Assembly (NCBI GenBank): GCA_023248995.1
Contig: JAHFDN010000001.1
Span: forward strand, 51,249-115,248
Direction of reading: 5' to 3'
Origin: Candidatus Rokuibacteriota bacterium
Lineage (GTDB): Bacteria; Methylomirabilota; Methylomirabilia; Rokubacteriales; CSP1-6
Length of the DNA: 64,000 bases
Numbering within the stretch: position 1 is the first letter of the stretch; every line of letters begins with the position of its first letter. The notes below the pieces were generated by a model, which saw only the letters and a program-made list of their open reading frames with translations, was not told the origin of the DNA and searched no databases. Shown piece after piece: positions 1-64,000 of the stretch. A program made the position numbers and the translations under genes.

Positions 1-697
1 TGCGACTCGAGCGGGGGAAGATGTCGAAGATGATGGACTGGTGGGGCCGAATGGGGCCCGAACCCTGGTTGTGCGGGTCCACGCCGTCGAGCCCGCACGC
101 GACGATCGTGTGCTGGGCCACGCAGTCGTTTTCCATCAGCGACACGTTGATGACCTTCTTCATCTGCTCGACCGTCAGCGGCCGGCCGCGCCAGCGCACC
201 TCTTCCCCCCTGATCCGGCTCTCCCGGAGGACCCCGAGCGCAGCCCGGAAGGCGGTCTCGGTATGGCGCTGTGTCTCCGCGATCGCCGCGATTTCCTCCG
301 CGGACTTGACGAGGCGTTCCGGGAAGAACGGGTCGGGGCGCGCCGCCACCCGCACGCCCTTTTCCCGCAGGCGATCGGCGTACTCCAGGGGGAAGGCGGA
401 CGGCACGCTCACGAGGGGGACCCCGTACGCCTCCAGGAGCAGCCCGACCATGTCGATCAGGTGGGGAGATGGCCAGCGCTGGCGGGCTTTGCCCTCGTAT
501 TCGGAGAGGGAGAGCACCTCGTCGACGCGGGCCTGGGCGCGCGCGCGGTCGATTTCCAGGTCGCTCATGAGCAGGATCTTGCGCTCGCCCACCTGGAGGA
601 AGACGAAGGGGTCGGGCGCCAGAAAGCGGGTCGCGTAGTAGAGGTTGGCGTCGGCCTCGCTGGTTGCGATAAGGAGAAGGGCCGGCTCCCGGGTCAC
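1..697 (-). CDS. Xaa-Pro aminopeptidase / M24 family metallopeptidase (3' end runs off the window)
   Basis: Not in the ORF track. Manual minus-strand translation from GTG 697 gives MTREPALLLIATSEADANLYYATRFLAPDPFVFL... and later ACGPHNQGSGPIRPHQSIIFDIFPR, typical of M24 peptidases. Extended -10 TGCTATCCT 6 nt upstream. Confidence 0.8.
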   Translation of the reverse strand, partial: MTREPALLLIATSEADANLYYATRFLAPDPFVFLQVGERKILLMSDLEIDRARAQARVDEVLSLSEYEGKARQRWPSPHLIDMVGLLLEAYGVPLVSVPSAFPLEYADRLREKGVRVAARPDPFFPERLVKSAEEIAAIAETQRHTETAFRAALGVLRESRIRGEEVRWRGRPLTVEQMKKVINVSLMENDCVAQHTIVACGLDGVDPHNQGSGPIRPHQSIIFDIFPRSSR

Positions 698-755
698 GTA
701 GCTAGGATAGCACGCGGCCTCGGCGGCCTCAACGCGCGGCCGACCGGGGCGGGCG

Positions 756-1646
756 TCAGGCCCCCTCGCCCGCCTTGCGCAGCGACTTGATGAACCGCAC
801 GGCGGTGGGCGAGAGGTGCTTCTGCTTGCGGTAGATGATGCCGATCGGGCGCACCAGGTCCGGGATCCCGAGCGGCCGAGCCGCCAGGCTGCCGATCTCC
901 GTCTCCTTCACGACCGCGGGACGGGGGAGGATGCTGACCCCGGCGTCGATCGCGATGGCCTGCTTGATCGTCTCGATGTTGTCGAATTCCATGACCACGT
1001 TCACGCGCACGCTCTGCTGTTTCAGAGCCCGGTCGATGGCCCTGCGGATTCCCAGGTCGGGGTCGAAGGCGACGAATTTCTCCCCGTTCAGATCCGGCGG
1101 CATCACCACCCGTCGCCGGGCGAACCGGTGGCCGGGGTGACAGACAACCACCATCTTCTCGTCTCGCCACGGGATGACCGCGAGGGCGCGCATGGCGGGC
1201 GGGTAGGACATGATCCCGATGTCCGCCTCGTCGTTGATGACGGCCTCCACCACTTTGTGCGGGTGAAGGCACTCGAGTCGGACCTTGGCCTGGGGGTGGG
1301 CGGACATGAACGGCTGCATATGGCGGCTCATGTCGTGCAGGCCGACCGAGTAGATGGCGGCGACGCGGACGGTCCCGTCCAGCCGCGTCCGCGACGCGCC
1401 GACCCGGGCCTTGGCCTCTTCGTAGCGGTGGAGGAGGTCGCGGCAGGCGTCGTAGAGCGCCCGCCCCTCGGGGGTGACCGTGAACGGGCGCTTGGTCCTG
1501 TCGAGGAGCCGCACCCCCATGTCCGCCTCCAGCTGCTGCACAGACTGGCTGGCGGCGGACTGGGAGACCTCGTTGGCCGCGGCGCCGCGGGAGAAGCTCT
1601 TGAGGCGGACGACGTCGCAGTAGAGCTGGAGCGTTTCCAGGTTCAC
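756..1646 (-). CDS. LysR-family transcriptional regulator, divergent from gltBD (GltC-like position)
   Basis: N-terminal HTH NLETLQLYCDVVRLKSFSRGAAANEVSQSAASQSVQQLE...LLDRT, plus LysR substrate-binding domain. GTG start at 1646. Confidence 0.93.
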   Translation of the reverse strand: MNLETLQLYCDVVRLKSFSRGAAANEVSQSAASQSVQQLEADMGVRLLDRTKRPFTVTPEGRALYDACRDLLHRYEEAKARVGASRTRLDGTVRVAAIYSVGLHDMSRHMQPFMSAHPQAKVRLECLHPHKVVEAVINDEADIGIMSYPPAMRALAVIPWRDEKMVVVCHPGHRFARRRVVMPPDLNGEKFVAFDPDLGIRRAIDRALKQQSVRVNVVMEFDNIETIKQAIAIDAGVSILPRPAVVKETEIGSLAARPLGIPDLVRPIGIIYRKQKHLSPTAVRFIKSLRKAGEGA

Positions 1647-1662
1647 AGCGGCAGGATACACT

Positions 1663-1677
1663 ATTAGCATATCTGAT
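1663..1677. promoter_or_regulatory. Probable LysR recognition box (T-N11-A inverted repeat)
   Basis: ATTAG-CATAT-CTGAT imperfect palindrome with T-N11-A spacing, between the divergent lysR and gltB starts. Confidence 0.6.
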
Positions 1678-1775
1678 GCACAGTATTTTTCCTTTGGGCG
1701 TGACTTATGATTGGACTTCGTGTATCCTCACCCGAAAGATTGTTCCGGTCCTTCACAAGCCATGAGGAGGTCTCG

Positions 1776-4700
1776 GTGACCGACGCGCCGCACGCCAAGC
1801 CGCTGACCCCGGACGGGCTCCCCCCCGCCCAGGGGCTCTACGACCCGGCCCACGAGCACGACGCCTGCGGCGTCGGGTTCGTCGTGGACATGAAGGGGCG
1901 TCAGTCGCACGGCATCGTCCTACGGGCCCTGACCGTCCTCAAGAACCTGCTCCACCGTGGGGCCTGCGGGTGCGAGGTCAACACGGGGGACGGGGCCGGG
2001 ATTCTCATCCAGATGCCGCACGCCTTTCTGGCCCGCGAGTGCCTGACGCTGGGGATCGTCCTGCCGGCCTCCAGGTGGTACGGCGCCGGGCTCGTCTTCC
2101 TGCCCACCGACCCCGGCCAGGCCAGGCGCTGCCAGCAGGTCTTCGAGGAGATCGTCCGGGAGGAAGGGCAGACGATGCTGGGCTGGCGGGACGTGCCGAC
2201 CGACGACTCGCCCGTCGGGCCGAGCGCCAGGGCCGTGGAACCCGTCATCAAACAGGTGTTCATCGCGCGCGATCCTGCGATTCGAGACGACCGGCAGTTC
2301 GAGCGTGTCCTCTACATCGTCCGCAAGCGGGTCGAGCACGCCATCTACGGGTCGGAGATGGCGGCGCGGAAGCTCTTCTACCTGCCGAGCCTCTCCTCCA
2401 ACACGCTCATCTACAAGGGGATGCTCTCGGCAGACCAGATCGAGACCATGTTCCCCGACCTGACGGATCCGGCGATCGAGTCGGCGCTCGCCCTGGTCCA
2501 CCAGCGCTTCTCCACCAACACCTTCCCCTCCTGGCCTCTGGCTCATCCCTACCGGTATCTGGCTCATAACGGAGAAATCAACACCCTGCGCGGAAACATC
2601 AATTGGATGCGCGCCCGGGAGGCCCTTTGCGAGTCGCCCCTCCTGCCCGACCTGAAGAAGATCCTCCCCATCGTGCTCGAAGGCGGGAGCGATTCGGCGA
2701 TCTTCGACAACGTGCTGGAGTTTTTGGTCATGACCGGGCGGCCCCTGCCGCACGCCGTGCTCATGATGATCCCGGAGGCGTGGAGCGGCCACGAGTTCAT
2801 GGACGAGGACCTGAAGGCCTTCTACGAGTACCACGGCTGCCTGATGGAGCCCTGGGACGGGCCCGCGTCCATCGCCTTCACCGACGGCACCGTCATCGGG
2901 GCGGTCCTGGACCGGAACGGGCTCCGTCCCTCGCGCTACTACGTCACGAAGGACGGACTGGTCGTCATGGCGTCGGAGGTGGGGGTGCTGGACATCCCGC
3001 CCGACAACGTCCTCATGAAGGAGCGGCTGCACCCCGGCCGGATCTTCCTGGTGGATACCTCCCAGGGCCGGATCATTGACGACGCCGAGCTGAAGCGGGC
3101 CTTCGCCACCGAGCATCCCTACCGGGAGTGGCTCGGGCGGCACCTGGTCCCGCTCCAGAATCTCCCCGCACCACCCCACGTCCACGAGCCGGATCACGAG
3201 ACGGTGCTCCAGCGGCAGCAGGCCTTCGGCTACACCCACGAGGACCTCCGCATCCTGATGGGGCCCATGGCGAAGAACGGGGAAGAGCCGGTGGGCTCCA
3301 TGGGGACCGACACCTCGCTGGCCGTCCTGTCGAACCGCCCGCGTCTGCTCTACGACTACTTCAAGCAGCTCTTCGCCCAGGTGACCAACCCGCCCCTGGA
3401 CGCGATCCGCGAGGAGCTGGTGACCCAGATGTCCACGACGATCGGGCCCGAGCGTAACTTATTGATGCCCGAGCCGGAGAGCTGCCGCCAGATCAAGCTC
3501 AGGACCCCGATCCTGGACAACGAGGAGTTGGCCCGGGTCCGGTACGTGGATCGGCCCGGGTTCAGATCCATGACGCTGCCGATGCTCTTCCCGGTCGGCA
3601 AAGGGGGCCCGGGGCTCGAGAGCGCCCTGGAGGAGCTCTGCCTCAAGGCGAGCCAGGCCATCGCCCTCGGGTATACCTTCATCATCCTCTCCGATCGGGG
3701 CGTGGATAAGGACCTGGCGCCGATCCCGGCGCTCCTGGCGACGGCCGGCGTCCACCACCACCTGGTCCGCGAGGGGACCCGAACGCGCGTGGGGCTCGTG
3801 ATCGAGAGCGGGGAGCCGCGCGAGGTGCATCACGCGGCGCTCCTCCTGGGCTACGGCGCGGGAGCCATCAATCCCTACCTGGCCTTCGAGAGCCTGGACG
3901 ACATGATCCGCCAGGAGCTCCTGCCCGGGCTCGACCACGTGAAGGCGGTGAAGAGCTACATCAAGGCCCTGAACAAGGGAGTGTTGAAGGTCATCTCCAA
4001 GATGGGGATCTCCACCATCCAGTCCTACCGGGGCGCCCAGATCTTCGAGGCCATGGGCCTCGACAAGGAGTTCGTGGACCGGTTCTTCACCTGGACCGCC
4101 TCCCGCATCGGCGGCGTCGGGCTCGACGTGATCGCCGAGGAAGCGCGCCTCCGCCACCGGCACGCCTTTCCGGAGCGGCCTGTGGGGAAGCCTGACCTCG
4201 ACTGGGGGGGCGAATACCAGTGGCGGCGCGACGGGGAATACCATCTCTTCAACCCCGACACGGTCTTCAAGCTCCAGCACGCCACCCAGAGCGGCCGGTA
4301 CAAGATCTTCAAGGAATACACCCAGCTGGTGGACAACCAGAACCAGCACCTCTGCACGCTCAGGGGGCTCTTCGACTTCAAGGTGGCCGAGACGCGCATC
4401 CCCATCGAGGAGATCGAGCCGGTCGAGTCCATCCTCAAGCGGTTCGCCACGGGCGCCATGTCCTACGGCTCGATCAGCCAGGAGGCCCACGAGACGCTGG
4501 CCATCGCGATGAACCGGATGGGCGCCCGGTCGAACACGGGCGAGGGGGGGGAGGACCCGGCGCGCTACAAGCCTGATCCTAACGGCGACCTGCGGCGGAG
4601 CGCGGTCAAGCAGGTCGCCTCCGGCCGATTCGGCGTCACCAGCGAGTACCTGGTCAACTCGACCGATCTGCAGATCAAGATGGCCCAGGGCAGTAAGCCC

Positions 4701-6365
4701 GGCGAAGGCGGCCAGCTCCCCGGCCACAAGGTCTATCCCTGGATCGCGAGGGTCCGCTACTCCACCCCCGGGGTGGGGCTGATCTCTCCGCCCCCCCACC
4801 ACGACATCTACTCGATCGAGGACATCAAGCAGCTCATCCACGATCTGAAGAACAGTAATCCCAAGGCCCGTGTTCACGTGAAATTGGTCGCTGAGGTGGG
4901 GGTCGGGACGGTGGCGGCGGGAGTGGCCAAGGCGTTTTCGGACGTCGTGCTGATCTCCGGCCACGACGGCGGCACCGGGGCCTCCCCGCTCAGCAGCATC
5001 AAGCACGCCGGTCTCCCCTGGGAACTGGGTCTCGCCGAGACCCAGCAGGTCCTCGTGCTGAACAAGCTCCGCGACCGGATCACCGTCCAGGTGGACGGGC
5101 AGATGAAGACCGGGCGCGACGTGGTCGTGGCGGCGCTCCTCGGCGCCGAGGAGTACGGCTTCTCCACGGCCCCGCTGGTCGTGATGGGCTGCGTCCTGAT
5201 GCGCGTCTGCCACCTGAACACGTGCCCGGTGGGGATCGCGACCCAGGATCCCGAGCTCAGGAAGAAGTTCACGGGGAAGCCCGAGTTCGTCCAGAATTTC
5301 TTCCGGTTCCTCGCCGCGGAGGTCCGGGAGTACATGGCCCAGCTCGGCTTCAGGACCATGGACGAGATGATCGGGCGGGTGGACAAGCTCGACATGAAGA
5401 AGGCGCTGGATCACTGGAAGGCGCGCGGGCTCGACTACTCCTCGATCCTCTACCAGCCGCAGGTCGGGCCCGACGTGGCGATCCGCAAGGTGCGCGAGCA
5501 GGATCACGGCCTGGACAAGGCGCTGGACAGGACCACGATCATCCCGCTCTGCCGGCCGGCCCTCGACCGGCGCGAGCCCGTGGATCTTCGCCTGCCGATC
5601 CGAAACGTCCACCGGACTGTCGGGACCCTCCTGGGCTACGAAGTCACCAGTCGTTACGGAAGCGAGGGGCTCCCCGACGACACGATCAGGATCCACTTCA
5701 CGGGCTCGGCGGGCCAGAGCTTCGGGGCGTTCATCCCGCGGGGGATCACGCTCGTCCTGGAGGGTGACTCCAACGACTACCTCGGCAAGGGCCTGTCGGG
5801 TGGCAAGATGATCGTGTACCCGCCGCGGGAGTCTACCTTCGTTCCCGAGGAGAACATCCTGGTCGGCAATGTCGTGCTCTACGGAGCCACCAGCGGCGAG
5901 GCGTACTTCCGAGGCGTCGCGGGTGAGCGGTTCGCCGTCAGGAACAGCGGGGCGCGCACTGTCGTGGAGGGCATCGGCGACCACGGCTGCGAGTACATGA
6001 CGGGAGGTCGCGTGGTCGTCATCGGCGGCACAGGACGCAACTTCGCGGCCGGCATGTCCGGCGGCGTCGCCTATGTTCTCGACGAGGTGGGCGACTTCAG
6101 GATCCGCTGCAACCTCGGCATGGTGGATGTCGAGCCCCTGGTTGCGGACGAAGATGTGCGCGAGGTGAGAGAGCTCCTCCGTCGCCACGCCCGCTACACC
6201 CAGAGCACGGTGGCAGAAGGAATCCTCGCCCGGTGGGGCAAGACGCAACCCAAGTTCGTGAAGGTCATGCCGCGCGATTACAAGCGGTCCCTCAATGCCA
6301 TGAAGCGGGCCCAGGAGGAAGGAATCCCCTGGGAGAAGGCGGTGATGGAAGGGGCGCATGGGTAA
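1776..6365 (+). CDS. gltB: Glutamate synthase large subunit
   Basis: EHDACGVGF amidotransferase start, [30 protein letters not shown], CxxxxxCxxxxC 3Fe-4S motif, GXGXG domain. GAGGAGG RBS before GTG 1776. Confidence 0.98.
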
Positions 6366-7803
6366 GCCCACCGGCTTCATGGAGTGGAAGCGCGACAAGC
6401 AGCCGTACCGCGCGGTGGCCGAGCGGGTCCGGGACTGGAAGCTGCAGATGCTTCCGTGGCCCGAGGACACGCTCCAGAAGCAGGGCGCGCGCTGCATGGA
6501 CTGCGGCATCCCCTTCTGCCACGAGGGCTGCCCGCTCGGCAACCTGATTCCCGACTGGAACGACCTGGTCTACCGCGACAAGTGGCGGGAAGCGATCGAC
6601 CGCCTCCACGCGACGAACAATTTCCCCGAATTCACCGGGACCCTCTGCCCGGCCCCGTGCGAGGGCTCCTGCGTCCTCGGCATCAACGACGACCCGGTGA
6701 CGATCAGGGCGATCGAGCTGGCGACCATCGACCACGCCTTCGAGGCCGGATGGGTGAAGCCCGAGCCCCCGGTCGTGCGGACCGGCAAGAAGGTCGCGGT
6801 TGTCGGCTCAGGGCCCGCCGGGCTGGCCGCTGCCCAGCAGCTCAATCGCGCAGGGCACTGGGTGACGGTCTTCGAGCGGGACGACAGGATCGGCGGCCTC
6901 CTGCGCTACGGGATCCCCGAGTTCAAGATGGAGAAGCGGGTCCTTGACCGGCGCCTCCAGCTGATGGAGAAGGAGGGGGTGGACTTCCAGGTCAACGCCC
7001 ACGTGGGAGTGACCGTGTCCGTCGAGGACCTGCGCCGGGAGTTCGACGCCATTCTCCTTGCCGGTGGCGCGACGCTCCCGCGAGACCTCAAGGTGCCTGG
7101 GCGCGAGCTCGGCGGCATCCACTTCGCCATGGAGTACCTGACCCTCCAGAACAGGCGCTGCGAGGGCGACCCGATCCCCGACGAGGGGTTCATCACCGCC
7201 GGCGGGAAGCGGGTCGTCATCATCGGGGGCGGCGACACGGGGGCCGACTGCCTGGGCACCGTCCATCGCCAGGGCGCCGCCTCGGTCCACCAGTTCGAGC
7301 TCCTTCCCCGCCCGCCCGACGAGCGTGCTCCCGACAACCCCTGGCCCCAATGGCCGGTCATCTTACGGACATCCGCGGCCCACGCGGAGGGAGGGATCCG
7401 TGAATACGCCGTCTCGACCACTCGCTTCTCGGGGGAGAACGGCCACGTGAAGAAGCTCCACGCTCACCGGGTCGAGATGGTGCGGGAGGGCGGGCGCCTC
7501 GACTTCAGGCCGATCCCCCACACCGAGTTCGAGCTGGAGGCCGAGTTGGTCCTTCTGGCCATGGGCTTTCTTGGCCCGGAGCGGGACGGCGCCTTGAGTC
7601 AGCTCGGCCTCAAGCTGACGGAGCGCGGCACCGTGTCGCGGGACGTGAACTGGATGACGAGCGTCCCCGGCGTGTTCGTCGCCGGGGACATGCAGCGCGG
7701 CCAATCCCTCATCGTCTGGGCCATCGCCGAGGGCCGGAGCGCCGCCCGGGGGGTGGATCTCTACCTCATGGGCCGCTCCGATCTCCCCGCCCCTCTTCCG
7801 TAG
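6358..7803 (+). CDS. gltD: Glutamate synthase small subunit
   Basis: MGKPTGF start, [47 protein letters not shown]. Overlaps the gltB stop. Confidence 0.98.
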
Positions 7804-7807
7804 CCCC

Positions 7808-8296
7808 ATGCCCCTCAGCCGGCAGGAGCGCGAGCGCCTCATCCAGCAGTACGCCGACGGCCCGTCCCGCCTGCGCGCGGCCTTCATGAGGATCGCCGAG
7901 GAGGCGCGGAAGTGGCGCCCGGCGCCGGGGGAGTGGTCGGCGCACGAGATCGTCTGCCACTGCGCCGATTCGGAAACGAACGCGGCGGCCCGGATCCGCT
8001 ACGTCGTCGCCGAGAAGGATCCCCTGGTCCTGGGCTACGACGAGAACGCCTGGGTCCAGCGCTTCGACTACCACTCGCACCCGATCGAGGCGGCTCTCGC
8101 GACCGTGGACGCCGTTCGCGCCAACACCTCGGCGCTCATCCGGCGGCTTCCGGGCGAGGCCTGGGCGCGCGAGGGGCAACACACCGAGTCAGGCCGCTAC
8201 ACGGCGGAGGACTGGCTCAGGATCTATGCGGCCCACCTGGAGGAGCACGCCCGCCAGATCGAGAATAATCTCGCCGCCTGGCGGGCCCGCCAATAG
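7808..8296 (+). CDS. DinB/YfiT-family putative metal-dependent thiol transferase
   Basis: WSAHEIVCHCADSE and HLEEHARQI His-triad pattern; PLVLGYDENAW. Confidence 0.85.
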   Translation: MPLSRQERERLIQQYADGPSRLRAAFMRIAEEARKWRPAPGEWSAHEIVCHCADSETNAAARIRYVVAEKDPLVLGYDENAWVQRFDYHSHPIEAALATVDAVRANTSALIRRLPGEAWAREGQHTESGRYTAEDWLRIYAAHLEEHARQIENNLAAWRARQ

Positions 8297-8397
8297 GTCA
8301 CTCCGAGTATTACCCCCCCTGTGCGCTCCTCTTCCGATGTGGTCCCGGAGGGGCCCGAGGGATCGATCCCGTCCTTCGGGGGTCAGGTTCTTCTGTC

Positions 8398-8459
8398 GCC
8401 TAACGATAAAGCTCACCGGCGTGCCGCTTTTGCGCGTCCGGTGAAGCGAACGGTTAGCC
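8398..8459 (-). mobile_element. Integron attC recombination site (62 bp)
   Basis: Minus strand: R'' GGCTAAC, 5-nt spacer, L'' GCTTCACC, GG(A)CGCGC-AAAA-GCGGCACGCC, L' GGTGAGC, 6-nt spacer, R' GTTAGGC. Extra-helical bases are present and the upstream gene's TAA lies inside R''. Confidence 0.88.
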
Positions 8460-9599
8460 AGCCCGGCGCAAGGATGTCGTTCCAATAGAACCATGCTCGG
8501 CGTCCCAAAGAAGGTCGGCTTCCGAGAAAGCCTGGCGAGCGTGACTGTATGCCACTACGCATACCGGCGGCCACTTCCACTGTTGATGCACCACACCCGC
8601 ACGCTCCGTCGAGAATCTGATCGTACCGCGCGTACCCTCCAACTCCATGCGGCGCAACGCATCGCGGACGTTCGGCGGTTCCGTAGTCCCAGCGTCCTCG
8701 AAAGCGCGCGCGAGCACGAGCACACTATCGAACCCTTCGAAGGCGACGAATGTCGGTTCTCGGCCGTACTGCTTCTTGAAGTGCATTGATATGCGCTTTC
8801 CGTTGCCCGTGGGGCGGTCCGGTCGCGTGTACGAGAGGAAAGGGACCTGTATGGCACCGGTACCAGCAATCTCCCACCAGTCCGGAAACACCGTGCGTCC
8901 CGCAGGATCTCCGAAAAAGCATGCAGGCGGGACAAGGCCATGGTTGTGCGCCTCGCCCACGACCGAACGCAGTGGTTCCGGGTAGGCCATGAGAAGGAGC
9001 AAGATGTCCGGGACCGCAGACTCCGATTGCTTCGCCTTGACTTGCCGGATCCAGGACGCTGCATCGGCCAGTCCTGGAGCAACTGAAAGCCGCGTAAAAT
9101 GTACGCCTAAGTTTTGGAGCCGACCCTCTATTGCTCTTGAGCCGTTGTTCCAATAACGATTATCTTCTTGAAGCGCGACGACATGCTGAAAACCCTGTGA
9201 CGCTAAAAAGTCGGCGTAGATAGCCCAACCGTAGGATTGAGGTGGTGCAAGACGAAACACGAAACCCAACCTGCGGGCTGTGATGTCATCCAGCGTCGCG
9301 GACGCGCATACGAAGGGGAGGCCGGAACGCTCCACTGGCTCTACGATGGCATCAGCAACCACGCTGTGGAACTCGCCGGCCAAGGCGTGGACGCTTTCTC
9401 CAAGCAGCCTCTCGACAGCGGCCACACCTGCCTCCGGTCGGCCATGTGTGTCCTCAAATAAGAGAGTCAACTGCCTGCCCAGCACGCCACCCGAGCCATT
9501 AAGTTGCTGCACGGCGAGACTCATCCCGTCCTTGAGTTCGCGTCCTGCCCAAGGAATGCCCGGCAACGTCAGCGGGCCAAGACCGCCGATACGTATCAC
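8454..9599 (-). CDS. Branched-chain-amino-acid-type ABC substrate-binding protein (type I PBP fold) carried as a gene cassette
   Basis: IRIGGLGPLT..G....G...AVQQLNGSGGVLGRQLTLLFEDT, FVFRLAP, LEGTRGTIRF. Visibly lower GC, no signal peptide, no permease genes. Confidence 0.85.
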   Translation of the reverse strand: MIRIGGLGPLTLPGIPWAGRELKDGMSLAVQQLNGSGGVLGRQLTLLFEDTHGRPEAGVAAVERLLGESVHALAGEFHSVVADAIVEPVERSGLPFVCASATLDDITARRLGFVFRLAPPQSYGWAIYADFLASQGFQHVVALQEDNRYWNNGSRAIEGRLQNLGVHFTRLSVAPGLADAASWIRQVKAKQSESAVPDILLLLMAYPEPLRSVVGEAHNHGLVPPACFFGDPAGRTVFPDWWEIAGTGAIQVPFLSYTRPDRPTGNGKRISMHFKKQYGREPTFVAFEGFDSVLVLARAFEDAGTTEPPNVRDALRRMELEGTRGTIRFSTERAGVVHQQWKWPPVCVVAYSHARQAFSEADLLWDAEHGSIGTTSLRRAG

Positions 9600-9830
9600 C
9601 TTCTCCCCCTTTACGTCGTTACCTCACACACCTCATTGTGGAGCTGGCTAACTAGAATTAGGTAGAAGCGTATATCACGGCAAACCTTGCAGTTGGCCGC
9701 AACCTATCGCGGAGACGCATCGCCAGGGTCTACCGCGTATCTCCAGGTTCTTCCGGGGAGTTGCCCTCCGGAGACCCAGGCGCTGCCATGTTATGCAGCA
9801 TCGCGTTGCGGCCTATCCCGGCGTGCCTTC

Positions 9831-9887
9831 CGTGGCATCGACCTCTACCTCATGGGCAAGTCCGACCTCCCCGCTCCCCTCCTCTAA
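9831..9887 (+). repeat. Displaced copy A of the gltD 3' end (RGIDLYLMGKSDLPAPLL*)
   Basis: Aligns with gltD 7747-7803; 41 bp identical to copy B. Confidence 0.9.
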
Positions 9888-9910
9888 GGGGGCACGAGGC
9901 GCCCCTAACG

Positions 9911-10123
9911 CTATAGAAGGTCGCGAAACTTTTCGACGGTTAGGCCGGCGTCGCGCACGATGCCGCCCAGCGTGTAAGCGTTAACGGGATTGTGACGGGG
10001 AATGGTAAGAATGCGGACGCCGTCGGTCATAACGACGTGCTTACCTTCACGGACAATGCGAAACCCGGCCTTCTCCAGCGCGCGCACGGCATCTCGGTGG
10101 TTGACGCCGGGGATCTTGGGCAC
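9911..10123 (-). CDS. hicA: HicA-family mRNA interferase toxin
   Basis: VRALEKAGFRIVREGKHVVM...TIPRH...TLGGIVRDAGLTVEKF. Confidence 0.9.
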   Translation of the reverse strand: MPKIPGVNHRDAVRALEKAGFRIVREGKHVVMTDGVRILTIPRHNPVNAYTLGGIVRDAGLTVEKFRDLL

Positions 10124-10125
10124 GC

Positions 10126-10323
10126 CTATGAGGTGACTTCGACTTCGCGGACGACCGCCCCTTTCAGGAGTCCTTCACGCGCGGCGAGGTACTCGCGAAT
10201 CGCGTCTTTGATGTTCGCCAGCGCCTCCTGTTCGGTGGCACCCTGCGACCAGCACCCCGGCAGCCCCGGAACCGAAACACTATAGCCTTCGTCCCTCTTC
10301 AGCAACGCAATCTTGTATTTCAT
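10126..10323 (-). CDS. hicB: HicB-family antitoxin (short, no DNA-binding domain)
   Basis: GYSVSVPGLPGCWSQGATEQEALANIKDAIREYL. Confidence 0.9.
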   Translation of the reverse strand: MKYKIALLKRDEGYSVSVPGLPGCWSQGATEQEALANIKDAIREYLAAREGLLKGAVVREVEVTS

Positions 10324-10329
10324 GGCTCA

Positions 10330-10358
10330 AGTATATACCGGAGAGATGCTACCGTCTA
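10330..10358 (-). promoter_or_regulatory. Sigma70-type promoter of hicBA (leaderless)
   Basis: TAGACG-17 nt-TATACT-6 nt-ATG. Confidence 0.65.
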
Positions 10359-10392
10359 ACAGGAATCGCCATGTCCCATTTCCGATACACCG

Positions 10393-10465
10393 GCCGAGGG
10401 GGAGCGCCGCCCGCGGCATCGACCTCTACCTCATGGGCAAGTCCGACCTCCCCGCCCCGCTTTGA
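10393..10465 (+). repeat. Displaced copy B of the gltD 3' end (...SAARGIDLYLMGKSDLPAPL*)
   Basis: Aligns with gltD ~7726-7803 with a 2-bp deletion near its 5' end; 41 bp identical to copy A. Confidence 0.9.
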
Positions 10466-11124
10466 CGCGGAGGGGGCCTCGACGCCCCCATCCGTACCTC
10501 CCCTGGAAAATTGATAATCACACTCCGCATTGCCAAGTAGACGACAACTCCGTTCAGGACGTGCCAGAGGAAGTGGGTGCCGATTAGCAAATAAGGGCAT
10601 ACAACTTTATCAACTGTGCGAAAAACGAGCGAGAGTGAAAATACCCCCGTTGTCGCGAGCAGCAGGAAATGACCTCTCTTTCGTTGCTGGAAATGGTACA
10701 GTCCCAGGCTGAGTAGCAAAAGGAATGAAGGAGAATAGATGAGTGAGCCGTTGAGGATGTTCGGGAATTGCCTCCCGAGATAGGCTGCAGCAGCGAAGCC
10801 GACTGTGCAAGCGGATGCAAGCTCGATGCGTATTCCCACAACTGTGCGCGTGTACAGCCACAGAAACCAGAGCTGAAACAGCAGAATGGGGAGCGCGTCT
10901 AGGACCCTCGCCCATCCCGTCGCGAACGTGTGGAATGCGATGCTCCCAACGCCGATGGTGACAAACAAGGCGATTAGCCCCGAGCTCCCCGCCGACAGAG
11001 CATTCGCACGTCGGGCCAGAGACCAGGCCGCCCAAGCAGCGATCAGAAAGGACAGATTGGTGGACGCATTGACTGGTTCCGCAAATAAACCGGGACCCAA
11101 GCGTTCACAGTAGAGATCGATCAC
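10426..11124 (-). CDS. Ceramidase/CREST-superfamily membrane protein
   Basis: YCER...AEPVNASTN, GSIAFH, D.LPI, GTHFLWHVLNG. Low GC. The C-terminus reads into the antisense strand of gltD copy B. Confidence 0.85.
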   Translation of the reverse strand: MIDLYCERLGPGLFAEPVNASTNLSFLIAAWAAWSLARRANALSAGSSGLIALFVTIGVGSIAFHTFATGWARVLDALPILLFQLWFLWLYTRTVVGIRIELASACTVGFAAAAYLGRQFPNILNGSLIYSPSFLLLLSLGLYHFQQRKRGHFLLLATTGVFSLSLVFRTVDKVVCPYLLIGTHFLWHVLNGVVVYLAMRSVIINFPGEVRMGASRPPPRQSGAGRSDLPMR

Positions 11125-11160
11125 GCGTTACCGCGCTGGTGGAGCGGCCTAAAGATCGCG

Positions 11161-11238
11161 CCTCAACGCTCCTCCGACACTAGGCTGACGCCACGGCGTG
11201 CCTTCCGTGGCAGCTCGCCTGGCGCTCAGGCGTTGAAG
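11161..11238. repeat. Imperfect palindrome (degenerate attC/REP-like hairpin)
   Basis: TCAACGC...AGGC..GCCACGG-CGTGCCTT-CCGTGGC..GCCT...GCGTTGA. 19 bp of it (11194-11212) recur at 9819-9837. Confidence 0.55.
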
Positions 11239-11279
11239 ATCCGATCAGCCGGCCTCCGCACCCAGCCGGCCCCCGTCGG

Positions 11280-12302
11280 TTAGCCGCCGCGGGTGTGCAT
11301 CTCGAGGTGGGGGTCCTGACGCAGCTCGCCGATCTGGACCAGGGGGCTCCGGCTGCCGAGGGCCAGGCGCTCCTCGGCGCCCCGGTCGGCCCGCTTGTGC
11401 CAGATGGGGGCGATGAGGGCCTTGAGCTCTGCCTTCGAGGCGCCACGCCGCAGGGGCCCCCGGAGGTCGGTCCCGTCCTTCGCGTAGAGGCAGAGGTACC
11501 ACATGCCATCGGCGGTGAGGCGGCTCCGGTCGCAGGAGCGGCAGAAGGGCGCCGTCGTCGAGGAGATGATCCCGAAGACGGTCCCGTCGGGTAACCTGAA
11601 GCGGTCCGCCGGCGCCGAGCTTTCCTCGATCACGGGTTGGATACGGCCGTAGTGACCCTCCAGTCGCTCCAGGATCGCCGTGCGGGGGAAGACCTTGTCC
11701 ATGGACCAGAGCGTGGCGCCGCCGACGTCCATGTACTCGATGAAGCGCACCTCGGCGCTCACTTTCTTGCCGTACTCGATGAGGTCCACCAGCTCGTCGT
11801 CGTTGGTCCCCCGCATGACCACCGAGTCGAGCTTGAGCCCCTTGAAGCCTGCCCGCCCCACCGCCTCGATTCCACGGAGCGCCCTCGCCAGATCGTCGCG
11901 GCGCGTCAGGCGCCTGAAGCGCTCGGGCTGGAGCGTGTCGAGGCTGACGCTCACCCGATGGAGTCCCGCCTCGTAGAGCGCCTGGGCCTGCTCGGCCAGG
12001 AGCACGCCGTTGGTCGTCATGGCGAGGTCCCGGATGGCCGGCTTGGCGGCGAGCATCCGGACGAGCGCTGGCAGATCCCTGCGCAGGAGCGGCTCCCCGC
12101 CTGTCAGCCGCACTTTGTCCACGCCGAGCTCGGTGAAGACGTCCGCGAGGGAGCTGATCTCCTCGAAGTGAAGGAGATGCTCGCGGGGGAGCCAGACGTA
12201 CTCGTCCTCCGGCATGCAGTACTGGCAGCGCAAATTGCAGCGGTCGGTGACCGAGATGCGGAGGTTTCGAAGCGGGCGGCCCAGGGTGTCGAGGTGGGGC
12301 AT
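11280..12302 (-). CDS. moaA: GTP 3',8-cyclase
   Basis: LRISVTDRCNLRCQYCMP, RLTGGEP, FCRSCDRSRLTADG...CL, C-terminal GG. Confidence 0.97.
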   Translation of the reverse strand: MPHLDTLGRPLRNLRISVTDRCNLRCQYCMPEDEYVWLPREHLLHFEEISSLADVFTELGVDKVRLTGGEPLLRRDLPALVRMLAAKPAIRDLAMTTNGVLLAEQAQALYEAGLHRVSVSLDTLQPERFRRLTRRDDLARALRGIEAVGRAGFKGLKLDSVVMRGTNDDELVDLIEYGKKVSAEVRFIEYMDVGGATLWSMDKVFPRTAILERLEGHYGRIQPVIEESSAPADRFRLPDGTVFGIISSTTAPFCRSCDRSRLTADGMWYLCLYAKDGTDLRGPLRRGASKAELKALIAPIWHKRADRGAEERLALGSRSPLVQIGELRQDPHLEMHTRGG

Positions 12303-12309
12303 GGACGGT

Positions 12310-12615
12310 TCAGATCTCGATGAAGACCCCGGTGCCTTCCACCTTCACCGGAAAGCAGGCGACCTTGACCGCCGGGTTGTTGGTGTTGGCACCCGTGCTG
12401 ACGTCCCACCGCCAGCCGTGCCAGGGGCATGTCACCACGGAGCCTTCCAGTTCCCCCTCGCCGAGCGGGCCGCCGCGGTGAAGGCAGGTATTGTCCAGGG
12501 CGTAGAAGGTTCCGTCCACGTTGAAGAGGGCGAGGGTCTTGCCTTGCACCTCGATCACCTTGGCCTCGCCCGGGTTGAGATCGGCCTTGTCGGCAATCTT
12601 GGCCAGTGTGCCCAT
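12310..12615 (-). CDS. Rieske [2Fe-2S] ferredoxin
   Basis: CLHRGGPL...CPWHGW. Confidence 0.93.
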   Translation of the reverse strand: MGTLAKIADKADLNPGEAKVIEVQGKTLALFNVDGTFYALDNTCLHRGGPLGEGELEGSVVTCPWHGWRWDVSTGANTNNPAVKVACFPVKVEGTGVFIEI

Positions 12616-12635
12616 GTTCTCTTCTCCTTCGAAGC

Positions 12636-13322
12636 TCAGCCGAGGGACCAGAGGATCTCCTCTATCGGCCGCTTGACACAGGTGAAGATCGGCGTGTCAC
12701 GGACCGTGTAGAGCGACCCTCTGGTCTCGCGGAGCCGCATGACCAGCGTGACGAACTCCTTGGGATCCTCGCCCTCGAACGACACGACGAAATCCTGGTC
12801 GTCGAGGCCGAAGGAGTAGGCGGTGTTGATGCGGATTGCCGGGAACTTGTGCCCCACCCGGATGTGTTCGCTCATGAGCTTCTGCCGCTCTTCCATGGGC
12901 AAGAGGTACCACTCCCGGGTCTTGACGAAGGGATAGACAAAGAGGTATTTGGCCTGGCCGGGCTCGACGGTGACGGTGACCTCTTCGGTGTGCCCCTTGA
13001 GGTAGATGGACTCGCGCGTCACCGCCAGGAAGCTCCAGGTCTGCTCCAGGTAGGGCGCCATCGCCGTCTTCCTGAGCGCCTCCATGAGGCCCTGGATCTG
13101 GTCGAGCTCAGGGGCGATGATCCAGAGGAGGAAGTCCGAGTCCTTTTTGAGGCCGAGCGTCGAGTACGGGCGGAGGAGCAGGCGCCCGTTGAAGTCATCC
13201 ACCCGGGCCAGGTACTCGGCGATCGCCCTCCCCTTTTCGTCCTTGGCGAGGCCGTACCAGCCGGGGAGCGCCCGGAAGCAGGCATAGACCATGAAGCGTC
13301 CGGGGGGCGTCTGTTCGGCCAT
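12636..13322 (-). CDS. chdC: Coproheme decarboxylase / chlorite dismutase family protein
   Basis: YLFVYPFVKTREWYLLPMEERQKLMSEH, TAYSFGLDDQDF, RDTPIF. ATG at 13322. Confidence 0.8.
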   Translation of the reverse strand: MAEQTPPGRFMVYACFRALPGWYGLAKDEKGRAIAEYLARVDDFNGRLLLRPYSTLGLKKDSDFLLWIIAPELDQIQGLMEALRKTAMAPYLEQTWSFLAVTRESIYLKGHTEEVTVTVEPGQAKYLFVYPFVKTREWYLLPMEERQKLMSEHIRVGHKFPAIRINTAYSFGLDDQDFVVSFEGEDPKEFVTLVMRLRETRGSLYTVRDTPIFTCVKRPIEEILWSLG

Positions 13323-13330
13323 CGTGTCTC

Positions 13331-15049
13331 CTATACGGCCAGGGTCTCGGGGGCGAGGCCGGCCTTCTGGTACTCTCGGATCAGGCCGGACTTTTTCACG
13401 CCGACGTCGAGGTGATCCCACGGAAAGACTTCGTCCAGCGGCCGCTCGCGGCTCGTGTAGAAGGCAGGGTCGCCCTCCCATTGTCTGAGCGCCCGTCGCC
13501 AGTCTCCGCCCAGGCGCGCCGCGATCTCCAGAAAATCCGCCACGCGGCGGTCCCCGCGCGCCAGGAGCGCCTGGAGGGAGGCCTCCCGCGGGTTTTCGTG
13601 GAGCACCCGCACGTTGGGGAAGCGCCGGACGCCGCGCTTGATGACCCCGAGCTTGTCCTCGAGGCTCCGCGGATCGTCGAAGGGCGCCCACTGAAAGGGC
13701 GTCCAGGGCTTGGGGACGAAGGAGGAGATCGACAGCGTGAGCTTGCCGAACGGGTGGCCGTCCGGATCGAGCACGCGCAGCCTGTCCAGGAGGCGTCCAG
13801 CAAGATCCGGGATTGCCTCTATATCCTCGCGGGTCTCGGTGGGGAGCCCGATCATGAAGTAGCACTTGAGGTTCGGGATCCCATGCCGCCGGAGGAGGCC
13901 GCAGGCCTCGTAGAGCTGTTCGTCGCTGATGGTCTTCCGGATCACGTGCCTGAGCCGCTCGGTGCCGGCCTCCGGCGCCATCGTGAGCGTCCGATGGCCG
14001 CCGCGCTTGAGCGAGGCGACCAGGTCCTCAGTCAGGCTGTCCGCTCGCAGCGACGAGATGGACACCTCGACGCCGTGCTCCTCGAGGATCTTCATCAACT
14101 CCCCGATCCACGGGTAGTCGGAGACGCACGCCCCCACCAGCCCCACGCGGCGTCCGTCCTTGGCGATCTTGGCCACCGTCTCCCTCAGCGACTCCAGGCT
14201 CCGGTGACGGACCGGCCGGTAAATCTCGCCCTCCAGACAGAAGCGGCACCCTCTGCCGCACCCTTTACCCACCTCCAAGAGCGACATATGCCCGTACTCC
14301 GCCCGCGGCGTCTTCAGGAGAGAGATTGTCTCGAACTGGTTCACGTCCTTCAGGCGGCGCTTGAGCACCACGGGCGGCACGTTCGCGTGCCGGGGAACGA
14401 CGGCGGCCACGCTCCCGTCATCGGTGTGGCGGACCTCGTAGGCATGGGGAAGATAGATGCCCTGGATCGAGGCGAGCCGGTCCAGGAAGGCGTCCCGCTT
14501 GCGGCCGGCCGGGTCGAGGCCCTCGAAGGCCTCGCGATAGGAGGACACGATCTCGCTAACAATCTCCTCCCCTTCCCCCACCACCACGAAGTCCATGAAG
14601 GGGGCGATGGGCTCGGGGTTGGCGAAGGCGCACACGCCCCCCATGAGGATCAGCGGGTCCTGGGGCCGGCGCGCTTCCGGGCGTAGCGGGATGCCTGCCA
14701 TGGCGAGCAGCCGCAGCACGTTGATGTAATCGCCCTCGTAGGTCACCGAGAACCCGACGAGGTGGAAGTCGGAGAGGGGGCGCTGGGACTCGAGCGAGAA
14801 CGGCGGGGTGCGCGTCCTCAGATATTCATCCAGGTCCTCGGGGTCGGGGAAGAAGACCCGCTCGCAGACGACGTCGGGGAGGCGGTTCAGGCAGGCGTAG
14901 ATAGCCTGGAACCCCAGGTTGGACATCCCGACCGCGTACGTGTTCGGGTACACGAGGGCGACGGAGATCTTGCCTCCCCAGTCTTTCGCGATCCCTCCCT
15001 GTTCGAGAGCCAGGAGGGCCTGCGCCTTTTTCTTGAGGTCCCAGGACAT
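13331..15049 (-). CDS. B12-binding-domain radical SAM protein (uncharacterised)
   Basis: YPNTYAVGMSNLGF, VVVGEGE, GCGRGCRFC, APEAGTERLR, YFMIGLPTE, FVPKPWTPFQW. Confidence 0.9.
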   Translation of the reverse strand: MSWDLKKKAQALLALEQGGIAKDWGGKISVALVYPNTYAVGMSNLGFQAIYACLNRLPDVVCERVFFPDPEDLDEYLRTRTPPFSLESQRPLSDFHLVGFSVTYEGDYINVLRLLAMAGIPLRPEARRPQDPLILMGGVCAFANPEPIAPFMDFVVVGEGEEIVSEIVSSYREAFEGLDPAGRKRDAFLDRLASIQGIYLPHAYEVRHTDDGSVAAVVPRHANVPPVVLKRRLKDVNQFETISLLKTPRAEYGHMSLLEVGKGCGRGCRFCLEGEIYRPVRHRSLESLRETVAKIAKDGRRVGLVGACVSDYPWIGELMKILEEHGVEVSISSLRADSLTEDLVASLKRGGHRTLTMAPEAGTERLRHVIRKTISDEQLYEACGLLRRHGIPNLKCYFMIGLPTETREDIEAIPDLAGRLLDRLRVLDPDGHPFGKLTLSISSFVPKPWTPFQWAPFDDPRSLEDKLGVIKRGVRRFPNVRVLHENPREASLQALLARGDRRVADFLEIAARLGGDWRRALRQWEGDPAFYTSRERPLDEVFPWDHLDVGVKKSGLIREYQKAGLAPETLAV

Positions 15050-15084
15050 GGTTTCGCTTGTTTTGTGATGAGTTACGTCGAATC

Positions 15085-15114
15085 AGTCTAGCAGAAGCGC
15101 GCGCGGAGGGTCAA
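15085..15114 (-). promoter_or_regulatory. Sigma70-type promoter of the radical SAM-chdC-Rieske-moaA run
   Basis: TTGACC-18 nt-TAGACT with extended TG. Confidence 0.55.
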
Positions 15115-15123
15115 GGCGAGTGG

Positions 15124-16563
15124 CTAACCCTTGATGACCCCGATGGGCTTGAGCCGGGCGACCTTCTTCGAGATGCCGAACCGCTCCACGACCTCGACGA
15201 CCTCGCGGACGTCCTTGTAGGCCTCGGGCATCTCCTCTTCGAGGGCGTCCCGTCCGGTGGCGCGCGCCAGGATGCCCTTCGATTCGAGCTCCCGGGCGAT
15301 GTGGCGCCCGCGGGCCGCCTTGACGGCGGCGGTCCGGCTCATCAGGCGCCCCGCGCCGTGGCAGGTGCTGCCGAACGTCTCCCGCATGGAGCCCTCCGTT
15401 CCCACCAGGACGTAGGAGTAGCGGCCCATGTCACCGGGGATCAAGACGGGCTGGCCGATGGCGCGGTAGGCGTCCACCAGTTCCGGGTGGCCGGGCGGAA
15501 ACGCGCGGGTCGCCCCCTTCCGGTGGACGAGGAGGTGGCGCCGTTTGCCCTCCACCTCGTGCTCTTCGTCCTTGGCGATGTTGTGGGCCACGTCGTAGAC
15601 GAGCGCCATGCCGAGCGCGGCAGGCCCGACCCCGAACACCCGGGCGAAGATCTCCCGCGTGAAGTGGGCGAGGCACTGCCGGTTCGCGAAGGCGAAATTC
15701 GCCGCCGCGCGCATGGCGCCGAGGTAGTCGGTCGCCTCCGGGGAGCCGAGCGGCGCGCAGGCGAGCTGACGATCCGGGAGCTGGATGTCGAACTTCCGGA
15801 GCGCTCCCTCGAGTCGCCGCAGGTAGTCGGTGCAAACCTGGTGGCCCATGCCCCTGGAGCCCGTGTGGATCATGACCGTCACCTGGCCGGCGAAGAGCCC
15901 GAGCACCTCCGCGGCGCGCTGATCGTAAAGCTCTTCCACCGCCTGGATTTCCAGGAAATGATTGCCCGAGCCGAGCGTTCCCAGCTGGTGTTTCCCGCGC
16001 TCGTAGGCTTTGGGCGAGACGGCCTCGGGGTCGACTCCCTCGAGGCGGCCGTTCGATTCGATCCGTAGAAGATCTGGGGCTTCGCCGAACCCGTGCTCGA
16101 CGGCCCAGCCGGCGCCGCGTTCGACGAGGCGGCGCTCGTCGGCGGGGGAAAGTTTGACCCGCCCGCGCGATCCCACCCCGGCGGGGATGGCCTGGTAGAG
16201 TGCGTCCACGAGCTGGCCGAGGCGCGGAAGCGCGTCCTTCGCCTGGAGGTCCGTCCTGAGGAGCCGGACCCCGCAGTTGATGTCGTAGCCGACGCCCCCG
16301 GGACTGACGACCCCCGTCTCGATGTCGGTGGCGACCACGCCGCCGACGGGCAGGCCGTAACCCTGGTGGATGTCGGGCATGGCGAACGAGGCCTTGACGA
16401 TCCCGGGGAGCGTGGCGGCGTTGGCGACCTGCTCGAGGGAGGCGTCGCGACGGATCTGGGCCATCAGCGACGCGTCCGCCAGGACCAGGCCGGGAACCCG
16501 CATGCCCGGCTTGGCGTCGGGGGGGATCCGCCAGAGGTACGGACCGACCTGCTCGATCTTCAC
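15124..16563 (-). CDS. rtcB: RNA-splicing/repair ligase RtcB (long, archaeal/eukaryote-like form)
   Basis: MPDIHQGYGLPVGG, GYDINCGVR, GTLGSGNHFLE, HTGSRG, HNIAK, HRKGATR, HGAGR, EEMPEAYK, C-terminal KG. Confidence 0.96.
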   Translation of the reverse strand: MKIEQVGPYLWRIPPDAKPGMRVPGLVLADASLMAQIRRDASLEQVANAATLPGIVKASFAMPDIHQGYGLPVGGVVATDIETGVVSPGGVGYDINCGVRLLRTDLQAKDALPRLGQLVDALYQAIPAGVGSRGRVKLSPADERRLVERGAGWAVEHGFGEAPDLLRIESNGRLEGVDPEAVSPKAYERGKHQLGTLGSGNHFLEIQAVEELYDQRAAEVLGLFAGQVTVMIHTGSRGMGHQVCTDYLRRLEGALRKFDIQLPDRQLACAPLGSPEATDYLGAMRAAANFAFANRQCLAHFTREIFARVFGVGPAALGMALVYDVAHNIAKDEEHEVEGKRRHLLVHRKGATRAFPPGHPELVDAYRAIGQPVLIPGDMGRYSYVLVGTEGSMRETFGSTCHGAGRLMSRTAAVKAARGRHIARELESKGILARATGRDALEEEMPEAYKDVREVVEVVERFGISKKVARLKPIGVIKG

Positions 16564-16605
16564 GGGACCTCCGTTTCCTGTCTCGAGGTCCCGAACGCGA
16601 CTCGC

Positions 16606-17043
16606 CTAGACGCCCATGATCTGGACGTCGATGCTGCGCTGCCGGGGACCATCCAGTTCGGCGACGATGATGCTCTGGAACCTTCCCAGGGACAACTCTC
16701 CCTCGCTGATCCCGACGGCGACGCTTCGCCCCAGGAGCGCGGCCCGCAGGTGGGCGTGGGCGTTGCCGCGCTCGCAGTCGGAATAGCGGGGGTCGTCGTG
16801 GCGGTAGCCGTTTCGCTCCCTCACCAGCCGCTCGAACAGCGACTTCAGATCCTCCACGAGGGCGGCCTGGAATTCGTTCACGAACAGCGCCACCGTGGTG
16901 TGGAGCGAATTGACGAGGAGGATGCCTTCTTTGACGTCCGCGCTCAGGACGATGTCCCGGATCTGCCTCGTGATGTCGTGGAGCTCGGTACGCTTCTCAC
17001 TCAGGAGCGTGAAGGTCTTTCGCACTACCTTGAGCGTCTGCAC
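16606..17043 (-). CDS. yjbQ: YjbQ/UPF0047 family protein
   Basis: HTTVALFVNE, YRHDD, NAHAHL, LGRFQSI...ELDGPR. Confidence 0.9.
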   Translation of the reverse strand: MQTLKVVRKTFTLLSEKRTELHDITRQIRDIVLSADVKEGILLVNSLHTTVALFVNEFQAALVEDLKSLFERLVRERNGYRHDDPRYSDCERGNAHAHLRAALLGRSVAVGISEGELSLGRFQSIIVAELDGPRQRSIDVQIMGV

Positions 17044-17099
17044 GCCGATCCCCTCCCCCAAGGCGTTCCGTCCGGTGGTTGTGCCTGCTGCGGGTCCCG

Positions 17100-17188
17100 T
17101 GGTGCCGAGGGGGGGATTCGAACCCCCACGGCCCGGTCGGGCCAGCGGATTTTAAGTCCGCGGCGTCTCCCAGTTCCGCCACCCCGGC
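17100..17188 (-). tRNA. tRNA-Leu(TAA)
   Basis: Cloverleaf with long variable arm, GACT-TAA-AATC anticodon loop, GTTCGAATC, encoded CCA. Confidence 0.96.
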
Positions 17189-17212
17189 GTGTACCCGCGA
17201 CGAGAGCTTGAA

Positions 17213-17288
17213 TGGAGGCGGCGAGCGGATTCGAACCGCTGAATAGAGGTTTTGCAGACCTCCGCCTTGGCCACTTGGCTACGCCGCC
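17213..17288 (-). tRNA. tRNA-Cys(GCA)
   Basis: GGCGGCGTAGCCAAGTGG...GTCT-GCA-AAAC...GTTCGAATCC...CCA. Confidence 0.96.
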
Positions 17289-17302
17289 GACCCGTTCAGA
17301 TC

Positions 17303-17377
17303 TGGAGCGGGAAACGGGATTTGAACCCGCGACCCCTACCTTGGCAAGGTAGTGCTCTGCCGCTGAGCTATTCCCGC
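17303..17377 (-). tRNA. tRNA-Gly(GCC)
   Basis: GCGGGAATAGCTCAG...CTT-GCC-AAG...GTTCAAATCCC...CCA. Confidence 0.96.
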
Positions 17378-17392
17378 AAATAACCGCGCGAA

Positions 17393-17421
17393 ATTGTAAC
17401 AAGGGCACCTAATCCTGTCAA
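17393..17421 (-). promoter_or_regulatory. Strong sigma70 promoter of the tRNA operon
   Basis: TTGACA-17 nt-TACAAT with extended TG, followed by a GC-rich discriminator-like stretch. Confidence 0.85.
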
Positions 17422-17440
17422 CTTACGGGCCCTCGGGCGC

Positions 17441-18439
17441 TCAGGACGCCTCGCCGCGGAAGTACCTGGCGGCGTCCTCCGGCGGGGTGGGATTGATGAA
17501 AAAGCCGCTTCCCCACTCGAAGCCGGCCACCTTGATCAGCTTCGGGATGATCTCCAGGTGCCAGTGGTAGTGGTCCAGGTGCGGGGTGCGGAGGGGCGCG
17601 GTGTGCAGCATGAAATTGAACGGGGGGTCCTTGAGGGTCTGGTTCATCCGGCGCAGGAGGTCGCCCACGATGCCCGCCAGGCTCTGGGCCTCGTCGCGCT
17701 CGATCTCCTCGTAGGCGGCGCGGTGGGCCGCGGGGAGGATCCAGGTTTCGAAGGGGAACCGCGGGGCGAAGGGCGCCAGCGCGACGAAGCCGCCGGATTC
17801 CAGGATGACACGGCTCTGGTTTTGCCGCTCCTGTCGCACGATGTCGCACCAGACGCAGCGCTTTTTCATCCGAAAGTATCCCTGAGCGCCCTCGAGCTCT
17901 TCCTCGACCATGATCGGCACGATGGGGGTGGCGATGAGCTGGGAGTGCGGGTGCTCGAGGGAGGCGCCGGCCGCCTCGCCGTGGTTCTTGAAGATCAGCA
18001 CGTAGTCGAAGCGCGGGTCCTTCCTGAGGTCCACGATGCGCTCCCGGTACGCCCAAAAGACCTCCGTCACCGCTTCTTCGGGCAGACTGGCGAGGGTCGC
18101 GCCGTGGTCCGGCGTTTCGATGATGACCTCGTGGGCCCCGATGCCGTTCATCCGGTCGTAGAGCCCCTCGCCCTGCGGCTCGATCTCACCCTCGATGCGC
18201 AGCGCCGGAAACTTGTTCGGGACGACCCGCAGGGACCAGCCGGGGCTGTTCGGGGGAGCGTCGGAGGGCCGAAGGGCGAGGATTTCGGGCGGCGTCTTCC
18301 CCTCGTTCCCCGGGCAAAACGCGCACGGGCCGCCTTTCGTTCGGACCGGGGCCGCACCGAAATCCGACGGGCGCCGGGCCCGCTCGGTGGCGATGATGAC
18401 CCAGCGCCCGACGACGGGATCTTTCCGGAGCTCGGGCAC
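17441..18439 (-). CDS. galT: Galactose-1-phosphate uridylyltransferase family
   Basis: ELRKDPVVGRWVIIATERARRP, CAFCPGNE, NKFPAL, GASLEHPHSQ. Confidence 0.93.
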   Translation of the reverse strand: MPELRKDPVVGRWVIIATERARRPSDFGAAPVRTKGGPCAFCPGNEGKTPPEILALRPSDAPPNSPGWSLRVVPNKFPALRIEGEIEPQGEGLYDRMNGIGAHEVIIETPDHGATLASLPEEAVTEVFWAYRERIVDLRKDPRFDYVLIFKNHGEAAGASLEHPHSQLIATPIVPIMVEEELEGAQGYFRMKKRCVWCDIVRQERQNQSRVILESGGFVALAPFAPRFPFETWILPAAHRAAYEEIERDEAQSLAGIVGDLLRRMNQTLKDPPFNFMLHTAPLRTPHLDHYHWHLEIIPKLIKVAGFEWGSGFFINPTPPEDAARYFRGEAS

Positions 18440-18440
18440 G

Positions 18441-19475
18441 CTAGCGTCCTCCGGGAGCGCTCGCCGCCGGGAGCGGGTCTTCCTCCGACCGGGCCTCCCG
18501 CCGGAGGAGCGACCCGAGCGCGGCCTCCGGGGTCTTTCCGTCGAAGAGGACGGCGGCCACCTCCTCGCAGATCGGCAGCGCCACGCCGGCCCGGCGCGCG
18601 AGCACGATCGCGGAGCGGCTGGTGCGCACGCCCTCGGCGATCATGCGGGTTTCCCGTTGCGCCTCTGCGAGCGTCTTTCCACGCGCGAGCGCCAGGCCGA
18701 GGGCCCGGTTCCGGCTGAGGGAGCCCGTGCAGGTCAGTACGAGGTCGCCGATCCCCGCCAGGCCCGCGAACGTCGCGGGGGATGCGCCGAGGGCGACCCC
18801 CAGGCGCGTGATCTCCGCCAGGCCCCGGGTGATCAGCGCCGCACGCGCGTTTTCGCCGAGGCCCAAGCCGTCCGAGATGCCGGTGGCAATGGCCATGACG
18901 TTCTTCAGCGCGCCGCCGATCTCCACGCCGACGACGTCACGGTTCGTGTAGACCCTGAACTCCCGCGAGGAGAGCTGCGGCTGGAGGGCACGGCCAACCT
19001 CCTGGTCAGACGAGGCCACGACGGCGGCGGTCGGCCGCGACAGGGCGACCTCGCGGGCGAAGGTCGGTCCCGACAGCACGGCCACGGGAGACGCCGGCAG
19101 GTGGGTGCTTACGAGCTCGGACATGCGCCGCGAGCGCTCTGGCTCCAGTCCCTTGGTCGCCGAGAGGGTCGTCGTCCCGGGGGGAACCCAGCGCGCCGCC
19201 AGTTCCATCACGGCGCCAAACACGTGGGCCGGCACCGCCACGACGACGAGCCCGGCGCCGTCCAGCGTCTCGGCGAGGTCGGCCGTCGCGCGGAGCCCTT
19301 TGGGAAGCGGGACCCCGGGAAGGTACCAGGGGTTCTCGCCAGTGGACCGGATCAGCTCCGCCAGGGCCGGTTCGTGCACCCAGAGCCGGGGCGAGTGGCC
19401 GAGCCGACCCAGGTGGACCGTGAGGGCGCTGCCCCAGCTGCCGCCCCCGATCACCGCAACCCGCACGCCGGTCAT
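18441..19475 (-). CDS. gpsA: NAD(P)H-dependent glycerol-3-phosphate dehydrogenase
   Basis: GGGSWG, TKGLE, SGPTFA, GGALKNV, GIGDLVLTC...SRN. Confidence 0.96.
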   Translation of the reverse strand: MTGVRVAVIGGGSWGSALTVHLGRLGHSPRLWVHEPALAELIRSTGENPWYLPGVPLPKGLRATADLAETLDGAGLVVVAVPAHVFGAVMELAARWVPPGTTTLSATKGLEPERSRRMSELVSTHLPASPVAVLSGPTFAREVALSRPTAAVVASSDQEVGRALQPQLSSREFRVYTNRDVVGVEIGGALKNVMAIATGISDGLGLGENARAALITRGLAEITRLGVALGASPATFAGLAGIGDLVLTCTGSLSRNRALGLALARGKTLAEAQRETRMIAEGVRTSRSAIVLARRAGVALPICEEVAAVLFDGKTPEAALGSLLRREARSEEDPLPAASAPGGR

Positions 19476-20071
19476 GAGACGGACACCTGCTCGCCCAGCT
19501 TTCGCTCGGTGCCCGCCAGGAGTCGTGCCACATTATCACGATGCCGCAGCGCGATGATGAGACCGACCGCCAGCGCTGCCAGCGGCCCGCTCGCATGATA
19601 CCGAAGGAGCGCACCGCCGATGGGCAGACACAGGACCGCGGCCAGCGACGCCAGCGAGACGTAGCGGAACGTCAGCGTGATCACGACCCAGACCAGTACC
19701 GCGGGCAGCACAGCCAGCGGCATCACGTTCAGGAAGGCTCCCAACGCGGTGGCCATCCCCTTGCCGCCCCGGAAGCGGAGGAAGACCGGCCAGCAATTGC
19801 CGACGACCGCCAGCAGGGCGCCGGCACTTGCCCACCAGGGCTCCGGCCCGAGGCCGGCCGCGAGCCACACCGCGGCGTAGCCCTTCGCACCGTCCAGGAG
19901 CAACGTGAGCACGGCGGGCCCTTTTCCGAGCGTGCGGAGGACGTTGGTCGCGCCGATGTTTCCGCTGCCGTGCCGGCGGATGTCCACGCCCGAGAACCGG
20001 GCCACGAAGTAGCCGATCGGCAGCGCACCGACGAGGTAGACCAGGATGAGACCGGCGAGCGTCAGGACCAC
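19472..20071 (-). CDS. plsY: Acyl-phosphate glycerol-3-phosphate acyltransferase
   Basis: DIRRHGSGNIGATNVLR, FRGGKGMAT, RHRDNVARL. GTG overlaps the pgsA end. Confidence 0.95.
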   Translation of the reverse strand: MVLTLAGLILVYLVGALPIGYFVARFSGVDIRRHGSGNIGATNVLRTLGKGPAVLTLLLDGAKGYAAVWLAAGLGPEPWWASAGALLAVVGNCWPVFLRFRGGKGMATALGAFLNVMPLAVLPAVLVWVVITLTFRYVSLASLAAVLCLPIGGALLRYHASGPLAALAVGLIIALRHRDNVARLLAGTERKLGEQVSVS

Positions 20072-20637
20072 CGGTCGGCGTCTCGGACGAGGGCGTGGTA
20101 GTCCGCCTTGCGGAAGAATCGGTAGAAGTAGTCGGCTCCGGAGAGCACGGTCAGCGCCAGCGCGACCCACAGCGCCGCGTGGGAGACCCAGTAGAAAGGC
20201 ACGTAGTCGGACGGCACGCCCCTCTCCAGGATCAGGAGCGTGATCGCGACGTACTGGGTGGCCGTCTTGTACTTCGCCAGCGTGGAGGCGGGAACGACCA
20301 CGCCGACCCAGGCGGAGATGCCCCGGAGCGCCGTGACGGCGAACTCGCGCCCGATGATGACCACGACCATCCATGCCGGGACGATTTCGACCTGCACCAG
20401 GGAGATGAGCGCCGCCGCGACCAGCAGCTTGTCGGCGACCGGATCGAGCAGCTTGCCGAGCGTGGTCACCTGATTCGTCCGGCGCGCGATCAGCCCGTCG
20501 AGCCAGTCGGTGAGCGACGCCGCCACGAAGATGACCGCTGCGAGGAGGACGTGGACGCGCGAGGAGGAAATCAGGAACACCATCACGAGGGGGACCAGAA
20601 CGATCCGGACCAGCGTGAGGGAGATGGGGATATTCAC
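20062..20637 (-). CDS. pgsA: CDP-diacylglycerol--glycerol-3-phosphate 3-phosphatidyltransferase
   Basis: TDWLDGLIARRTNQVTTLGKLLDPVADK. Confidence 0.95.
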   Translation of the reverse strand: MNIPISLTLVRIVLVPLVMVFLISSSRVHVLLAAVIFVAASLTDWLDGLIARRTNQVTTLGKLLDPVADKLLVAAALISLVQVEIVPAWMVVVIIGREFAVTALRGISAWVGVVVPASTLAKYKTATQYVAITLLILERGVPSDYVPFYWVSHAALWVALALTVLSGADYFYRFFRKADYHALVRDADRWS

Positions 20638-20701
20638 GGCTTATGCACCCGCCGACCGGGAGAACGCTGGTTTCTGTGTGAGCCGCAGCAAATGCCCTGT
20701 T

Positions 20702-20730
20702 ATTATCGGTTCGCCGGCGCGAAATGTCAA
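20702..20730 (-). promoter_or_regulatory. Sigma70-type promoter of pgsA-plsY-gpsA-galT
   Basis: TTGACA-17 nt-GATAAT. Confidence 0.65.
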
Positions 20731-21461
20731 GGTGCGCCGCCTCCCGCGCGCCGGAGCACGCCGTCCTGGAGGATCGGCACGAGCGGGTAGGCGTCGAGCC
20801 GAAGGCACGCGGCCAGGTCCGCGTGGCGGCCGATGCGAGCCAGGTGGCGTCCCCAGGTCGAGTCGATGGCGAGGTCCTCCAGCCGCTGGCGGTACTCGCG
20901 GGCCACGCCGCGCGAGATGCTCGCCGGGTCGGCCAAGTCGCACGGCGTCCCCGCGGCCACGAGCGCCTCGACGATCAGGCCCGCGCAGACCGAGTCCTCC
21001 AGCGAGGCGTCCGCCCCGTCGCCCGCGCACAGGAGGGTGACGTCTCGTGCCTGGTCTTGGAGCCACCGCGCGACCGCCGTGACGTTGACCAGCGCGCCCA
21101 CCGCCGTCGCCCTCGCCTCCCCCGCGCGCAGCAGCGCAGGCGTCCCGTTGCTCGTGGTCAGGATGATCGTCTTGCCGGCGACCCGGTCGGCGGTGTATTC
21201 CAGCGGCGAGTTGCCGAGGTCGAACCCGGCGATCGGCTCCCCGCCGCGCTCCCCCGCCAGCAGCAGCTCGCCGGAAGGGAACTCGCGGGCGCGCTCGCGG
21301 GCGTCCGCCGGCGTCAAGACCGGCACGATGAGGCGGCAGCCATGCGCGAGAGCCGTCGTGATCGTGGTCGCCGCGCGGAAGACATCTATGACGACGACGG
21401 CCTGGGAGTGGAGGCCCTCCGCGGCGAGCTGGGCCGGGGCGAGAGCCGCGCGCACGCGCAC
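20727..21461 (-). CDS. comB: 2-phosphosulfolactate phosphatase (ComB) family
   Basis: VVIDVFRAATTI, LAGERGG...GFDLGNSP, TTSNGT, LEDSVCAG. Confidence 0.9.
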   Translation of the reverse strand: MRVRAALAPAQLAAEGLHSQAVVVIDVFRAATTITTALAHGCRLIVPVLTPADARERAREFPSGELLLAGERGGEPIAGFDLGNSPLEYTADRVAGKTIILTTSNGTPALLRAGEARATAVGALVNVTAVARWLQDQARDVTLLCAGDGADASLEDSVCAGLIVEALVAAGTPCDLADPASISRGVAREYRQRLEDLAIDSTWGRHLARIGRHADLAACLRLDAYPLVPILQDGVLRRAGGGAP

Positions 21462-21466
21462 GGGGG

Positions 21467-22678
21467 CTAGGTCCGGCGGTCGCGGAGGGCGCGGATCCTC
21501 AGGCGAAGCGCGTTGAGGTTGATGAACCCCTCCGCGTCGCTCTGCCGGTACACGCGGTCGGCTTCGAACGTGGCAAAGTCGGGTCGGTAGAGACTCTGGG
21601 GTGATCTTCGCCCCAGGACGGTGGGGCTTCCCTTGTAGAGTTTGAGCCGCACCGACCCGGTCACATCCTGCTGGGCGTCGTCCATCAGCCGCTGAAGCGC
21701 GATCCGCTCCGGGGAAAACCAATAGCCGTAGTAGATCATCTCCGCGTAGCGTGGCATCAGCGAGTCGCGGAGGTGCAGCAGCTCGCGGTCCAGCGTGAGG
21801 GACTCGATGGCGCGGTGGGCGACGTGCAGGATCGTTCCCCCGGGCGTCTCGTACACGCCGCGCGACTTCATGCCCACGTAGCGGTTCTCCACCAGATCCA
21901 CGCGGCCGATGCCGTGTTCCGCTCCGAGGCGATTCAGGCGCTCGAGCAGGTCCGCCGGGCCGAGTCGCTTGCCGTCCACGGCCACCGGGGTTCCCGTCTC
22001 GAAGTCGATCTCCACCTGGGCGGGAACATCGGGGGCTGCCTCCGGAGAGACGGTGAGCAGGAACATCTTGGGTGGCGGCTCGGCCCAGGGGTCCTCCAGC
22101 ATGCCACCCTCGTAGGACATGTGGAAGAGGTTGCGATCGGTGGAAAACGGGTGCTCGGCGGTGACGGGCACCGGGATCCCGTGCCGCTCGGCGTAGGCGA
22201 TGAGCGCCGACCGCGAGCCCAGCTCCCATTGTCGCCAGGGCGCAATGACCCGCAGGTGGGGCGCCAGGGCCGCGTAGGTGAGCTCGAACCGGACCTGGTC
22301 GTTTCCCTTGCCGGTGGCGCCGTGGGCGACCGCGTCGGCCCCTTCCTGCGCGGCGATCTCCACCTGGCGCTTGGCGATCAGGGGGCGCGCGATGGACGTG
22401 CCCAGGAGATAGCCGCCTTCGTACACGGCGTTGGCCCGGAGCATGGGGAAGACGAAGTCGCGGACGAACTCCTCGCGGAGGTCCTCGACGAAGACGCGGG
22501 AGGCGCCGGTCTTGAGCGCTTTGTCCCGCACGGTGAGGAGCTCCTCGCCCTGTCCCAGGTCCGCGCAGAAGGCGACCACGTCGCAGCCGAAGGTCTCGAT
22601 GAGCCAGCGGAGGATGACGGAGGTGTCCAGGCCACCCGAGTAGGCCAGCACGACCTTCCGCACGGGCTGCTCAGGCAT
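21467..22678 (-). CDS. argG: Argininosuccinate synthase
   Basis: [40 protein letters not shown]. Confidence 0.98.
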
Positions 22679-22973
22679 GGGAGGCTTGCCCCAGCTGGAA
22701 ACCGAGCTCGCGCGACTTCGCGCTCTTCGGCGGGTGCGGGTAGAGCGTGATCCGCTTGATGCTGTAGTAGAGGCAGTAGATCTGCCGGGTCGCCTCCTCG
22801 TCGTAGGCCTGGAGGCAGAGCCAGTTCTCCCGCGTCTGGAGGAAGCTCCGGACGTGGAGGACGCTGCCGTCGTCCAGGAGGAATTCCACCACGGGGCTGG
22901 CCACCTTGTGCTCGCGGGCGAAGGACCGCGCCTGCTCCTGGAAGTGCTGCTCGAAGAAGGCCCGGTCAAACAT
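22671..22973 (-). CDS. Hypothetical 100-aa protein inside the arg operon (possible Sm-like fold)
   Basis: Host-like codon usage; overlaps both the argF stop and the argG start. Confidence 0.75.
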
Positions 22974-23883
22974 CGCCGCTTCCGGTGAGGTGCAGGATCA
23001 CCGCCTTCTGGGCGTGCAGCCGGTTTTCCGACTGCTCCAGGACGATGCTCTGCGGCCCGTCGAGGACGGCCTCGGTGATCTCCTCCCCGCGGCGGGCGGG
23101 CAGACAGTGCATCACGAGCGCCCCAGGCTTGGCCAAGCCCACCAGGCGCTCGTTCACCTGATACCGCCGGAACGCCTCGAGCCGTGTCGCCCGCTCGGCT
23201 TCCTGCCCCATGCTGACCCAGACATCCGTGTACAGGACGTCCGCCCCCTCGGCGGCCTCGCGCGGGTCGGTCGTGAGCTTCAGGTGTCCGCCCAGCGCGC
23301 GCACCGCGGCCTGGATCTCGGGGGCCGGGGCGTACCCGGGCGGCGTGGCGACCGCCATCGGAGTGGCGAGGAGCGCGGCCAGGAGCAGCAGCGAGTGGCA
23401 GACGTTGTTCCCGTCCCCGATCCAGGCGAGCCGGGTCCGGCCGAGGTCCACGCCGCGCTCCCAGAGCGTGAAGAAATCGGCGAGGGCCTGGCAGGGGTGC
23501 TCGAGGTCCGAGAGGGCGTTGATCACCGGGACCGTCGCGTGGGCCGCGAGCGTCGCGACGGTGGCGTGAGCGAGGGTGCGTGCTGCGATGAGGTCCACCC
23601 AGCGGCTCAGATTTCGCGCGACGTCCGGGATGGACTCGCGCTCGCCGAGTCCGATCTCCTGAGCCGGGAGGTAGATCGCCGCCCCTCCCAGTTGCGTCAT
23701 GCCGACCTCGAAGGTGACGCGGGTGCGGAGGGACTGCTTTTCGAAGATCAGCGCGATGCTCTTGCCGGCCAGCGGTGCCGTCCGGTCCCCGGACTTCTGG
23801 CGGGCCTTGAGGGTCGCAGTGAGCCGGAAGAGGCTCAGGACGTCCTCCCGGCGCAGATCCCGGATCGACAGGAGGTGGTTCAT
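22966..23883 (-). CDS. argF: Ornithine carbamoyltransferase
   Basis: [29 protein letters not shown]. Confidence 0.96.
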
Positions 23884-23887
23884 GAGC

Positions 23888-25084
23888 TCATGCCGCTTGC
23901 GCCGCCAGCGCCGCACCCAGGATGGCCAGCGCCCGATCGCACGTGGCCTCGTCCACGATGAGCGGCGGCGCCAGCCTCAGCACCGTGTCGCCCGCGGTGA
24001 GGATCAGCAAGCCAGCCTCCCGGCACGCCGTCACGACCGGGGCCGCCGGCCGTGCCATCTCGACGCCGAGAAGGAGGCCCTTGCCGCGCACGTCCCGGAT
24101 CACGGGGTGCCGGGCCTTGAGCCCCTGGAGACCGGCGGTGAGATGTCTGCCCACGCGGGCCGCACGCTCGGGGAGCTTCTCCTCGAGCAATGTCTCGAGG
24201 GCCGCGAGCCCCACCGCGGTGACGAACGGCGTTCCCCCGAAGGTGGAGGCGTGGCTGCCGGGCGTGAGCGCCTGCCCGATGGGGTCGCGCGTGATCATGG
24301 CGCCGATGGGGATCCCGTTCGCCAGCGCCTTGGCGAGCGTCATGACGTCCGGCTCGACGCCCGAGTGCTGGTAGGCCCAGAGCTTTCCCGTCCGCCCCAT
24401 GCCCGTCTGGATCTCGTCCAGGATCAAGAGCGCGCCCGCCTCGTCGCAGAGCTTCCGGAGTCCCGGCAGATAGTCGTCGTCCGGAACGATCACGCCGCCC
24501 TCGCCCTGGATCGGCTCGACGAGGACCGCGGCGGTCCGACTGTCCAGGGCGAGCTCCACGGCGCGCAGGTCGTTGTAGGGAACGTGCTTGAAGCCGGGCA
24601 CGAGGGGCTCGAACCCGCGCTGGTACTTCTCCTGGCCCGTGGCGGTCAGCGTGGCCAGCGTGCGCCCGTGGAAGGAATTGCGGGCCGCGATGATCTCGTA
24701 GCGGTCGCTCGCGAGGTGCTCGCGGGCGTACTTGCGGGCCAGCTTGATGGCCGCCTCGTTGGCCTCGGCGCCGGAGTTGCAGAAAAAGACCCGGTCGCCG
24801 AAGGAGTGCTCGCAGAGAAGCTTGGCCAGGCGGGCCTGGGGCGCCGTGTAGAAGAGGTTCGAGGTGTGGATGAGCGTCGCGGCCGCCTCCCGGATGGCCT
24901 CCGTGACCCTGGGATGACAGTGACCGAGCGCGACGACCGCGATGCCGCCGGTGAAGTCCAGGTATTCGCGCCCGTCGGAGTCCCAGACCCGGACCCCCTC
25001 GCCTCGCACCAGGCAGATCGGCGCCCGGGTATAGGTGGGGACGTGGAATCGGTTCGACCACTCGATCAGCGTTTTGGTGTCCAC
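23888..25084 (-). CDS. argD: Acetylornithine aminotransferase
   Basis: NSGAEANEAAIKLARK, FHGRT, EPIQGEGG, DEIQTGMGRTG, LAKAL. Confidence 0.95.
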   Translation of the reverse strand: MDTKTLIEWSNRFHVPTYTRAPICLVRGEGVRVWDSDGREYLDFTGGIAVVALGHCHPRVTEAIREAAATLIHTSNLFYTAPQARLAKLLCEHSFGDRVFFCNSGAEANEAAIKLARKYAREHLASDRYEIIAARNSFHGRTLATLTATGQEKYQRGFEPLVPGFKHVPYNDLRAVELALDSRTAAVLVEPIQGEGGVIVPDDDYLPGLRKLCDEAGALLILDEIQTGMGRTGKLWAYQHSGVEPDVMTLAKALANGIPIGAMITRDPIGQALTPGSHASTFGGTPFVTAVGLAALETLLEEKLPERAARVGRHLTAGLQGLKARHPVIRDVRGKGLLLGVEMARPAAPVVTACREAGLLILTAGDTVLRLAPPLIVDEATCDRALAILGAALAAQAA

Positions 25085-25094
25085 GCGCCCTCCG

Positions 25095-25988
25095 TTACAG
25101 CACGATTTCGGTGCCGATGCCTGCGTTGGTGAAGATCTCCAGCAGGATCGCGTGCGGAATGCGGCCGTCGATGATGTGGCACTTCGCCGTCCCGCCTTCC
25201 AGCGCCTTGAGCGACGACTCCACCTTGGGAAGCATCCCGCCTTCGATCACGCCGCCCTTGATCAGCCGCTCGGCGTCCTTCCGGGTGAGCGTGCAGAGCA
25301 GCGTGCCATCCTCCCCCTGGATCCCCTGCACGTCCGTCAGGTGGATGAGCTTCTCGGCCGTCAGCGCGGCCGCCACGTTGCCGGCCACCAGGTCGGCGTT
25401 GATGTTGTAGGTTTCCCCCGCTGCCCCGACGCCGACGGGCGCGATGACCGGGATGAAGCCGTTCTGCTCCAGGAGGCGAATGACCTGAGGGTTCACCTCC
25501 TCGACCTCGCCGACCAGCCCGATGTCCACCTCCTGGCCGTCCGGCGTCCGATGGGCGAGGCGGCGCGCCCGGATCAGGTTGCCGTCCTTGCCCGACAGGC
25601 CGACGGCCCGGCCGCCGTGATGGTTGATCAGGCCCACGATCTCCTTGTTGATCCTGCCGACGAGGACCATCTCGACGATCTCCATCGTCTCGTCGTCGGT
25701 GACCCGCATACCGCCCACGAAATGAGGCTCCTTGCCCAGACGCTTCATGAGGGCTCCGATCTGCGGTCCCCCGCCGTGGACGATGACGGGGTTGATGCCC
25801 ACGTACCGGAGCAGGATCACGTCCAGGGCGAAGGATTCCTTGAGGCCGGGCTGCTCCAGGGCGGCCCCGCCGTACTTGATGACCAGGGTCTTGCCCTGGA
25901 AGGCCCGGATGTACGGCAAGGCCTCCATGAGGATCTCGGCACGCTGGATCAAGGGGGTCATCTGGGGGCTGTCCATGCGCGCGCTCAC
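25095..25988 (-). CDS. argB: Acetylglutamate kinase
   Basis: [37 protein letters not shown]. Confidence 0.97.
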
Positions 25989-27364
25989 AGGATGTACCGG
26001 GCTAGGTCCTCGTCCTTGACGATGTCCGCGAGCCGGGTGTGGACGTAGCCGCCGTCGATGGTCAGCTCCTTGCCCGGCATGTCCGGGGCGGCGAAGGAGA
26101 TCTCGTCCAGCACTTTTTCCATGATCGTGTAGAGGCGGCGGGCGCCGATGTTTTCCGCCCGCTGGTTGACCAGCGTGGCGATTTCGGCCACGGCCGCTAC
26201 GGCGTCCGGGAGAAAGTGGAGCACCACTTCCTCGGTCTTGAGCAGCTCCACGTACTGGCGGATGAGGGCGTTTTGTGGCTCCGTCAGGATTCGGATAAAG
26301 TCCTCGCGCGTCAACGGGTCCAGCTCGACGCGGATCGGAAATCTCCCCTGGAGCTCCGGGATGAGGTCGGAGGGCTTCGACACGTGGAACGCGCCGGCCG
26401 CGATGAAGAGAATGTGATCGGTCCTGACGGGTCCGTACTTCGTGGTCACCGTGGATCCCTCGACGATGGGCAGGAGGTCCCGCTGCACCCCTTCCCGCGA
26501 TACGTCGGGACCGTGGCCGGCCTCGCGTCCCGCGATCTTGTCGAGCTCGTCGAGGAAGATGATCCCCGAGTCCTCCACGCGGTGGATCGCCTGGGCGATC
26601 ACTTCGTCCATGTCCACGAGCTTCTGGGCTTCCTCCTGGGTCAGGAGCCGTCTGGCCTCCGCCACCCGGACCTTCCGGTGCTTGGTTTTGGTTGGAAGCA
26701 TGTTGGCGAGCATCTCGCGGAGATTGATGCCCATCTCTTCCATCCCCTGCCCGGAGAAGATCTCCACGATCGGAGTCGTCTGCGACTGGACGTCCAGCTC
26801 GATCGGCCGCTCGTCCAGCTTGCCGGCGCGCAGCTGCTGCCGCAGTTTTTCCTTCGTCGCCTGCCGCGAGGCGTCCGGCGAAACTTCCTCCAGGGTCTGG
26901 CTCTGGAACGGCTCCGACTTCCGCCGGGGGAGCAGCAGATCCAGGAGGCGCTCCTCGGCGAGCGCTTCGGCCTTCCCCCGCACTGCCGTGGTCATCTCGG
27001 CCTTGATCATGTTCGCGGCGAGCTCGGTCAGGTCGCGGATCATGGACTCCACATCGCGCCCCACGTAGCCGACTTCCGTGTACTTGGACGCCTCTACCTT
27101 CAGGAACGGCGCCTGGGCGAGCTTGGCCAGGCGCCGGGCGATCTCCGTCTTGCCGACGCCCGTGGGGCCGATCATGATGATGTTCTTCGGGGCCACCTCG
27201 TCGCGGAGCTCGAGCGGCAGGTTCTGCCGCCGCCAGCGATTCCGGAGCGCGATGGCCACCGCGCGCTTGGCTCGCTCCTGCCCGATGATGTAGCGGTCGA
27301 GCTCCACGACGATTTGGGCGGGGGTCAGCGGCGCAACCGCATGCTCGCTTCCTGTGTGCTTCAT
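25985..27364 (-). CDS. hslU: HslUV protease ATPase subunit
   Basis: [35 protein letters not shown]. Confidence 0.98.
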
Positions 27365-27948
27365 AGCTCTTCGACCGTGACCCGGTCGTTGGTGTACACG
27401 CAGATGGCGGCGGCGATCCGCATGGCCTCCTCGACGATCTGCTTGGCGTCGAGATCGGAGTGGGCGATCAGCGCCCGGGCGGCGGCCAGCGCGAACGGGC
27501 CCCCGGAGCCGATGCCGACGACGCCGTCGTCCGGCTCGATGATCTCGCCGCTTCCGGACAGGATGAAGGAGTGCTCCTTGTCCGCCACGGCCAGGAGCGC
27601 CTCCAGACGCCGGAGGATCCGATCGGTGCGCCAGTCCTTGGCGAGCTCCACGGCGGCGCGGGAGAGATTGCCCCGATACTCGTCCAGCTTCGCCTCGAAT
27701 TTCTCGAAGAGCGTGAAAGCGTCGGCGGCGGTTCCCGCGAAGCCGGCGAGGACCCGGTCGTGGTAGAGCTTCCGCACCTTGCGCGCCCCGGCCTTGACGA
27801 TGGTCGGCCCGATGGAGACCTGCCCGTCTCCGGCGAGCGCCACGCGGCCCTGGTGGCGCACGCAGATCACCGTCGTCCCCCTGATCCGCAGAAGGTCCCC
27901 GGCGCGTTCGCTTCCTCCCCGGGCAGGCGCGACGTTTCGACGGGTCAT
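27361..27948 (-). CDS. hslV: HslUV protease peptidase subunit
   Basis: [33 protein letters not shown]. Confidence 0.97.
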
Positions 27949-28820
27949 GGATGCGCCCTCGGATGAGCGGCGTCGTAGACCTTCATCAGATGGTCAGCGC
28001 TGACGTGCGTGTAGCGCTGGGTCGTGGACAGCCGGCTGTGGCCGAGAAGGTCCTGGATCAGGCGGAGGTCCGCGCCGGCGTCGAGCATGTGGGTGGCGAA
28101 TGTGTGCCGCAGCGTGTGGGGACTCACCCGTCGCGTGAGGCCGGCGGCGCGGGCCCGGGCCTTCACGATCCTGTGCACGCTTCTCTCCGTGAGCCGGTGG
28201 CCCCGGAGATTTCGAAAAAGCGGGCCGTCTCCCTCCCCGCGGGCGGCGAGGTAGGCGGCCAGCGCGGCCAGAGCCGCCTCGCCCACGGGGATGATGCGCT
28301 CCTTGCCGCCTTTCCCGCGCACCCGAACGGTACCCTGGAAGGGATCGAGATCCGCCAGGTCCAGGCCGCAGAGCTCGGCCACCCGAGCTCCAGTGGCGTA
28401 GAGCAGCTCGAGGATAGCCCGATCGCGTCTGTCAGCCAGCGACCGGCCTGGCGCCCGGTCGAGCAGCGCTGTGGCCTCGTCCACGGGGAGGAAGGAGGCG
28501 AGCTTCTTCGGCAATCGCGGCGTCGTCACGTCGCGCGCCGGGTTCCGCCCGAGCCGGCCTCGGCGGGCCAGGAAGCCCAGACAGCTCCGGATAGCGGCCA
28601 GCTTGCGTGCGATGGACGGGCGCGCCAGCCCCAGGTCGTAGAGCTCGGCCAGGTATTGCCGGAGCAAACGGGCGTCCACGTGCTCGATCCGCCGGACGCG
28701 GTGCCCCGACAGGAAGCGCCAGAACTGGTCCAGGTCCGTCCGGTAGCCGCGAAGGGTGTGGGGCGAGGCGCCCCGCTCCACCGCCTGATAACGGAGGAAG
28801 TGCTCGATCGGATCCGTCAT
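27945..28820 (-). CDS. xerC: Tyrosine recombinase XerC
   Basis: [54 protein letters not shown]. Canonical topA-xerC-hslVU context. Confidence 0.93.
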
Positions 28821-31078
28821 CCCGCGGCCACCTCCGCCTCGTGGGCGTAGTCGCACCCCTCGCTCGCGCACGCCCGGAGGAGCCGCTTGCCGCGGGCGTA
28901 TCGCTCCACGAGGAACGGGGCACCGCACCTGGGGCAGGGCTCGGGGATCGGTCGCTGCCAGAGCACGAACCGGCAGCGCGGGTAGTTGGAGCAGGCGTAG
29001 TAGGCCTTGCCCCGGCGGGAGCGACGCTCCACGAGCTGGCCGCCGCACTCTTTCTCGGGACAGGCGATGCCGGTGGTCAGCGGCTTGGTGTTCTTGCACT
29101 CCGGATACCCCTGGCAGGCGATGAACTTCCCGTACCGCCCCTCCTTGACGACCATGGGCTTGCCGCACTGCTCGCAGAGCTGGCCGGGCACGACCTCCGC
29201 GGCGCGCCCGCGGCCGTTTCCGTTGAGGTCCTGGGTGTACTTGCATTCGGGGTAGCCCGAGCAGGCAAGGAATTTTCCGAACCGTCCCCAGCGCTCAAGG
29301 ATCGGCTTCGCGCACTCGGGGCAGAGCTGCCCCGTAGGCGGCGGCGCATGCGCGCCGGCCTTCTTGAGCTCCTTCTCGAAACGCTTGTAGAAGCGCTGGA
29401 TCGTCTCGGTCCAGGCGGCGTCCCCCTCCTCGATCTTGTCGAGGTCCTCCTCCATCTGCGCGGTGAACTCCACGTCCATGATCCCGGGGAACAGCGGGAC
29501 GAGGAAATCGGTCACGTGCAGGCCCAGCTCGGTGGGGATCAGGCTTCCCTTCTCGCGATTCACGTATCCGCGCTCCTGGATCGTGCTCATGATCTGGGCG
29601 TAGGTAGAGGGGCGGCCGATTCCCCGCTCGTCGAGGATCTTCACCAGCGAGGCCTCCGTGTAGCGCGGCGGCGGCTGGGTGAAGTGCTGCTTGGGCTCCA
29701 GCCCCAGGAGCGCCAGTTGCTCCCCCACCGTCAGCGGCGGGACGACCGCCTCCCCTTCCTCCTCGGCGGCGGGCTCGGATTGCTCGCGGCTCTCGACGTA
29801 CACGGCCATGAATCCCTGGAACCGCACCGTGGAACCGCTCGCCCGGAAGAGGCAGTCGGCAGCCGCGATATCCGCCGACACCGTGTCGTAGATCGCCGGC
29901 AGCATCTGGCTCGCGAGGAACCGCTCCCAGATGAGCCGGTAGAGGGCGAGCTGATCCTTGGTCAGGAAACGCGTGAGCGCTTTCGGCTCTCTCGTCACGT
30001 CGGAAGGCCGGACCGCCTCGTGGGCGTCCTGGGCGCCCTTCTTGGACCGGTAGAGGGGCGGCGCCGCGGGGACGTAGTCGTTCCCGAAGCGCCCCGTGAT
30101 CCACCGCCTGGCCTCGTCCTGGGCCTCCTGGGCCACCCGGACGGAGTCGGTCCGCATGTACGTGATGAGCCCCACCGAGCCTTCGCTCCCGAGCTCGATC
30201 CCTTCGTAGAGCTGCTGCGCCAGGAGCATCGTCTTCTTGGCGCTGAAGTGGAGCTTGCGCCCCGCCTCCTGCTGGAGCGTGGAGGTGATGAAGGGAGGCA
30301 CCGGGTTCCGCTTGCGCTCTCCGCGCGTGACCGCCTTGACGGTCCAGCGGCAACCCTCGAGGGCGGCGAGGATCTCCTGGACGCGGGTTTCGTCAGGCAG
30401 ATCGGCCTTCTCGCCCCGTACCTCCTTGAGGGTGGAGACGAACTCGGGCGGGTTCTGAGCCCGCAGCCGGGCGTGAAGGCTCCAGTACTCGACCGGGACG
30501 AACGCCTGGATCTCGCGCTCCCGGTCGGCGACCAGCCTGAGTGCGACCGACTGCACGCGTCCGGCGGACAGCCCGCGCTGCACCTTCTTCCAGAGAAGCG
30601 GCGAGAGCTTGTAGCCGACGAGGCGATCGAGCACCCGCCGCGCCTGCTGGGCGTCCACCTTGCGCTGGTCGATGCGGCCCGGGCTCTTGAAGGCTTCCTT
30701 GATGGCTCGCGCCGTGATCTCGTTGAAGAGCACGCGGTACACCTTGCGTCCGTTGACACCGAGTTCCTGGGCGAGGTGCCACCCGATGGCCTCTCCTTCC
30801 CGGTCCGGGTCCGTGGCCACGTAGAGCGCCTCAACGTTCTGGGCCGCCTTCTTGAGCTCGTCGAGCACTTTGCGCTTCGCCGGCAACGTGCTGTACTCGG
30901 GTTTGAATCCCTTCTTCACGTCCACGCCCAGTTTGGATTTGGGCAGGTCGCGGATGTGGCCCATCGAGGCCTTGACGACGTACTTCGAGTCCAGATACTT
31001 GCGGATGGTCTTCACCTTCGTCGGTGACTCCACCACCACGAGGGACCGTTTGGACGCGGGGCGCTTCCTGGCCGTCAT
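28817..31078 (-). CDS. topA: DNA topoisomerase I
   Basis: VVESPTK, ATDPDREGEAI, SAGRVQS, ITYMRTDS, three C-terminal zinc ribbons. Confidence 0.98.
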   Translation of the reverse strand: MTARKRPASKRSLVVVESPTKVKTIRKYLDSKYVVKASMGHIRDLPKSKLGVDVKKGFKPEYSTLPAKRKVLDELKKAAQNVEALYVATDPDREGEAIGWHLAQELGVNGRKVYRVLFNEITARAIKEAFKSPGRIDQRKVDAQQARRVLDRLVGYKLSPLLWKKVQRGLSAGRVQSVALRLVADREREIQAFVPVEYWSLHARLRAQNPPEFVSTLKEVRGEKADLPDETRVQEILAALEGCRWTVKAVTRGERKRNPVPPFITSTLQQEAGRKLHFSAKKTMLLAQQLYEGIELGSEGSVGLITYMRTDSVRVAQEAQDEARRWITGRFGNDYVPAAPPLYRSKKGAQDAHEAVRPSDVTREPKALTRFLTKDQLALYRLIWERFLASQMLPAIYDTVSADIAAADCLFRASGSTVRFQGFMAVYVESREQSEPAAEEEGEAVVPPLTVGEQLALLGLEPKQHFTQPPPRYTEASLVKILDERGIGRPSTYAQIMSTIQERGYVNREKGSLIPTELGLHVTDFLVPLFPGIMDVEFTAQMEEDLDKIEEGDAAWTETIQRFYKRFEKELKKAGAHAPPPTGQLCPECAKPILERWGRFGKFLACSGYPECKYTQDLNGNGRGRAAEVVPGQLCEQCGKPMVVKEGRYGKFIACQGYPECKNTKPLTTGIACPEKECGGQLVERRSRRGKAYYACSNYPRCRFVLWQRPIPEPCPRCGAPFLVERYARGKRLLRACASEGCDYAHEAEVAAG

Positions 31079-32082
31079 GCGGATCGCACCTTGATGTAGC
31101 GCTGACCGGGCAGCTGCCGCACCCGGCCGTTCAATTCGAGGGTGAGGAGGAGCGCGGCGGTCCGCCCGGGGGCGACGCCGCTTCGCTCGATGAGGCGATC
31201 GATGTGGACCGGCTCGCTGCTTATCAGATCCAGGAGCTTCCCCTCATCGGCCGCGCCGATGGGCGCGCACGCCGGCGCCGCCACGGGGGCCTTGAGGCAT
31301 CGTCTCCACGTCTCGGGTAACTCTCCCACAACGTCTTCCCATCCCTGGACTAGTTTAGCACCGTCCTGGATCAGCCGGTTCGCGCCGCGGCTCATCTCCG
31401 ACGTGATCGGACCCGGCACGGCAAACACCTCGCGCCCGAGCTCGCCCGCGTGGCCTGCGGTGATCAATGCGCCCGAGCGTTCCGCCGCCTCGACCACGAT
31501 GGTTCCGAGCGCGAGTCCGGCGATCGTGCGATTTCGCAGGGGGAAGTGTCGTGGGAGCGCCGGAGTCCCCAGCGGGAACTGCGAGACCAACGCGCCGCGC
31601 GCGAGAACCTGCGAGACGAGCCGGCGGTTCTCGGGAGGATACACCACGTCCGCTCCGGATCCCAGGACGGCGATCGTGCGTCCGTCGGCCGCCAGCGCCC
31701 CGCGGTGGGCGGCGGTGTCCACGCCGCGCGCAAACCCGCTGACGATCGTGATGCCGCGCGCCGCCAGCTCGAAGGCCAGGTGCTCGGCCATTTGAAGGCC
31801 GTACGGCGTGGCGTGGCGCGATCCCACGATCGCCAGCGCCAGCGCGTCCTCCGGCAGGATCGCGCCGCGGATCAGCAGGAACGGGGGTGGAGCGACCATC
31901 GCCCGGAGCGACGCTGGATAGTCCTCATCGTCCGAGAGGACGAGGCGGGCGCCGACGCGCCGCGCCAGCTCGCGTTGCTCGGCGGCGCTGGTCGGCGCGG
32001 CGGGTGACGCCTCCTGCCCCCGGCTCACCCTGAGCGCCGATAGGACCGCCTCCCAGCCTCCTTGCTTGTCCTGTTCCATCAT
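31075..32082 (-). CDS. dprA: DNA processing protein DprA/Smf
   Basis: AIVGSR, VSGFARGVDTAAH, FPLRNR, VEAAERSGALITA, C-terminal winged helix. Confidence 0.95.
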   Translation of the reverse strand: MMEQDKQGGWEAVLSALRVSRGQEASPAAPTSAAEQRELARRVGARLVLSDDEDYPASLRAMVAPPPFLLIRGAILPEDALALAIVGSRHATPYGLQMAEHLAFELAARGITIVSGFARGVDTAAHRGALAADGRTIAVLGSGADVVYPPENRRLVSQVLARGALVSQFPLGTPALPRHFPLRNRTIAGLALGTIVVEAAERSGALITAGHAGELGREVFAVPGPITSEMSRGANRLIQDGAKLVQGWEDVVGELPETWRRCLKAPVAAPACAPIGAADEGKLLDLISSEPVHIDRLIERSGVAPGRTAALLLTLELNGRVRQLPGQRYIKVRSA

Positions 32083-32186
32083 CTCGAAATTCCTCGCTTG
32101 GTCGAATGGGTCCAAGTATACCGGAGCGTCAGGAAGCGTCAAGGTTTGGCGGAACCGCGAGGCCGTCGCCGCGCCCCGGATCGAGA

Positions 32187-32993
32187 TTAGCGCGCGCGAC
32201 GGACGGGCACGGCGGGTGCCCGGATGAGCGAGCGGGCCTGCCGGGCTGCTTCGGTGTCTGGGTACGCCTGGACGAGCTGCCGCCATGCCTCCCGGGCCCG
32301 CGTCGGATCGTTGAGGGCGCGGAAGCAGAGGCCGATCTTGAAGAGCGCGTCCGACGCTTTACCGCCCTGCGAATTCAACTCCACGACCCTCTGGTATTCC
32401 TTCAGCGCCTGCGCGTAGTCACGCTGCTCGTAGTAGGCCTGGCCGATCCAGAACTGCGCGTTGGCCACGAGCGGGTGCTCGGGAAAGCGCGCGATGAAAT
32501 CGGTGAACTCCAGCACCGCCTGCCCCTGCTGGTGGGCGCGAAAGTTCTCCAGCGCGGCCGCGTAGAGCTGCTCGGCCGGGCCTGCGCGCTGCGGCCGCTC
32601 CGGCTCCGCGGGCTTTACCGCGGACGTGGGACCGGTGGCCCGGCGGAGGAGCCCCTGGGAGAGCCCGTCGAGCGACCCGCGGATCCCCCGGACCGCTTCA
32701 TCGGTCTCCCCGAGCCGCGTCTCCAGCCGGTCCACCTTCTGCGCCGCCCCCTTTTCCGCTTCGGCCAGCGTGGTCATCTGGCCGTCGAGTCCTTTCAGGT
32801 CGGATACCGTCTTTGCGAGCTCGCGCGTGGTAGTCTCCTGCGCCTGTCTCAGCTCTTCCACCTGCTCCTTCACTTGAGCGATCTGAGCCCGCAACTCCTG
32901 GACGCTGCCGCGCGTGGCGCACCCCGCCACGGCCAGGAGGACCGCCGCGCTGCCGAACCAGACGGCCAGCGTCTCGGATGGAACGCGCTTCAT
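32187..32993 (-). CDS. Tol-Pal-associated CpoB/YbgF-like TPR lipoprotein
   Basis: Lipobox VAGC, coiled coil, TPRs (ANAQFWIGQAYY, DALFKIG). Confidence 0.85.
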   Translation of the reverse strand: MKRVPSETLAVWFGSAAVLLAVAGCATRGSVQELRAQIAQVKEQVEELRQAQETTTRELAKTVSDLKGLDGQMTTLAEAEKGAAQKVDRLETRLGETDEAVRGIRGSLDGLSQGLLRRATGPTSAVKPAEPERPQRAGPAEQLYAAALENFRAHQQGQAVLEFTDFIARFPEHPLVANAQFWIGQAYYEQRDYAQALKEYQRVVELNSQGGKASDALFKIGLCFRALNDPTRAREAWRQLVQAYPDTEAARQARSLIRAPAVPVRRAR

Positions 32994-33076
32994 CGCCAGG
33001 GCCCCTTTCGTCGGTGGTGGGAACGTAGCACAGCGTTTCAAAAAAAGTCAAGAAATTTAGGCTTCTTTTCGATAGG

Positions 33077-34081
33077 ATGCCCGTCGTGGACGAGGTGTCC
33101 TGGCCCTTCTACGTCTCGGCTGTGGCAACCGGGGTCGCGTTCGGCTACGTCACGCAGCGCGGCGGCTTTTGCCTCACCCGGGCTCTCTCGAACCTCTTCC
33201 TCATGGGCGACGCCACCATCGTGCGCGCCTATCTGCTCGCCCTGTTCGTCGCGACCGTCGGGGTCCACCTCATCCTGGGCGCGGGGCTGGTCCAGATCCC
33301 GATCCGCCCGTTTCACTGGCTCGGAAACCTCCTGGGTGGCTTCCTGTTCGGCGTCGGCATGATCCTCGCGGGCGGGTGCTCCGGCAGCACCTGGTACCGG
33401 GTCGGGGAGGGGGCGGTCGGCGCGTGGATCGTGCTCTTGGCATTCGCCATGGGTGCGACCACCACGAGCGTGGGGATTCTGGCCCCCGCGCGGCGAGCGC
33501 TTCAGGGTCCCACGGTGACGGTGGACGGTGTCTCTCCGACCCTGGCGAGCCTGATCGGGGTCTCGCCCTGGGCGGTCATCGGCGTCCTGGGTGTTCTGCT
33601 AGCGATCTTCCTCTGGCGAGGGAGCCCGGAGCCGGAGCACGCGAAGTGGCCGTGGGCCGTGACGGGAGTTGCCGTCGGCATGCTCATCGCCGTCGGCTGG
33701 TGGACCTCCAGCTTCGACCAGGCGCCCACGGGGATCACCTTCGCCAGCAACACCGGGCAGGCTCTCACGTACCCGCTCGTGGGCTATCCGAATCGCGTGA
33801 ACTGGAGCATGGTCCTCCTGGTGGGGGTTCCCATCGGGGCGTTCCTGGCGGCCTGGCGAGCGGGAGAGTTCCGGTGGAAGCTTCCGCCAGGCTGGAGCCT
33901 GGTCCAGCTCTTCGCCGGGGGGCTCCTCATGGGGACGGCTGCGATCCTCGCCGAGGGGTGCAACATCACCCAGGGGCTGACGCACTCGGCCACGCTCGCC
34001 CTCGGAAGCCTCGTGGCCTTCGGCGCCATGTGGGTCGGCGCCTACGCCGCCGTCTGGGTGATGTTCCTCAGAAAGGGCTAG
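33077..34081 (+). CDS. YeeE/YedE (TsuA-like) sulfur/thiosulfate transporter
   Basis: Multiple TM helices; three conserved Cys motifs RGGFC, AGGCSG, AEGCNI. True start may be GTG 33086. Confidence 0.9.
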   Translation: MPVVDEVSWPFYVSAVATGVAFGYVTQRGGFCLTRALSNLFLMGDATIVRAYLLALFVATVGVHLILGAGLVQIPIRPFHWLGNLLGGFLFGVGMILAGGCSGSTWYRVGEGAVGAWIVLLAFAMGATTTSVGILAPARRALQGPTVTVDGVSPTLASLIGVSPWAVIGVLGVLLAIFLWRGSPEPEHAKWPWAVTGVAVGMLIAVGWWTSSFDQAPTGITFASNTGQALTYPLVGYPNRVNWSMVLLVGVPIGAFLAAWRAGEFRWKLPPGWSLVQLFAGGLLMGTAAILAEGCNITQGLTHSATLALGSLVAFGAMWVGAYAAVWVMFLRKG

Positions 34082-34094
34082 CCGGCCGCCGCAC

Positions 34095-35063
34095 CTACCT
34101 CGCCGAGATCACGATCCCGTGAGGGTCGGACTCAGCGGTGAGCCCCACCTTGATTGTGTGGGTCTTGGTGTTCGTGGCGAGGTTGACCACGTCCACCGCG
34201 TGGGCACGGCGGCTGGTCACCCAGAGCTCCATCCCGTCGGGAGAGAGGTCAAGGATATCCGGGAGCTCTGAGACGGGAACCTTGGCCAGGACTTTCCGGC
34301 CGGGAACGTCCAGCACCGCCACGAAGTGCTCCTTTCGGACGGAGACGTAGGCGCGCTTGCCGTCCTTGGAAAGCACGATGCCGTGCGTGTCAGCGCCGAT
34401 TTTGATCTCGGCGACCACCTCGTCTTTCTTCGTATCGATCACCGAAACGATATTGTCGCCCCCCTCGGTAACCCAAACCTCGCCGCCTCCAGGGGCGGTC
34501 ACGGTCCCCATGGTGTCCTTACCCGCGAAGAGCTTCTTGATCACCTCGCCCGACGCCGTGGCAATCACGTAGACGTCGCCTGAACCACCGTTGGCGACGT
34601 AACCCTTCTTCCCGTCCGGGGTGAAGGTGACCAGCATGGGCTTGCTTCCCACCTTGATGGTGCGGACCACCTTTTGGCTGGCCAGATCGATGACCGACAC
34701 GGTGTCGGCCTGGACGTTGGCCGTCCAGAGCTGCTTCTCGTTGGGGGTCAACGTGACCCCGTGGGTCCCCTTGTCGGCGGGGATCACGGCCACTTCGGTC
34801 TTGGAGGCGGGATCGAAGACGGAGACCGAGCCGGACCCGACGTTGGCGGTGTAGAGCCACTTACCATCCTTGGTCAGGGCCGCGTTGTGGGGCTTGACTT
34901 GAGAGATCTTTACTGTCTCAATGACTTTTTTGGTCTTTCCGTCAATGATCGAGATAGAGTTCTCCCCCTGGTTCGTGACGTAGACCGTATAGGCCATTGC
35001 CGGCGCGACCACTGTCAGGGCGAGCAGGAAAGCGGTGAAAATAAAGAGAGAGCGTCGCAGCAT
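34095..35063 (-). CDS. Secreted YVTN-type 7-bladed beta-propeller
   Basis: Sec signal ending APAMA; seven repeats of P/T-x-G...S/TPDG..Y-V-x-N...VSVID. Confidence 0.9.
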   Translation of the reverse strand: MLRRSLFIFTAFLLALTVVAPAMAYTVYVTNQGENSISIIDGKTKKVIETVKISQVKPHNAALTKDGKWLYTANVGSGSVSVFDPASKTEVAVIPADKGTHGVTLTPNEKQLWTANVQADTVSVIDLASQKVVRTIKVGSKPMLVTFTPDGKKGYVANGGSGDVYVIATASGEVIKKLFAGKDTMGTVTAPGGGEVWVTEGGDNIVSVIDTKKDEVVAEIKIGADTHGIVLSKDGKRAYVSVRKEHFVAVLDVPGRKVLAKVPVSELPDILDLSPDGMELWVTSRRAHAVDVVNLATNTKTHTIKVGLTAESDPHGIVISAR

Positions 35064-35089
35064 GGACTTTCCTCCATCACGCGGCCGAG

Positions 35090-35857
35090 CTAGGCCGCAG
35101 GGTGAATAGCCTGGGCAGCCTCCCAACGCTGGCCCTGGCTGTTGATGAACACGATACGGAGTGTGCCTCCGCCGCTGATTTTCAACGGGAATCGGATCAA
35201 CGGGTTCGGGCTGACCGCCGAGGTCATCTGAAACTCGCTGATCTTCTGGTCGTCGAGGAAGACGAGCATCTGCCTGACGTAGAACTCGGGCTGCTCGCGG
35301 ACGAACTTTCCGCCCTGGAGGGCGAGGCCAGTGTAGGAGTTGTGGTCCAGCTTGGTCCGCACCTCCACCACCTCGCCTGCCCGGAGCGAGCGCGGCAGCC
35401 GGATCATCGGGTTTCCGAGACGCTCTCGCGCCATTTTCTCAGGGGCAGTCGTACAGCCGCCCTCTGCGACGCGGACCTCTCGGGCGCCCGTGAAGCGACC
35501 GTGGCGGGTGCACTCGCCTACGACCTTGACGACCCCGCCGATCCCGGAGCGGAAATGAAAAGCCACCCACGCCCGGCCGTTGGCCGGCGTAAAAAAGAAT
35601 TTTCCCTTGTAGGCGACGGGGTCCGTCTCCAGGCTCACCTCGAGCGACCGAATAAAATGGGCGGGCTCCATCGGATGGTCCATGGAGATCTGGAGGGGAA
35701 CGGCCACCGGATCCTCCGCCAGTACCGGGAGGTCGATCTGGGGCCGGTGGGCTGACTCCCCCTTTTCCTGCGCCCACGAGCCACGGGAAACCAGGGCCGG
35801 CGAGAGACCGGCGACGAGCGATCCGGCCATGAACTTCCTTCGGTTGAGAATTGTCAT
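35090..35857 (-). CDS. Tat-exported SoxY-SoxZ fusion with superoxide-reductase-like metal motifs
   Basis: NRRKF twin-arginine signal; LAEDPVAVP (SoxY), GGC arm, HNSYTGL and AVSPNPLIRF (SoxZ); HRP, HPMEPAHFI and CTRHG (SOR-like). Confidence 0.85.
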   Translation of the reverse strand: MTILNRRKFMAGSLVAGLSPALVSRGSWAQEKGESAHRPQIDLPVLAEDPVAVPLQISMDHPMEPAHFIRSLEVSLETDPVAYKGKFFFTPANGRAWVAFHFRSGIGGVVKVVGECTRHGRFTGAREVRVAEGGCTTAPEKMARERLGNPMIRLPRSLRAGEVVEVRTKLDHNSYTGLALQGGKFVREQPEFYVRQMLVFLDDQKISEFQMTSAVSPNPLIRFPLKISGGGTLRIVFINSQGQRWEAAQAIHPAA

Positions 35858-35876
35858 GTTTCCCGATCGGGAAACA
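35857..35876. promoter_or_regulatory. Perfect 20-bp palindromic operator or 5' hairpin
   Basis: TGTTTCCCGA|TCGGGAAACA between the -10 box and the ATG. Confidence 0.75.
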
Positions 35877-35904
35877 CTATAATGTGCCGGAACGATCCTG
35901 TCAA
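35876..35904 (-). promoter_or_regulatory. Sigma70 promoter of the SoxYZ-propeller operon
   Basis: TTGACA-17 nt-TATAGT. Confidence 0.8.
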
Positions 35905-37127
35905 GCCCCATCGTGCGGCGGCAGCGGCTTCAGGAGAATGACCGTGACCTCTCCCCCGGGGGGAATCGTGCTATCGGGAGGCACCACCGCGAGCCCGTCC
36001 GCCGCGACCATGGAGGTGACAATCGCCGATCCCTGGTCGCCGGTCAGCCGGGCGCCGTACCCCTGGCGATCCGCGGTGAGCCTCACGCGGAGATATCCCC
36101 GCCGCCCGCCCGGGTTCGGGATCGGCGCGAGAGCCCGGGCGCGGAGCATCGGGCGATGAAGTGCCGAGTGGCCGGCCATCTTCCGGAGGGCCGGTCGGAC
36201 GAAGAGCTCGAACGTCACCATGGCTGACACCGGGTTTCCGGGAAGCCCGAAGATCGGCCGGTCGCCCACGGAGCCGAAGGTGATGGGCTTGCCGGGACGC
36301 ATGGAGACCTTCCAGAGGTGCTGCTCCGCTCCGAGGCGGGTGAGCGCCTCTCGCACGAAGTCGTATTCCCCCACCGAGACGCCTGCCGAGGAGATCAGGG
36401 CGTCCGCGGCGAGCCCCCAGCGGAGTTGTTCCTCGATCGCCTCGCGGCGGTCCGGCGCCAGGCCCACGTTGACGGGTTCAGCGCCCGCCTCGAGGACCTG
36501 GGCCATCAGGGCGTAGGTGTTCGAGTTCCGGATTTTCCCAGGCCCGAGCGGCGTCCCGAGGTCTACCACTTCGTCTCCCGTCGAAAGGATCGCCACGCGG
36601 GGACGCCGGAAGACCAGCGGGCGCGACTGACCCAAGGTCGCCAGGAGCCCGACCTCGGCCGGGCCGATGACCTTCCCCGGCTCGAGCGCCGTCTCCCCCG
36701 CCCGGATGTCTTCGCCGAGCGGCCGGACGAAGACTCCGGGCTGGACGAATCGCCGAACGCGGATGCGCTCACCGAGCGTCTCGACCTCTTCCTGGGGAAC
36801 GACGCTGTCCGCTCCTTCGGGCAGCGGGGCCCCGGTGAAGATCCTGAATGCCTCGTCTCGCTCGAGCGGGCGGGCGGCGACCAACCCCGCCGGGATCGTT
36901 CCCACGACGCTCAGCTCGGTCGGCCGCTCGGGGGTCGCTCCACGCGTGTCGGACGAGCGCACGGCGTAGCCGTCCATGGACGAATTTGGCCACGGGGGGA
37001 TGTCCCCCGCGGCGACGGACGGCTCGGCGAGCACCCGCCCCAGGCACGCCAGGAGGTCTGTCCGTTCGGTGCCGAGCCGGTGGACGCGAGAGAGAATCTG
37101 CTCGAGGGCTTCTTCGACGGACAGCAC
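35901..37127 (-). CDS. moeA: Molybdopterin molybdenumtransferase
   Basis: SSMDGYAVRS, IFTGAPLPEGADSVV, STGDE, MRPGKP, GLPGNPVS. Confidence 0.96.
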   Translation of the reverse strand: MLSVEEALEQILSRVHRLGTERTDLLACLGRVLAEPSVAAGDIPPWPNSSMDGYAVRSSDTRGATPERPTELSVVGTIPAGLVAARPLERDEAFRIFTGAPLPEGADSVVPQEEVETLGERIRVRRFVQPGVFVRPLGEDIRAGETALEPGKVIGPAEVGLLATLGQSRPLVFRRPRVAILSTGDEVVDLGTPLGPGKIRNSNTYALMAQVLEAGAEPVNVGLAPDRREAIEEQLRWGLAADALISSAGVSVGEYDFVREALTRLGAEQHLWKVSMRPGKPITFGSVGDRPIFGLPGNPVSAMVTFELFVRPALRKMAGHSALHRPMLRARALAPIPNPGGRRGYLRVRLTADRQGYGARLTGDQGSAIVTSMVAADGLAVVPPDSTIPPGGEVTVILLKPLPPHDGA

Positions 37128-37160
37128 GCCCCTATGGTATCACCGCCGCGGCGCGCGGGA

Positions 37161-38279
37161 TCAGGCGTGAAGCCGGGCGAGAAACCAGTCGCGGCTCAGG
37201 ATGAACAGGGACAGGAAGCCGGCCGTGATGAGCATCTCGGTGAGACCGCTCGGAAAGGCGGCCCCCGCCGAGATGGATGGAACGACGAGCATCACCCGCT
37301 CCAGGAAGAGCGCCACGAGGCCCAGCAGGGTCACGAGGACCAAGGGGCCGTGCCGCTCCGGCGGCCGGCCGGTGAGCCGCTTCAGGAGGTAGACGAAGGG
37401 GAGCACCCACCCCACGACGAAGATCACGAAGGCGAGCAGCCGCCAGGGATCCACGAAGAATCTACGGAGAAAGAACTTGGTCTCGACGGGGACGTTCCCG
37501 TACCAGATGACCAGGTATTGCGACCAGAAGAAGTACATCCAGAGCGTGCTCGTGGCGAAGACCAGCTTGGCCACGTCCTGGACCGCGGCGGGGGGGATGG
37601 CGGCCAGCCCCGTGGCGTTGGCGCGCACGCTCAGAACGGCCAGGAGGGCGAAGCCGGCGTAGAGCGTGCTGACGACGAAGTACCCGCCGAAAAGCCCGCT
37701 GTACCACCGAGGGTCGAGGGACATGACGAGGTCGAAGCCGAAGAGCGACAGCACGACCACGTAGAGGAAAAGCACGGCGGTCGCCAGGGCGGCGCGCCGT
37801 CCCTTGTCTCGCCGCTCCGTCTCGGGGTCGGCCGTTCCTTGCCTGAAACCGGCGCGCACGAAGGCGAAGGTAAGCGCGTAGAGGACCAGGATCCCCACGC
37901 CGATGCGGGTGGCCATGAAGGGGACATTCAGCCAGGCCGCTTTGACCGGGATCGGGCTCGTCACCCACGGGTAGAGCGTGGCGCGGCCGCCGAAGAGAAT
38001 CAGGAAGAGGACGAACGAGACGGGGAGAAAGCCGGCCGTGGTCAGCGCGATCCGCTTGACGCCCGGCGACCAGCGGGCTTCCATGAGTTCCATCATCGCG
38101 GCGATCGCCGGCCCGGTCACCGCGAGCCCGGACCAGAAAACCAGGTTGATCAGGTAAATCGCCCAGGTCCGCTCGGCCGCCCGAGTCACCCCGAGGACAA
38201 ACGCAGCACCCCCGGCGAGGGCGATCGCCGCCAAGAAAAGCCGCGACCCCGGGGATAAGCGCTGTCCTCGGGCGATCAT
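37161..38279 (-). CDS. actF: Alternative complex III subunit F (NrfD-like membrane protein)
   Basis: KAAWLNVPF, DLVMSLDPRWYSGLFG, WMYFFWSQYLVIWYGNVPVE. Confidence 0.85.
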   Translation of the reverse strand: MIARGQRLSPGSRLFLAAIALAGGAAFVLGVTRAAERTWAIYLINLVFWSGLAVTGPAIAAMMELMEARWSPGVKRIALTTAGFLPVSFVLFLILFGGRATLYPWVTSPIPVKAAWLNVPFMATRIGVGILVLYALTFAFVRAGFRQGTADPETERRDKGRRAALATAVLFLYVVVLSLFGFDLVMSLDPRWYSGLFGGYFVVSTLYAGFALLAVLSVRANATGLAAIPPAAVQDVAKLVFATSTLWMYFFWSQYLVIWYGNVPVETKFFLRRFFVDPWRLLAFVIFVVGWVLPFVYLLKRLTGRPPERHGPLVLVTLLGLVALFLERVMLVVPSISAGAAFPSGLTEMLITAGFLSLFILSRDWFLARLHA

Positions 38280-38779
38280 TTGGCGGCGATGCTCCTCAGG
38301 TAATGCACGACGTCCCAGCGCTCCTCGGCGGACAGGGCTTCGCCGTAGGCGGGCATCACCGCTCCGCCGGTGCCGATGACGTGCTGGAGGTAGCCGTCGG
38401 TCCGCGCCTTCTGGATGGAGGGATGGGTGATGTCGGGAGGGGGGATGAACTTCGGCGAAACCAGCCCGTCTCCCTTCCCTCCGGCCCCGTGGCAGGGGGT
38501 GCAGTAGATCGCGAACAGAGCCTTGCCGCGCGCCACCGATTCGGGCGTGGCCTTGACGGGGTTCGGTCGCCGTGCGGCGAGATCCCGCGCTTCGCGCGGC
38601 GGCGTCAACTCGCCCCCGGAGCGCGGCAGGGTGCCGGCCGGCATCTCGAAGGTCCGCTCGCCGGGAACGATCTTGGGGGTACTGGTCATGTTGTCGGTCC
38701 AGCGCAGGACAATGACGCCTCCCATCAATCCCCCCGCCGCGAGGATCGTCAGGAGGACCAGGCCGAAGACGTACTTCAC
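38276..38779 (-). CDS. actE: Alternative complex III subunit E (monoheme cytochrome c)
   Basis: N-terminal TM helix, CTPCH, GDGLV, MPAYG. Confidence 0.88.
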   Translation of the reverse strand: MKYVFGLVLLTILAAGGLMGGVIVLRWTDNMTSTPKIVPGERTFEMPAGTLPRSGGELTPPREARDLAARRPNPVKATPESVARGKALFAIYCTPCHGAGGKGDGLVSPKFIPPPDITHPSIQKARTDGYLQHVIGTGGAVMPAYGEALSAEERWDVVHYLRSIAAK

Positions 38780-39282
38780 CGCCGCACCTCCTCCGCCCCC
38801 GCCTCCTGAAGGCATGTGCGGACGGCGGCGACCAGGTCCGGGGAACAGGTGACCGCGATCCCGAAGCGATCCACCGTGAAGCGCGGGTCATAGGTGGGCG
38901 AACGGCGGAGCGACGGGAGCTTCCCCAGCACCAGGATCGCCAGCAGTGAGGACAGGCCTCCCAGGAGAATCGTCAGCTCGAAGGCGATGATCACGAAGGG
39001 CGGGATCGAGACGATGGGCTTCGCGCCGGTGACCAGGCCCCACTTCAGCGAGGTCCAGATCGGGAGGGCGAATCCCGTCACGGTCCCCGTGAGCCCACCG
39101 ATGAGCGTGAACAAGCGGACGGGACTCACCGGTCGGCCTTCCTCCAACGCCGCCTCGATCTCTTCCACCGGGACCGGCAGATAGACGGAAAAGTCGGTGA
39201 ACCCCCGAGCCCGTAAGTCCCGGATCGCCCTGACGGTCGAATCCACGTGGGCAAAGATACCGAGGATGCAGGCGGCGGCCAT
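38776..39282 (-). CDS. actD: Alternative complex III subunit D (DUF3341)
   Basis: GAKPIVSIPPFVIIAFELTILL, YDPRFTVDRFGI. Confidence 0.88.
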   Translation of the reverse strand: MAAACILGIFAHVDSTVRAIRDLRARGFTDFSVYLPVPVEEIEAALEEGRPVSPVRLFTLIGGLTGTVTGFALPIWTSLKWGLVTGAKPIVSIPPFVIIAFELTILLGGLSSLLAILVLGKLPSLRRSPTYDPRFTVDRFGIAVTCSPDLVAAVRTCLQEAGAEEVRR

Positions 39283-40616
39283 CAGTGGTGAGGGTCCTTC
39301 AGGGGATGTGGGAGGGTTTCTTTGACCTCGACGATCGAGACGGAGGGCATCACCTTGATGAACCCGAGGAAGAGGATGAAGAACCAGGCGAAGCTACCGA
39401 TCACGATGAGGGTATCGGTCAGCGTTGGGTAGTAGATCCCCCACGTGTACGGGTAGAAGTCATGCCCGAGACCGGGGACGATGATGTTGAAGCGCTCGAA
39501 CCACATCCCGATCAACACGAGAATCGACACGACGTACAGAGTGGGGGGATGAATCCGAGCGCGCCGGGAGAAAAGGACGAGGGGCACCAGGCTGTTACAG
39601 AAGTACTGGAGCCAGAACGCCCAGGCGTAGTTCCGTGTGGCCTTCCAGAAGAGCGAGGCCCGCTCGAAGTGATCGCCGCTGTACCACGCGGTGAACGCCT
39701 CGCAGACGTAGAAGTACGTGAGGACGAGGCTGGTGACGAGGATCAGCTTCGCGATGGCGTCCAGGTGCCGGTTGGTGATGTAGGCGTAAAGGTTGAACAG
39801 CGGCCGCATCGGGATGATCAGGACCAGGACCATGGCGAAGCCCGAAAAGATCGCGCCGTCCACGAAGAACGGGGCGAACAGCGTCGAATGCCACCCGGGG
39901 ACGAGCGCCATCGCAAAGTCCCAGGAGACCACGCTGTGTACCGACAGCACCAGCGGTGTGGCCAAGGCCGCCAAGAGCCCGTAGGCCCGTCGGTAGTGGC
40001 GCCACTGTCGATCCGTCCCCTCCCAGCCGAGGGCGAGAACACCGTAGATCTTCCGCTTCCAGCCGGTCGAGGCGTCGCGGATGGCGGCAATGTCCGGGAG
40101 CAACCCCACGGAGAAGAAGACCACGCTGATCGTCAGGTAGGTGGAGATGGCGAAGACATCCCAGACGAGCGGCGATCGGAAGTTCGGCCAGAGGTAGCGC
40201 TGGTTCGGGTACGGGAGCAGCCAGTAGGCGAACCACATGCGGCCGGCGTGGATGAGGGGGAAGAGCCCGGCGGTCATGACCGCGAACACCGTCATCGCTT
40301 CGGCGCCGCGATAAATCGAGGTACGCCAGCGAGCCCGGAACAGGTACAGGATCGCCGAGATGAGGGTCCCGGCGTGACCGATGCCGATCCAGAATACGAA
40401 GGACGTGATGTACATCGCCCAGTTCTGGGGCGTCCGCTTTCCCGCAGCCCCCATGCCGATGTAGATCTGCCACGTCCACGCCAGGATCCCCGCGGTCAGG
40501 ATCAGCCCGACGATCGACATCCAGCCGAAGTAGGCTGGTGAGGGCGTCCAGAGGGTGCCGATGACGTCCCGGTTGACGTCGGCGTAGGTCGGCTGGTGGG
40601 CGTCGTCCCGCCTCAT
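39282..40616 (-). CDS. actC: Alternative complex III subunit C (quinol-binding NrfD protein)
   Basis: FVFWIGIGHAGTLISAIL, PNFRSPLVWDVFAISTY, LSVHSVVSWDFA, GMWFERF. Confidence 0.95.
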   Translation of the reverse strand: MRRDDAHQPTYADVNRDVIGTLWTPSPAYFGWMSIVGLILTAGILAWTWQIYIGMGAAGKRTPQNWAMYITSFVFWIGIGHAGTLISAILYLFRARWRTSIYRGAEAMTVFAVMTAGLFPLIHAGRMWFAYWLLPYPNQRYLWPNFRSPLVWDVFAISTYLTISVVFFSVGLLPDIAAIRDASTGWKRKIYGVLALGWEGTDRQWRHYRRAYGLLAALATPLVLSVHSVVSWDFAMALVPGWHSTLFAPFFVDGAIFSGFAMVLVLIIPMRPLFNLYAYITNRHLDAIAKLILVTSLVLTYFYVCEAFTAWYSGDHFERASLFWKATRNYAWAFWLQYFCNSLVPLVLFSRRARIHPPTLYVVSILVLIGMWFERFNIIVPGLGHDFYPYTWGIYYPTLTDTLIVIGSFAWFFILFLGFIKVMPSVSIVEVKETLPHPLKDPHH

Positions 40617-43564
40617 GTCTTGCCGTGGTCGCGGGTGACCTTCTTGAGGTAGGTAATCGCGGGCCGGGTCCCGAGCTCGTCCAGCACATGGTAGCCGCGC
40701 GGCGACCGAGACACCCTGGACGCCCGGCTCGACGGGTCCTTCAGGTTGCCGAAGACGATCGCCTGTGTGGGACAGGTCTGCTGGCAGGCGGTCAGGATAT
40801 CGCCGTCCGTCACCTTGCGCCCCTCATCGCGGGCACGGTCCTTCCCCCCGATAATCCGCTGGATGCACATCGTGCACTTCTCCATGACCCCCAACTGGCG
40901 GACCGTGACGTCCGGGTTGAGCTGGAGAGGCAGCGGATCGGGGAAGGCGTAGCTGCTGGACGCCGGAGAGCCGTAATCCCACCAGTTGAACCGCCGCACG
41001 TGGTAGGGACAGTTGTTGTTGCAGTAGCGCGTGCCGACGCAGCGATTGTAGACCTGAGCGTTGAGCCCCTCCTGCGTATGGTAGCTGGCGAAGACCGGGC
41101 AGACCGGCTCGCACGGGGCGACCTCGCAGTGCTGGCAGAGCATAGGCAGGAAGAGCGTGTCGGGATGGTGTGGGGGGCCCTCCTGCCAGCGCTCGATGCG
41201 GAGCCAGTGCATGTCGCGCCCGTAGGCGACCTGTTCCTTTCCCACCACCGGAACGTTGTTCTCCGCCTTGCACGCGATCACGCAGGCCTGGCATCCGATG
41301 CACGAGTCCACGTCGATCGTCATTCCCCAGCGGTACTCGGGATACTTGAGATCGGGATACATGCTGGGGTGGCTGGCCTTCTCGGGGACCGCACCCCGGA
41401 GCTCCAGCTCGCGGGCGGCGGTCAACCCCACGTGCTGCGCGAGTTCCCGTTCATCCTGGTTGGCCGTCGCCTGGGGAATGGCCAGGGGACGCCGGCCCCC
41501 GGTCTTGGTCAGCGTGAGCCTGACGGACAGGAAGGCGAGACCTCCCGGCGTCGGTGCTTGAGGCAGGAGGGCCAGGGGATTGGCGCCTCGATCTTTCGCG
41601 TAGCGGCCGTACCTGGTGTGCCCTTGGCCGATGGGAATGGCAACGGCATCCGGGTGGAGCGACTCGGAGATGTAGGCCGGTAGCTCGATCGCGCCGTGGG
41701 GGGAAGCGATCCTCACCAGATCGCCCTGGCGGACCTGGAGCGTCCTGGCGCGCTCGGCGGGAATTTCCGCCCAGGAGTCCCACGCCACCTGAGTCATGCT
41801 GTCGGGGGCTTCCTGGAGCCAGGGCTTGTTGGCGCCGCGCCCGTCGTAGAAGCGCAATGAGGGGTACGTGAGGAGCGTCGGCCCCTGGGCGCCGTCCTCG
41901 GTCGCCGTTCGCTTGCTCGCCATGGCGACCGGCTGCGCCTTCACCGGGACCGTCGGCACCCCCCTCCAGACGCCACCCCGCCGGAGCGCTTCTTCCCAGA
42001 ACTGGTCGAAGGGGGTGCCGGGGGCGACCTCCCTGGCGATCCCCCGCCATTGCTCCTTCAAGTAATCCTGGAAGGTCGCCCAGCGAAGTGGGCCTTTCCC
42101 CTCAGCCGAGCGCAGCGCCTGGCGGCCCACGGCGATGAGGACGTCGCCGACGGCTCTCGAGCCGAAGACCGGGGCCATCGTCGGCTGCATCAGCCCAACG
42201 ACGCCTTCGCGCGGCGAGAAATCACCCCAGGACTCGAGCGGATGGAGATCGGGCAGGATGAGGTGAGCGTGCTCGCTGGTCTCGTCCGGCTGGTTCGCGA
42301 AGCTCACGACCAGCGGCACTTTCTTGAGGGCATCGGCGAAGGCGGTCGTGGCGGGCAGGGTGAAGACCGGGTTCGCGTGGACCACGAGGAGGACCTCGAT
42401 CTCCCCTCTCCTCATGCTCTCGGTCAGGGCCAGCACGTCGGCGTACGAGCTCGCCTTGCCGAAGGCCGAGTCCGGGCCGAAGCGGACCGTTCGCCCCACG
42501 TTGCCCGTTGCGTAGTTCAAGAGGTGGATTGCCACCTGGACGTCCACCGCGTCGATCCCCGTGACCGCCACCCCGCCGCCGACGGCGAGCCCGGGCTTGG
42601 CCTTGGCGAGGGCGCGGGCCACGCGCTTGATGGTTTCCGCGGGGACGCCCGACTGGCGGGCGATCGCCCCGACGTCCGGCGCGCCGATCGCGCCTCTGAG
42701 CGCCGCCAGGTCCACGCCCGGGGCCTGGAGCCCTTCGTCGAGGATCACCTTGAGGAGCGCCACGGCGAGGAGCCTCTCGGTTCCCGGCGTATTCCGGATC
42801 CACTCATCAGCGTTGGCGGCGGTCATCGAGAGCCGCGGCTCCACATGGATCGAGGTGCCCGCCCTGCCGTGCGCCAGCGCGTGCATCCGGGCGAAGCCGC
42901 GGGCGTGGGCCACCGGCGACAGCCAGGTCTCCAGGAAGTCCGCGCCGAAGGAGAGGACGACATTCGCGTCCTCGAACGCGTAGTCGGGGATCGCGTCGCG
43001 GCCGAAGACCACGCGACTTGCGGCGCGAACCGCCTCGTAGTTGAAGGGCTCGTAGGCGACCCGGCGGCGCGCCCCCAGGGCCCCGCCCCACGCGTCCATC
43101 AGCCGGCCGAGGCTCCCGCTCTCGAGCTGGGTCAGGACCGCGATCCGGCGGCCCTGTTTGTCCTTGATGAGCGCGGCCAGGCGCTCGGCGAGGAATTTCT
43201 CGGCTTCTTCCCAGGCGACGGGCTTGGGGGCGCCCGACGCGTCGCGCCGGAGCGGCCCCCGCACCCGGTCCGGGTTGTAAAGCCCCTGGAGACCGGCCTG
43301 GCCGCGGATGCACAACGTCCCGCGATTCACCGGGTGGTCGGGATTGCCCTCGAGCTTGACGATGCGTCCTTCGCGGTTGCGTGCGACGACGCCGCAACCC
43401 GCCGGGCATTCGCGACAGACCGAGGAGAACCACGAGGCGACACCAGGCACGAGGTTATCGGGCGGGATCACCAGAGGCAGGATCTGCTCCGGGCTTCGGG
43501 CGCACCCGGTCATCGCCGCCGCGGTCGAGGCGCCGACGATCTTAAAGAAGTCCCGCCGCTTCAT
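40613..43564 (-). CDS. actB: Alternative complex III subunit B (molybdopterin-oxidoreductase-like plus Fe-S domain)
   Basis: KRRDFFK Tat signal, KLEGNPDHP, GANKPWLQE, CIGCQACVIACKAENN, CQHCEVAPCEPVCP, CVGTRYCNNNCPY, MEKCTMC. Confidence 0.93.
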   Translation of the reverse strand: MKRRDFFKIVGASTAAAMTGCARSPEQILPLVIPPDNLVPGVASWFSSVCRECPAGCGVVARNREGRIVKLEGNPDHPVNRGTLCIRGQAGLQGLYNPDRVRGPLRRDASGAPKPVAWEEAEKFLAERLAALIKDKQGRRIAVLTQLESGSLGRLMDAWGGALGARRRVAYEPFNYEAVRAASRVVFGRDAIPDYAFEDANVVLSFGADFLETWLSPVAHARGFARMHALAHGRAGTSIHVEPRLSMTAANADEWIRNTPGTERLLAVALLKVILDEGLQAPGVDLAALRGAIGAPDVGAIARQSGVPAETIKRVARALAKAKPGLAVGGGVAVTGIDAVDVQVAIHLLNYATGNVGRTVRFGPDSAFGKASSYADVLALTESMRRGEIEVLLVVHANPVFTLPATTAFADALKKVPLVVSFANQPDETSEHAHLILPDLHPLESWGDFSPREGVVGLMQPTMAPVFGSRAVGDVLIAVGRQALRSAEGKGPLRWATFQDYLKEQWRGIAREVAPGTPFDQFWEEALRRGGVWRGVPTVPVKAQPVAMASKRTATEDGAQGPTLLTYPSLRFYDGRGANKPWLQEAPDSMTQVAWDSWAEIPAERARTLQVRQGDLVRIASPHGAIELPAYISESLHPDAVAIPIGQGHTRYGRYAKDRGANPLALLPQAPTPGGLAFLSVRLTLTKTGGRRPLAIPQATANQDERELAQHVGLTAARELELRGAVPEKASHPSMYPDLKYPEYRWGMTIDVDSCIGCQACVIACKAENNVPVVGKEQVAYGRDMHWLRIERWQEGPPHHPDTLFLPMLCQHCEVAPCEPVCPVFASYHTQEGLNAQVYNRCVGTRYCNNNCPYHVRRFNWWDYGSPASSSYAFPDPLPLQLNPDVTVRQLGVMEKCTMCIQRIIGGKDRARDEGRKVTDGDILTACQQTCPTQAIVFGNLKDPSSRASRVSRSPRGYHVLDELGTRPAITYLKKVTRDHGKT

Positions 43565-43586
43565 CGCGCTCTCGCCCCCTCGTCGT

Positions 43587-44165
43587 TCAATGATGACAGA
43601 CCACGCACTCGAGCGGCGCCTTGGTCTGCTTCGTGGCGTTCATCGTCGTGTGGCATTCTACGCACCAGCCCATGGTCAGCGGGGTCGAGGACCGCGCCAG
43701 GCCCAGGAGGTTCAGGAGGTCGTTGGTCAGGTTCTGTCCCGTCGTGGCCCCGACGACAGCCATGGTTTCGACGGGTCCGTGGCACGTCTGGCACGTGACT
43801 TCGGCGCGGACGTGCGGCTTGTGCGGGAAGTGGACGTACTCGGGAACCTTGAACACGCGAACCCATGGGATCGGTTTTTTCTCGTTGAAGAACGCCGCCA
43901 GCTTCTGGATCTCCGGACGGTCGGCCGCCGTGATCTTGTGGCAGCCCATGCAGCGCGAGACCGAGGGAAGCCCGGCGTACTCGGAGCGTCGCGCGTCCGC
44001 GTGGCAGTACTGGCAGTTGATCTTGTACTGCCCGGCGTGGATCTGGTGGCTGAAGGCGATGGGCTGGGCCGGAGCGGCGGGCTGGGCGCCGGCGGAATGC
44101 GCCAGGGAGAGGATGGCGGCGAAGAGCGCGAGAGTCGCTACGCCGACGCCCACCTGTCTCCTCAT
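43587..44165 (-). CDS. actA: Alternative complex III subunit A (pentaheme cytochrome c)
   Basis: QPIAFSHQIH; five CxxCH motifs (CQYCH, CMGCH, CQTCH, CVECH, CVVCH); LTMGWC. Confidence 0.93.
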   Translation of the reverse strand: MRRQVGVGVATLALFAAILSLAHSAGAQPAAPAQPIAFSHQIHAGQYKINCQYCHADARRSEYAGLPSVSRCMGCHKITAADRPEIQKLAAFFNEKKPIPWVRVFKVPEYVHFPHKPHVRAEVTCQTCHGPVETMAVVGATTGQNLTNDLLNLLGLARSSTPLTMGWCVECHTTMNATKQTKAPLECVVCHH

Positions 44166-44265
44166 CTCGCGTGACGGGCTCCTCCGGGCCGGCGAACCGA
44201 AAGCGCGTGCTGTGCTTGGCTGGAACGGAGTCGGAAGGCGTGACCCCGGGGCCGAAACCCCGTGA

Positions 44266-44295
44266 ATCCTAGCACCCGGTTTCCCTTCCCGTCAA
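44266..44295 (-). promoter_or_regulatory. Sigma70-type promoter of the act operon
   Basis: TTGACG-18 nt-TAGGAT with extended TG. Confidence 0.6.
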
Positions 44296-44301
44296 TAGGG
44301 T

Positions 44302-45579
<1,278 letters not shown>

Positions 45580-45580
45580 G

Positions 45581-46042
45581 TCAGAATCCCTTCAGCGTCA
45601 CGGGGAGAAACTCGCGCCGATCCTGGCTCCACGCGAACGCGGCCGCACCCGACAGCCTTCCGCCCAGAACCGAGACGACCACGTACGTCGCGTCGGGATA
45701 GATGGGCTCGCCCTGGAGGAGGGCGTTCTGCTTGTCGGTCTCCGAGAAGTATGCGCCCGCGTCGATGTGGGAGTGGTAGATCGTCCTCACCCGGTATCCT
45801 TCGCCTTCCAGGCGTCCAATCCGGAGAAGATCCTTCGGGTCGACCTGGTAGGCGACCCGCGCGTCGCGCGGGTGCCGGGACGGGTCCTTGATGTGGAGCT
45901 CGTTCTGAATGTTCCGGCAGGCGACCACGAGCCGATCGCCCGGCGCGCCGTTCCGCTCGAGCACGACGCCGCAGCATTCGGACGGGTATTCGGTCTCGGC
46001 TTGGGCGCGGATCCGCTCGAATTCCTCGCGGCCGAGGATCAT
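45581..46042 (-). CDS. JAMM/MPN+ metallopeptidase (Mec/CysO-cysteine peptidase-like)
   Basis: YPSECCG; [15 protein letters not shown] (HxH-x7-S-x2-D JAMM motif). Confidence 0.9.
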
Positions 46043-46317
46043 CGCCCTCCGGCCAGCGCCGGGATGATCGTCACCTCGTCGCCGTCCTTGAGCGGCGTCG
46101 CGAGGCCCTCGAGGGCGTCGATAGCCTCGCTGTTGACGTAGATGTTCACGTGAGCATGCACCTCGCCCCGATCGTTTCGCACCAGGCCCTTGAGCCCGCC
46201 GAACGTGTCCTCGAGCCGATCCAGGAGGCGGCCGACGTTCGGCGCCTCGACCTCGACCTTGTCTTTGTTGTTGGTCGCCCGTCGGAACGGGGTCGGAATG
46301 TACACCTGCACTGGCAT
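46039..46317 (-). CDS. MoaD/ThiS/CysO-type ubiquitin-like sulfur carrier
   Basis: [31 protein letters not shown]. Confidence 0.92.
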   Translation of the reverse strand: MPVQVYIPTPFRRATNNKDKVEVEAPNVGRLLDRLEDTFGGLKGLVRNDRGEVHAHVNIYVNSEAIDALEGLATPLKDGDEVTIIPALAGGR

Positions 46318-46351
46318 ACGCACGCCTCCTCGAAACGCCCCGGCCCTTTTT

Positions 46352-47296
46352 CTAGAACGTCAGGCTCAGGTAGCGCTCGCCCGTGTCGGGCAAGATGGTC
46401 ACGACGACCTGCTCGGGGTCGAGCCGCGCGGCCACCTGGCAGGCGGCAAACACGGCGGCGCCCGCCGATATTCCCACAAGCAGCCCTTCCTCGCGCGTCA
46501 GGCGTTTGGCCGTCGTGATGGCGTCCTCGTCCCGCACCTGGATGATCTCGTCGAGCACCTTGGGGTTCAGCACGCCCGGGACGAAGGAAGCCCCGATCCC
46601 CTGGATGGCGTGCGGGCGGCCCCTGCCGCCGGACAGAACGGGGGAGCGGGCCGGCTCCACGGCCACGATCTTGACGCCCGGCACCTTCTCCTTGAGCACC
46701 TCCCCGACCCCCGTGATGGTTCCCCCCGTCCCGACCCCGGCGACGAAGGCGTGGATCCGCCCCATGGTGGCGTCGAGAATCTCGAGCGCCGTCGTTCGCC
46801 GGTGGATCTCGGGGTTCGCCGGGTTCTCGAACTGCTGGGGCATGAAGTAGTCGGGATGCTCCCGGACGAGCTCCTGGGCGGCGTGCACGGCCCCGGTCAT
46901 CCCTTCGATCGCCGGCGTCAGGTGGAGCTCCGCGCCGAGTCGGGCCAGGAGCCGCTGGCGTTCCACGCTCATGTCGTCCGGCATGGTCAGGATCAGCCGG
47001 TACTGCCGCACCGCCGAAACGATCGCCAGGCCGATTCCGGTGTTGCCGCTGGTGGGCTCGACGATGGTGGACCCCGGCCTGAGCAGCCCGCGCCGCTCGG
47101 CGTCGTCGATCATGCTGACGGCGATGCGGTCCTTCACGCTTCCGCCCGGGTTGAGGGATTCGAGCTTCGCGAGCACGGTCGCGCCGCCCGGACTGGGCAG
47201 GCGGTTGAGTCGGACGAGCGGGGTACTGCCGACCAGCTCCAGCACGGACGCGGCGATCTTGGGGCGGTCCGTCGCTTCTCCTCGGCGTTGCGCCAT
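46352..47296 (-). CDS. cysK: Cysteine synthase A
   Basis: [53 protein letters not shown]. Confidence 0.95.
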
Positions 47297-47341
47297 GGCG
47301 CCCTTTCCTATCGAGGTGTCGTGGTTTGCCGGCAAAAAAAA

Positions 47342-47788
47342 TTAAATATGGTACATCGGCCGCGCGGCGCTCCGCCGCTGCTCGACCCGGCGACACAGGT
47401 CGGCGAACGAGATGCGGTCAACCACCCCGGAGACCGCCGCGGAGATCTCTCCCCAGAGGTCCTGGAGATCGCTGCTGTGGTCCGAGGCCCCACGCCGTGC
47501 GCCTCGCGGGCGCGCGTCCCCGCGCTCCAGGGAGCCTTCCATGGCACGGAGCACCGAGCCGACGGTGATCTCGTCCGGCGGCCGTATCAGGTGATAGCCG
47601 CCGGCCGAGCCGCGCTTCGACTGCAGGAAGCCCGCGCCCTTGAGCAGGAGCAGGACCTGCTCCAGATAGCGCTGCGGGATCGCCTGCCGCCCGGCGATAT
47701 CCTGAATCGGGATCAGCCCCGCGCCGTAGTGGAGGGCCAGATCCAGCATCGCCTTGATCGCGTATTCGCCCTTCGCCGAGATCCGCAT
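47342..47788 (-). CDS. Rrf2-family regulator lacking Fe-S cysteines (CymR-like)
   Basis: MRISAKGEYA, YLEQVL...SKRGSAGGY, C-terminal MYHI. Confidence 0.88.
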   Translation of the reverse strand: MRISAKGEYAIKAMLDLALHYGAGLIPIQDIAGRQAIPQRYLEQVLLLLKGAGFLQSKRGSAGGYHLIRPPDEITVGSVLRAMEGSLERGDARPRGARRGASDHSSDLQDLWGEISAAVSGVVDRISFADLCRRVEQRRSAARPMYHI

Positions 47789-47843
47789 TGACGCGTGATG
47801 GCCGGTGGACCGCCCCCACTCTACCGTCTGCCGTTTTCGCGTG

Positions 47844-48830
47844 TCAAGGCGTCCCGCCGCGCTCGAGGAGCCGGGCAGCGTCCTTGGCGAAATAGGTGAT
47901 CACGAGGTCCGCGCCGGCCCGTCGGATCCCGACGAGGGCTTCCATCATCGCGCGCTCCTCGTCCAGCCAGCCGAGACGGCCCGCCGCCTTGATCATCGCG
48001 TACTCGCCCGACACCGAATAAGCCGCCACGGGCATGCCGAACTCGCCCTTCACGCGCGCGATCACATCCAGGTACGGCAGCGCCGGCTTGACCATGACGA
48101 TGTCGGCCCCCTCGTCGACGTCCAGCGCCACCTCTCGCATCGCCTCCATCGCGTTCGCGGGATCCATCTGGTAGGAGCGTCGATCCCCGAACTGCGGGGT
48201 GGACTCGGCGGCGTCCCGGAACGGACCGTAAAAGCTGGACGCGTACTTGGCGGAGTAGGCCATGATCGGACTCTCCGGAAATCCGGCCTCGTCGAGGGCC
48301 TCGCGGACCGCCGCCACCCGGCCGTCCATCATGTCCGACGGCGCCACCATGTCGGCGCCTGCCTCGACGTGGGACACGGCGGTTCGCGCCAAGAGGTCGA
48401 GGGTCGGATCGTTCTTCACCCGCCCGTCCTCCACGACGCCGCAGTGGCCGTGGCTCGTGTACTGGCAGAGGCACACGTCGGTAATCACCAGAAGGTCCGG
48501 GATCGTGTCCTTGACGGCCCGAATCGCCTGCTGGACGATCCCCGCCTCCGCGTAGGCCTCCGATCCCCGCGGGTCCTTCTCTTTCGGGATCCCGAAGAGG
48601 AGCACCGCCGGGATCCCCATTCCCGCCGCATCCTTCGCCTCCTTGACGAGCTCGTCGACGGACAGGCGATACTGGCCGGGCATGGAGGGAATCGGCTCGC
48701 GGACGCCCCGACCGTGCACGGTGAACAGGGGGTAGATGAGGTCGTCCACGCGAAGCGTGGTTTCCCGGATCAGGCTCCTCAGGAGCGGCGACTCGCGAAG
48801 TCGGCGCGGGCGGAAGACCGGGTACGGCAT
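47844..48830 (-). CDS. hemB: Porphobilinogen synthase
   Basis: [34 protein letters not shown]. Confidence 0.98.
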
Positions 48831-48843
48831 TGGGCGGCTCCTT

Positions 48844-49650
48844 TCAGTTGTGACTCGAATAGTAACCGATGATCGCGCGGACCAACCCCGGAATCGTGTA
48901 CTCCGACGGCATGATGCGAGTGTCCCACCCGAACTCTGCCGCGGTGCCGGCCGTGATGGGGCCGATACACGCGACCACCACGTTCCGAAAGACAGAGCGG
49001 CGCTCGTCTTCGGAAAACATCGCCGCGAAGTTGCGCGCCGTGGACGAGCTCGTGAACGTCACCACGTCCACCTGATCGGCCGCGAGCGCGCTGCGCAACG
49101 CGGGGGCCCCCTCCTGCACGGGCAGGGTCCGGTAGGCCGGGACCTCCCGCACCCGGGCGCCCAGCCGCTCGAGCTCCGTCGCCAGCAGATCTCGCGCCTG
49201 GGCTGCGCGCGGCAGGAGCACCCGATCCTCGGGGCGGATCAGCGCCCGCAGGCGTTCCAGCAACCCCTCCGCCCGATACTCCTCCGGGACCAGCTCGGGC
49301 CGGATGCCCCACTCCTCGAGCGCCGCCGCGGTCGCCGGGCCGATGGCGGCGACGCGGGCGTTCGAGAGGTCGCGCGCGCTCTTTGCCTTCGCGGCGAGGC
49401 GGTGCCGAACGCTCTCGACGCCGTTGACGCTCGTAAAGATGATCCAGTGGAATCGCTCGAGCTCGGCGATCGCGCGATCGAGCGGCTCCCACGACTCCGG
49501 AGGCTCGATCCGGATTGTGGGGAGCTCGAGCACCACCGCGCCCGCCTCCTCCAGGAGGCGACGCAGGTGCCCCGCCTGCTCCCGCGCGCGGGTGATCACG
49601 ACCCGCCTTCCGGCGAGCGGGCGCGACCGAACACCCGGACTGATGGTCAT
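48844..49650 (-). CDS. hemD: Uroporphyrinogen-III synthase
   Basis: [34 protein letters not shown]. Confidence 0.93.
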
Positions 49651-50582
49651 GGCTTCCCCGCCTCGACCGCGCGGAGGATGGCTCCAGCCCCGCGGGCCAT
49701 GAGCTCCTCGGCCAGCCTCTGGCCGAGCAACCCGGCGCCGGTGGCAGCGCCCGTCGTCTGCCCGCGCAGCACCTGCCGACCGTCGAGGCTCGCCACGAGA
49801 CCTCGCAGAACGAGCTCGCCGTTCACAAACCGGGCGTGGGCGGCCACGGGAGTGTGACAGCTGGCCCCGAGGTGTCGCAGGAACGAGCGTTCCGCTTCGG
49901 CCCGCCATCGCGTCTCCTGGTGGTCCACGCCTTTCGAGAGTTCGAGCCACCGGCGGTCATCCGCGCGCGCCTCCACGGCGAGGATGCCCTGCCCGACGGC
50001 CGGCACGAAGAGGTCCGGGTCGAGCGGCTCGGCGCGGTCCGGCTCAAGGCCGAGCCTCGCGAGGCCGGCCGCCGCGATCACGATCGCGTCCCAGGCGCCC
50101 GCCGAAAGCTTCTGAAGACGCGTGTCCACGTTGCCCCGGATCGGCTCGATCCGCAGGTCGTCTCTCTCGGAGAGGAGGAGCGCCCGGCGCCTGAGGCTCG
50201 ACGTCCCGACGCTGGCGCCCCGGGGAAGATCGCCGAGGCCACCACCCGTCCGGCTCACCAGCACGTCGCGGGGGTCGTCTCGGGGGGGAAACGCCACCAG
50301 GCGAAGCGCGTCCGGAAGCGCGGCGGGGAGGTCCTTCAGGCTGTGGACTGCGAGATCCACGCGTCCGTCGAGCAACGCCTCCTCCAGTTCCTTGACGAAA
50401 AGCCCTTTCCCGCCGAGATTGCCGAGCGAGACCTGGGCCAACCGATCTCCCGACGTCTTCATCGGGACGATCTCCACGCTCACGACCGAACCGGATCGCC
50501 GCAGACAGTCGGCCACCATCGCGGCCTGACGAAGCGCTAGGGCGCTGCCCCGGGTCCCCAGGCGAAGCCGTTCCCCGCTCAC
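49647..50582 (-). CDS. hemC: Hydroxymethylbilane synthase
   Basis: GTRGSALA, GKGLFVKE, VHSLKD, GTSSLRR, RGNVDTR, LGASCHTP. Confidence 0.97.
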   Translation of the reverse strand: MSGERLRLGTRGSALALRQAAMVADCLRRSGSVVSVEIVPMKTSGDRLAQVSLGNLGGKGLFVKELEEALLDGRVDLAVHSLKDLPAALPDALRLVAFPPRDDPRDVLVSRTGGGLGDLPRGASVGTSSLRRRALLLSERDDLRIEPIRGNVDTRLQKLSAGAWDAIVIAAAGLARLGLEPDRAEPLDPDLFVPAVGQGILAVEARADDRRWLELSKGVDHQETRWRAEAERSFLRHLGASCHTPVAAHARFVNGELVLRGLVASLDGRQVLRGQTTGAATGAGLLGQRLAEELMARGAGAILRAVEAGKP

Positions 50583-51862
50583 TCGTCGTGCCGCCCACGG
50601 CCGAGGCCAAATAGCTCGTGGATCATCTCCGTCCAGCTGCGCCCCTGGCCGCTGCGGGACGACTCGCGGAGCTTGACGATCGGGGTGTGGAGGATCTTGT
50701 TGACGATCGACTGGGAAAGGGCGTCCATGGCCTGACGGGTCCGGAGATCCGCGTCGGGGAGGTTCTCCAGCGCCTTCGCCACCTCGCCGCGTCGGATGCC
50801 TTCCAGGCGCTCGCGCAGGGACACGATCGTCGGCACCACCTCCAAGTCGTGGCCGTGCGCCACGAACCGGGCCACTTCGCGCTCCACCAGCGCCTCGGCC
50901 TTCTGCGCCTCCCGCAGCCGCTCCCTCAGGTTGGACTCGACGACCTGCTTGAGATCGTCGATGTCATAAGAGAAGACGGTCTCGAGCTCGTTGATCCCCG
51001 GCTCGACGTCGCGGGGGACGCCGATGTCGATGAAGAAGAGGGGGCGTGAGCGGCGCGTCTCGAGCGCGCCCTCGACGTCCGTCTTCCGCACGATGGGCTC
51101 CGGGGCGCCGGTGGACGTGATCACGATGTCCACCGCCGCGAGCGCGCCCGGCCATTCGTCGAAGGGCACCGGGGTTCCCGCGAGCACCCGCGCCATTTCC
51201 TGCGCCCGCCTCCAGGTTCGGTTGGCCACGAAAATCGGGAACGCCCCCTGGTCCACCAGGTGCTTGGCCGCCAGCTCGCCCATCTTGCCGGCCCCGATCA
51301 GCAGCACGGACTTGCCGTCGAGACTCCCGAAGATTTTCCGGGCCAGCTCCACGGCGGCGTACGAGACCGAGACGGCATGTCGCGCCAGCTCGGTCTCAGT
51401 TCTGACCTTCTTGGCGACCCCGAAGGCCCGGCTCCAGAGGCGGTGGAGGCGGGGACCGACCGTCTGGCAGCCCTGGGCCAGGGCGAAGGCCTCTTTGACC
51501 TGTCCCAGGATCTGCGGCTCCCCGATGATCATCGAGTCCAGGCTGGCCGCCACGCGGAAGCAGTGGGCGACCGCCTCGGCTCCCGATTTGGTGTAGAGCA
51601 GGGTTTCGAGGGAGGTGGGGTCCACGCCGCGATGCTGGCCGAGTCGGCGGAACGCGAGGGCGCGCGCCTCCCCGGGCGCCTCGGCTACGCCGTAGACCTC
51701 GACGCGGTTACAGGTGGAGACGATCATCACCTCGGAGACCACGCCGGTGGCGCAGAGGTCCACGAGGATCTCGCGGAGCTTGTCCTCCTCCACGACCAGC
51801 TGCTCGCGCACGGCGATCGGCGCGGTCTTGTGGCTGAGACCCGAGATGAACAGCTCAGGCAT
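50579..51862 (-). CDS. hemA: Glutamyl-tRNA reductase
   Basis: GLSHKTAP, STCNRVE, SLDSMIIGEPQILGQVK, GAGKMG, DIGVPRD. Confidence 0.97.
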   Translation of the reverse strand: MPELFISGLSHKTAPIAVREQLVVEEDKLREILVDLCATGVVSEVMIVSTCNRVEVYGVAEAPGEARALAFRRLGQHRGVDPTSLETLLYTKSGAEAVAHCFRVAASLDSMIIGEPQILGQVKEAFALAQGCQTVGPRLHRLWSRAFGVAKKVRTETELARHAVSVSYAAVELARKIFGSLDGKSVLLIGAGKMGELAAKHLVDQGAFPIFVANRTWRRAQEMARVLAGTPVPFDEWPGALAAVDIVITSTGAPEPIVRKTDVEGALETRRSRPLFFIDIGVPRDVEPGINELETVFSYDIDDLKQVVESNLRERLREAQKAEALVEREVARFVAHGHDLEVVPTIVSLRERLEGIRRGEVAKALENLPDADLRTRQAMDALSQSIVNKILHTPIVKLRESSRSGQGRSWTEMIHELFGLGRGRHDE

Positions 51863-52671
51863 TACGAGCCGTGCCGGCCGGGGAGCAGGAGCCCGGCGCC
51901 GAGCGTCAGCGCGAGAGCGCCGAACCCGACCACGGCGAAGAAGGCCGCGCGCCGGCCGCGCCATCCCGCGATGGCCCGGCCCCCGAGCGTCGCGGCGTAG
52001 ACGAGCCATGCCAGGACGGAGAGAAGCGCCAGGGGGTCAAACGTGAACAGGCTGCCCCATGCGGTGCGGGCCCACAGGGCTCCCAGAAACAGGCCGAGCG
52101 TCAAGAACGGAAAGCCCAGCGTCAGCGCCCGATAGGTTATCCGGTCCAGCGTCTCGAGGGACGGGAGCCGGTAGTAGAGGGCGCCGGGGCGCTTTGCCTT
52201 CAGCTGCCGCTCCTGGAGCAGATACATGACGCCCCCGGCGAAGTTCAGGACGAAGGCCGAAATGCCCAGCATCGCCAGCGTCACGTGACCCCAGATCCAG
52301 GCGCTCCTCAGGGCGGGAGCCAGGTTGGTGAGGCCCGGCGGGAGCCACGCCGCCGAGACGCCCAGGACCGACACGAGCGGCAGCACGAAAGCCCCGAGCA
52401 CCTTGACCCCGTACTGCCGCTCTGCCCACAGGGTGAAGAGCACAGCGGCCCACGCCACCACCGACATGGCCTCGACGAGCGTGCCGAGCGGGGGACGACC
52501 CAGTTCGACCCCCCGGACGACAAGGGCCAGCGTGTGGACGACCCAGCCCCCTTGCGTCAGGAGTGAGGCGGCTCGATGGATACGGTCCTGGCGCTGGATG
52601 AGGTGCACCAGCGCCAGCGCGGTCGCGCCCACATACGCCAGGAGGGCCAGGTCCAGGAGCACCAGGTTCAC
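51862..52671 (-). CDS. ccsA: Cytochrome c assembly protein (CcsA/HemX-like)
   Basis: WIWGHV, YLLQERQLK, LPSLETLD, GALWA...WG, C-terminal GRH; upstream of hemA. Confidence 0.85.
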   Translation of the reverse strand: MNLVLLDLALLAYVGATALALVHLIQRQDRIHRAASLLTQGGWVVHTLALVVRGVELGRPPLGTLVEAMSVVAWAAVLFTLWAERQYGVKVLGAFVLPLVSVLGVSAAWLPPGLTNLAPALRSAWIWGHVTLAMLGISAFVLNFAGGVMYLLQERQLKAKRPGALYYRLPSLETLDRITYRALTLGFPFLTLGLFLGALWARTAWGSLFTFDPLALLSVLAWLVYAATLGGRAIAGWRGRRAAFFAVVGFGALALTLGAGLLLPGRHGS

Positions 52672-52729
52672 CAGGCCACCACCCTCACTCTCTCCCTGCG
52701 TCTGGAAACTCGGCAAAAAACCTACGAAA

Positions 52730-52758
52730 AGTCTATCAGCCCGGTGCCGCACTTTCAA
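52730..52758 (-). promoter_or_regulatory. Sigma70-type promoter of ccsA-hem operon
   Basis: TTGAAA-17 nt-TAGACT with extended TG. Confidence 0.65.
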
Positions 52759-52865
52759 GATAGAGTTGACAGACTCTCTCTTGTGCACCTGGAGCACGTG
52801 GGAGGACCAACCGATTCTGCCCGGAGGGGGAACTGGGAGGTACGATCTTCGTGGACGGCGGGCCG

Positions 52866-53747
52866 TCACCCCGGCGTTGAGCCCGGTGGCGCGAGCTGGA
52901 TCAGGCTCGGCGTGGCCCGCCAGTACCCTTTGCCGCGGGCGATCACATCCAGGTGCGGCGTCCCCCAGTCCTCGATCAGCGCGGACGCGGCGTTCCAGCG
53001 GACGCGGCGATCCACCCCCTTGATGTAGCCCCGACACACGTCGCACGCCTCGATCAGGTAGCCTTCCTCCTGCTCCTCGGCGGCCAAGCGCGTGAGCGTC
53101 CTGGCGTCGCGGTTATCGCAGAACGGGCACCGGAGTCGCCCGATGCTCCAACGGCCCCCGCAGAGCGCGCATGAGAGCCAGCGCTTGCCGTCGTCAGCGA
53201 GGTCGGCGAACGCGGGTGGGGCCGAGCAGAACGGGCAGGCGCCTACGTCCCAGAGGTCGGGCGAGAACAGGGGCTGGACCCGCCCGAAGTACGCCTCGAG
53301 CGGAGGACGGAGCCCGACGTAGGTGATGAAGGAGAGGAGGTCGGCGGAGATTCCCAGCGCCTCGCCCTCCCGGCGCCTCCCCTCGCCGCTCAACCCTGGC
53401 AGGAGCGATTCGGGAGCGAGCCGCCCCTCATCCCACGCCTCCGCGAAGCGGCTCACGGCCTGTGCCTCCTCCTCGCCCAGGGCGGCGAGTTCCTGCAGAA
53501 CCGGCGCCAGGAGCGGCTCGAGCGAGTCCCGGTCGAACGCGGGGGGCGAGCTGACGATGACCGCGACGCCGGCGTGCCAACGCCTCCGGCATTCGTCCTG
53601 GTCCAGACCAAGGACGGGGATACCAGGCGGCGCCCAGCGCCCCCACGCGTCGAGGACGACGCCAAAGAGATGGAGCGAATCCTGGAAGGCGGGTCTCCGC
53701 GTGAGGAGGTCTTCCCACTCGGCCGCAAGGGTTGCGTGCTGAGGCAT
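52866..53747 (-). CDS. fdhE: Formate dehydrogenase accessory protein FdhE
   Basis: CPFC, CALC..RW...RLRCPFC, CDVCRGYIK, HLDVIA...GY. Confidence 0.9.
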   Translation of the reverse strand: MPQHATLAAEWEDLLTRRPAFQDSLHLFGVVLDAWGRWAPPGIPVLGLDQDECRRRWHAGVAVIVSSPPAFDRDSLEPLLAPVLQELAALGEEEAQAVSRFAEAWDEGRLAPESLLPGLSGEGRRREGEALGISADLLSFITYVGLRPPLEAYFGRVQPLFSPDLWDVGACPFCSAPPAFADLADDGKRWLSCALCGGRWSIGRLRCPFCDNRDARTLTRLAAEEQEEGYLIEACDVCRGYIKGVDRRVRWNAASALIEDWGTPHLDVIARGKGYWRATPSLIQLAPPGSTPG

Positions 53748-53756
53748 GGGCGGGAC

Positions 53757-54512
53757 TCAGAGCAGGCTGACGTCCACCGCGTCGCCCGCGTAGAGGTTGA
53801 GGCTGTCGGACCGCACGTACCCGACGATCGTGACGCCGAGCTGCTCGGCGAGGCTGACAGCCATCTCGGTCGGAGAAGTCCGGGAGGCGATCAGCGGCAC
53901 GCCCATGCGCACGGCCTTGAGCAGCATCTCGGAGGAGATCCGTCCCGTGGACAGGAGGATCCGGTCGGTCGTCGGCACCTCCTTGAGCAGGGCTTCGCCC
54001 TTCACCTTGTCCACCGCGTTGTGGCGCCCGACGTCCTCGGCGACGATGAGCAGCCGATCTCCGTCGGCCAGCGCGGCGCCGTGGATCCCCCGGGACGCCC
54101 GATAGTTCACGCCCGCGGCGAACAGCTCGCGCATCCGGTCGGACAGCTGCTGGGGGCGAACCTTGAGCGCCGACCGGATCCGGGGAAAGAGGCGGGGGTC
54201 GATGCGGAACGTGATGCCGCCCCCGCACCCCGACGTGAGAATCCGCTCCGTGGGAAGCTCCACCTCGCGCATCAGGGTCACATCCGCCCTACCGTCCACT
54301 TCCGAGACCTCGAGCCGTCGGATGTCGTCGAGCGACCCGATAACTTTCTCCAGCCAGAGGTAGCCGACCACCAAACAGTCGAGCTTGAGGGGGGAGCACA
54401 GGAGGGTGATGAACTTTTTCCCGTTCACGTGGACGACGAGCGGCTGCTCGCGCACGACCTCGCCCTTGACCTCCTGGGCGCGACCCCCCTTTAGCTGGAT
54501 GAAGCTCCGCAT
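53757..54512 (-). CDS. fdhD: Formate dehydrogenase sulfurtransferase FdhD
   Basis: VREQPL, TSGCG, GIHGAAL, EDVGRHNAVDK, STGRISSEM. Confidence 0.93.
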   Translation of the reverse strand: MRSFIQLKGGRAQEVKGEVVREQPLVVHVNGKKFITLLCSPLKLDCLVVGYLWLEKVIGSLDDIRRLEVSEVDGRADVTLMREVELPTERILTSGCGGGITFRIDPRLFPRIRSALKVRPQQLSDRMRELFAAGVNYRASRGIHGAALADGDRLLIVAEDVGRHNAVDKVKGEALLKEVPTTDRILLSTGRISSEMLLKAVRMGVPLIASRTSPTEMAVSLAEQLGVTIVGYVRSDSLNLYAGDAVDVSLL

Positions 54513-54544
54513 GGGCTCCCCGGTCCGGATATTGTAACAGACGG

Positions 54545-55201
54545 TCAGCGGAAGCGCGCCTCTTCGACCCGGGCTAGGCTCTCGAGCTTGTGAACCCGCT
54601 CGTCGTACCCGATCTGACGGAAGAGATCCGCCAGCGACCCAAAGCGGCCGTAGTCGTCGGCGAACATGCTCTCGAAGGGCTCGGCCTCGAGTGCGGGATT
54701 CTCGGCCACGTACTCCATGTACTCGTGCTCGGCGTGATCCTCGAAGTGGGCGTTCAAGAGATAGCTCCGCGCCGGGCGGATGACATAGAGGAGCCACGAG
54801 ATGTGGTAGTAGATGAAGGCGATCACCTGGGGGAGGAGCCGGTACCAGGGGAAGTTTTCGTGGATGTGTTTTCTGTCCGTGAGCTCTTCCAGGATCAAGA
54901 GGTGCCACTGCTCGTTGTCCTGCTGGATCCGGCTCTCTTTGACCCGGTCGAAGATGCGTCGCGCCAAGTCGGGGTAGGCATGGGTATGGGTGATCGCAAT
55001 GTAGGCGACGTGCTCCCACGATTGGTAAGGCACTCGGGCAATAACCTCGAGAACCTTGAACTTGCTGAGGGTCTTACGACGGCCGTACAGCAGATCCATC
55101 CCGACGAAGAGGAGGCGGGCGAGCAGACCGTAGCGCATCCGGGGGGAGGCCAGAGTCTTCTCCTGCTCTAGCTTCAGCCGGTCTGAGGTCAACCGTTCCA
55201 T
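54545..55201 (-). CDS. Alternative oxidase / PTOX-like di-iron quinol oxidase
   Basis: FKVLEVIARVPY, NEQWHLLILEE, YLLNAHFEDHAEHEY, IGYDERVH: the E / ExxH / E / ExxH di-iron ligand set. Confidence 0.85.
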   Translation of the reverse strand: MERLTSDRLKLEQEKTLASPRMRYGLLARLLFVGMDLLYGRRKTLSKFKVLEVIARVPYQSWEHVAYIAITHTHAYPDLARRIFDRVKESRIQQDNEQWHLLILEELTDRKHIHENFPWYRLLPQVIAFIYYHISWLLYVIRPARSYLLNAHFEDHAEHEYMEYVAENPALEAEPFESMFADDYGRFGSLADLFRQIGYDERVHKLESLARVEEARFR

Positions 55202-55209
55202 CTAGCCGC

Positions 55210-55240
55210 AAAAAGGAAGAGGCCCCCACGGGGCCTCTTC
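55210..55240 (-). terminator. Intrinsic terminator after the fdh operon
   Basis: GAAGAGGCCCC-GTG-GGGGCCTCTTC followed by CTTTTT. Confidence 0.85.
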
Positions 55241-55263
55241 AGCATTCAGCGCGCCGCTTCGAG

Positions 55264-56199
55264 TCAGGAGAGGACGACCTGCCCCGCGGCCATGATCACG
55301 TGCTTGACCAGCAAGCCACCCAGCAGGATCAGGACGGCGGAAATGGCCACGAGCCCCGGGCTCCCGCGCTGGCGCCGGATCACCTCCAGAACCAGTGGTA
55401 CGATCGATCCCACGACCACAGCCCCGAGCCAGAAGGTCATACTGTACGGGCCGCTGACGAGCAACGCCAGTGACTGCGCCGCACCCTCCGCGCCGGACAT
55501 CTCGACCGTCAGGAGAAATAGGGCCAGGGTCACGACCTGCAGCAACAGGGCGGGGATTGTGACCCACCGCATCTGGTTGAGGCTCCCTCCTGCTTCTCGG
55601 CCGAGGAACGACAGGATCAGGGCGATCGCCGCGGCCCCCGAGGTCGCGCCGACTGCCAGGAACAGGGCGCCCAGGAAGCGTCCGTTCTGGAAGAGGGGGC
55701 GGGCGGTTGCGCCGAGGAGCACGCCGGGGTAGGCCGCGAGGAAGAAGGCGAAGAATCCCCCGAGGACCCCTGCGGTGCTGCGGAGCGCCGAGAGGTCGCG
55801 CCCCGGCCCCGCATCCTCCAAAAATACCGACAGTGCCGCCAGCAAGGTGAACAGGCCGAATCCCGTGAGGGCCCAGGCCCCCATGTTCATCGGCGAAAAC
55901 GGCTTGATATGGATCGCCCCCAGGTTGATCGCATCCATGCCGATCGTGGTGTCGGGCTTGGCCACCATGAGCATGTGGAGGAAGCGGCTCGGTATCCCGA
56001 GGTCAACGGTCAGGAGGATCGGCGCGGGGATCAAGGCGATGAGGGCCAGGTAGTAGCCGACCCTGACCACTTCACGGTTCCGCTTGCCGCCCACCAGATG
56101 GGCGATCGTGGCGATCACAAACGCCCCGCCGGCGAGCCCGCCGAGGAAGAAATAGAAGTCGATCAGAAAGGGCCAGTCCGCGCTCTTGAGGAGGGGCAT
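55264..56199 (-). CDS. NrfD/PsrC-type membrane anchor of formate dehydrogenase
   Basis: YFFLGGLAGG, DLGIPSRF, SPMNMGAWAL, YPGVLL. Confidence 0.9.
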   Translation of the reverse strand: MPLLKSADWPFLIDFYFFLGGLAGGAFVIATIAHLVGGKRNREVVRVGYYLALIALIPAPILLTVDLGIPSRFLHMLMVAKPDTTIGMDAINLGAIHIKPFSPMNMGAWALTGFGLFTLLAALSVFLEDAGPGRDLSALRSTAGVLGGFFAFFLAAYPGVLLGATARPLFQNGRFLGALFLAVGATSGAAAIALILSFLGREAGGSLNQMRWVTIPALLLQVVTLALFLLTVEMSGAEGAAQSLALLVSGPYSMTFWLGAVVVGSIVPLVLEVIRRQRGSPGLVAISAVLILLGGLLVKHVIMAAGQVVLS

Positions 56200-56202
56200 C
56201 GG

Positions 56203-56970
56203 CTACTCCTTTCCGCCCCGCTCCCTGAAGGCCACCAGGGCGCCGACCCCCACCAGCAGGGCCGAGCCGATGGACAGGAGCGAGTCCACGAAGACGTTGT
56301 TCTGCGGGAGCCGAGGCTTCTCCGGCAGGCCGTACACGGACGGCCGGTCCAGGAGCAGGAAGAACGCGTTGAGGCCGCCCAGGGGACCGTTCTGGTCCTC
56401 GCCGTAGAGCTGGGCGTTCTTGAAGCCCATCTTCTTGAGATCCTCGACGCGCTTCCGGGCCCTGGCGGCCAGCTCGTCCCTGAAGCCGAAACTGATGGAC
56501 TGGGTGGGACAGGCTTTGGCGCAGGCCGGGCCCAGGCCGTTGTGGAGCCGGTCGTTGCAGAACGTGCACTTGTTGGCGCGACCGGTGTCGTGGTTGAACG
56601 CCACCACGCCGAAGGGGCAGGCCGAGACGCAGTACCGGCAGCCGTTACAGATGTCCTGGTTGATGTTGACGGTGCCGTACTGGGTCCGGTAGATGGCGCC
56701 GGTGGGACAGGCCTCGAGGCAGCCCGCCTGGGCGCAGTGTTTGCAGACGTCGGACATCAGGTGCCACATGAGGGCACCTTTGTCATCCTTCTTTTCGATG
56801 AAGCGCACGAGGCGGTAGCTCTTGTCGGTGAAGTGGGCATGGTTCTGGTATGTTCCGGTCCACTCCGGCTCCTCTGCCGGGAGCTGGTTCCACTGCTTGC
56901 AGGCAACCTGGCAGGCGCGACAGCCGATGCACAGGGAGACATCCGTGAACATCGCGACCGTGCGGGCCAT
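56203..56970 (-). CDS. Formate dehydrogenase Fe-S subunit
   Basis: CIGCRACQVACK, CKHC...CLEACP, CNGCRYCVSACP, KCTFC...CAKACP; C-terminal TM helix. Confidence 0.93.
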   Translation of the reverse strand: MARTVAMFTDVSLCIGCRACQVACKQWNQLPAEEPEWTGTYQNHAHFTDKSYRLVRFIEKKDDKGALMWHLMSDVCKHCAQAGCLEACPTGAIYRTQYGTVNINQDICNGCRYCVSACPFGVVAFNHDTGRANKCTFCNDRLHNGLGPACAKACPTQSISFGFRDELAARARKRVEDLKKMGFKNAQLYGEDQNGPLGGLNAFFLLLDRPSVYGLPEKPRLPQNNVFVDSLLSIGSALLVGVGALVAFRERGGKE

Positions 56971-56972
56971 GG

Positions 56973-59900
56973 CTATGCCACCCCCTTCCTGACGTTACAG
57001 AGGAGCGCTTTGGACTCCTGAATGAACGTCGTGGGGTCACCCAGGCTCGCCACGAGGTCGTTGGTGATGTCGCCGCGGGAGGAGGGCATGACGCCCTGGT
57101 ACCCCCAGTGCCAAGGGATCCCGACCTGGTAGACCTTCTTGCCATTGATGATGAACGGCTGGATCCGTTCAGTGACCATGGCGCGGACCTTGATCTTGCT
57201 CCGCGGGGTCTCCACGGTGATCATGTCGCCGTTGTTGATCCCCAGCTCCTTGGCCATCTCCGGGCCGATCTCAGCGAAGTGGCCGAAGAAGAGCTCGGAG
57301 AGCCAGGGCACGTGGCGCGACATGCCGGCCGCGTGGTGCTCCGTGAGCCGGTAGGTGGTCAAGACGTACGGGTACTTGTCGGGACCGCCGAGTCGGTTCA
57401 GATCGCCGATGTCCCATACCTTGGCGACCGGGTTGTGGTCAACCTTGGACAGGAGGTTCTTGGTCGGCGACTCGTATGGCTCGTAGTGCTCCGGGAAGGG
57501 CCCATCCAGTATGGACGCGAAGAACTGCCCCTTGCCGTGGGCGTTCATGATGAACGCGTCAATGCCGCTGATCCCCTTGAGCGGCCCCTCCTTTGCCCGC
57601 GGCGCGTCCGGGGCCATGACTAGGCCGAAGTCGGGCACATCCAGCCCAATCCACTTCTTCTGCTCCGCATCCCACCAGATGAGCTTCTTCTTCTCGCTCC
57701 AGGGCTTCCCCTTCGGGTCGGCGGAGGCGCGGTTATAGAGGATGCGGCGGTTGGCCGGCCAGGCGAAGCCCCAGCCGTGGGCCAGGTAGTCACCGTCCTT
57801 TGGCCGCTCGCGACGGGCGGCCAGGTTCTTCCCCTCCTCCGGGTAGATGCCGCCGTAGATCCAGTTGCCGCCTGCCGTCAGGCCGTCGTCCCTGAGCTGG
57901 ATGAAGCTCTTGAGGTGGTCCCCCTTCTTGAAAAGGACCTTGCCGTCCTTGTCGGTGATGTCGTCGGTCGCGTACCCGTTGATCTCCTTCAGCACCAGCT
58001 CCATCTTGGGCTCCTTCTTGGGCCCCTGGGGCTGGTAGTCCCAGACGAGATCGATGATCGGCCGATCCTTCTTGGCCTTCGAATCCTTGTAGAGCTCCTT
58101 TACACGGTTCCCCACGTCCACGATGAAGGCCGCGTCAGACCGGGCGTCGCCCGGCGGGTCAACGGCTTTCGTGTGCCACTGAGCCAGCCTCATCGTGTTG
58201 GTGATTGAGCCGTCCTTCTCGGCGGCGGGAGCGCCGGGGATAAAGAAAACCTCCGCCTTGGAGGACTTGGGGTCGATCCCCGGCTCCTTCCAGACTGCGG
58301 CGGTGTCGGTCTCGAAGAGATCCACCACCACCATCCACTCCAGGTTCCTGAGGGCCATTCGGGCCATCTTGGCGTTGGGGCTGTCCACGGCCGGGTTCTG
58401 GCCCATCACGATGAACCCCTTGACCTGCTTTTTCAGCATCCCCACCAGGAAGTGCTGATGGGAATACGCATCCGCCTTCTCCCGCTTGGGGAGATAGTCG
58501 TACGCGTAGTCGCTCTCCTTGCTTGCCGCGGGTCCCCACCAGGCCTTGAGCTGGCTGACGACAAACTTGGGATTGTTGACCCAGAAACCCCCCTTGGGCG
58601 TCGTCTTCTCCAGGTAATCCATGAGGGTCGGGTGCGGCGCCTGCAAGGGCATCGGCGGGTAGCCCGGGAGCATGTGGTAGAGAGTTCCGAAGTCGGTCGC
58701 CCCCTGGACGTTGGAGTGTCCGCGAAGGGCGACCACGCCCCCGCCGGGCCGTCCGATGTTCCCCAGAATGAGCTGGAGCATGCAGAGCGACCGGATCTGC
58801 TGGACACCGTTGGTGGACTGGTTGAGCTGAAGGGCGTAGGAGATCGTGGAAGTCTTGTCCGGCCCTGAAGCTGAACAGAAAATATCCGCCACCTTCAGGA
58901 ACAGGTCCTTGGGAATCCCGCACACCCGCTCCACCATCTCGGGGGTGTAGCGGCTGTAGTGGCGCCGCAGGAGCTGGAAGACGCAGCTCGGGTCGCGGAG
59001 CGTCGGATCCTGCTTGGGGTAGCCATCCGCGTCAAGCTGGAACTTCCAGGTGGTCTGGTCGTAGCTCCGCTTGGCCCGGTCGTAGCCCGTGAAAAGGCCG
59101 TTGAAGTCGGTCGGCGTCCTGAACTGCGGGTCCACCAGGAACGGGGCGTTCGTGTAGTTCACCACGTAATCGTGGAAGTACTTCTTGCTCTCAATGGCGT
59201 AGCGGATCAGCCCGCCGAAGTAGACGGTGTTAGTCCCGGAGCGGATGGGGACCCAGATATCGGCCGTGGCCGAAGTGCGAGTGAAGCGCGGATCCACGTG
59301 GATGATCTTGGCCCCTCGCTCCTTGGCTTTCATCACCCACTTGTAGCTCACCGGGTGACATTCGGCCCAGTTCGAAGTGGGCATGATCACGTCGGCGTTG
59401 ATGACGTCGATCAGGTTCGTGGTCATGGCCCCTCGGCCGAAGGTCGCGCCCAGGGCCGGCACCGTTGCCGAGTGGCAGACACGAGCTGAGTTCTCCACGT
59501 TGACGAGGCCCATGCCGCGGGCCAGCTTGGCGATGAGGTAGTTCTCCTCGTTGTCGAGGACGGAGGAGCCGAGCCAGGCGATCCCCTCGCAGCGGTTGAC
59601 CGTGACTTCCTTGTCGCCCACCTTTGCCTTTTCGACGAAGGTCTCGTCCCGGCTCTTTTTGACCCGCTGGGCGATCTGCTCCATCATCCAGTCAAGAGGC
59701 TTCTCCTCCCACTTGTCGCTCCCGGGGGCGCGGTACATGCACTTCGTCCAGCGCCGCTCGTTGATCGACACCTGGTAGGTAGACGAGCCCTTCGGGCAGA
59801 GTGCGCCCTCGGTGTGGGGCGTGTTCGGGTCGCCCTCGATATCTATAATCTTCCCGTCCTTGACGTAGATCAGCTGGGCGCACCCGACCGCGCAGTAAGG

Positions 59901-60050
59901 ACAGACTCCGGGAAACGCCTTGGCTTCCTTGATCCGGATTGTGGTGGCGAAGGATTCAACGGCGCTCAGGTCGAGCGTGCGCCCTCCGACCGCCACTCCG
60001 CCCGCCGTCGCAACGCCGTACCTCAGGAAATCACGACGTGAAAGGGCCAT
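56973..60050 (-). CDS. fdnG: Periplasmic Mo/W formate dehydrogenase alpha subunit (FdnG-type, Cys ligand)
   Basis: SRRDFL Tat signal, CPYCAVGC...LCPKG, SARVCHS, LRGHSNVQG, WPANRRILYNRAS, TTYRLTEH. Confidence 0.95.
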   Translation of the reverse strand: MALSRRDFLRYGVATAGGVAVGGRTLDLSAVESFATTIRIKEAKAFPGVCPYCAVGCAQLIYVKDGKIIDIEGDPNTPHTEGALCPKGSSTYQVSINERRWTKCMYRAPGSDKWEEKPLDWMMEQIAQRVKKSRDETFVEKAKVGDKEVTVNRCEGIAWLGSSVLDNEENYLIAKLARGMGLVNVENSARVCHSATVPALGATFGRGAMTTNLIDVINADVIMPTSNWAECHPVSYKWVMKAKERGAKIIHVDPRFTRTSATADIWVPIRSGTNTVYFGGLIRYAIESKKYFHDYVVNYTNAPFLVDPQFRTPTDFNGLFTGYDRAKRSYDQTTWKFQLDADGYPKQDPTLRDPSCVFQLLRRHYSRYTPEMVERVCGIPKDLFLKVADIFCSASGPDKTSTISYALQLNQSTNGVQQIRSLCMLQLILGNIGRPGGGVVALRGHSNVQGATDFGTLYHMLPGYPPMPLQAPHPTLMDYLEKTTPKGGFWVNNPKFVVSQLKAWWGPAASKESDYAYDYLPKREKADAYSHQHFLVGMLKKQVKGFIVMGQNPAVDSPNAKMARMALRNLEWMVVVDLFETDTAAVWKEPGIDPKSSKAEVFFIPGAPAAEKDGSITNTMRLAQWHTKAVDPPGDARSDAAFIVDVGNRVKELYKDSKAKKDRPIIDLVWDYQPQGPKKEPKMELVLKEINGYATDDITDKDGKVLFKKGDHLKSFIQLRDDGLTAGGNWIYGGIYPEEGKNLAARRERPKDGDYLAHGWGFAWPANRRILYNRASADPKGKPWSEKKKLIWWDAEQKKWIGLDVPDFGLVMAPDAPRAKEGPLKGISGIDAFIMNAHGKGQFFASILDGPFPEHYEPYESPTKNLLSKVDHNPVAKVWDIGDLNRLGGPDKYPYVLTTYRLTEHHAAGMSRHVPWLSELFFGHFAEIGPEMAKELGINNGDMITVETPRSKIKVRAMVTERIQPFIINGKKVYQVGIPWHWGYQGVMPSSRGDITNDLVASLGDPTTFIQESKALLCNVRKGVA

Positions 60051-60127
60051 CGTCGCACCTCCTGTGAGCCGTCTCCGCAAGACGACCTTGTGAGAAGTTT
60101 CTCGTGCATTCCTCCCAACTGCGCCTG

Positions 60128-60156
60128 ATTAGAGGCAAAAACGGCTTGCCTGTCAA
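60128..60156 (-). promoter_or_regulatory. Sigma70-type promoter of the fdh operon
   Basis: TTGACA-17 nt-TCTAAT. Confidence 0.55.
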
Positions 60157-60166
60157 GCCCCAATAC

Positions 60167-60445
60167 TCAGCCCTTCTCGGGCGGCTCAAAGGTCTTGCGA
60201 TACTCCTCGAAGCATACTTGGAGTACCTCGCCAGCCTCTCGGGTCTTCCCGTGCGCAAGAAAGTCGACGATCCGGCGCCGCGTTTCGTGCTCCAGGATGA
60301 TTCCCCCCGACACGGGGTCGTACAGGCGGCAAAGCTGCAGGAGGGTCCGATTCACCGCCTGAGGGTCCGGGAACTGACTCCGGGCTTCGTCGAACAGCCT
60401 CCCGACAATTTCTGGAAGGTCCCGCCCCTCACGGCGCCTTGCCAT
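60167..60445 (-). CDS. Hypothetical 92-aa protein
   Basis: GAGGA RBS, overlaps the truA end, helical-looking sequence. Confidence 0.65.
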   Translation of the reverse strand: MARRREGRDLPEIVGRLFDEARSQFPDPQAVNRTLLQLCRLYDPVSGGIILEHETRRRIVDFLAHGKTREAGEVLQVCFEEYRKTFEPPEKG

Positions 60446-61214
60446 AGGTAGTCCTCGGCTCCTGGCGGCCAGTTGGATAGATGACTCGCAGCAGGGTGAG
60501 ACCGTGGGGGGGGGCCGTCGGACCGGAGCGCGTTCGGTCCCGGCCCAGAAGCAGTTCAGCCATCCAGTCGGCCGGACGCACCCCGCGCCCCACCTCGACC
60601 AGGCTCCCCACTATATTTCTGACCATGTGGTGGAGGAAGCTGTCGGCTGACAGCAAGATGGCCAGGCTTCCCCGCCGGGCGACCAGCCGTGCCGAGTAGA
60701 CGGTACAGGTCGGCGTGCGCACGCGCCCGGCGGCGGCGCAGAAAGCCGTGAAGTCGTGCTTTCCCCTGAGGGACCGGAGCGCGGATGCCATGGCTTCGGG
60801 CTCAAGCCTGTGGGAGACGTGCCAGGTGTAGCGGCGCAAGAGGGGGTCTGCCACTGAGCCGGTCTGGATCAGGTACAGGTACCGCTTGGAGAGCGCCGAC
60901 CGCCGGGCGTCAAACCCCGGCGCGGCGTCGGCCACCTCCCTGACGCGGATATCGGGCGGCAAGTGGCTGTTCAGGGCCGACCGGATGGCCAGCGGGTGGA
61001 GGCCGGTGTCCACGACGAGGCTCGCCACCTGACACCAGGCGTGAACGCCGGCGTCGGTGCGACTGGCCCCGACCACGTTCACCGGCTGGCCGAAGAGGCG
61101 TCCGCACGCCTCGGTCAAGAGCCCTTGGACCGTCGGGACCGATGGTTGGATCTGCCACCCGCGGTAGGCCCCGCCGTCGTAGGCCAGGACGAGGCGGAAC
61201 GTCCGGACAGACAC
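60429..61214 (-). CDS. truA: tRNA pseudouridine(38-40) synthase
   Basis: AYDGGAYRGWQIQ, ASRTDAGVHA, HDFTAF, FLHHMVRNIVG, TAPPHGL. Confidence 0.96.
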   Translation of the reverse strand: MSVRTFRLVLAYDGGAYRGWQIQPSVPTVQGLLTEACGRLFGQPVNVVGASRTDAGVHAWCQVASLVVDTGLHPLAIRSALNSHLPPDIRVREVADAAPGFDARRSALSKRYLYLIQTGSVADPLLRRYTWHVSHRLEPEAMASALRSLRGKHDFTAFCAAAGRVRTPTCTVYSARLVARRGSLAILLSADSFLHHMVRNIVGSLVEVGRGVRPADWMAELLLGRDRTRSGPTAPPHGLTLLRVIYPTGRQEPRTTYGKAP

Positions 61215-61219
61215 CGGCC

Positions 61220-61555
61220 TTACCGCCGGGAGTCGCGCCGGCTGCGCCACGGCGCCGCCGGTACAGCAATGAGCCAGAGGATCCCGACCAGAACCAGGAG
61301 CAGCAGCTTGAAGGCTGTCTCCCACCCGAAAAACCCCTCGCTGGAAGCGGGCAGGCTCCTGAGGTAGTCTTCGCGCTGGAGATCCTTCGGCTCGTAGTAG
61401 GCCGGGTCATAGCCGCCGACGGTCTCGACGAACCGCATGATCCACGGAACCGCTACGTAGGCGACGACGACCACCGTAAACAGCATGGCGAAGTAAAACC
61501 GACCGGGGCCCCTCAGCCACCGTCGGATCCGCCCCCGCAGAGACGCCCGAACCAC
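61220..61555 (-). CDS. Hypothetical two-TM membrane protein (start uncertain)
   Basis: Two hydrophobic segments flanking YDPAYYEPKD; fills the asd-truA gap. Confidence 0.6.
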   Translation of the reverse strand: MVRASLRGRIRRWLRGPGRFYFAMLFTVVVVAYVAVPWIMRFVETVGGYDPAYYEPKDLQREDYLRSLPASSEGFFGWETAFKLLLLVLVGILWLIAVPAAPWRSRRDSRR

Positions 61556-61559
61556 CCCC

Positions 61560-62564
61560 CTAACGAATCAGGAGTTCGGCGATCTGCACGGCATTGGTCG
61601 CCGCTCCCTTGCGGAGTTGATCCCCCGCCACCCAGAAGTTGAGGCCGTTGGCCAGGGACAGATCCTCCCGGATCCGCCCAACGAAGCAATCGTCGTGCCC
61701 TTCCACGCCGAGGGGGGTCGGGTAGCGGTTCTGACTCGGGTCATCCCAGACCCTGAGCCCGGGGAAGTCTCTGAACAGGCGCCTGGCCCTATCGGCCGTC
61801 ACCTTCGTCTCCGTCTCGACGTTGACCGCCACCGAGTGGGCCGTAAAGACCGGGACGCGGACCGTGGTGGGCGAGATCGGGAGGTCGGGACACTCGAGGA
61901 TCTTCCGGATCTCGTTGACGAGCTTCAGCTCCTCGCCCGTGTAGCCATTTTCGGCGAAGCTGTCGACATGCGGGATCACGTTGAAGGCGATCGGATGCGG
62001 GAAGAACTCGGCCCTCACCGCCTCCCCGCGGGCCCAGGCCAGTGTCTGCCGCCGCAGCTCTTCCACGCCTCTCACGCCGGCGCCGGAGACCGCCTGATAG
62101 CTGGTCGCGATCACCCGGCGGAGGCGCGCCGCGTCATGGAGCGGCTTGAGCGGCATCACGGTGACGATCGTGGTGCAGTTGGGGCTCGCGATGATGCCCG
62201 CGTGCTTCTTGATGGCGTGCGCGTTGATCTCGGGAACGATCAGGGGCACTGCCGGATCCATCCTGAAAGCGCTGGACTTGTCCACTACCACCGCACCCGC
62301 TCTGACCGCAAGCGGCGCGAGCTCTTTGGACTGGGCCGACCCGGCGGAGAAGAAGGCGACGTCTACCCCTTTGAACGCCTCCGGTCCCACCTTCTCCACC
62401 CGAATGCTCTCGCCTTGGAACGTGAGCGTTTTGCCGGCGGACCGCTCGGAGGCGTAGCAGCGGAGCATTTTCACGGGGAATTTCCGCTCCTCCAGAATCC
62501 GGAGCGTGCTACTCCCCACCGCTCCCGTCGCGCCCACGACCGCGACCACGCGTCCCGTCGCCAT
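61560..62564 (-). CDS. asd: Aspartate-semialdehyde dehydrogenase
   Basis: VGATGAVG, SSAFRMD, PNCTT, YQAVSGAG, DQLRKGAATNAVQI. Confidence 0.97.
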   Translation of the reverse strand: MATGRVVAVVGATGAVGSSTLRILEERKFPVKMLRCYASERSAGKTLTFQGESIRVEKVGPEAFKGVDVAFFSAGSAQSKELAPLAVRAGAVVVDKSSAFRMDPAVPLIVPEINAHAIKKHAGIIASPNCTTIVTVMPLKPLHDAARLRRVIATSYQAVSGAGVRGVEELRRQTLAWARGEAVRAEFFPHPIAFNVIPHVDSFAENGYTGEELKLVNEIRKILECPDLPISPTTVRVPVFTAHSVAVNVETETKVTADRARRLFRDFPGLRVWDDPSQNRYPTPLGVEGHDDCFVGRIREDLSLANGLNFWVAGDQLRKGAATNAVQIAELLIR

Positions 62565-62576
62565 GTCTCCCTGTCC

Positions 62577-63665
62577 TTAGCTGTACAGTGCGGCCACTTC
62601 CCGCGCAATCAGCTCGCCCATCTGAACCGTCCCTACGAGGGTGGTACCCTCCTGGCGAATGTCCGCGGTCCGGTAGCCTTTCTCGAGCACGCGCAAAACC
62701 GCCGCCTCGATCTTTTCCGCGTCCGGCCCCATGTCCAGCGAATGTCGGAGCAGCATGGCCGCGGAGAGGATTGCGGCGATGGGATTCGCGACCCCCGTGC
62801 CGGCGATGTCGGGCGCCGTGCCGTGGACCGGCTCGTAGAGCGCCGTCTTGCCGCCGATGCTCGCCGACGGGAGCATCCCCATGGATCCCGCCAGGATCGC
62901 CGCCTCATCTGAGAGGATATCACCGAAGGTGTTCTCCGTCACAATCGTGTCGAACTGGGTGGGGCGCGCGACCAGGGCCATCGCACAGTTGTCCACGAGG
63001 ATGTGCTCCAGCTTCACGTCCGGATAGTCCCGCGCGACGCCGGTGACGACCTCGCGCCAGAGTTGGGACACGACGAGCACGTTGGCCTTGTCCACCGATG
63101 CGAGGCGGCGGCGGCGCTTGCGGGCCACGTCGAAGGCGACCCGGGCGACCCGCTCGATCTCGCGCGAGGTGTAGATCATGGTGTTCACGCCACGCGCGCT
63201 CCCGTCGGCCATCCTCTCGATCCCATGGGGCTCCCCGAAGTAGAGGCCCCCCGTGAGCTCGCGGACCACCATGAGGTCGGTGCCCTCGACCACGGAGCGC
63301 TTCAGCGGCGAGGCGTCGATCAGCATGGGAAAGCACTTGGCTGGCCGCAGGTTGGCGTACAGGTCCAGCTCCTTGCGGAGCCGCAGGAGGCCGCGTTCCG
63401 GGCGCCGGTCGGTGGGGGCGTCGTCCCATCGGGGCCCACCGACCGCGCCGAACAGGATCGCGTCGCTCATCGCGCAGAGGCGGAAGGTGGCGTCCGGGAG
63501 CGGCTCACCGGTGGCGTCGATGGCGCCGCCGCCGACCAACCCCTCTTCGAATTCCAGAGCGGTACCCGATTCCCGGGCGACGACTTCCAGGACCTTCAGG
63601 GCTTCGGGGATGACCTCCTGCCCGATCCCGTCGCCGGGCAGAACAGCGACCTTGTGACGGGTCAC
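62577..63665 (-). CDS. leuB: 3-isopropylmalate dehydrogenase
   Basis: GDGIG, ANLRP, RELTGGLYFG, VDKANV, NTFGDILSD, EPVHGTAPDIAG. Confidence 0.97.
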   Translation of the reverse strand: MTRHKVAVLPGDGIGQEVIPEALKVLEVVARESGTALEFEEGLVGGGAIDATGEPLPDATFRLCAMSDAILFGAVGGPRWDDAPTDRRPERGLLRLRKELDLYANLRPAKCFPMLIDASPLKRSVVEGTDLMVVRELTGGLYFGEPHGIERMADGSARGVNTMIYTSREIERVARVAFDVARKRRRRLASVDKANVLVVSQLWREVVTGVARDYPDVKLEHILVDNCAMALVARPTQFDTIVTENTFGDILSDEAAILAGSMGMLPSASIGGKTALYEPVHGTAPDIAGTGVANPIAAILSAAMLLRHSLDMGPDAEKIEAAVLRVLEKGYRTADIRQEGTTLVGTVQMGELIAREVAALYS

Positions 63666-63677
63666 GGGGCTGGCGCC

Positions 63678-64000
63678 CTAGTCCCGCTGCGGGTCGTAAT
63701 CGGACGCTGTCGGTTTGGCCGTTTTGCCGAGCCCCTGCTTCTTTGCCACGTAATTCATCAAGCCGCCCGCGCCCATGATCTCCCGCGCGAACGCGGGCAG
63801 CGGCTCAGCCCGATACGTCTCGCCCTTGGTCAAGTTCCGGATCTCGCCCGTGACTGGGTTGAGTTCGAGGTCGTCGCCCCGCTCGATGCGCTCGGCCGCT
63901 TCCGTCTCGAAGAGGGGGAGACCCAGGTTGATCGAGTTCCGGTAGAAGATCCGCGCGAAGGATTTGGCGATGACGGCGGACACTCCCGCGGCCTTCATCG
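63678..64000 (-). CDS. leuD: 3-isopropylmalate dehydratase small subunit (5' end outside the window)
   Basis: VIAKSFARIFYRNSINLGLP, AGGLMNY; upstream of leuB. Confidence 0.88.
   Translation of the reverse strand, partial: MKAAGVSAVIAKSFARIFYRNSINLGLPLFETEAAERIERGDDLELNPVTGEIRNLTKGETYRAEPLPAFAREIMGAGGLMNYVAKKQGLGKTAKPTASDYDPQRD

Follow-up and report, generated by a model that had tools for sequence, protein, structure and literature searches.

The locus analyzed here raises the question of whether a single exported protein can be both a SoxYZ-type sulfur carrier and the bearer of a superoxide reductase (SOR)-type iron site and, if so, what such a site would do. Bacterial oxidation of thiosulfate and sulfur centers on the SoxYZ carrier, which is viewed as metal-free; SOR is viewed as a stress enzyme that anaerobes keep in the cytoplasm. 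The gene (hereafter, the target) lies in a 64,000-nucleotide stretch of a Candidatus Rokuibacteriota genome (the window), and a first-pass annotation, made from the letters alone, had read it as a SoxY-SoxZ carrier with a built-in His4Cys iron site of the SOR type.

Domain composition of the target

The target and its parts are as follows:

35090..35857, reverse strand: whole gene, 255 aa plus stop, with Tat signal, SoxY/SOR-type domain, GGC arm and SoxZ domain (translation and Pfam)
35771..35857, reverse strand: signal peptide, residues 1-29, with the twin-arginine motif NRRKFM (motif read in the sequence)
35453..35770, reverse strand: N-domain, residues 30-135, SoxY-like beta-sandwich with SOR centre-II ligands and E34
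35747-35749 (H37), 35675-35677 (H61), 35657-35659 (H67), 35510-35512 (C116) and 35501-35503 (H119), reverse strand: ligand codons
35417..35467, reverse strand: flexible arm and linker, residues 131-147, with the carrier Cys135 (35453-35455) in EGGC
35093..35416, reverse strand: SoxZ domain, residues 148-255 (Pfam and structure matches)

The ORF translation carries NRRKFM, SAH37RP, DH61PMEPAH67FI, EC116TRH119G and EGGC135, at the residue numbers first given for them, and in the HMM comparison that had been proposed as a check all three models passed their Pfam cut-offs, i.e., SoxZ (60.2 bits vs. a cut-off of 25; residues 153-248), SoxY (PF13501; 55.5 vs. 28.4 bits; residues 35-135) and Desulfoferrodox (PF01880; 39.4 vs. 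22.2 bits, E = 9.3e-10; residues 30-120). Residues 30-135 thus lie above both the SoxY and the Desulfoferrodoxin thresholds, which bears out the initial reading of the domain. Among NCBIfam models, the equivalogs SoxY_true and SoxZ_true (TIGR04488 and TIGR04490) were not reached (34.3 vs. 125 and 46.6 vs. 76 bits, respectively), nor was the SOR domain model TIGR00332 (17.4 vs. 61.9 bits); the best match, TIGR04557, scored 97 bits, under its equivalog cut-off of 140.

The Pfam TAT_signal model scored 12.2 bits, under its cut-off of 22.7, and the NCBIfam Tat models likewise remained under theirs. The two signal arginines are kept in 112 of 121 close homologues (sequences with at least 58% identity); pLDDT in the structure model is approx. 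50 over the signal region, and cleavage is presumably after SWA29. The target thereby combines SOR active site II with a twin-arginine signal, the two features that define the TAT-SOR class of SORGOdb in the accessible part of PMC3116461. One alternative explanation is that the protein is primarily a periplasmic superoxide reductase of this class, with the SoxY and SoxZ parts as scaffold, Cys135 as at most a redox thiol that re-reduces the iron, and a role in guarding respiratory enzymes. The existence of the class argues for this alternative, as does the "TAT-1Fe-SOR" of the sulfur-oxidizing Sulfurimonas pluma of oxygen-saturated plumes, which is highly transcribed and, in the part of PMC10066037 that was accessible, is read as a periplasmic superoxide scavenger. 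The accessible parts of both papers, however, mention no GGC arm, SoxY or SoxZ (0 occurrences in that of PMC3116461), a comparison made by description only.

Conservation of the putative metal ligands

In a phmmer search against PDB, H37, HPMxxxH and CxxHG of the target aligned to the same motifs in the Ignicoccus SOR 4bk8_A (E = 4.4e-5), which makes a chance motif an insufficient explanation; the complete ligand set is otherwise known only from SORs. The aligned positions, occupied by one Cys and four His, are the established Fe-ligand positions of SOR. By sequence, the SoxY-like half qualifies as a true Desulfoferrodoxin-type domain in which none of the five ligands is missing, and homology to solved SORs predicts that the five residues converge as one metal site.

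Across the 121 close homologues, among which many other positions vary, H37 and H61 are each present in 120 and H67, C116, H119 and Cys135 in all 121. We also examined a diverse set of 150 representatives at 50% identity, 68 of which cover all six positions (i.e., the five ligands and the arm Cys). Here the ligand set was mostly either complete or nearly all missing: 28 representatives have five of five ligands, 6 have four, 2 have three, 1 has two, 7 have one and 24 have none. These data agree with the first-pass annotation's expectation that the five ligands would be co-conserved. The GGC arm that it had also described holds equally well, as Cys135 is present in 65 of the 68 and invariant in a separate 72-sequence alignment (A1). 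Since the arm Cys survives even in relatives that lack any metal ligand, the arm appears to be the older, core function, which argues against a primary role in superoxide reduction.

The E-K pair that precedes the first His in SORs had been described as absent. This is wrong for the Glu and right for the Lys. E34 lies three residues ahead of the first His, E or D occurs there in 103 of the 121 close homologues, and in classical SORs (loci L056-L058) the sequence is E-K-K-H, with the Glu equally spaced. The Lys/Arg position of the SOR loop is S35 in the target and R in 69 of the 121. An E-(K/R)-x-H loop, spaced as in the EKKH of classical SORs, is kept in the family. The five ligands, the Glu and the family loop favor a superoxide reductase; the loss of the catalytic Lys/Arg from the window's own copy speaks against one, and also counts against an iron-binding carrier.

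The ligands might alternatively be a metal-free relic, or belong to a periplasmic metal-binding or chaperone protein (for Cu, Zn or Fe) that serves a neighboring beta-propeller or an oxidase. A relic would hardly stay unchanged in 121 of 121 sequences or be nearly all-or-none across the family, and the motifs, Glu loop included, are those specific to SOR centre II. We regard this explanation as very improbable; the gene contexts described below contain the points in its favor.

Predicted structure and the position of the arm

The AF2 model of the target has a pLDDT of 88.9. In this model the N-terminal half resembles SORs and SoxY equally well. SORs matched with Z scores of 9.7, 9.5 and 8.7 (full range 8.1-9.7; rmsd 2.2-2.5 Å over approx. 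100 residues), the best being 4brv_A (Z 9.7; rmsd 2.5 Å over 104 residues), and SoxY 2oxg_Y matched with Z 9.0 (rmsd 1.7 Å over 91 residues), as compared to Z ≤ 6.4 for unrelated Ig domains. The SoxZ half matched 2oxg_E (Z 10.9; rmsd 1.4 Å over 99 residues) and 2ox5_Z (Z 10.7).

With SoxYZ (Paracoccus pantotrophus 2OX5/2OXG, Thermus 4UWQ and Chlorobium SoxY 2NNC) the target thus shares a Tat signal, an Ig-like domain ending in a GGC arm, a SoxZ partner, the AEDG..VP and xPM motifs and close structural matches (Z 9.0 for SoxY, 10.7-10.9 for SoxZ). It differs in being fused, which turns the arm from a free C-terminus into an internal loop, in bearing five SOR-type metal ligands and in not adjoining soxAX or soxB. 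With 1Fe SOR/neelaredoxin and desulfoferrodoxin centre II (Ignicoccus hospitalis 4BK8, Thermotoga TM0658 2AMU) it shares the H...HPMxxxH...CxxHG set and the Glu before the first His; unlike these proteins, it is exported, has a GGC arm and a SoxZ domain, lacks the Lys of the E-K loop in this copy and is surrounded by sulfur and respiratory genes not seen at classical SOR loci.

The first-pass annotation had suggested that the Cys135 arm presents a persulfide or thiosulfate adduct to an open Fe site. For arm and site of one subunit, the model topology speaks against this: H119 and G133-C135 are at opposite ends of an 11-residue strand (residues 120-130), after which the arm runs into the SoxZ domain; pLDDT drops to 64-75 over residues 131-147. 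Contact between arm and Fe site within one subunit is thus unlikely, and the Fe centre is probably not a ligand for its own subunit's arm. The site could instead act on sulfur held on a neighboring subunit's arm, e.g., by persulfide oxidation with O2-derived species, and so replace SoxCD. SoxYZ and SORs are both oligomeric, ligands and arm are co-conserved in the Fe-type clade, and the alternative clusters that we scanned contain no SoxCD-like gene, all of which would suit a carrier that is also an enzyme. Within one chain, however, arm and Fe site appear to lie at opposite poles of the domain and, to our knowledge, persulfide-oxidizing chemistry of this kind has no precedent at His4Cys iron, so that we consider such an activity quite improbable.

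Relation of the family to SoxY and SOR

A profile of the family, compared to PDB, matched SORs (4brj, 3.8e-13; 2amu, 1.1e-9; and 13 more SOR/desulfoferrodoxin sequences) as well as SoxY (4uwq_B, 1.1e-9; 2ox5_Y, 8e-6; 2nnc, 2e-5) and SoxZ. As one profile matches both SoxY and SOR, the family bridges the two. It includes stand-alone homologues that carry RR signals and stop exactly at GGC, as SoxY does; a homologue search from one of these (P0165) gave 11 matches, none informatively named.

In a tree of the domain (71 sequences, 106 columns, LG+G4), one poorly aligned SOR (L059) was misplaced; rooting with SORs therefore failed and only the unrooted split was used. This split separates Fe-type sequences and SORs from all ligand-less sequences and canonical SoxY (UFBoot 92 without sequence P0173 and 85 with it). 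The family of the best NCBIfam match, i.e., the quinoprotein dehydrogenase-associated SoxYZ-like carrier TIGR04557 (fused; clades 2 and 4 of PMC11237559), resembles the target in its internal GGC/SGC arm, but its members have 0-1 of the five ligands and fall across the main split (UFBoot 92), and no PQQ dehydrogenase was found among 49 ORFs of the window.

In the main text of openly searchable papers, our literature search found nothing that connects SoxY or SoxYZ with SOR, neelaredoxin or desulfoferrodoxin. The sole text that names both topics (PMC9324843) does so in unrelated places, a paper on SoxY clades (PMC11237559) has 0 occurrences of "desulfoferrodoxin" or "metal", and the accessible part of PMC13500833 holds nothing on a SoxY-SOR link. 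This is a widespread family without description in curated databases or searchable papers.

Gene neighborhood, genome and RNA-library contigs

The neighbors of the target in the window are as follows:

33077..34081, forward strand: YeeE/YedE (TsuA-like) sulfur-compound transporter, convergent toward the cluster (Pfam Sulf_transp, 232.6 bits)
34095..35063, reverse strand: YVTN/YncE-type 7-bladed beta-propeller with Sec signal (translation, Pfam YNCE)
35901..37127, reverse strand: moeA (molybdopterin molybdenumtransferase), 43 bases upstream of the target
37161..44165, reverse strand: Alternative complex III (ACIII)-like operon, upstream (ActA cytochrome, ActB Mo/FeS-like, ActC NrfD, ActD, ActE cytochrome c, ActF-like; Pfam)

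NCBIfam TsuA models on the YeeE gene and Qrc-like NCBIfam matches to the ACIII-like operon were under their cut-offs; ActD (PF11821) scored 133.8 bits.

The propeller gene follows the target, starting 26 bases past its stop codon, and is thus a likely operon partner. Its best NCBIfam match, TIGR03866 (188.9 bits, under the cut-off of 287.3), is the family found with the TIGR04557 system. The protein is 49% identical to the propeller adjoining a stand-alone SoxY-like gene at another locus (L048). A homologue search returned a broad, generic YVTN family (4600 matches, the closest full-length ones 40-44% identical, some relatives with cupredoxin domains). Inner-strand His residues in four blades (H59, H101, H227 and H315) are kept in 4 of 4 putative orthologues, as might be expected if the target handled metal for the propeller. 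Complex prediction for target residues 30-255, propeller residues 25-322 and Fe gave an ipSAE of 0.54 (runs 0.52, 0.56 and 0.54; best of three controls 0.01), with at least 97% of contacts agreeing between runs and a partner pLDDT of at least 92. In calibration, 58 of 80 solved complexes reached the mark, as did 2 of 110 mismatches, with values ≤ 0.60 in only 7 of the 80 and in both passing mismatches; we take the predicted complex as a hint at most.

The moeA gene has the same placement at 9 close Rokubacteria loci. The 10 closest ones have only the order ACIII-moeA-target-YeeE in common, without the propeller, a synteny that relatedness by itself might explain. A Pfam scan of 49 ORFs of the window detected neither a SoxB-like nor a SoxA-like gene, which counts against a sulfur module; the same scan upheld the earlier statement that the window has no soxAX, soxB, soxCD or PQQ dehydrogenase gene. 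Another contig of the same genome carries a canonical soxY-soxZ-cytochrome-soxB cluster, the SoxY of which has S, S, L and D at the H61, H67, C116 and H119 positions and nothing aligned at H37. Canonical and Fe-type SoxY occur together in this genome and in 4 of 5 other genomes checked; the Fe type is thus a parallel system rather than the organism's only SoxY. The genome has no Desulfoferrodox match besides the target, a point in favor of a superoxide reductase.

RNA-library contigs from the likely source sample (one run) matched at ≥ 99% identity only over the propeller (34000-34463 and 34641-34812), and contigs of approx. 94% identity from two other runs, which represent relatives, span the propeller/target junction (34592-35247 and 34960-35218). 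None in the three runs covered the target gene body, and the libraries may include DNA.

Gene context in other taxa

The stand-alone, GGC-ending form occurs in distant taxa (SAR324, Gammaproteobacteria, Nitrospirota and Chloroflexota). There it is accompanied by SoxZ and a SoxB-like hydrolase, by cytochrome c and a YVTN beta-propeller, and by a sulfur transporter of the YeeE type. Among the genes up to 6 kb away at 51 SoxY-like loci we counted SoxZ at at least 44, cytochrome c at at least 33, YeeE at at least 31, the propeller at at least 28, a SoxB-like gene at at least 22, a Trx-like gene at at least 18, and SCO1 and DUF302 at at least 15 each; these are lower bounds because many contigs end within range. 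None of these eight was found at 4 classical SOR loci. A second context (L020, L023 and L052) consists of Metallophos, a SoxA/TsdA-like cytochrome and a fused SoxYZ-like gene, followed by a cbb3-type oxidase, and one locus (L024) has a rhodanese gene.

This context of distant relatives (SoxB-like, SoxZ, SoxA/TsdA-like cytochrome, YeeE, rhodanese) is more in line with a periplasmic sulfur carrier, as initially proposed, than with a plain SOR. Several contexts do adjoin terminal oxidases, ACIII or cytochromes c, the kind of enzymes that a periplasmic superoxide reductase might guard, but SoxB-like, SoxZ, YeeE and rhodanese genes would be unexpected beside a stress enzyme. Overall, we judge a primary role as superoxide reductase unlikely. 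Homologues elsewhere adjoin Fur genes and copper-handling genes (SCO1, CopCD and Cox11); the latter would also be compatible with a different metal than Fe or with a function as chaperone.

Proposed function and significance

The reading that we prefer, with a probability of roughly 0.55, is that the target is a Tat-exported, iron-binding SoxYZ-type carrier, fused in one chain, in a non-canonical periplasmic sulfur-oxidation module. The SoxY-like half would retain the mononuclear His4Cys site of SOR centre II, with H37, H61, H67 and H119 as equatorial ligands, C116 as axial ligand and E34 as the likely sixth ligand in the ferric state. The GGC135 arm, at the opposite pole of the domain, would carry sulfur adducts covalently as in SoxY, with the SoxZ half packed alongside. 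The module would run parallel to the genome's ordinary Sox system, with the adjacent His-lined propeller, the YeeE-type transporter and respiratory c-type cytochromes as candidate partners and, in other phyla, also with a SoxB-like hydrolase or a SoxA/TsdA-like cytochrome. The Fe centre would most likely be the redox module of the carrier; it may scavenge superoxide, shielding the thiol or persulfide arm in an oxic periplasm, or may pass electrons on to cytochrome c.

A bolder hypothesis, which we consider improbable, is that SoxY and the SOR iron domain form one superfamily, with the target's family as the living link, and that the His4Cys iron is a catalytic centre that processes sulfur on a neighboring subunit's arm or couples sulfur to O2-derived species. 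If true, periplasmic sulfur oxidation would have a self-contained branch that depends on iron, needs no SoxCD and is used by groups as far apart as Rokubacteria and marine SAR324.

The significance of a large and conserved family with features of both proteins is that the SoxY and SOR families are linked by sequence, through one profile that matches both in PDB, and that an iron centre is predicted on a sulfur carrier. The associated cluster (YeeE, propeller, SoxY-like, SoxB-like and SoxZ-like proteins, cytochrome c and SCO1) is unstudied and occurs in abundant uncultured SAR324, Arenicellales, Nitrospirota and Rokubacteria. As the same proteins are labelled either "SoxY" or "desulfoferrodoxin" in metagenome surveys, counts of sulfur oxidizers and of SOR-bearing organisms are affected.

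Identity and conservation of the target protein

The target gene at 35090-35857 (minus strand) encodes 255 residues; its start was chosen over an upstream ATG at 35911 because homologues start at the same place. Behind the twin-arginine motif at the N-terminus (MTILNRRKFMAGS...) come a hydrophobic stretch and SWA29. All motifs and residue numbers of the first-pass annotation, i.e., the superoxide reductase (SOR) centre II-type ligands H37, H61, H67, C116 and H119 and the arm cysteine C135, proved correct on the translation. The SoxY, SoxZ and desulfoferrodoxin assignments also held, as all three Pfam models matched above their curated cut-offs (SoxZ, 60.2 bits, residues 153-248; SoxY, 55.5 bits, residues 35-135; Desulfoferrodox, 39.4 bits vs. 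a cut-off of 22.2, residues 30-120, overlapping the SoxY residues). Among NCBIfam models, none matched at its cut-off; the top match was TIGR04557, a fused SoxYZ-like carrier (97 vs. a cut-off of 140), the SOR domain model TIGR00332 reached 17.4 vs. 61.9, and no curated model for the target family was found in these scans. Compared to PDB sequences, the single target sequence matched SoxZ (2e-5) and the Ignicoccus hospitalis SOR (4e-5), and in the latter alignment H37, HPMxxxH and CxxHG fall on the matching SOR motifs. A profile of 32 family members matched SORs (best E-value 3.8e-13; 15 distinct SOR/desulfoferrodoxin sequences) and also SoxY (1.1e-9, 8e-6 and 2e-5) and SoxZ; as the profile matches both SOR and SoxY, the family bridges two separately curated families.

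A first homologue search gave 419 matches, and the 120 listed all carry the three Pfam families; named sources among these listed matches are Rokubacteria or Methylomirabilota metagenome bins, with the labels "SoxY", "SoxZ", "desulfoferrodoxin (superoxide reductase-like protein)" and "predicted secreted protein". In 121 close sequences (58-91% identity to the target), H67, C116, H119 and C135 were each present in 121/121 and H37 and H61 each in 120/121, while many other positions were variable. When 50%-identity representatives were searched exhaustively, 409 proteins came up at E <=0.001. Of the best 150, 82 were left out as fragments or SoxZ-only proteins that miss at least one of the six positions. 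In the remaining 68, five ligands were present in 28, four in 6, three in 2, two in 1, one in 7 and none in 24, and the arm Cys in 65. The five ligands, whose co-conservation the first-pass annotation had made decisive, are thus near-invariant among close sequences and, judging from the diverse representatives, mostly retained or lost as a set, which is what a single functional site should show; by the same alignments the arm Cys is a more general feature of the family than the ligands.

The family consensus at the first His is E-(K/R)-x-H-x-P, and its spacing recurs in the E-K-K-H of the classical SORs from three loci (L056-L058). The E-K pair that precedes this His in SORs had been described as absent from the target; this was right for the Lys/Arg position, which is Ser, and wrong for Glu, as E34 stands at the consensus place. 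Among the 121 close sequences, 103 have E or D at the Glu position and 69 have R at the Lys/Arg position.

Forms of the family and domain tree

Relatives with SOR-type ligands (Fe-type) occur fused (SoxYZ*) or stand-alone (SoxY*). Stand-alone forms are 154-170 residues long; they combine an RR signal with the full ligand set, and their last residues are GGC, much as SoxY finishes in GGCGG. The relatives without ligands are of the TIGR04557 kind, fused and SoxYZ-like. Where the canonical SoxY of the same genome reads SPMTPASYV and AELSDG, the target reads HPMEPAHFI and GECTRHG; the two are plainly homologous and differ in the ligands. A maximum-likelihood tree of the domain, unrooted and built from 71 sequences and 106 columns, separated all ligand-less proteins and canonical SoxY from all Fe-type proteins and SORs (UFBoot 92; 85 with one further sequence, P0173). 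Four of the five SORs formed a clade (97) beside three Fe-type fused proteins (89); as one badly aligned SOR was misplaced, the tree is read without a root.

Predicted structure

An AlphaFold2 model from a 72-sequence alignment (mean pLDDT 88.9, pTM 0.82) had low confidence only in the signal peptide and residues 131-150. Its C-terminal half resembled SoxZ (2oxg_E, Z 10.9, rmsd 1.4 over 99 residues) and its N-terminal half SORs (4brv_A, Z 9.7, rmsd 2.5 over 104 residues; 4bk8, Z 9.5; 2amu, 8.7; 6gq8, 8.3). A Foldseek-independent search with the N-terminal half returned SoxY (2oxg_Y, Z 9.0, rmsd 1.7 over 91; 2nnc, 7.4) and SORs (Z 8.3, 8.1, 7.2 and 6.7); unrelated Ig domains reached Z <=6.4. 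In the model, SoxY and SOR are tied in their likeness to this half. From homology to solved SORs, we infer that the five ligands converge into one site.

The first-pass annotation had the Cys135 arm present a sulfur adduct to an open Fe site. In the model, an 11-residue strand (120-130) follows H119, and the arm (131-135) leaves its far end and continues into SoxZ. The AEDx loop common to SoxY and the target is conserved and lies at the same far end, judging from the succession of H37, strand 40-42, loop, strand 53-59 and H61. As both arm and loop lie at that end, arm and iron would sit at opposite poles of the domain, by topology roughly 20 A or more apart, which makes delivery within one chain unlikely; the arm of one chain may serve iron in trans.

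Neighbourhood in the window and the genome

Features of the target region and of other gene sets

37161-44165, minus strand: alternative complex III (ACIII)-like operon (ActA, ActB, ActC, ActD, ActE, ActF-like), upstream of moeA
35901-37127, minus strand: moeA, directly upstream of the target
35090-35857, minus strand: target gene
34095-35063, minus strand: Sec-signal YVTN beta-propeller, 26 bases past the target stop codon
33077-34081, plus strand: YeeE/TsuA-like transporter, convergent with the target cluster
56973-60080, minus strand: Mo subunit, second molybdopterin oxidoreductase set
56203-56970, minus strand: 4Fe-4S subunit, same set
55264-56199, minus strand: NrfD membrane subunit, same set
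Contig 41 of the window's genome (G000; locus L002, 1279-1845, 1850-2182 and 2085 onward; L060): canonical sox cluster

As the first-pass annotation had noted, no SoxA, SoxX, SoxB, SoxCD or PQQ dehydrogenase was found among the 49 window ORFs scanned. The genome (97% complete) has a canonical cluster on contig 41 with soxY (RR signal, C-terminus VKVTVGGCGG), soxZ, a gene for a multi-CxxCH, SoxXA-like cytochrome, and soxB, which is a true one by score (789.6 bits vs. a cut-off of 550); a molybdopterin oxidoreductase gene lies ahead of the cluster. The genome has no second Desulfoferrodox match.

Complex prediction of target and propeller scored 0.54 (best control, 0.01), weakly supporting a complex. 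RNA-library contigs map to the propeller gene and, in ~94%-identical relatives, also the target-propeller junction, with no coverage of the body of the target gene. One contig from a groundwater DNA run of another study includes all 3.2 kb of this region and is about 95% identical to it; the target-propeller arrangement therefore exists in a relative too. One base, 35066, within the 26-base gap between target stop codon and propeller start, is missing in ~94%-identical contigs of two RNA-library runs from relatives.

In four blades of the propeller, the inner-strand "xHG/xHN" position is occupied by His (H59, H101, H227, H315), kept in 4/4 orthologues beside SoxY*-type genes (window, L017, L048, L051); SAR324-type propellers have a separate invariant set (H107, H108, H157, H371; 25 sequences). 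Weak NCBIfam matches (lactonase-type NosZ, hydrazine synthase beta) point to a possible metal site within the central channel.

Elsewhere in the window, the second molybdopterin oxidoreductase set (55264-60080, minus strand) has a Psr/Phs/Ttr-like architecture and is possibly another sulfur-compound reductase or oxidase. An Rrf2 regulator, a PLP-dependent CysM/CysK-like enzyme, a ThiS-like sulfur carrier and a JAB peptidase stand in a row at 45581-47788 (minus strand), which is the layout of protein-thiocarboxylate-dependent cysteine synthesis. Housekeeping blocks (47844-52009 and 21467-25988, both minus strand) hold haem (hemB, hemC, hemA) and arginine (argB, argD, argF, argG) synthesis genes, and hslUV and topA lie between these blocks and the target region.

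Neighbourhoods in other genomes

A one-genome-per-species scan gave 56 loci, 51 of the target type and the remainder classical SORs. Ten close Rokubacteria loci keep all or part of the ACIII-moeA-target-YeeE order, and the propeller is absent there. Across SAR324, Gammaproteobacteria (Arenicellales among them) and other taxa, stand-alone SoxY* belongs to a conserved cluster arranged as YeeE, lipoprotein propeller, SoxY*, SoxB-like hydrolase (TIGR04486, 413 bits vs. a cut-off of 550), SoxZ, cytochrome c, DUF302, SCO1 and thioredoxin-like protein. In L027 (11273-13925) and about 15 similar loci, the SAR324/Gammaproteobacteria cluster regularly ends in DUF302, SCO1/SenC and a DUF255 thioredoxin-like protein, which hints at copper delivery to one cluster member. 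In Nitrospirota, one arrangement runs from cytochromes through SoxY*, SoxZ and cytochrome c to a propeller that shares 49% identity with that of the window; further loci of this phylum combine YeeE, SoxY*, SoxZ and rhodanese.

Three loci (L020, L023, L052) show, in this order, metallophosphoesterase, SoxA/TsdA-like cytochrome, fused SoxYZ* and cbb3-type oxidase. In many Rokubacteria and others, SOR-type SoxYZ has a second paralogue, which a cbb3-type haem-copper oxidase follows directly and which a SoxA/TsdA-like cytochrome and a metallophosphoesterase precede (second matches at 41-42% identity in genomes G014, G032, G034, G040 and G043); the window's genome has one copy only.

Within 6 kb of the 51 loci we counted SoxZ at at least 44, cytochrome c at 33, YeeE at 31, propeller at 28, SoxB-like at 22, Trx-like at 18, and SCO1 and DUF302 at 15 each, all lower bounds because many contigs end nearby; none of these eight occurred at four classical SOR loci. 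Canonical SoxY accompanied the target type in 4/5 other genomes checked. Strong matches (>=40% identity, >=200 residues) were found in 17/40 relatives of the window's genome, several with two paralogues (15/38 without the unpublished genomes G014 and G028).

Reading of the protein

No paper linking SoxY/SoxYZ with SOR, neelaredoxin or desulfoferrodoxin was found in the searchable literature, and a dedicated SoxY phylogeny paper (PMC11237559) contains neither "desulfoferrodoxin" nor "metal". A TAT-SOR class has been published (PMC3116461), and in a sulfur oxidiser it was interpreted as scavenging superoxide in the periplasm (PMC10066037); proteins of this class may belong to the target family. 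As the class is published and automatic pipelines already give proteins of the target family both labels, SoxY and desulfoferrodoxin, the family is not categorically new.

The target is probably a SoxYZ-type carrier, to judge from its arm Cys and SoxZ partner, from the GGC at the C-terminus of split forms and from the sulfur-gene neighbourhoods. It is also quite likely to bind metal as SOR centre II binds iron, given the SOR ligands, their conservation mostly as a full set or not at all, and the Glu loop. For the whole reading, i.e., an iron-bearing SoxYZ-type carrier whose Fe centre is a redox module, we put the probability at roughly 0.55. The Fe centre would either scavenge superoxide and so shield the thiol/persulfide arm where the periplasm is oxic, or provide an electron exit to cytochrome c, and the iron-bearing carrier would be at work beside the ordinary Sox system.
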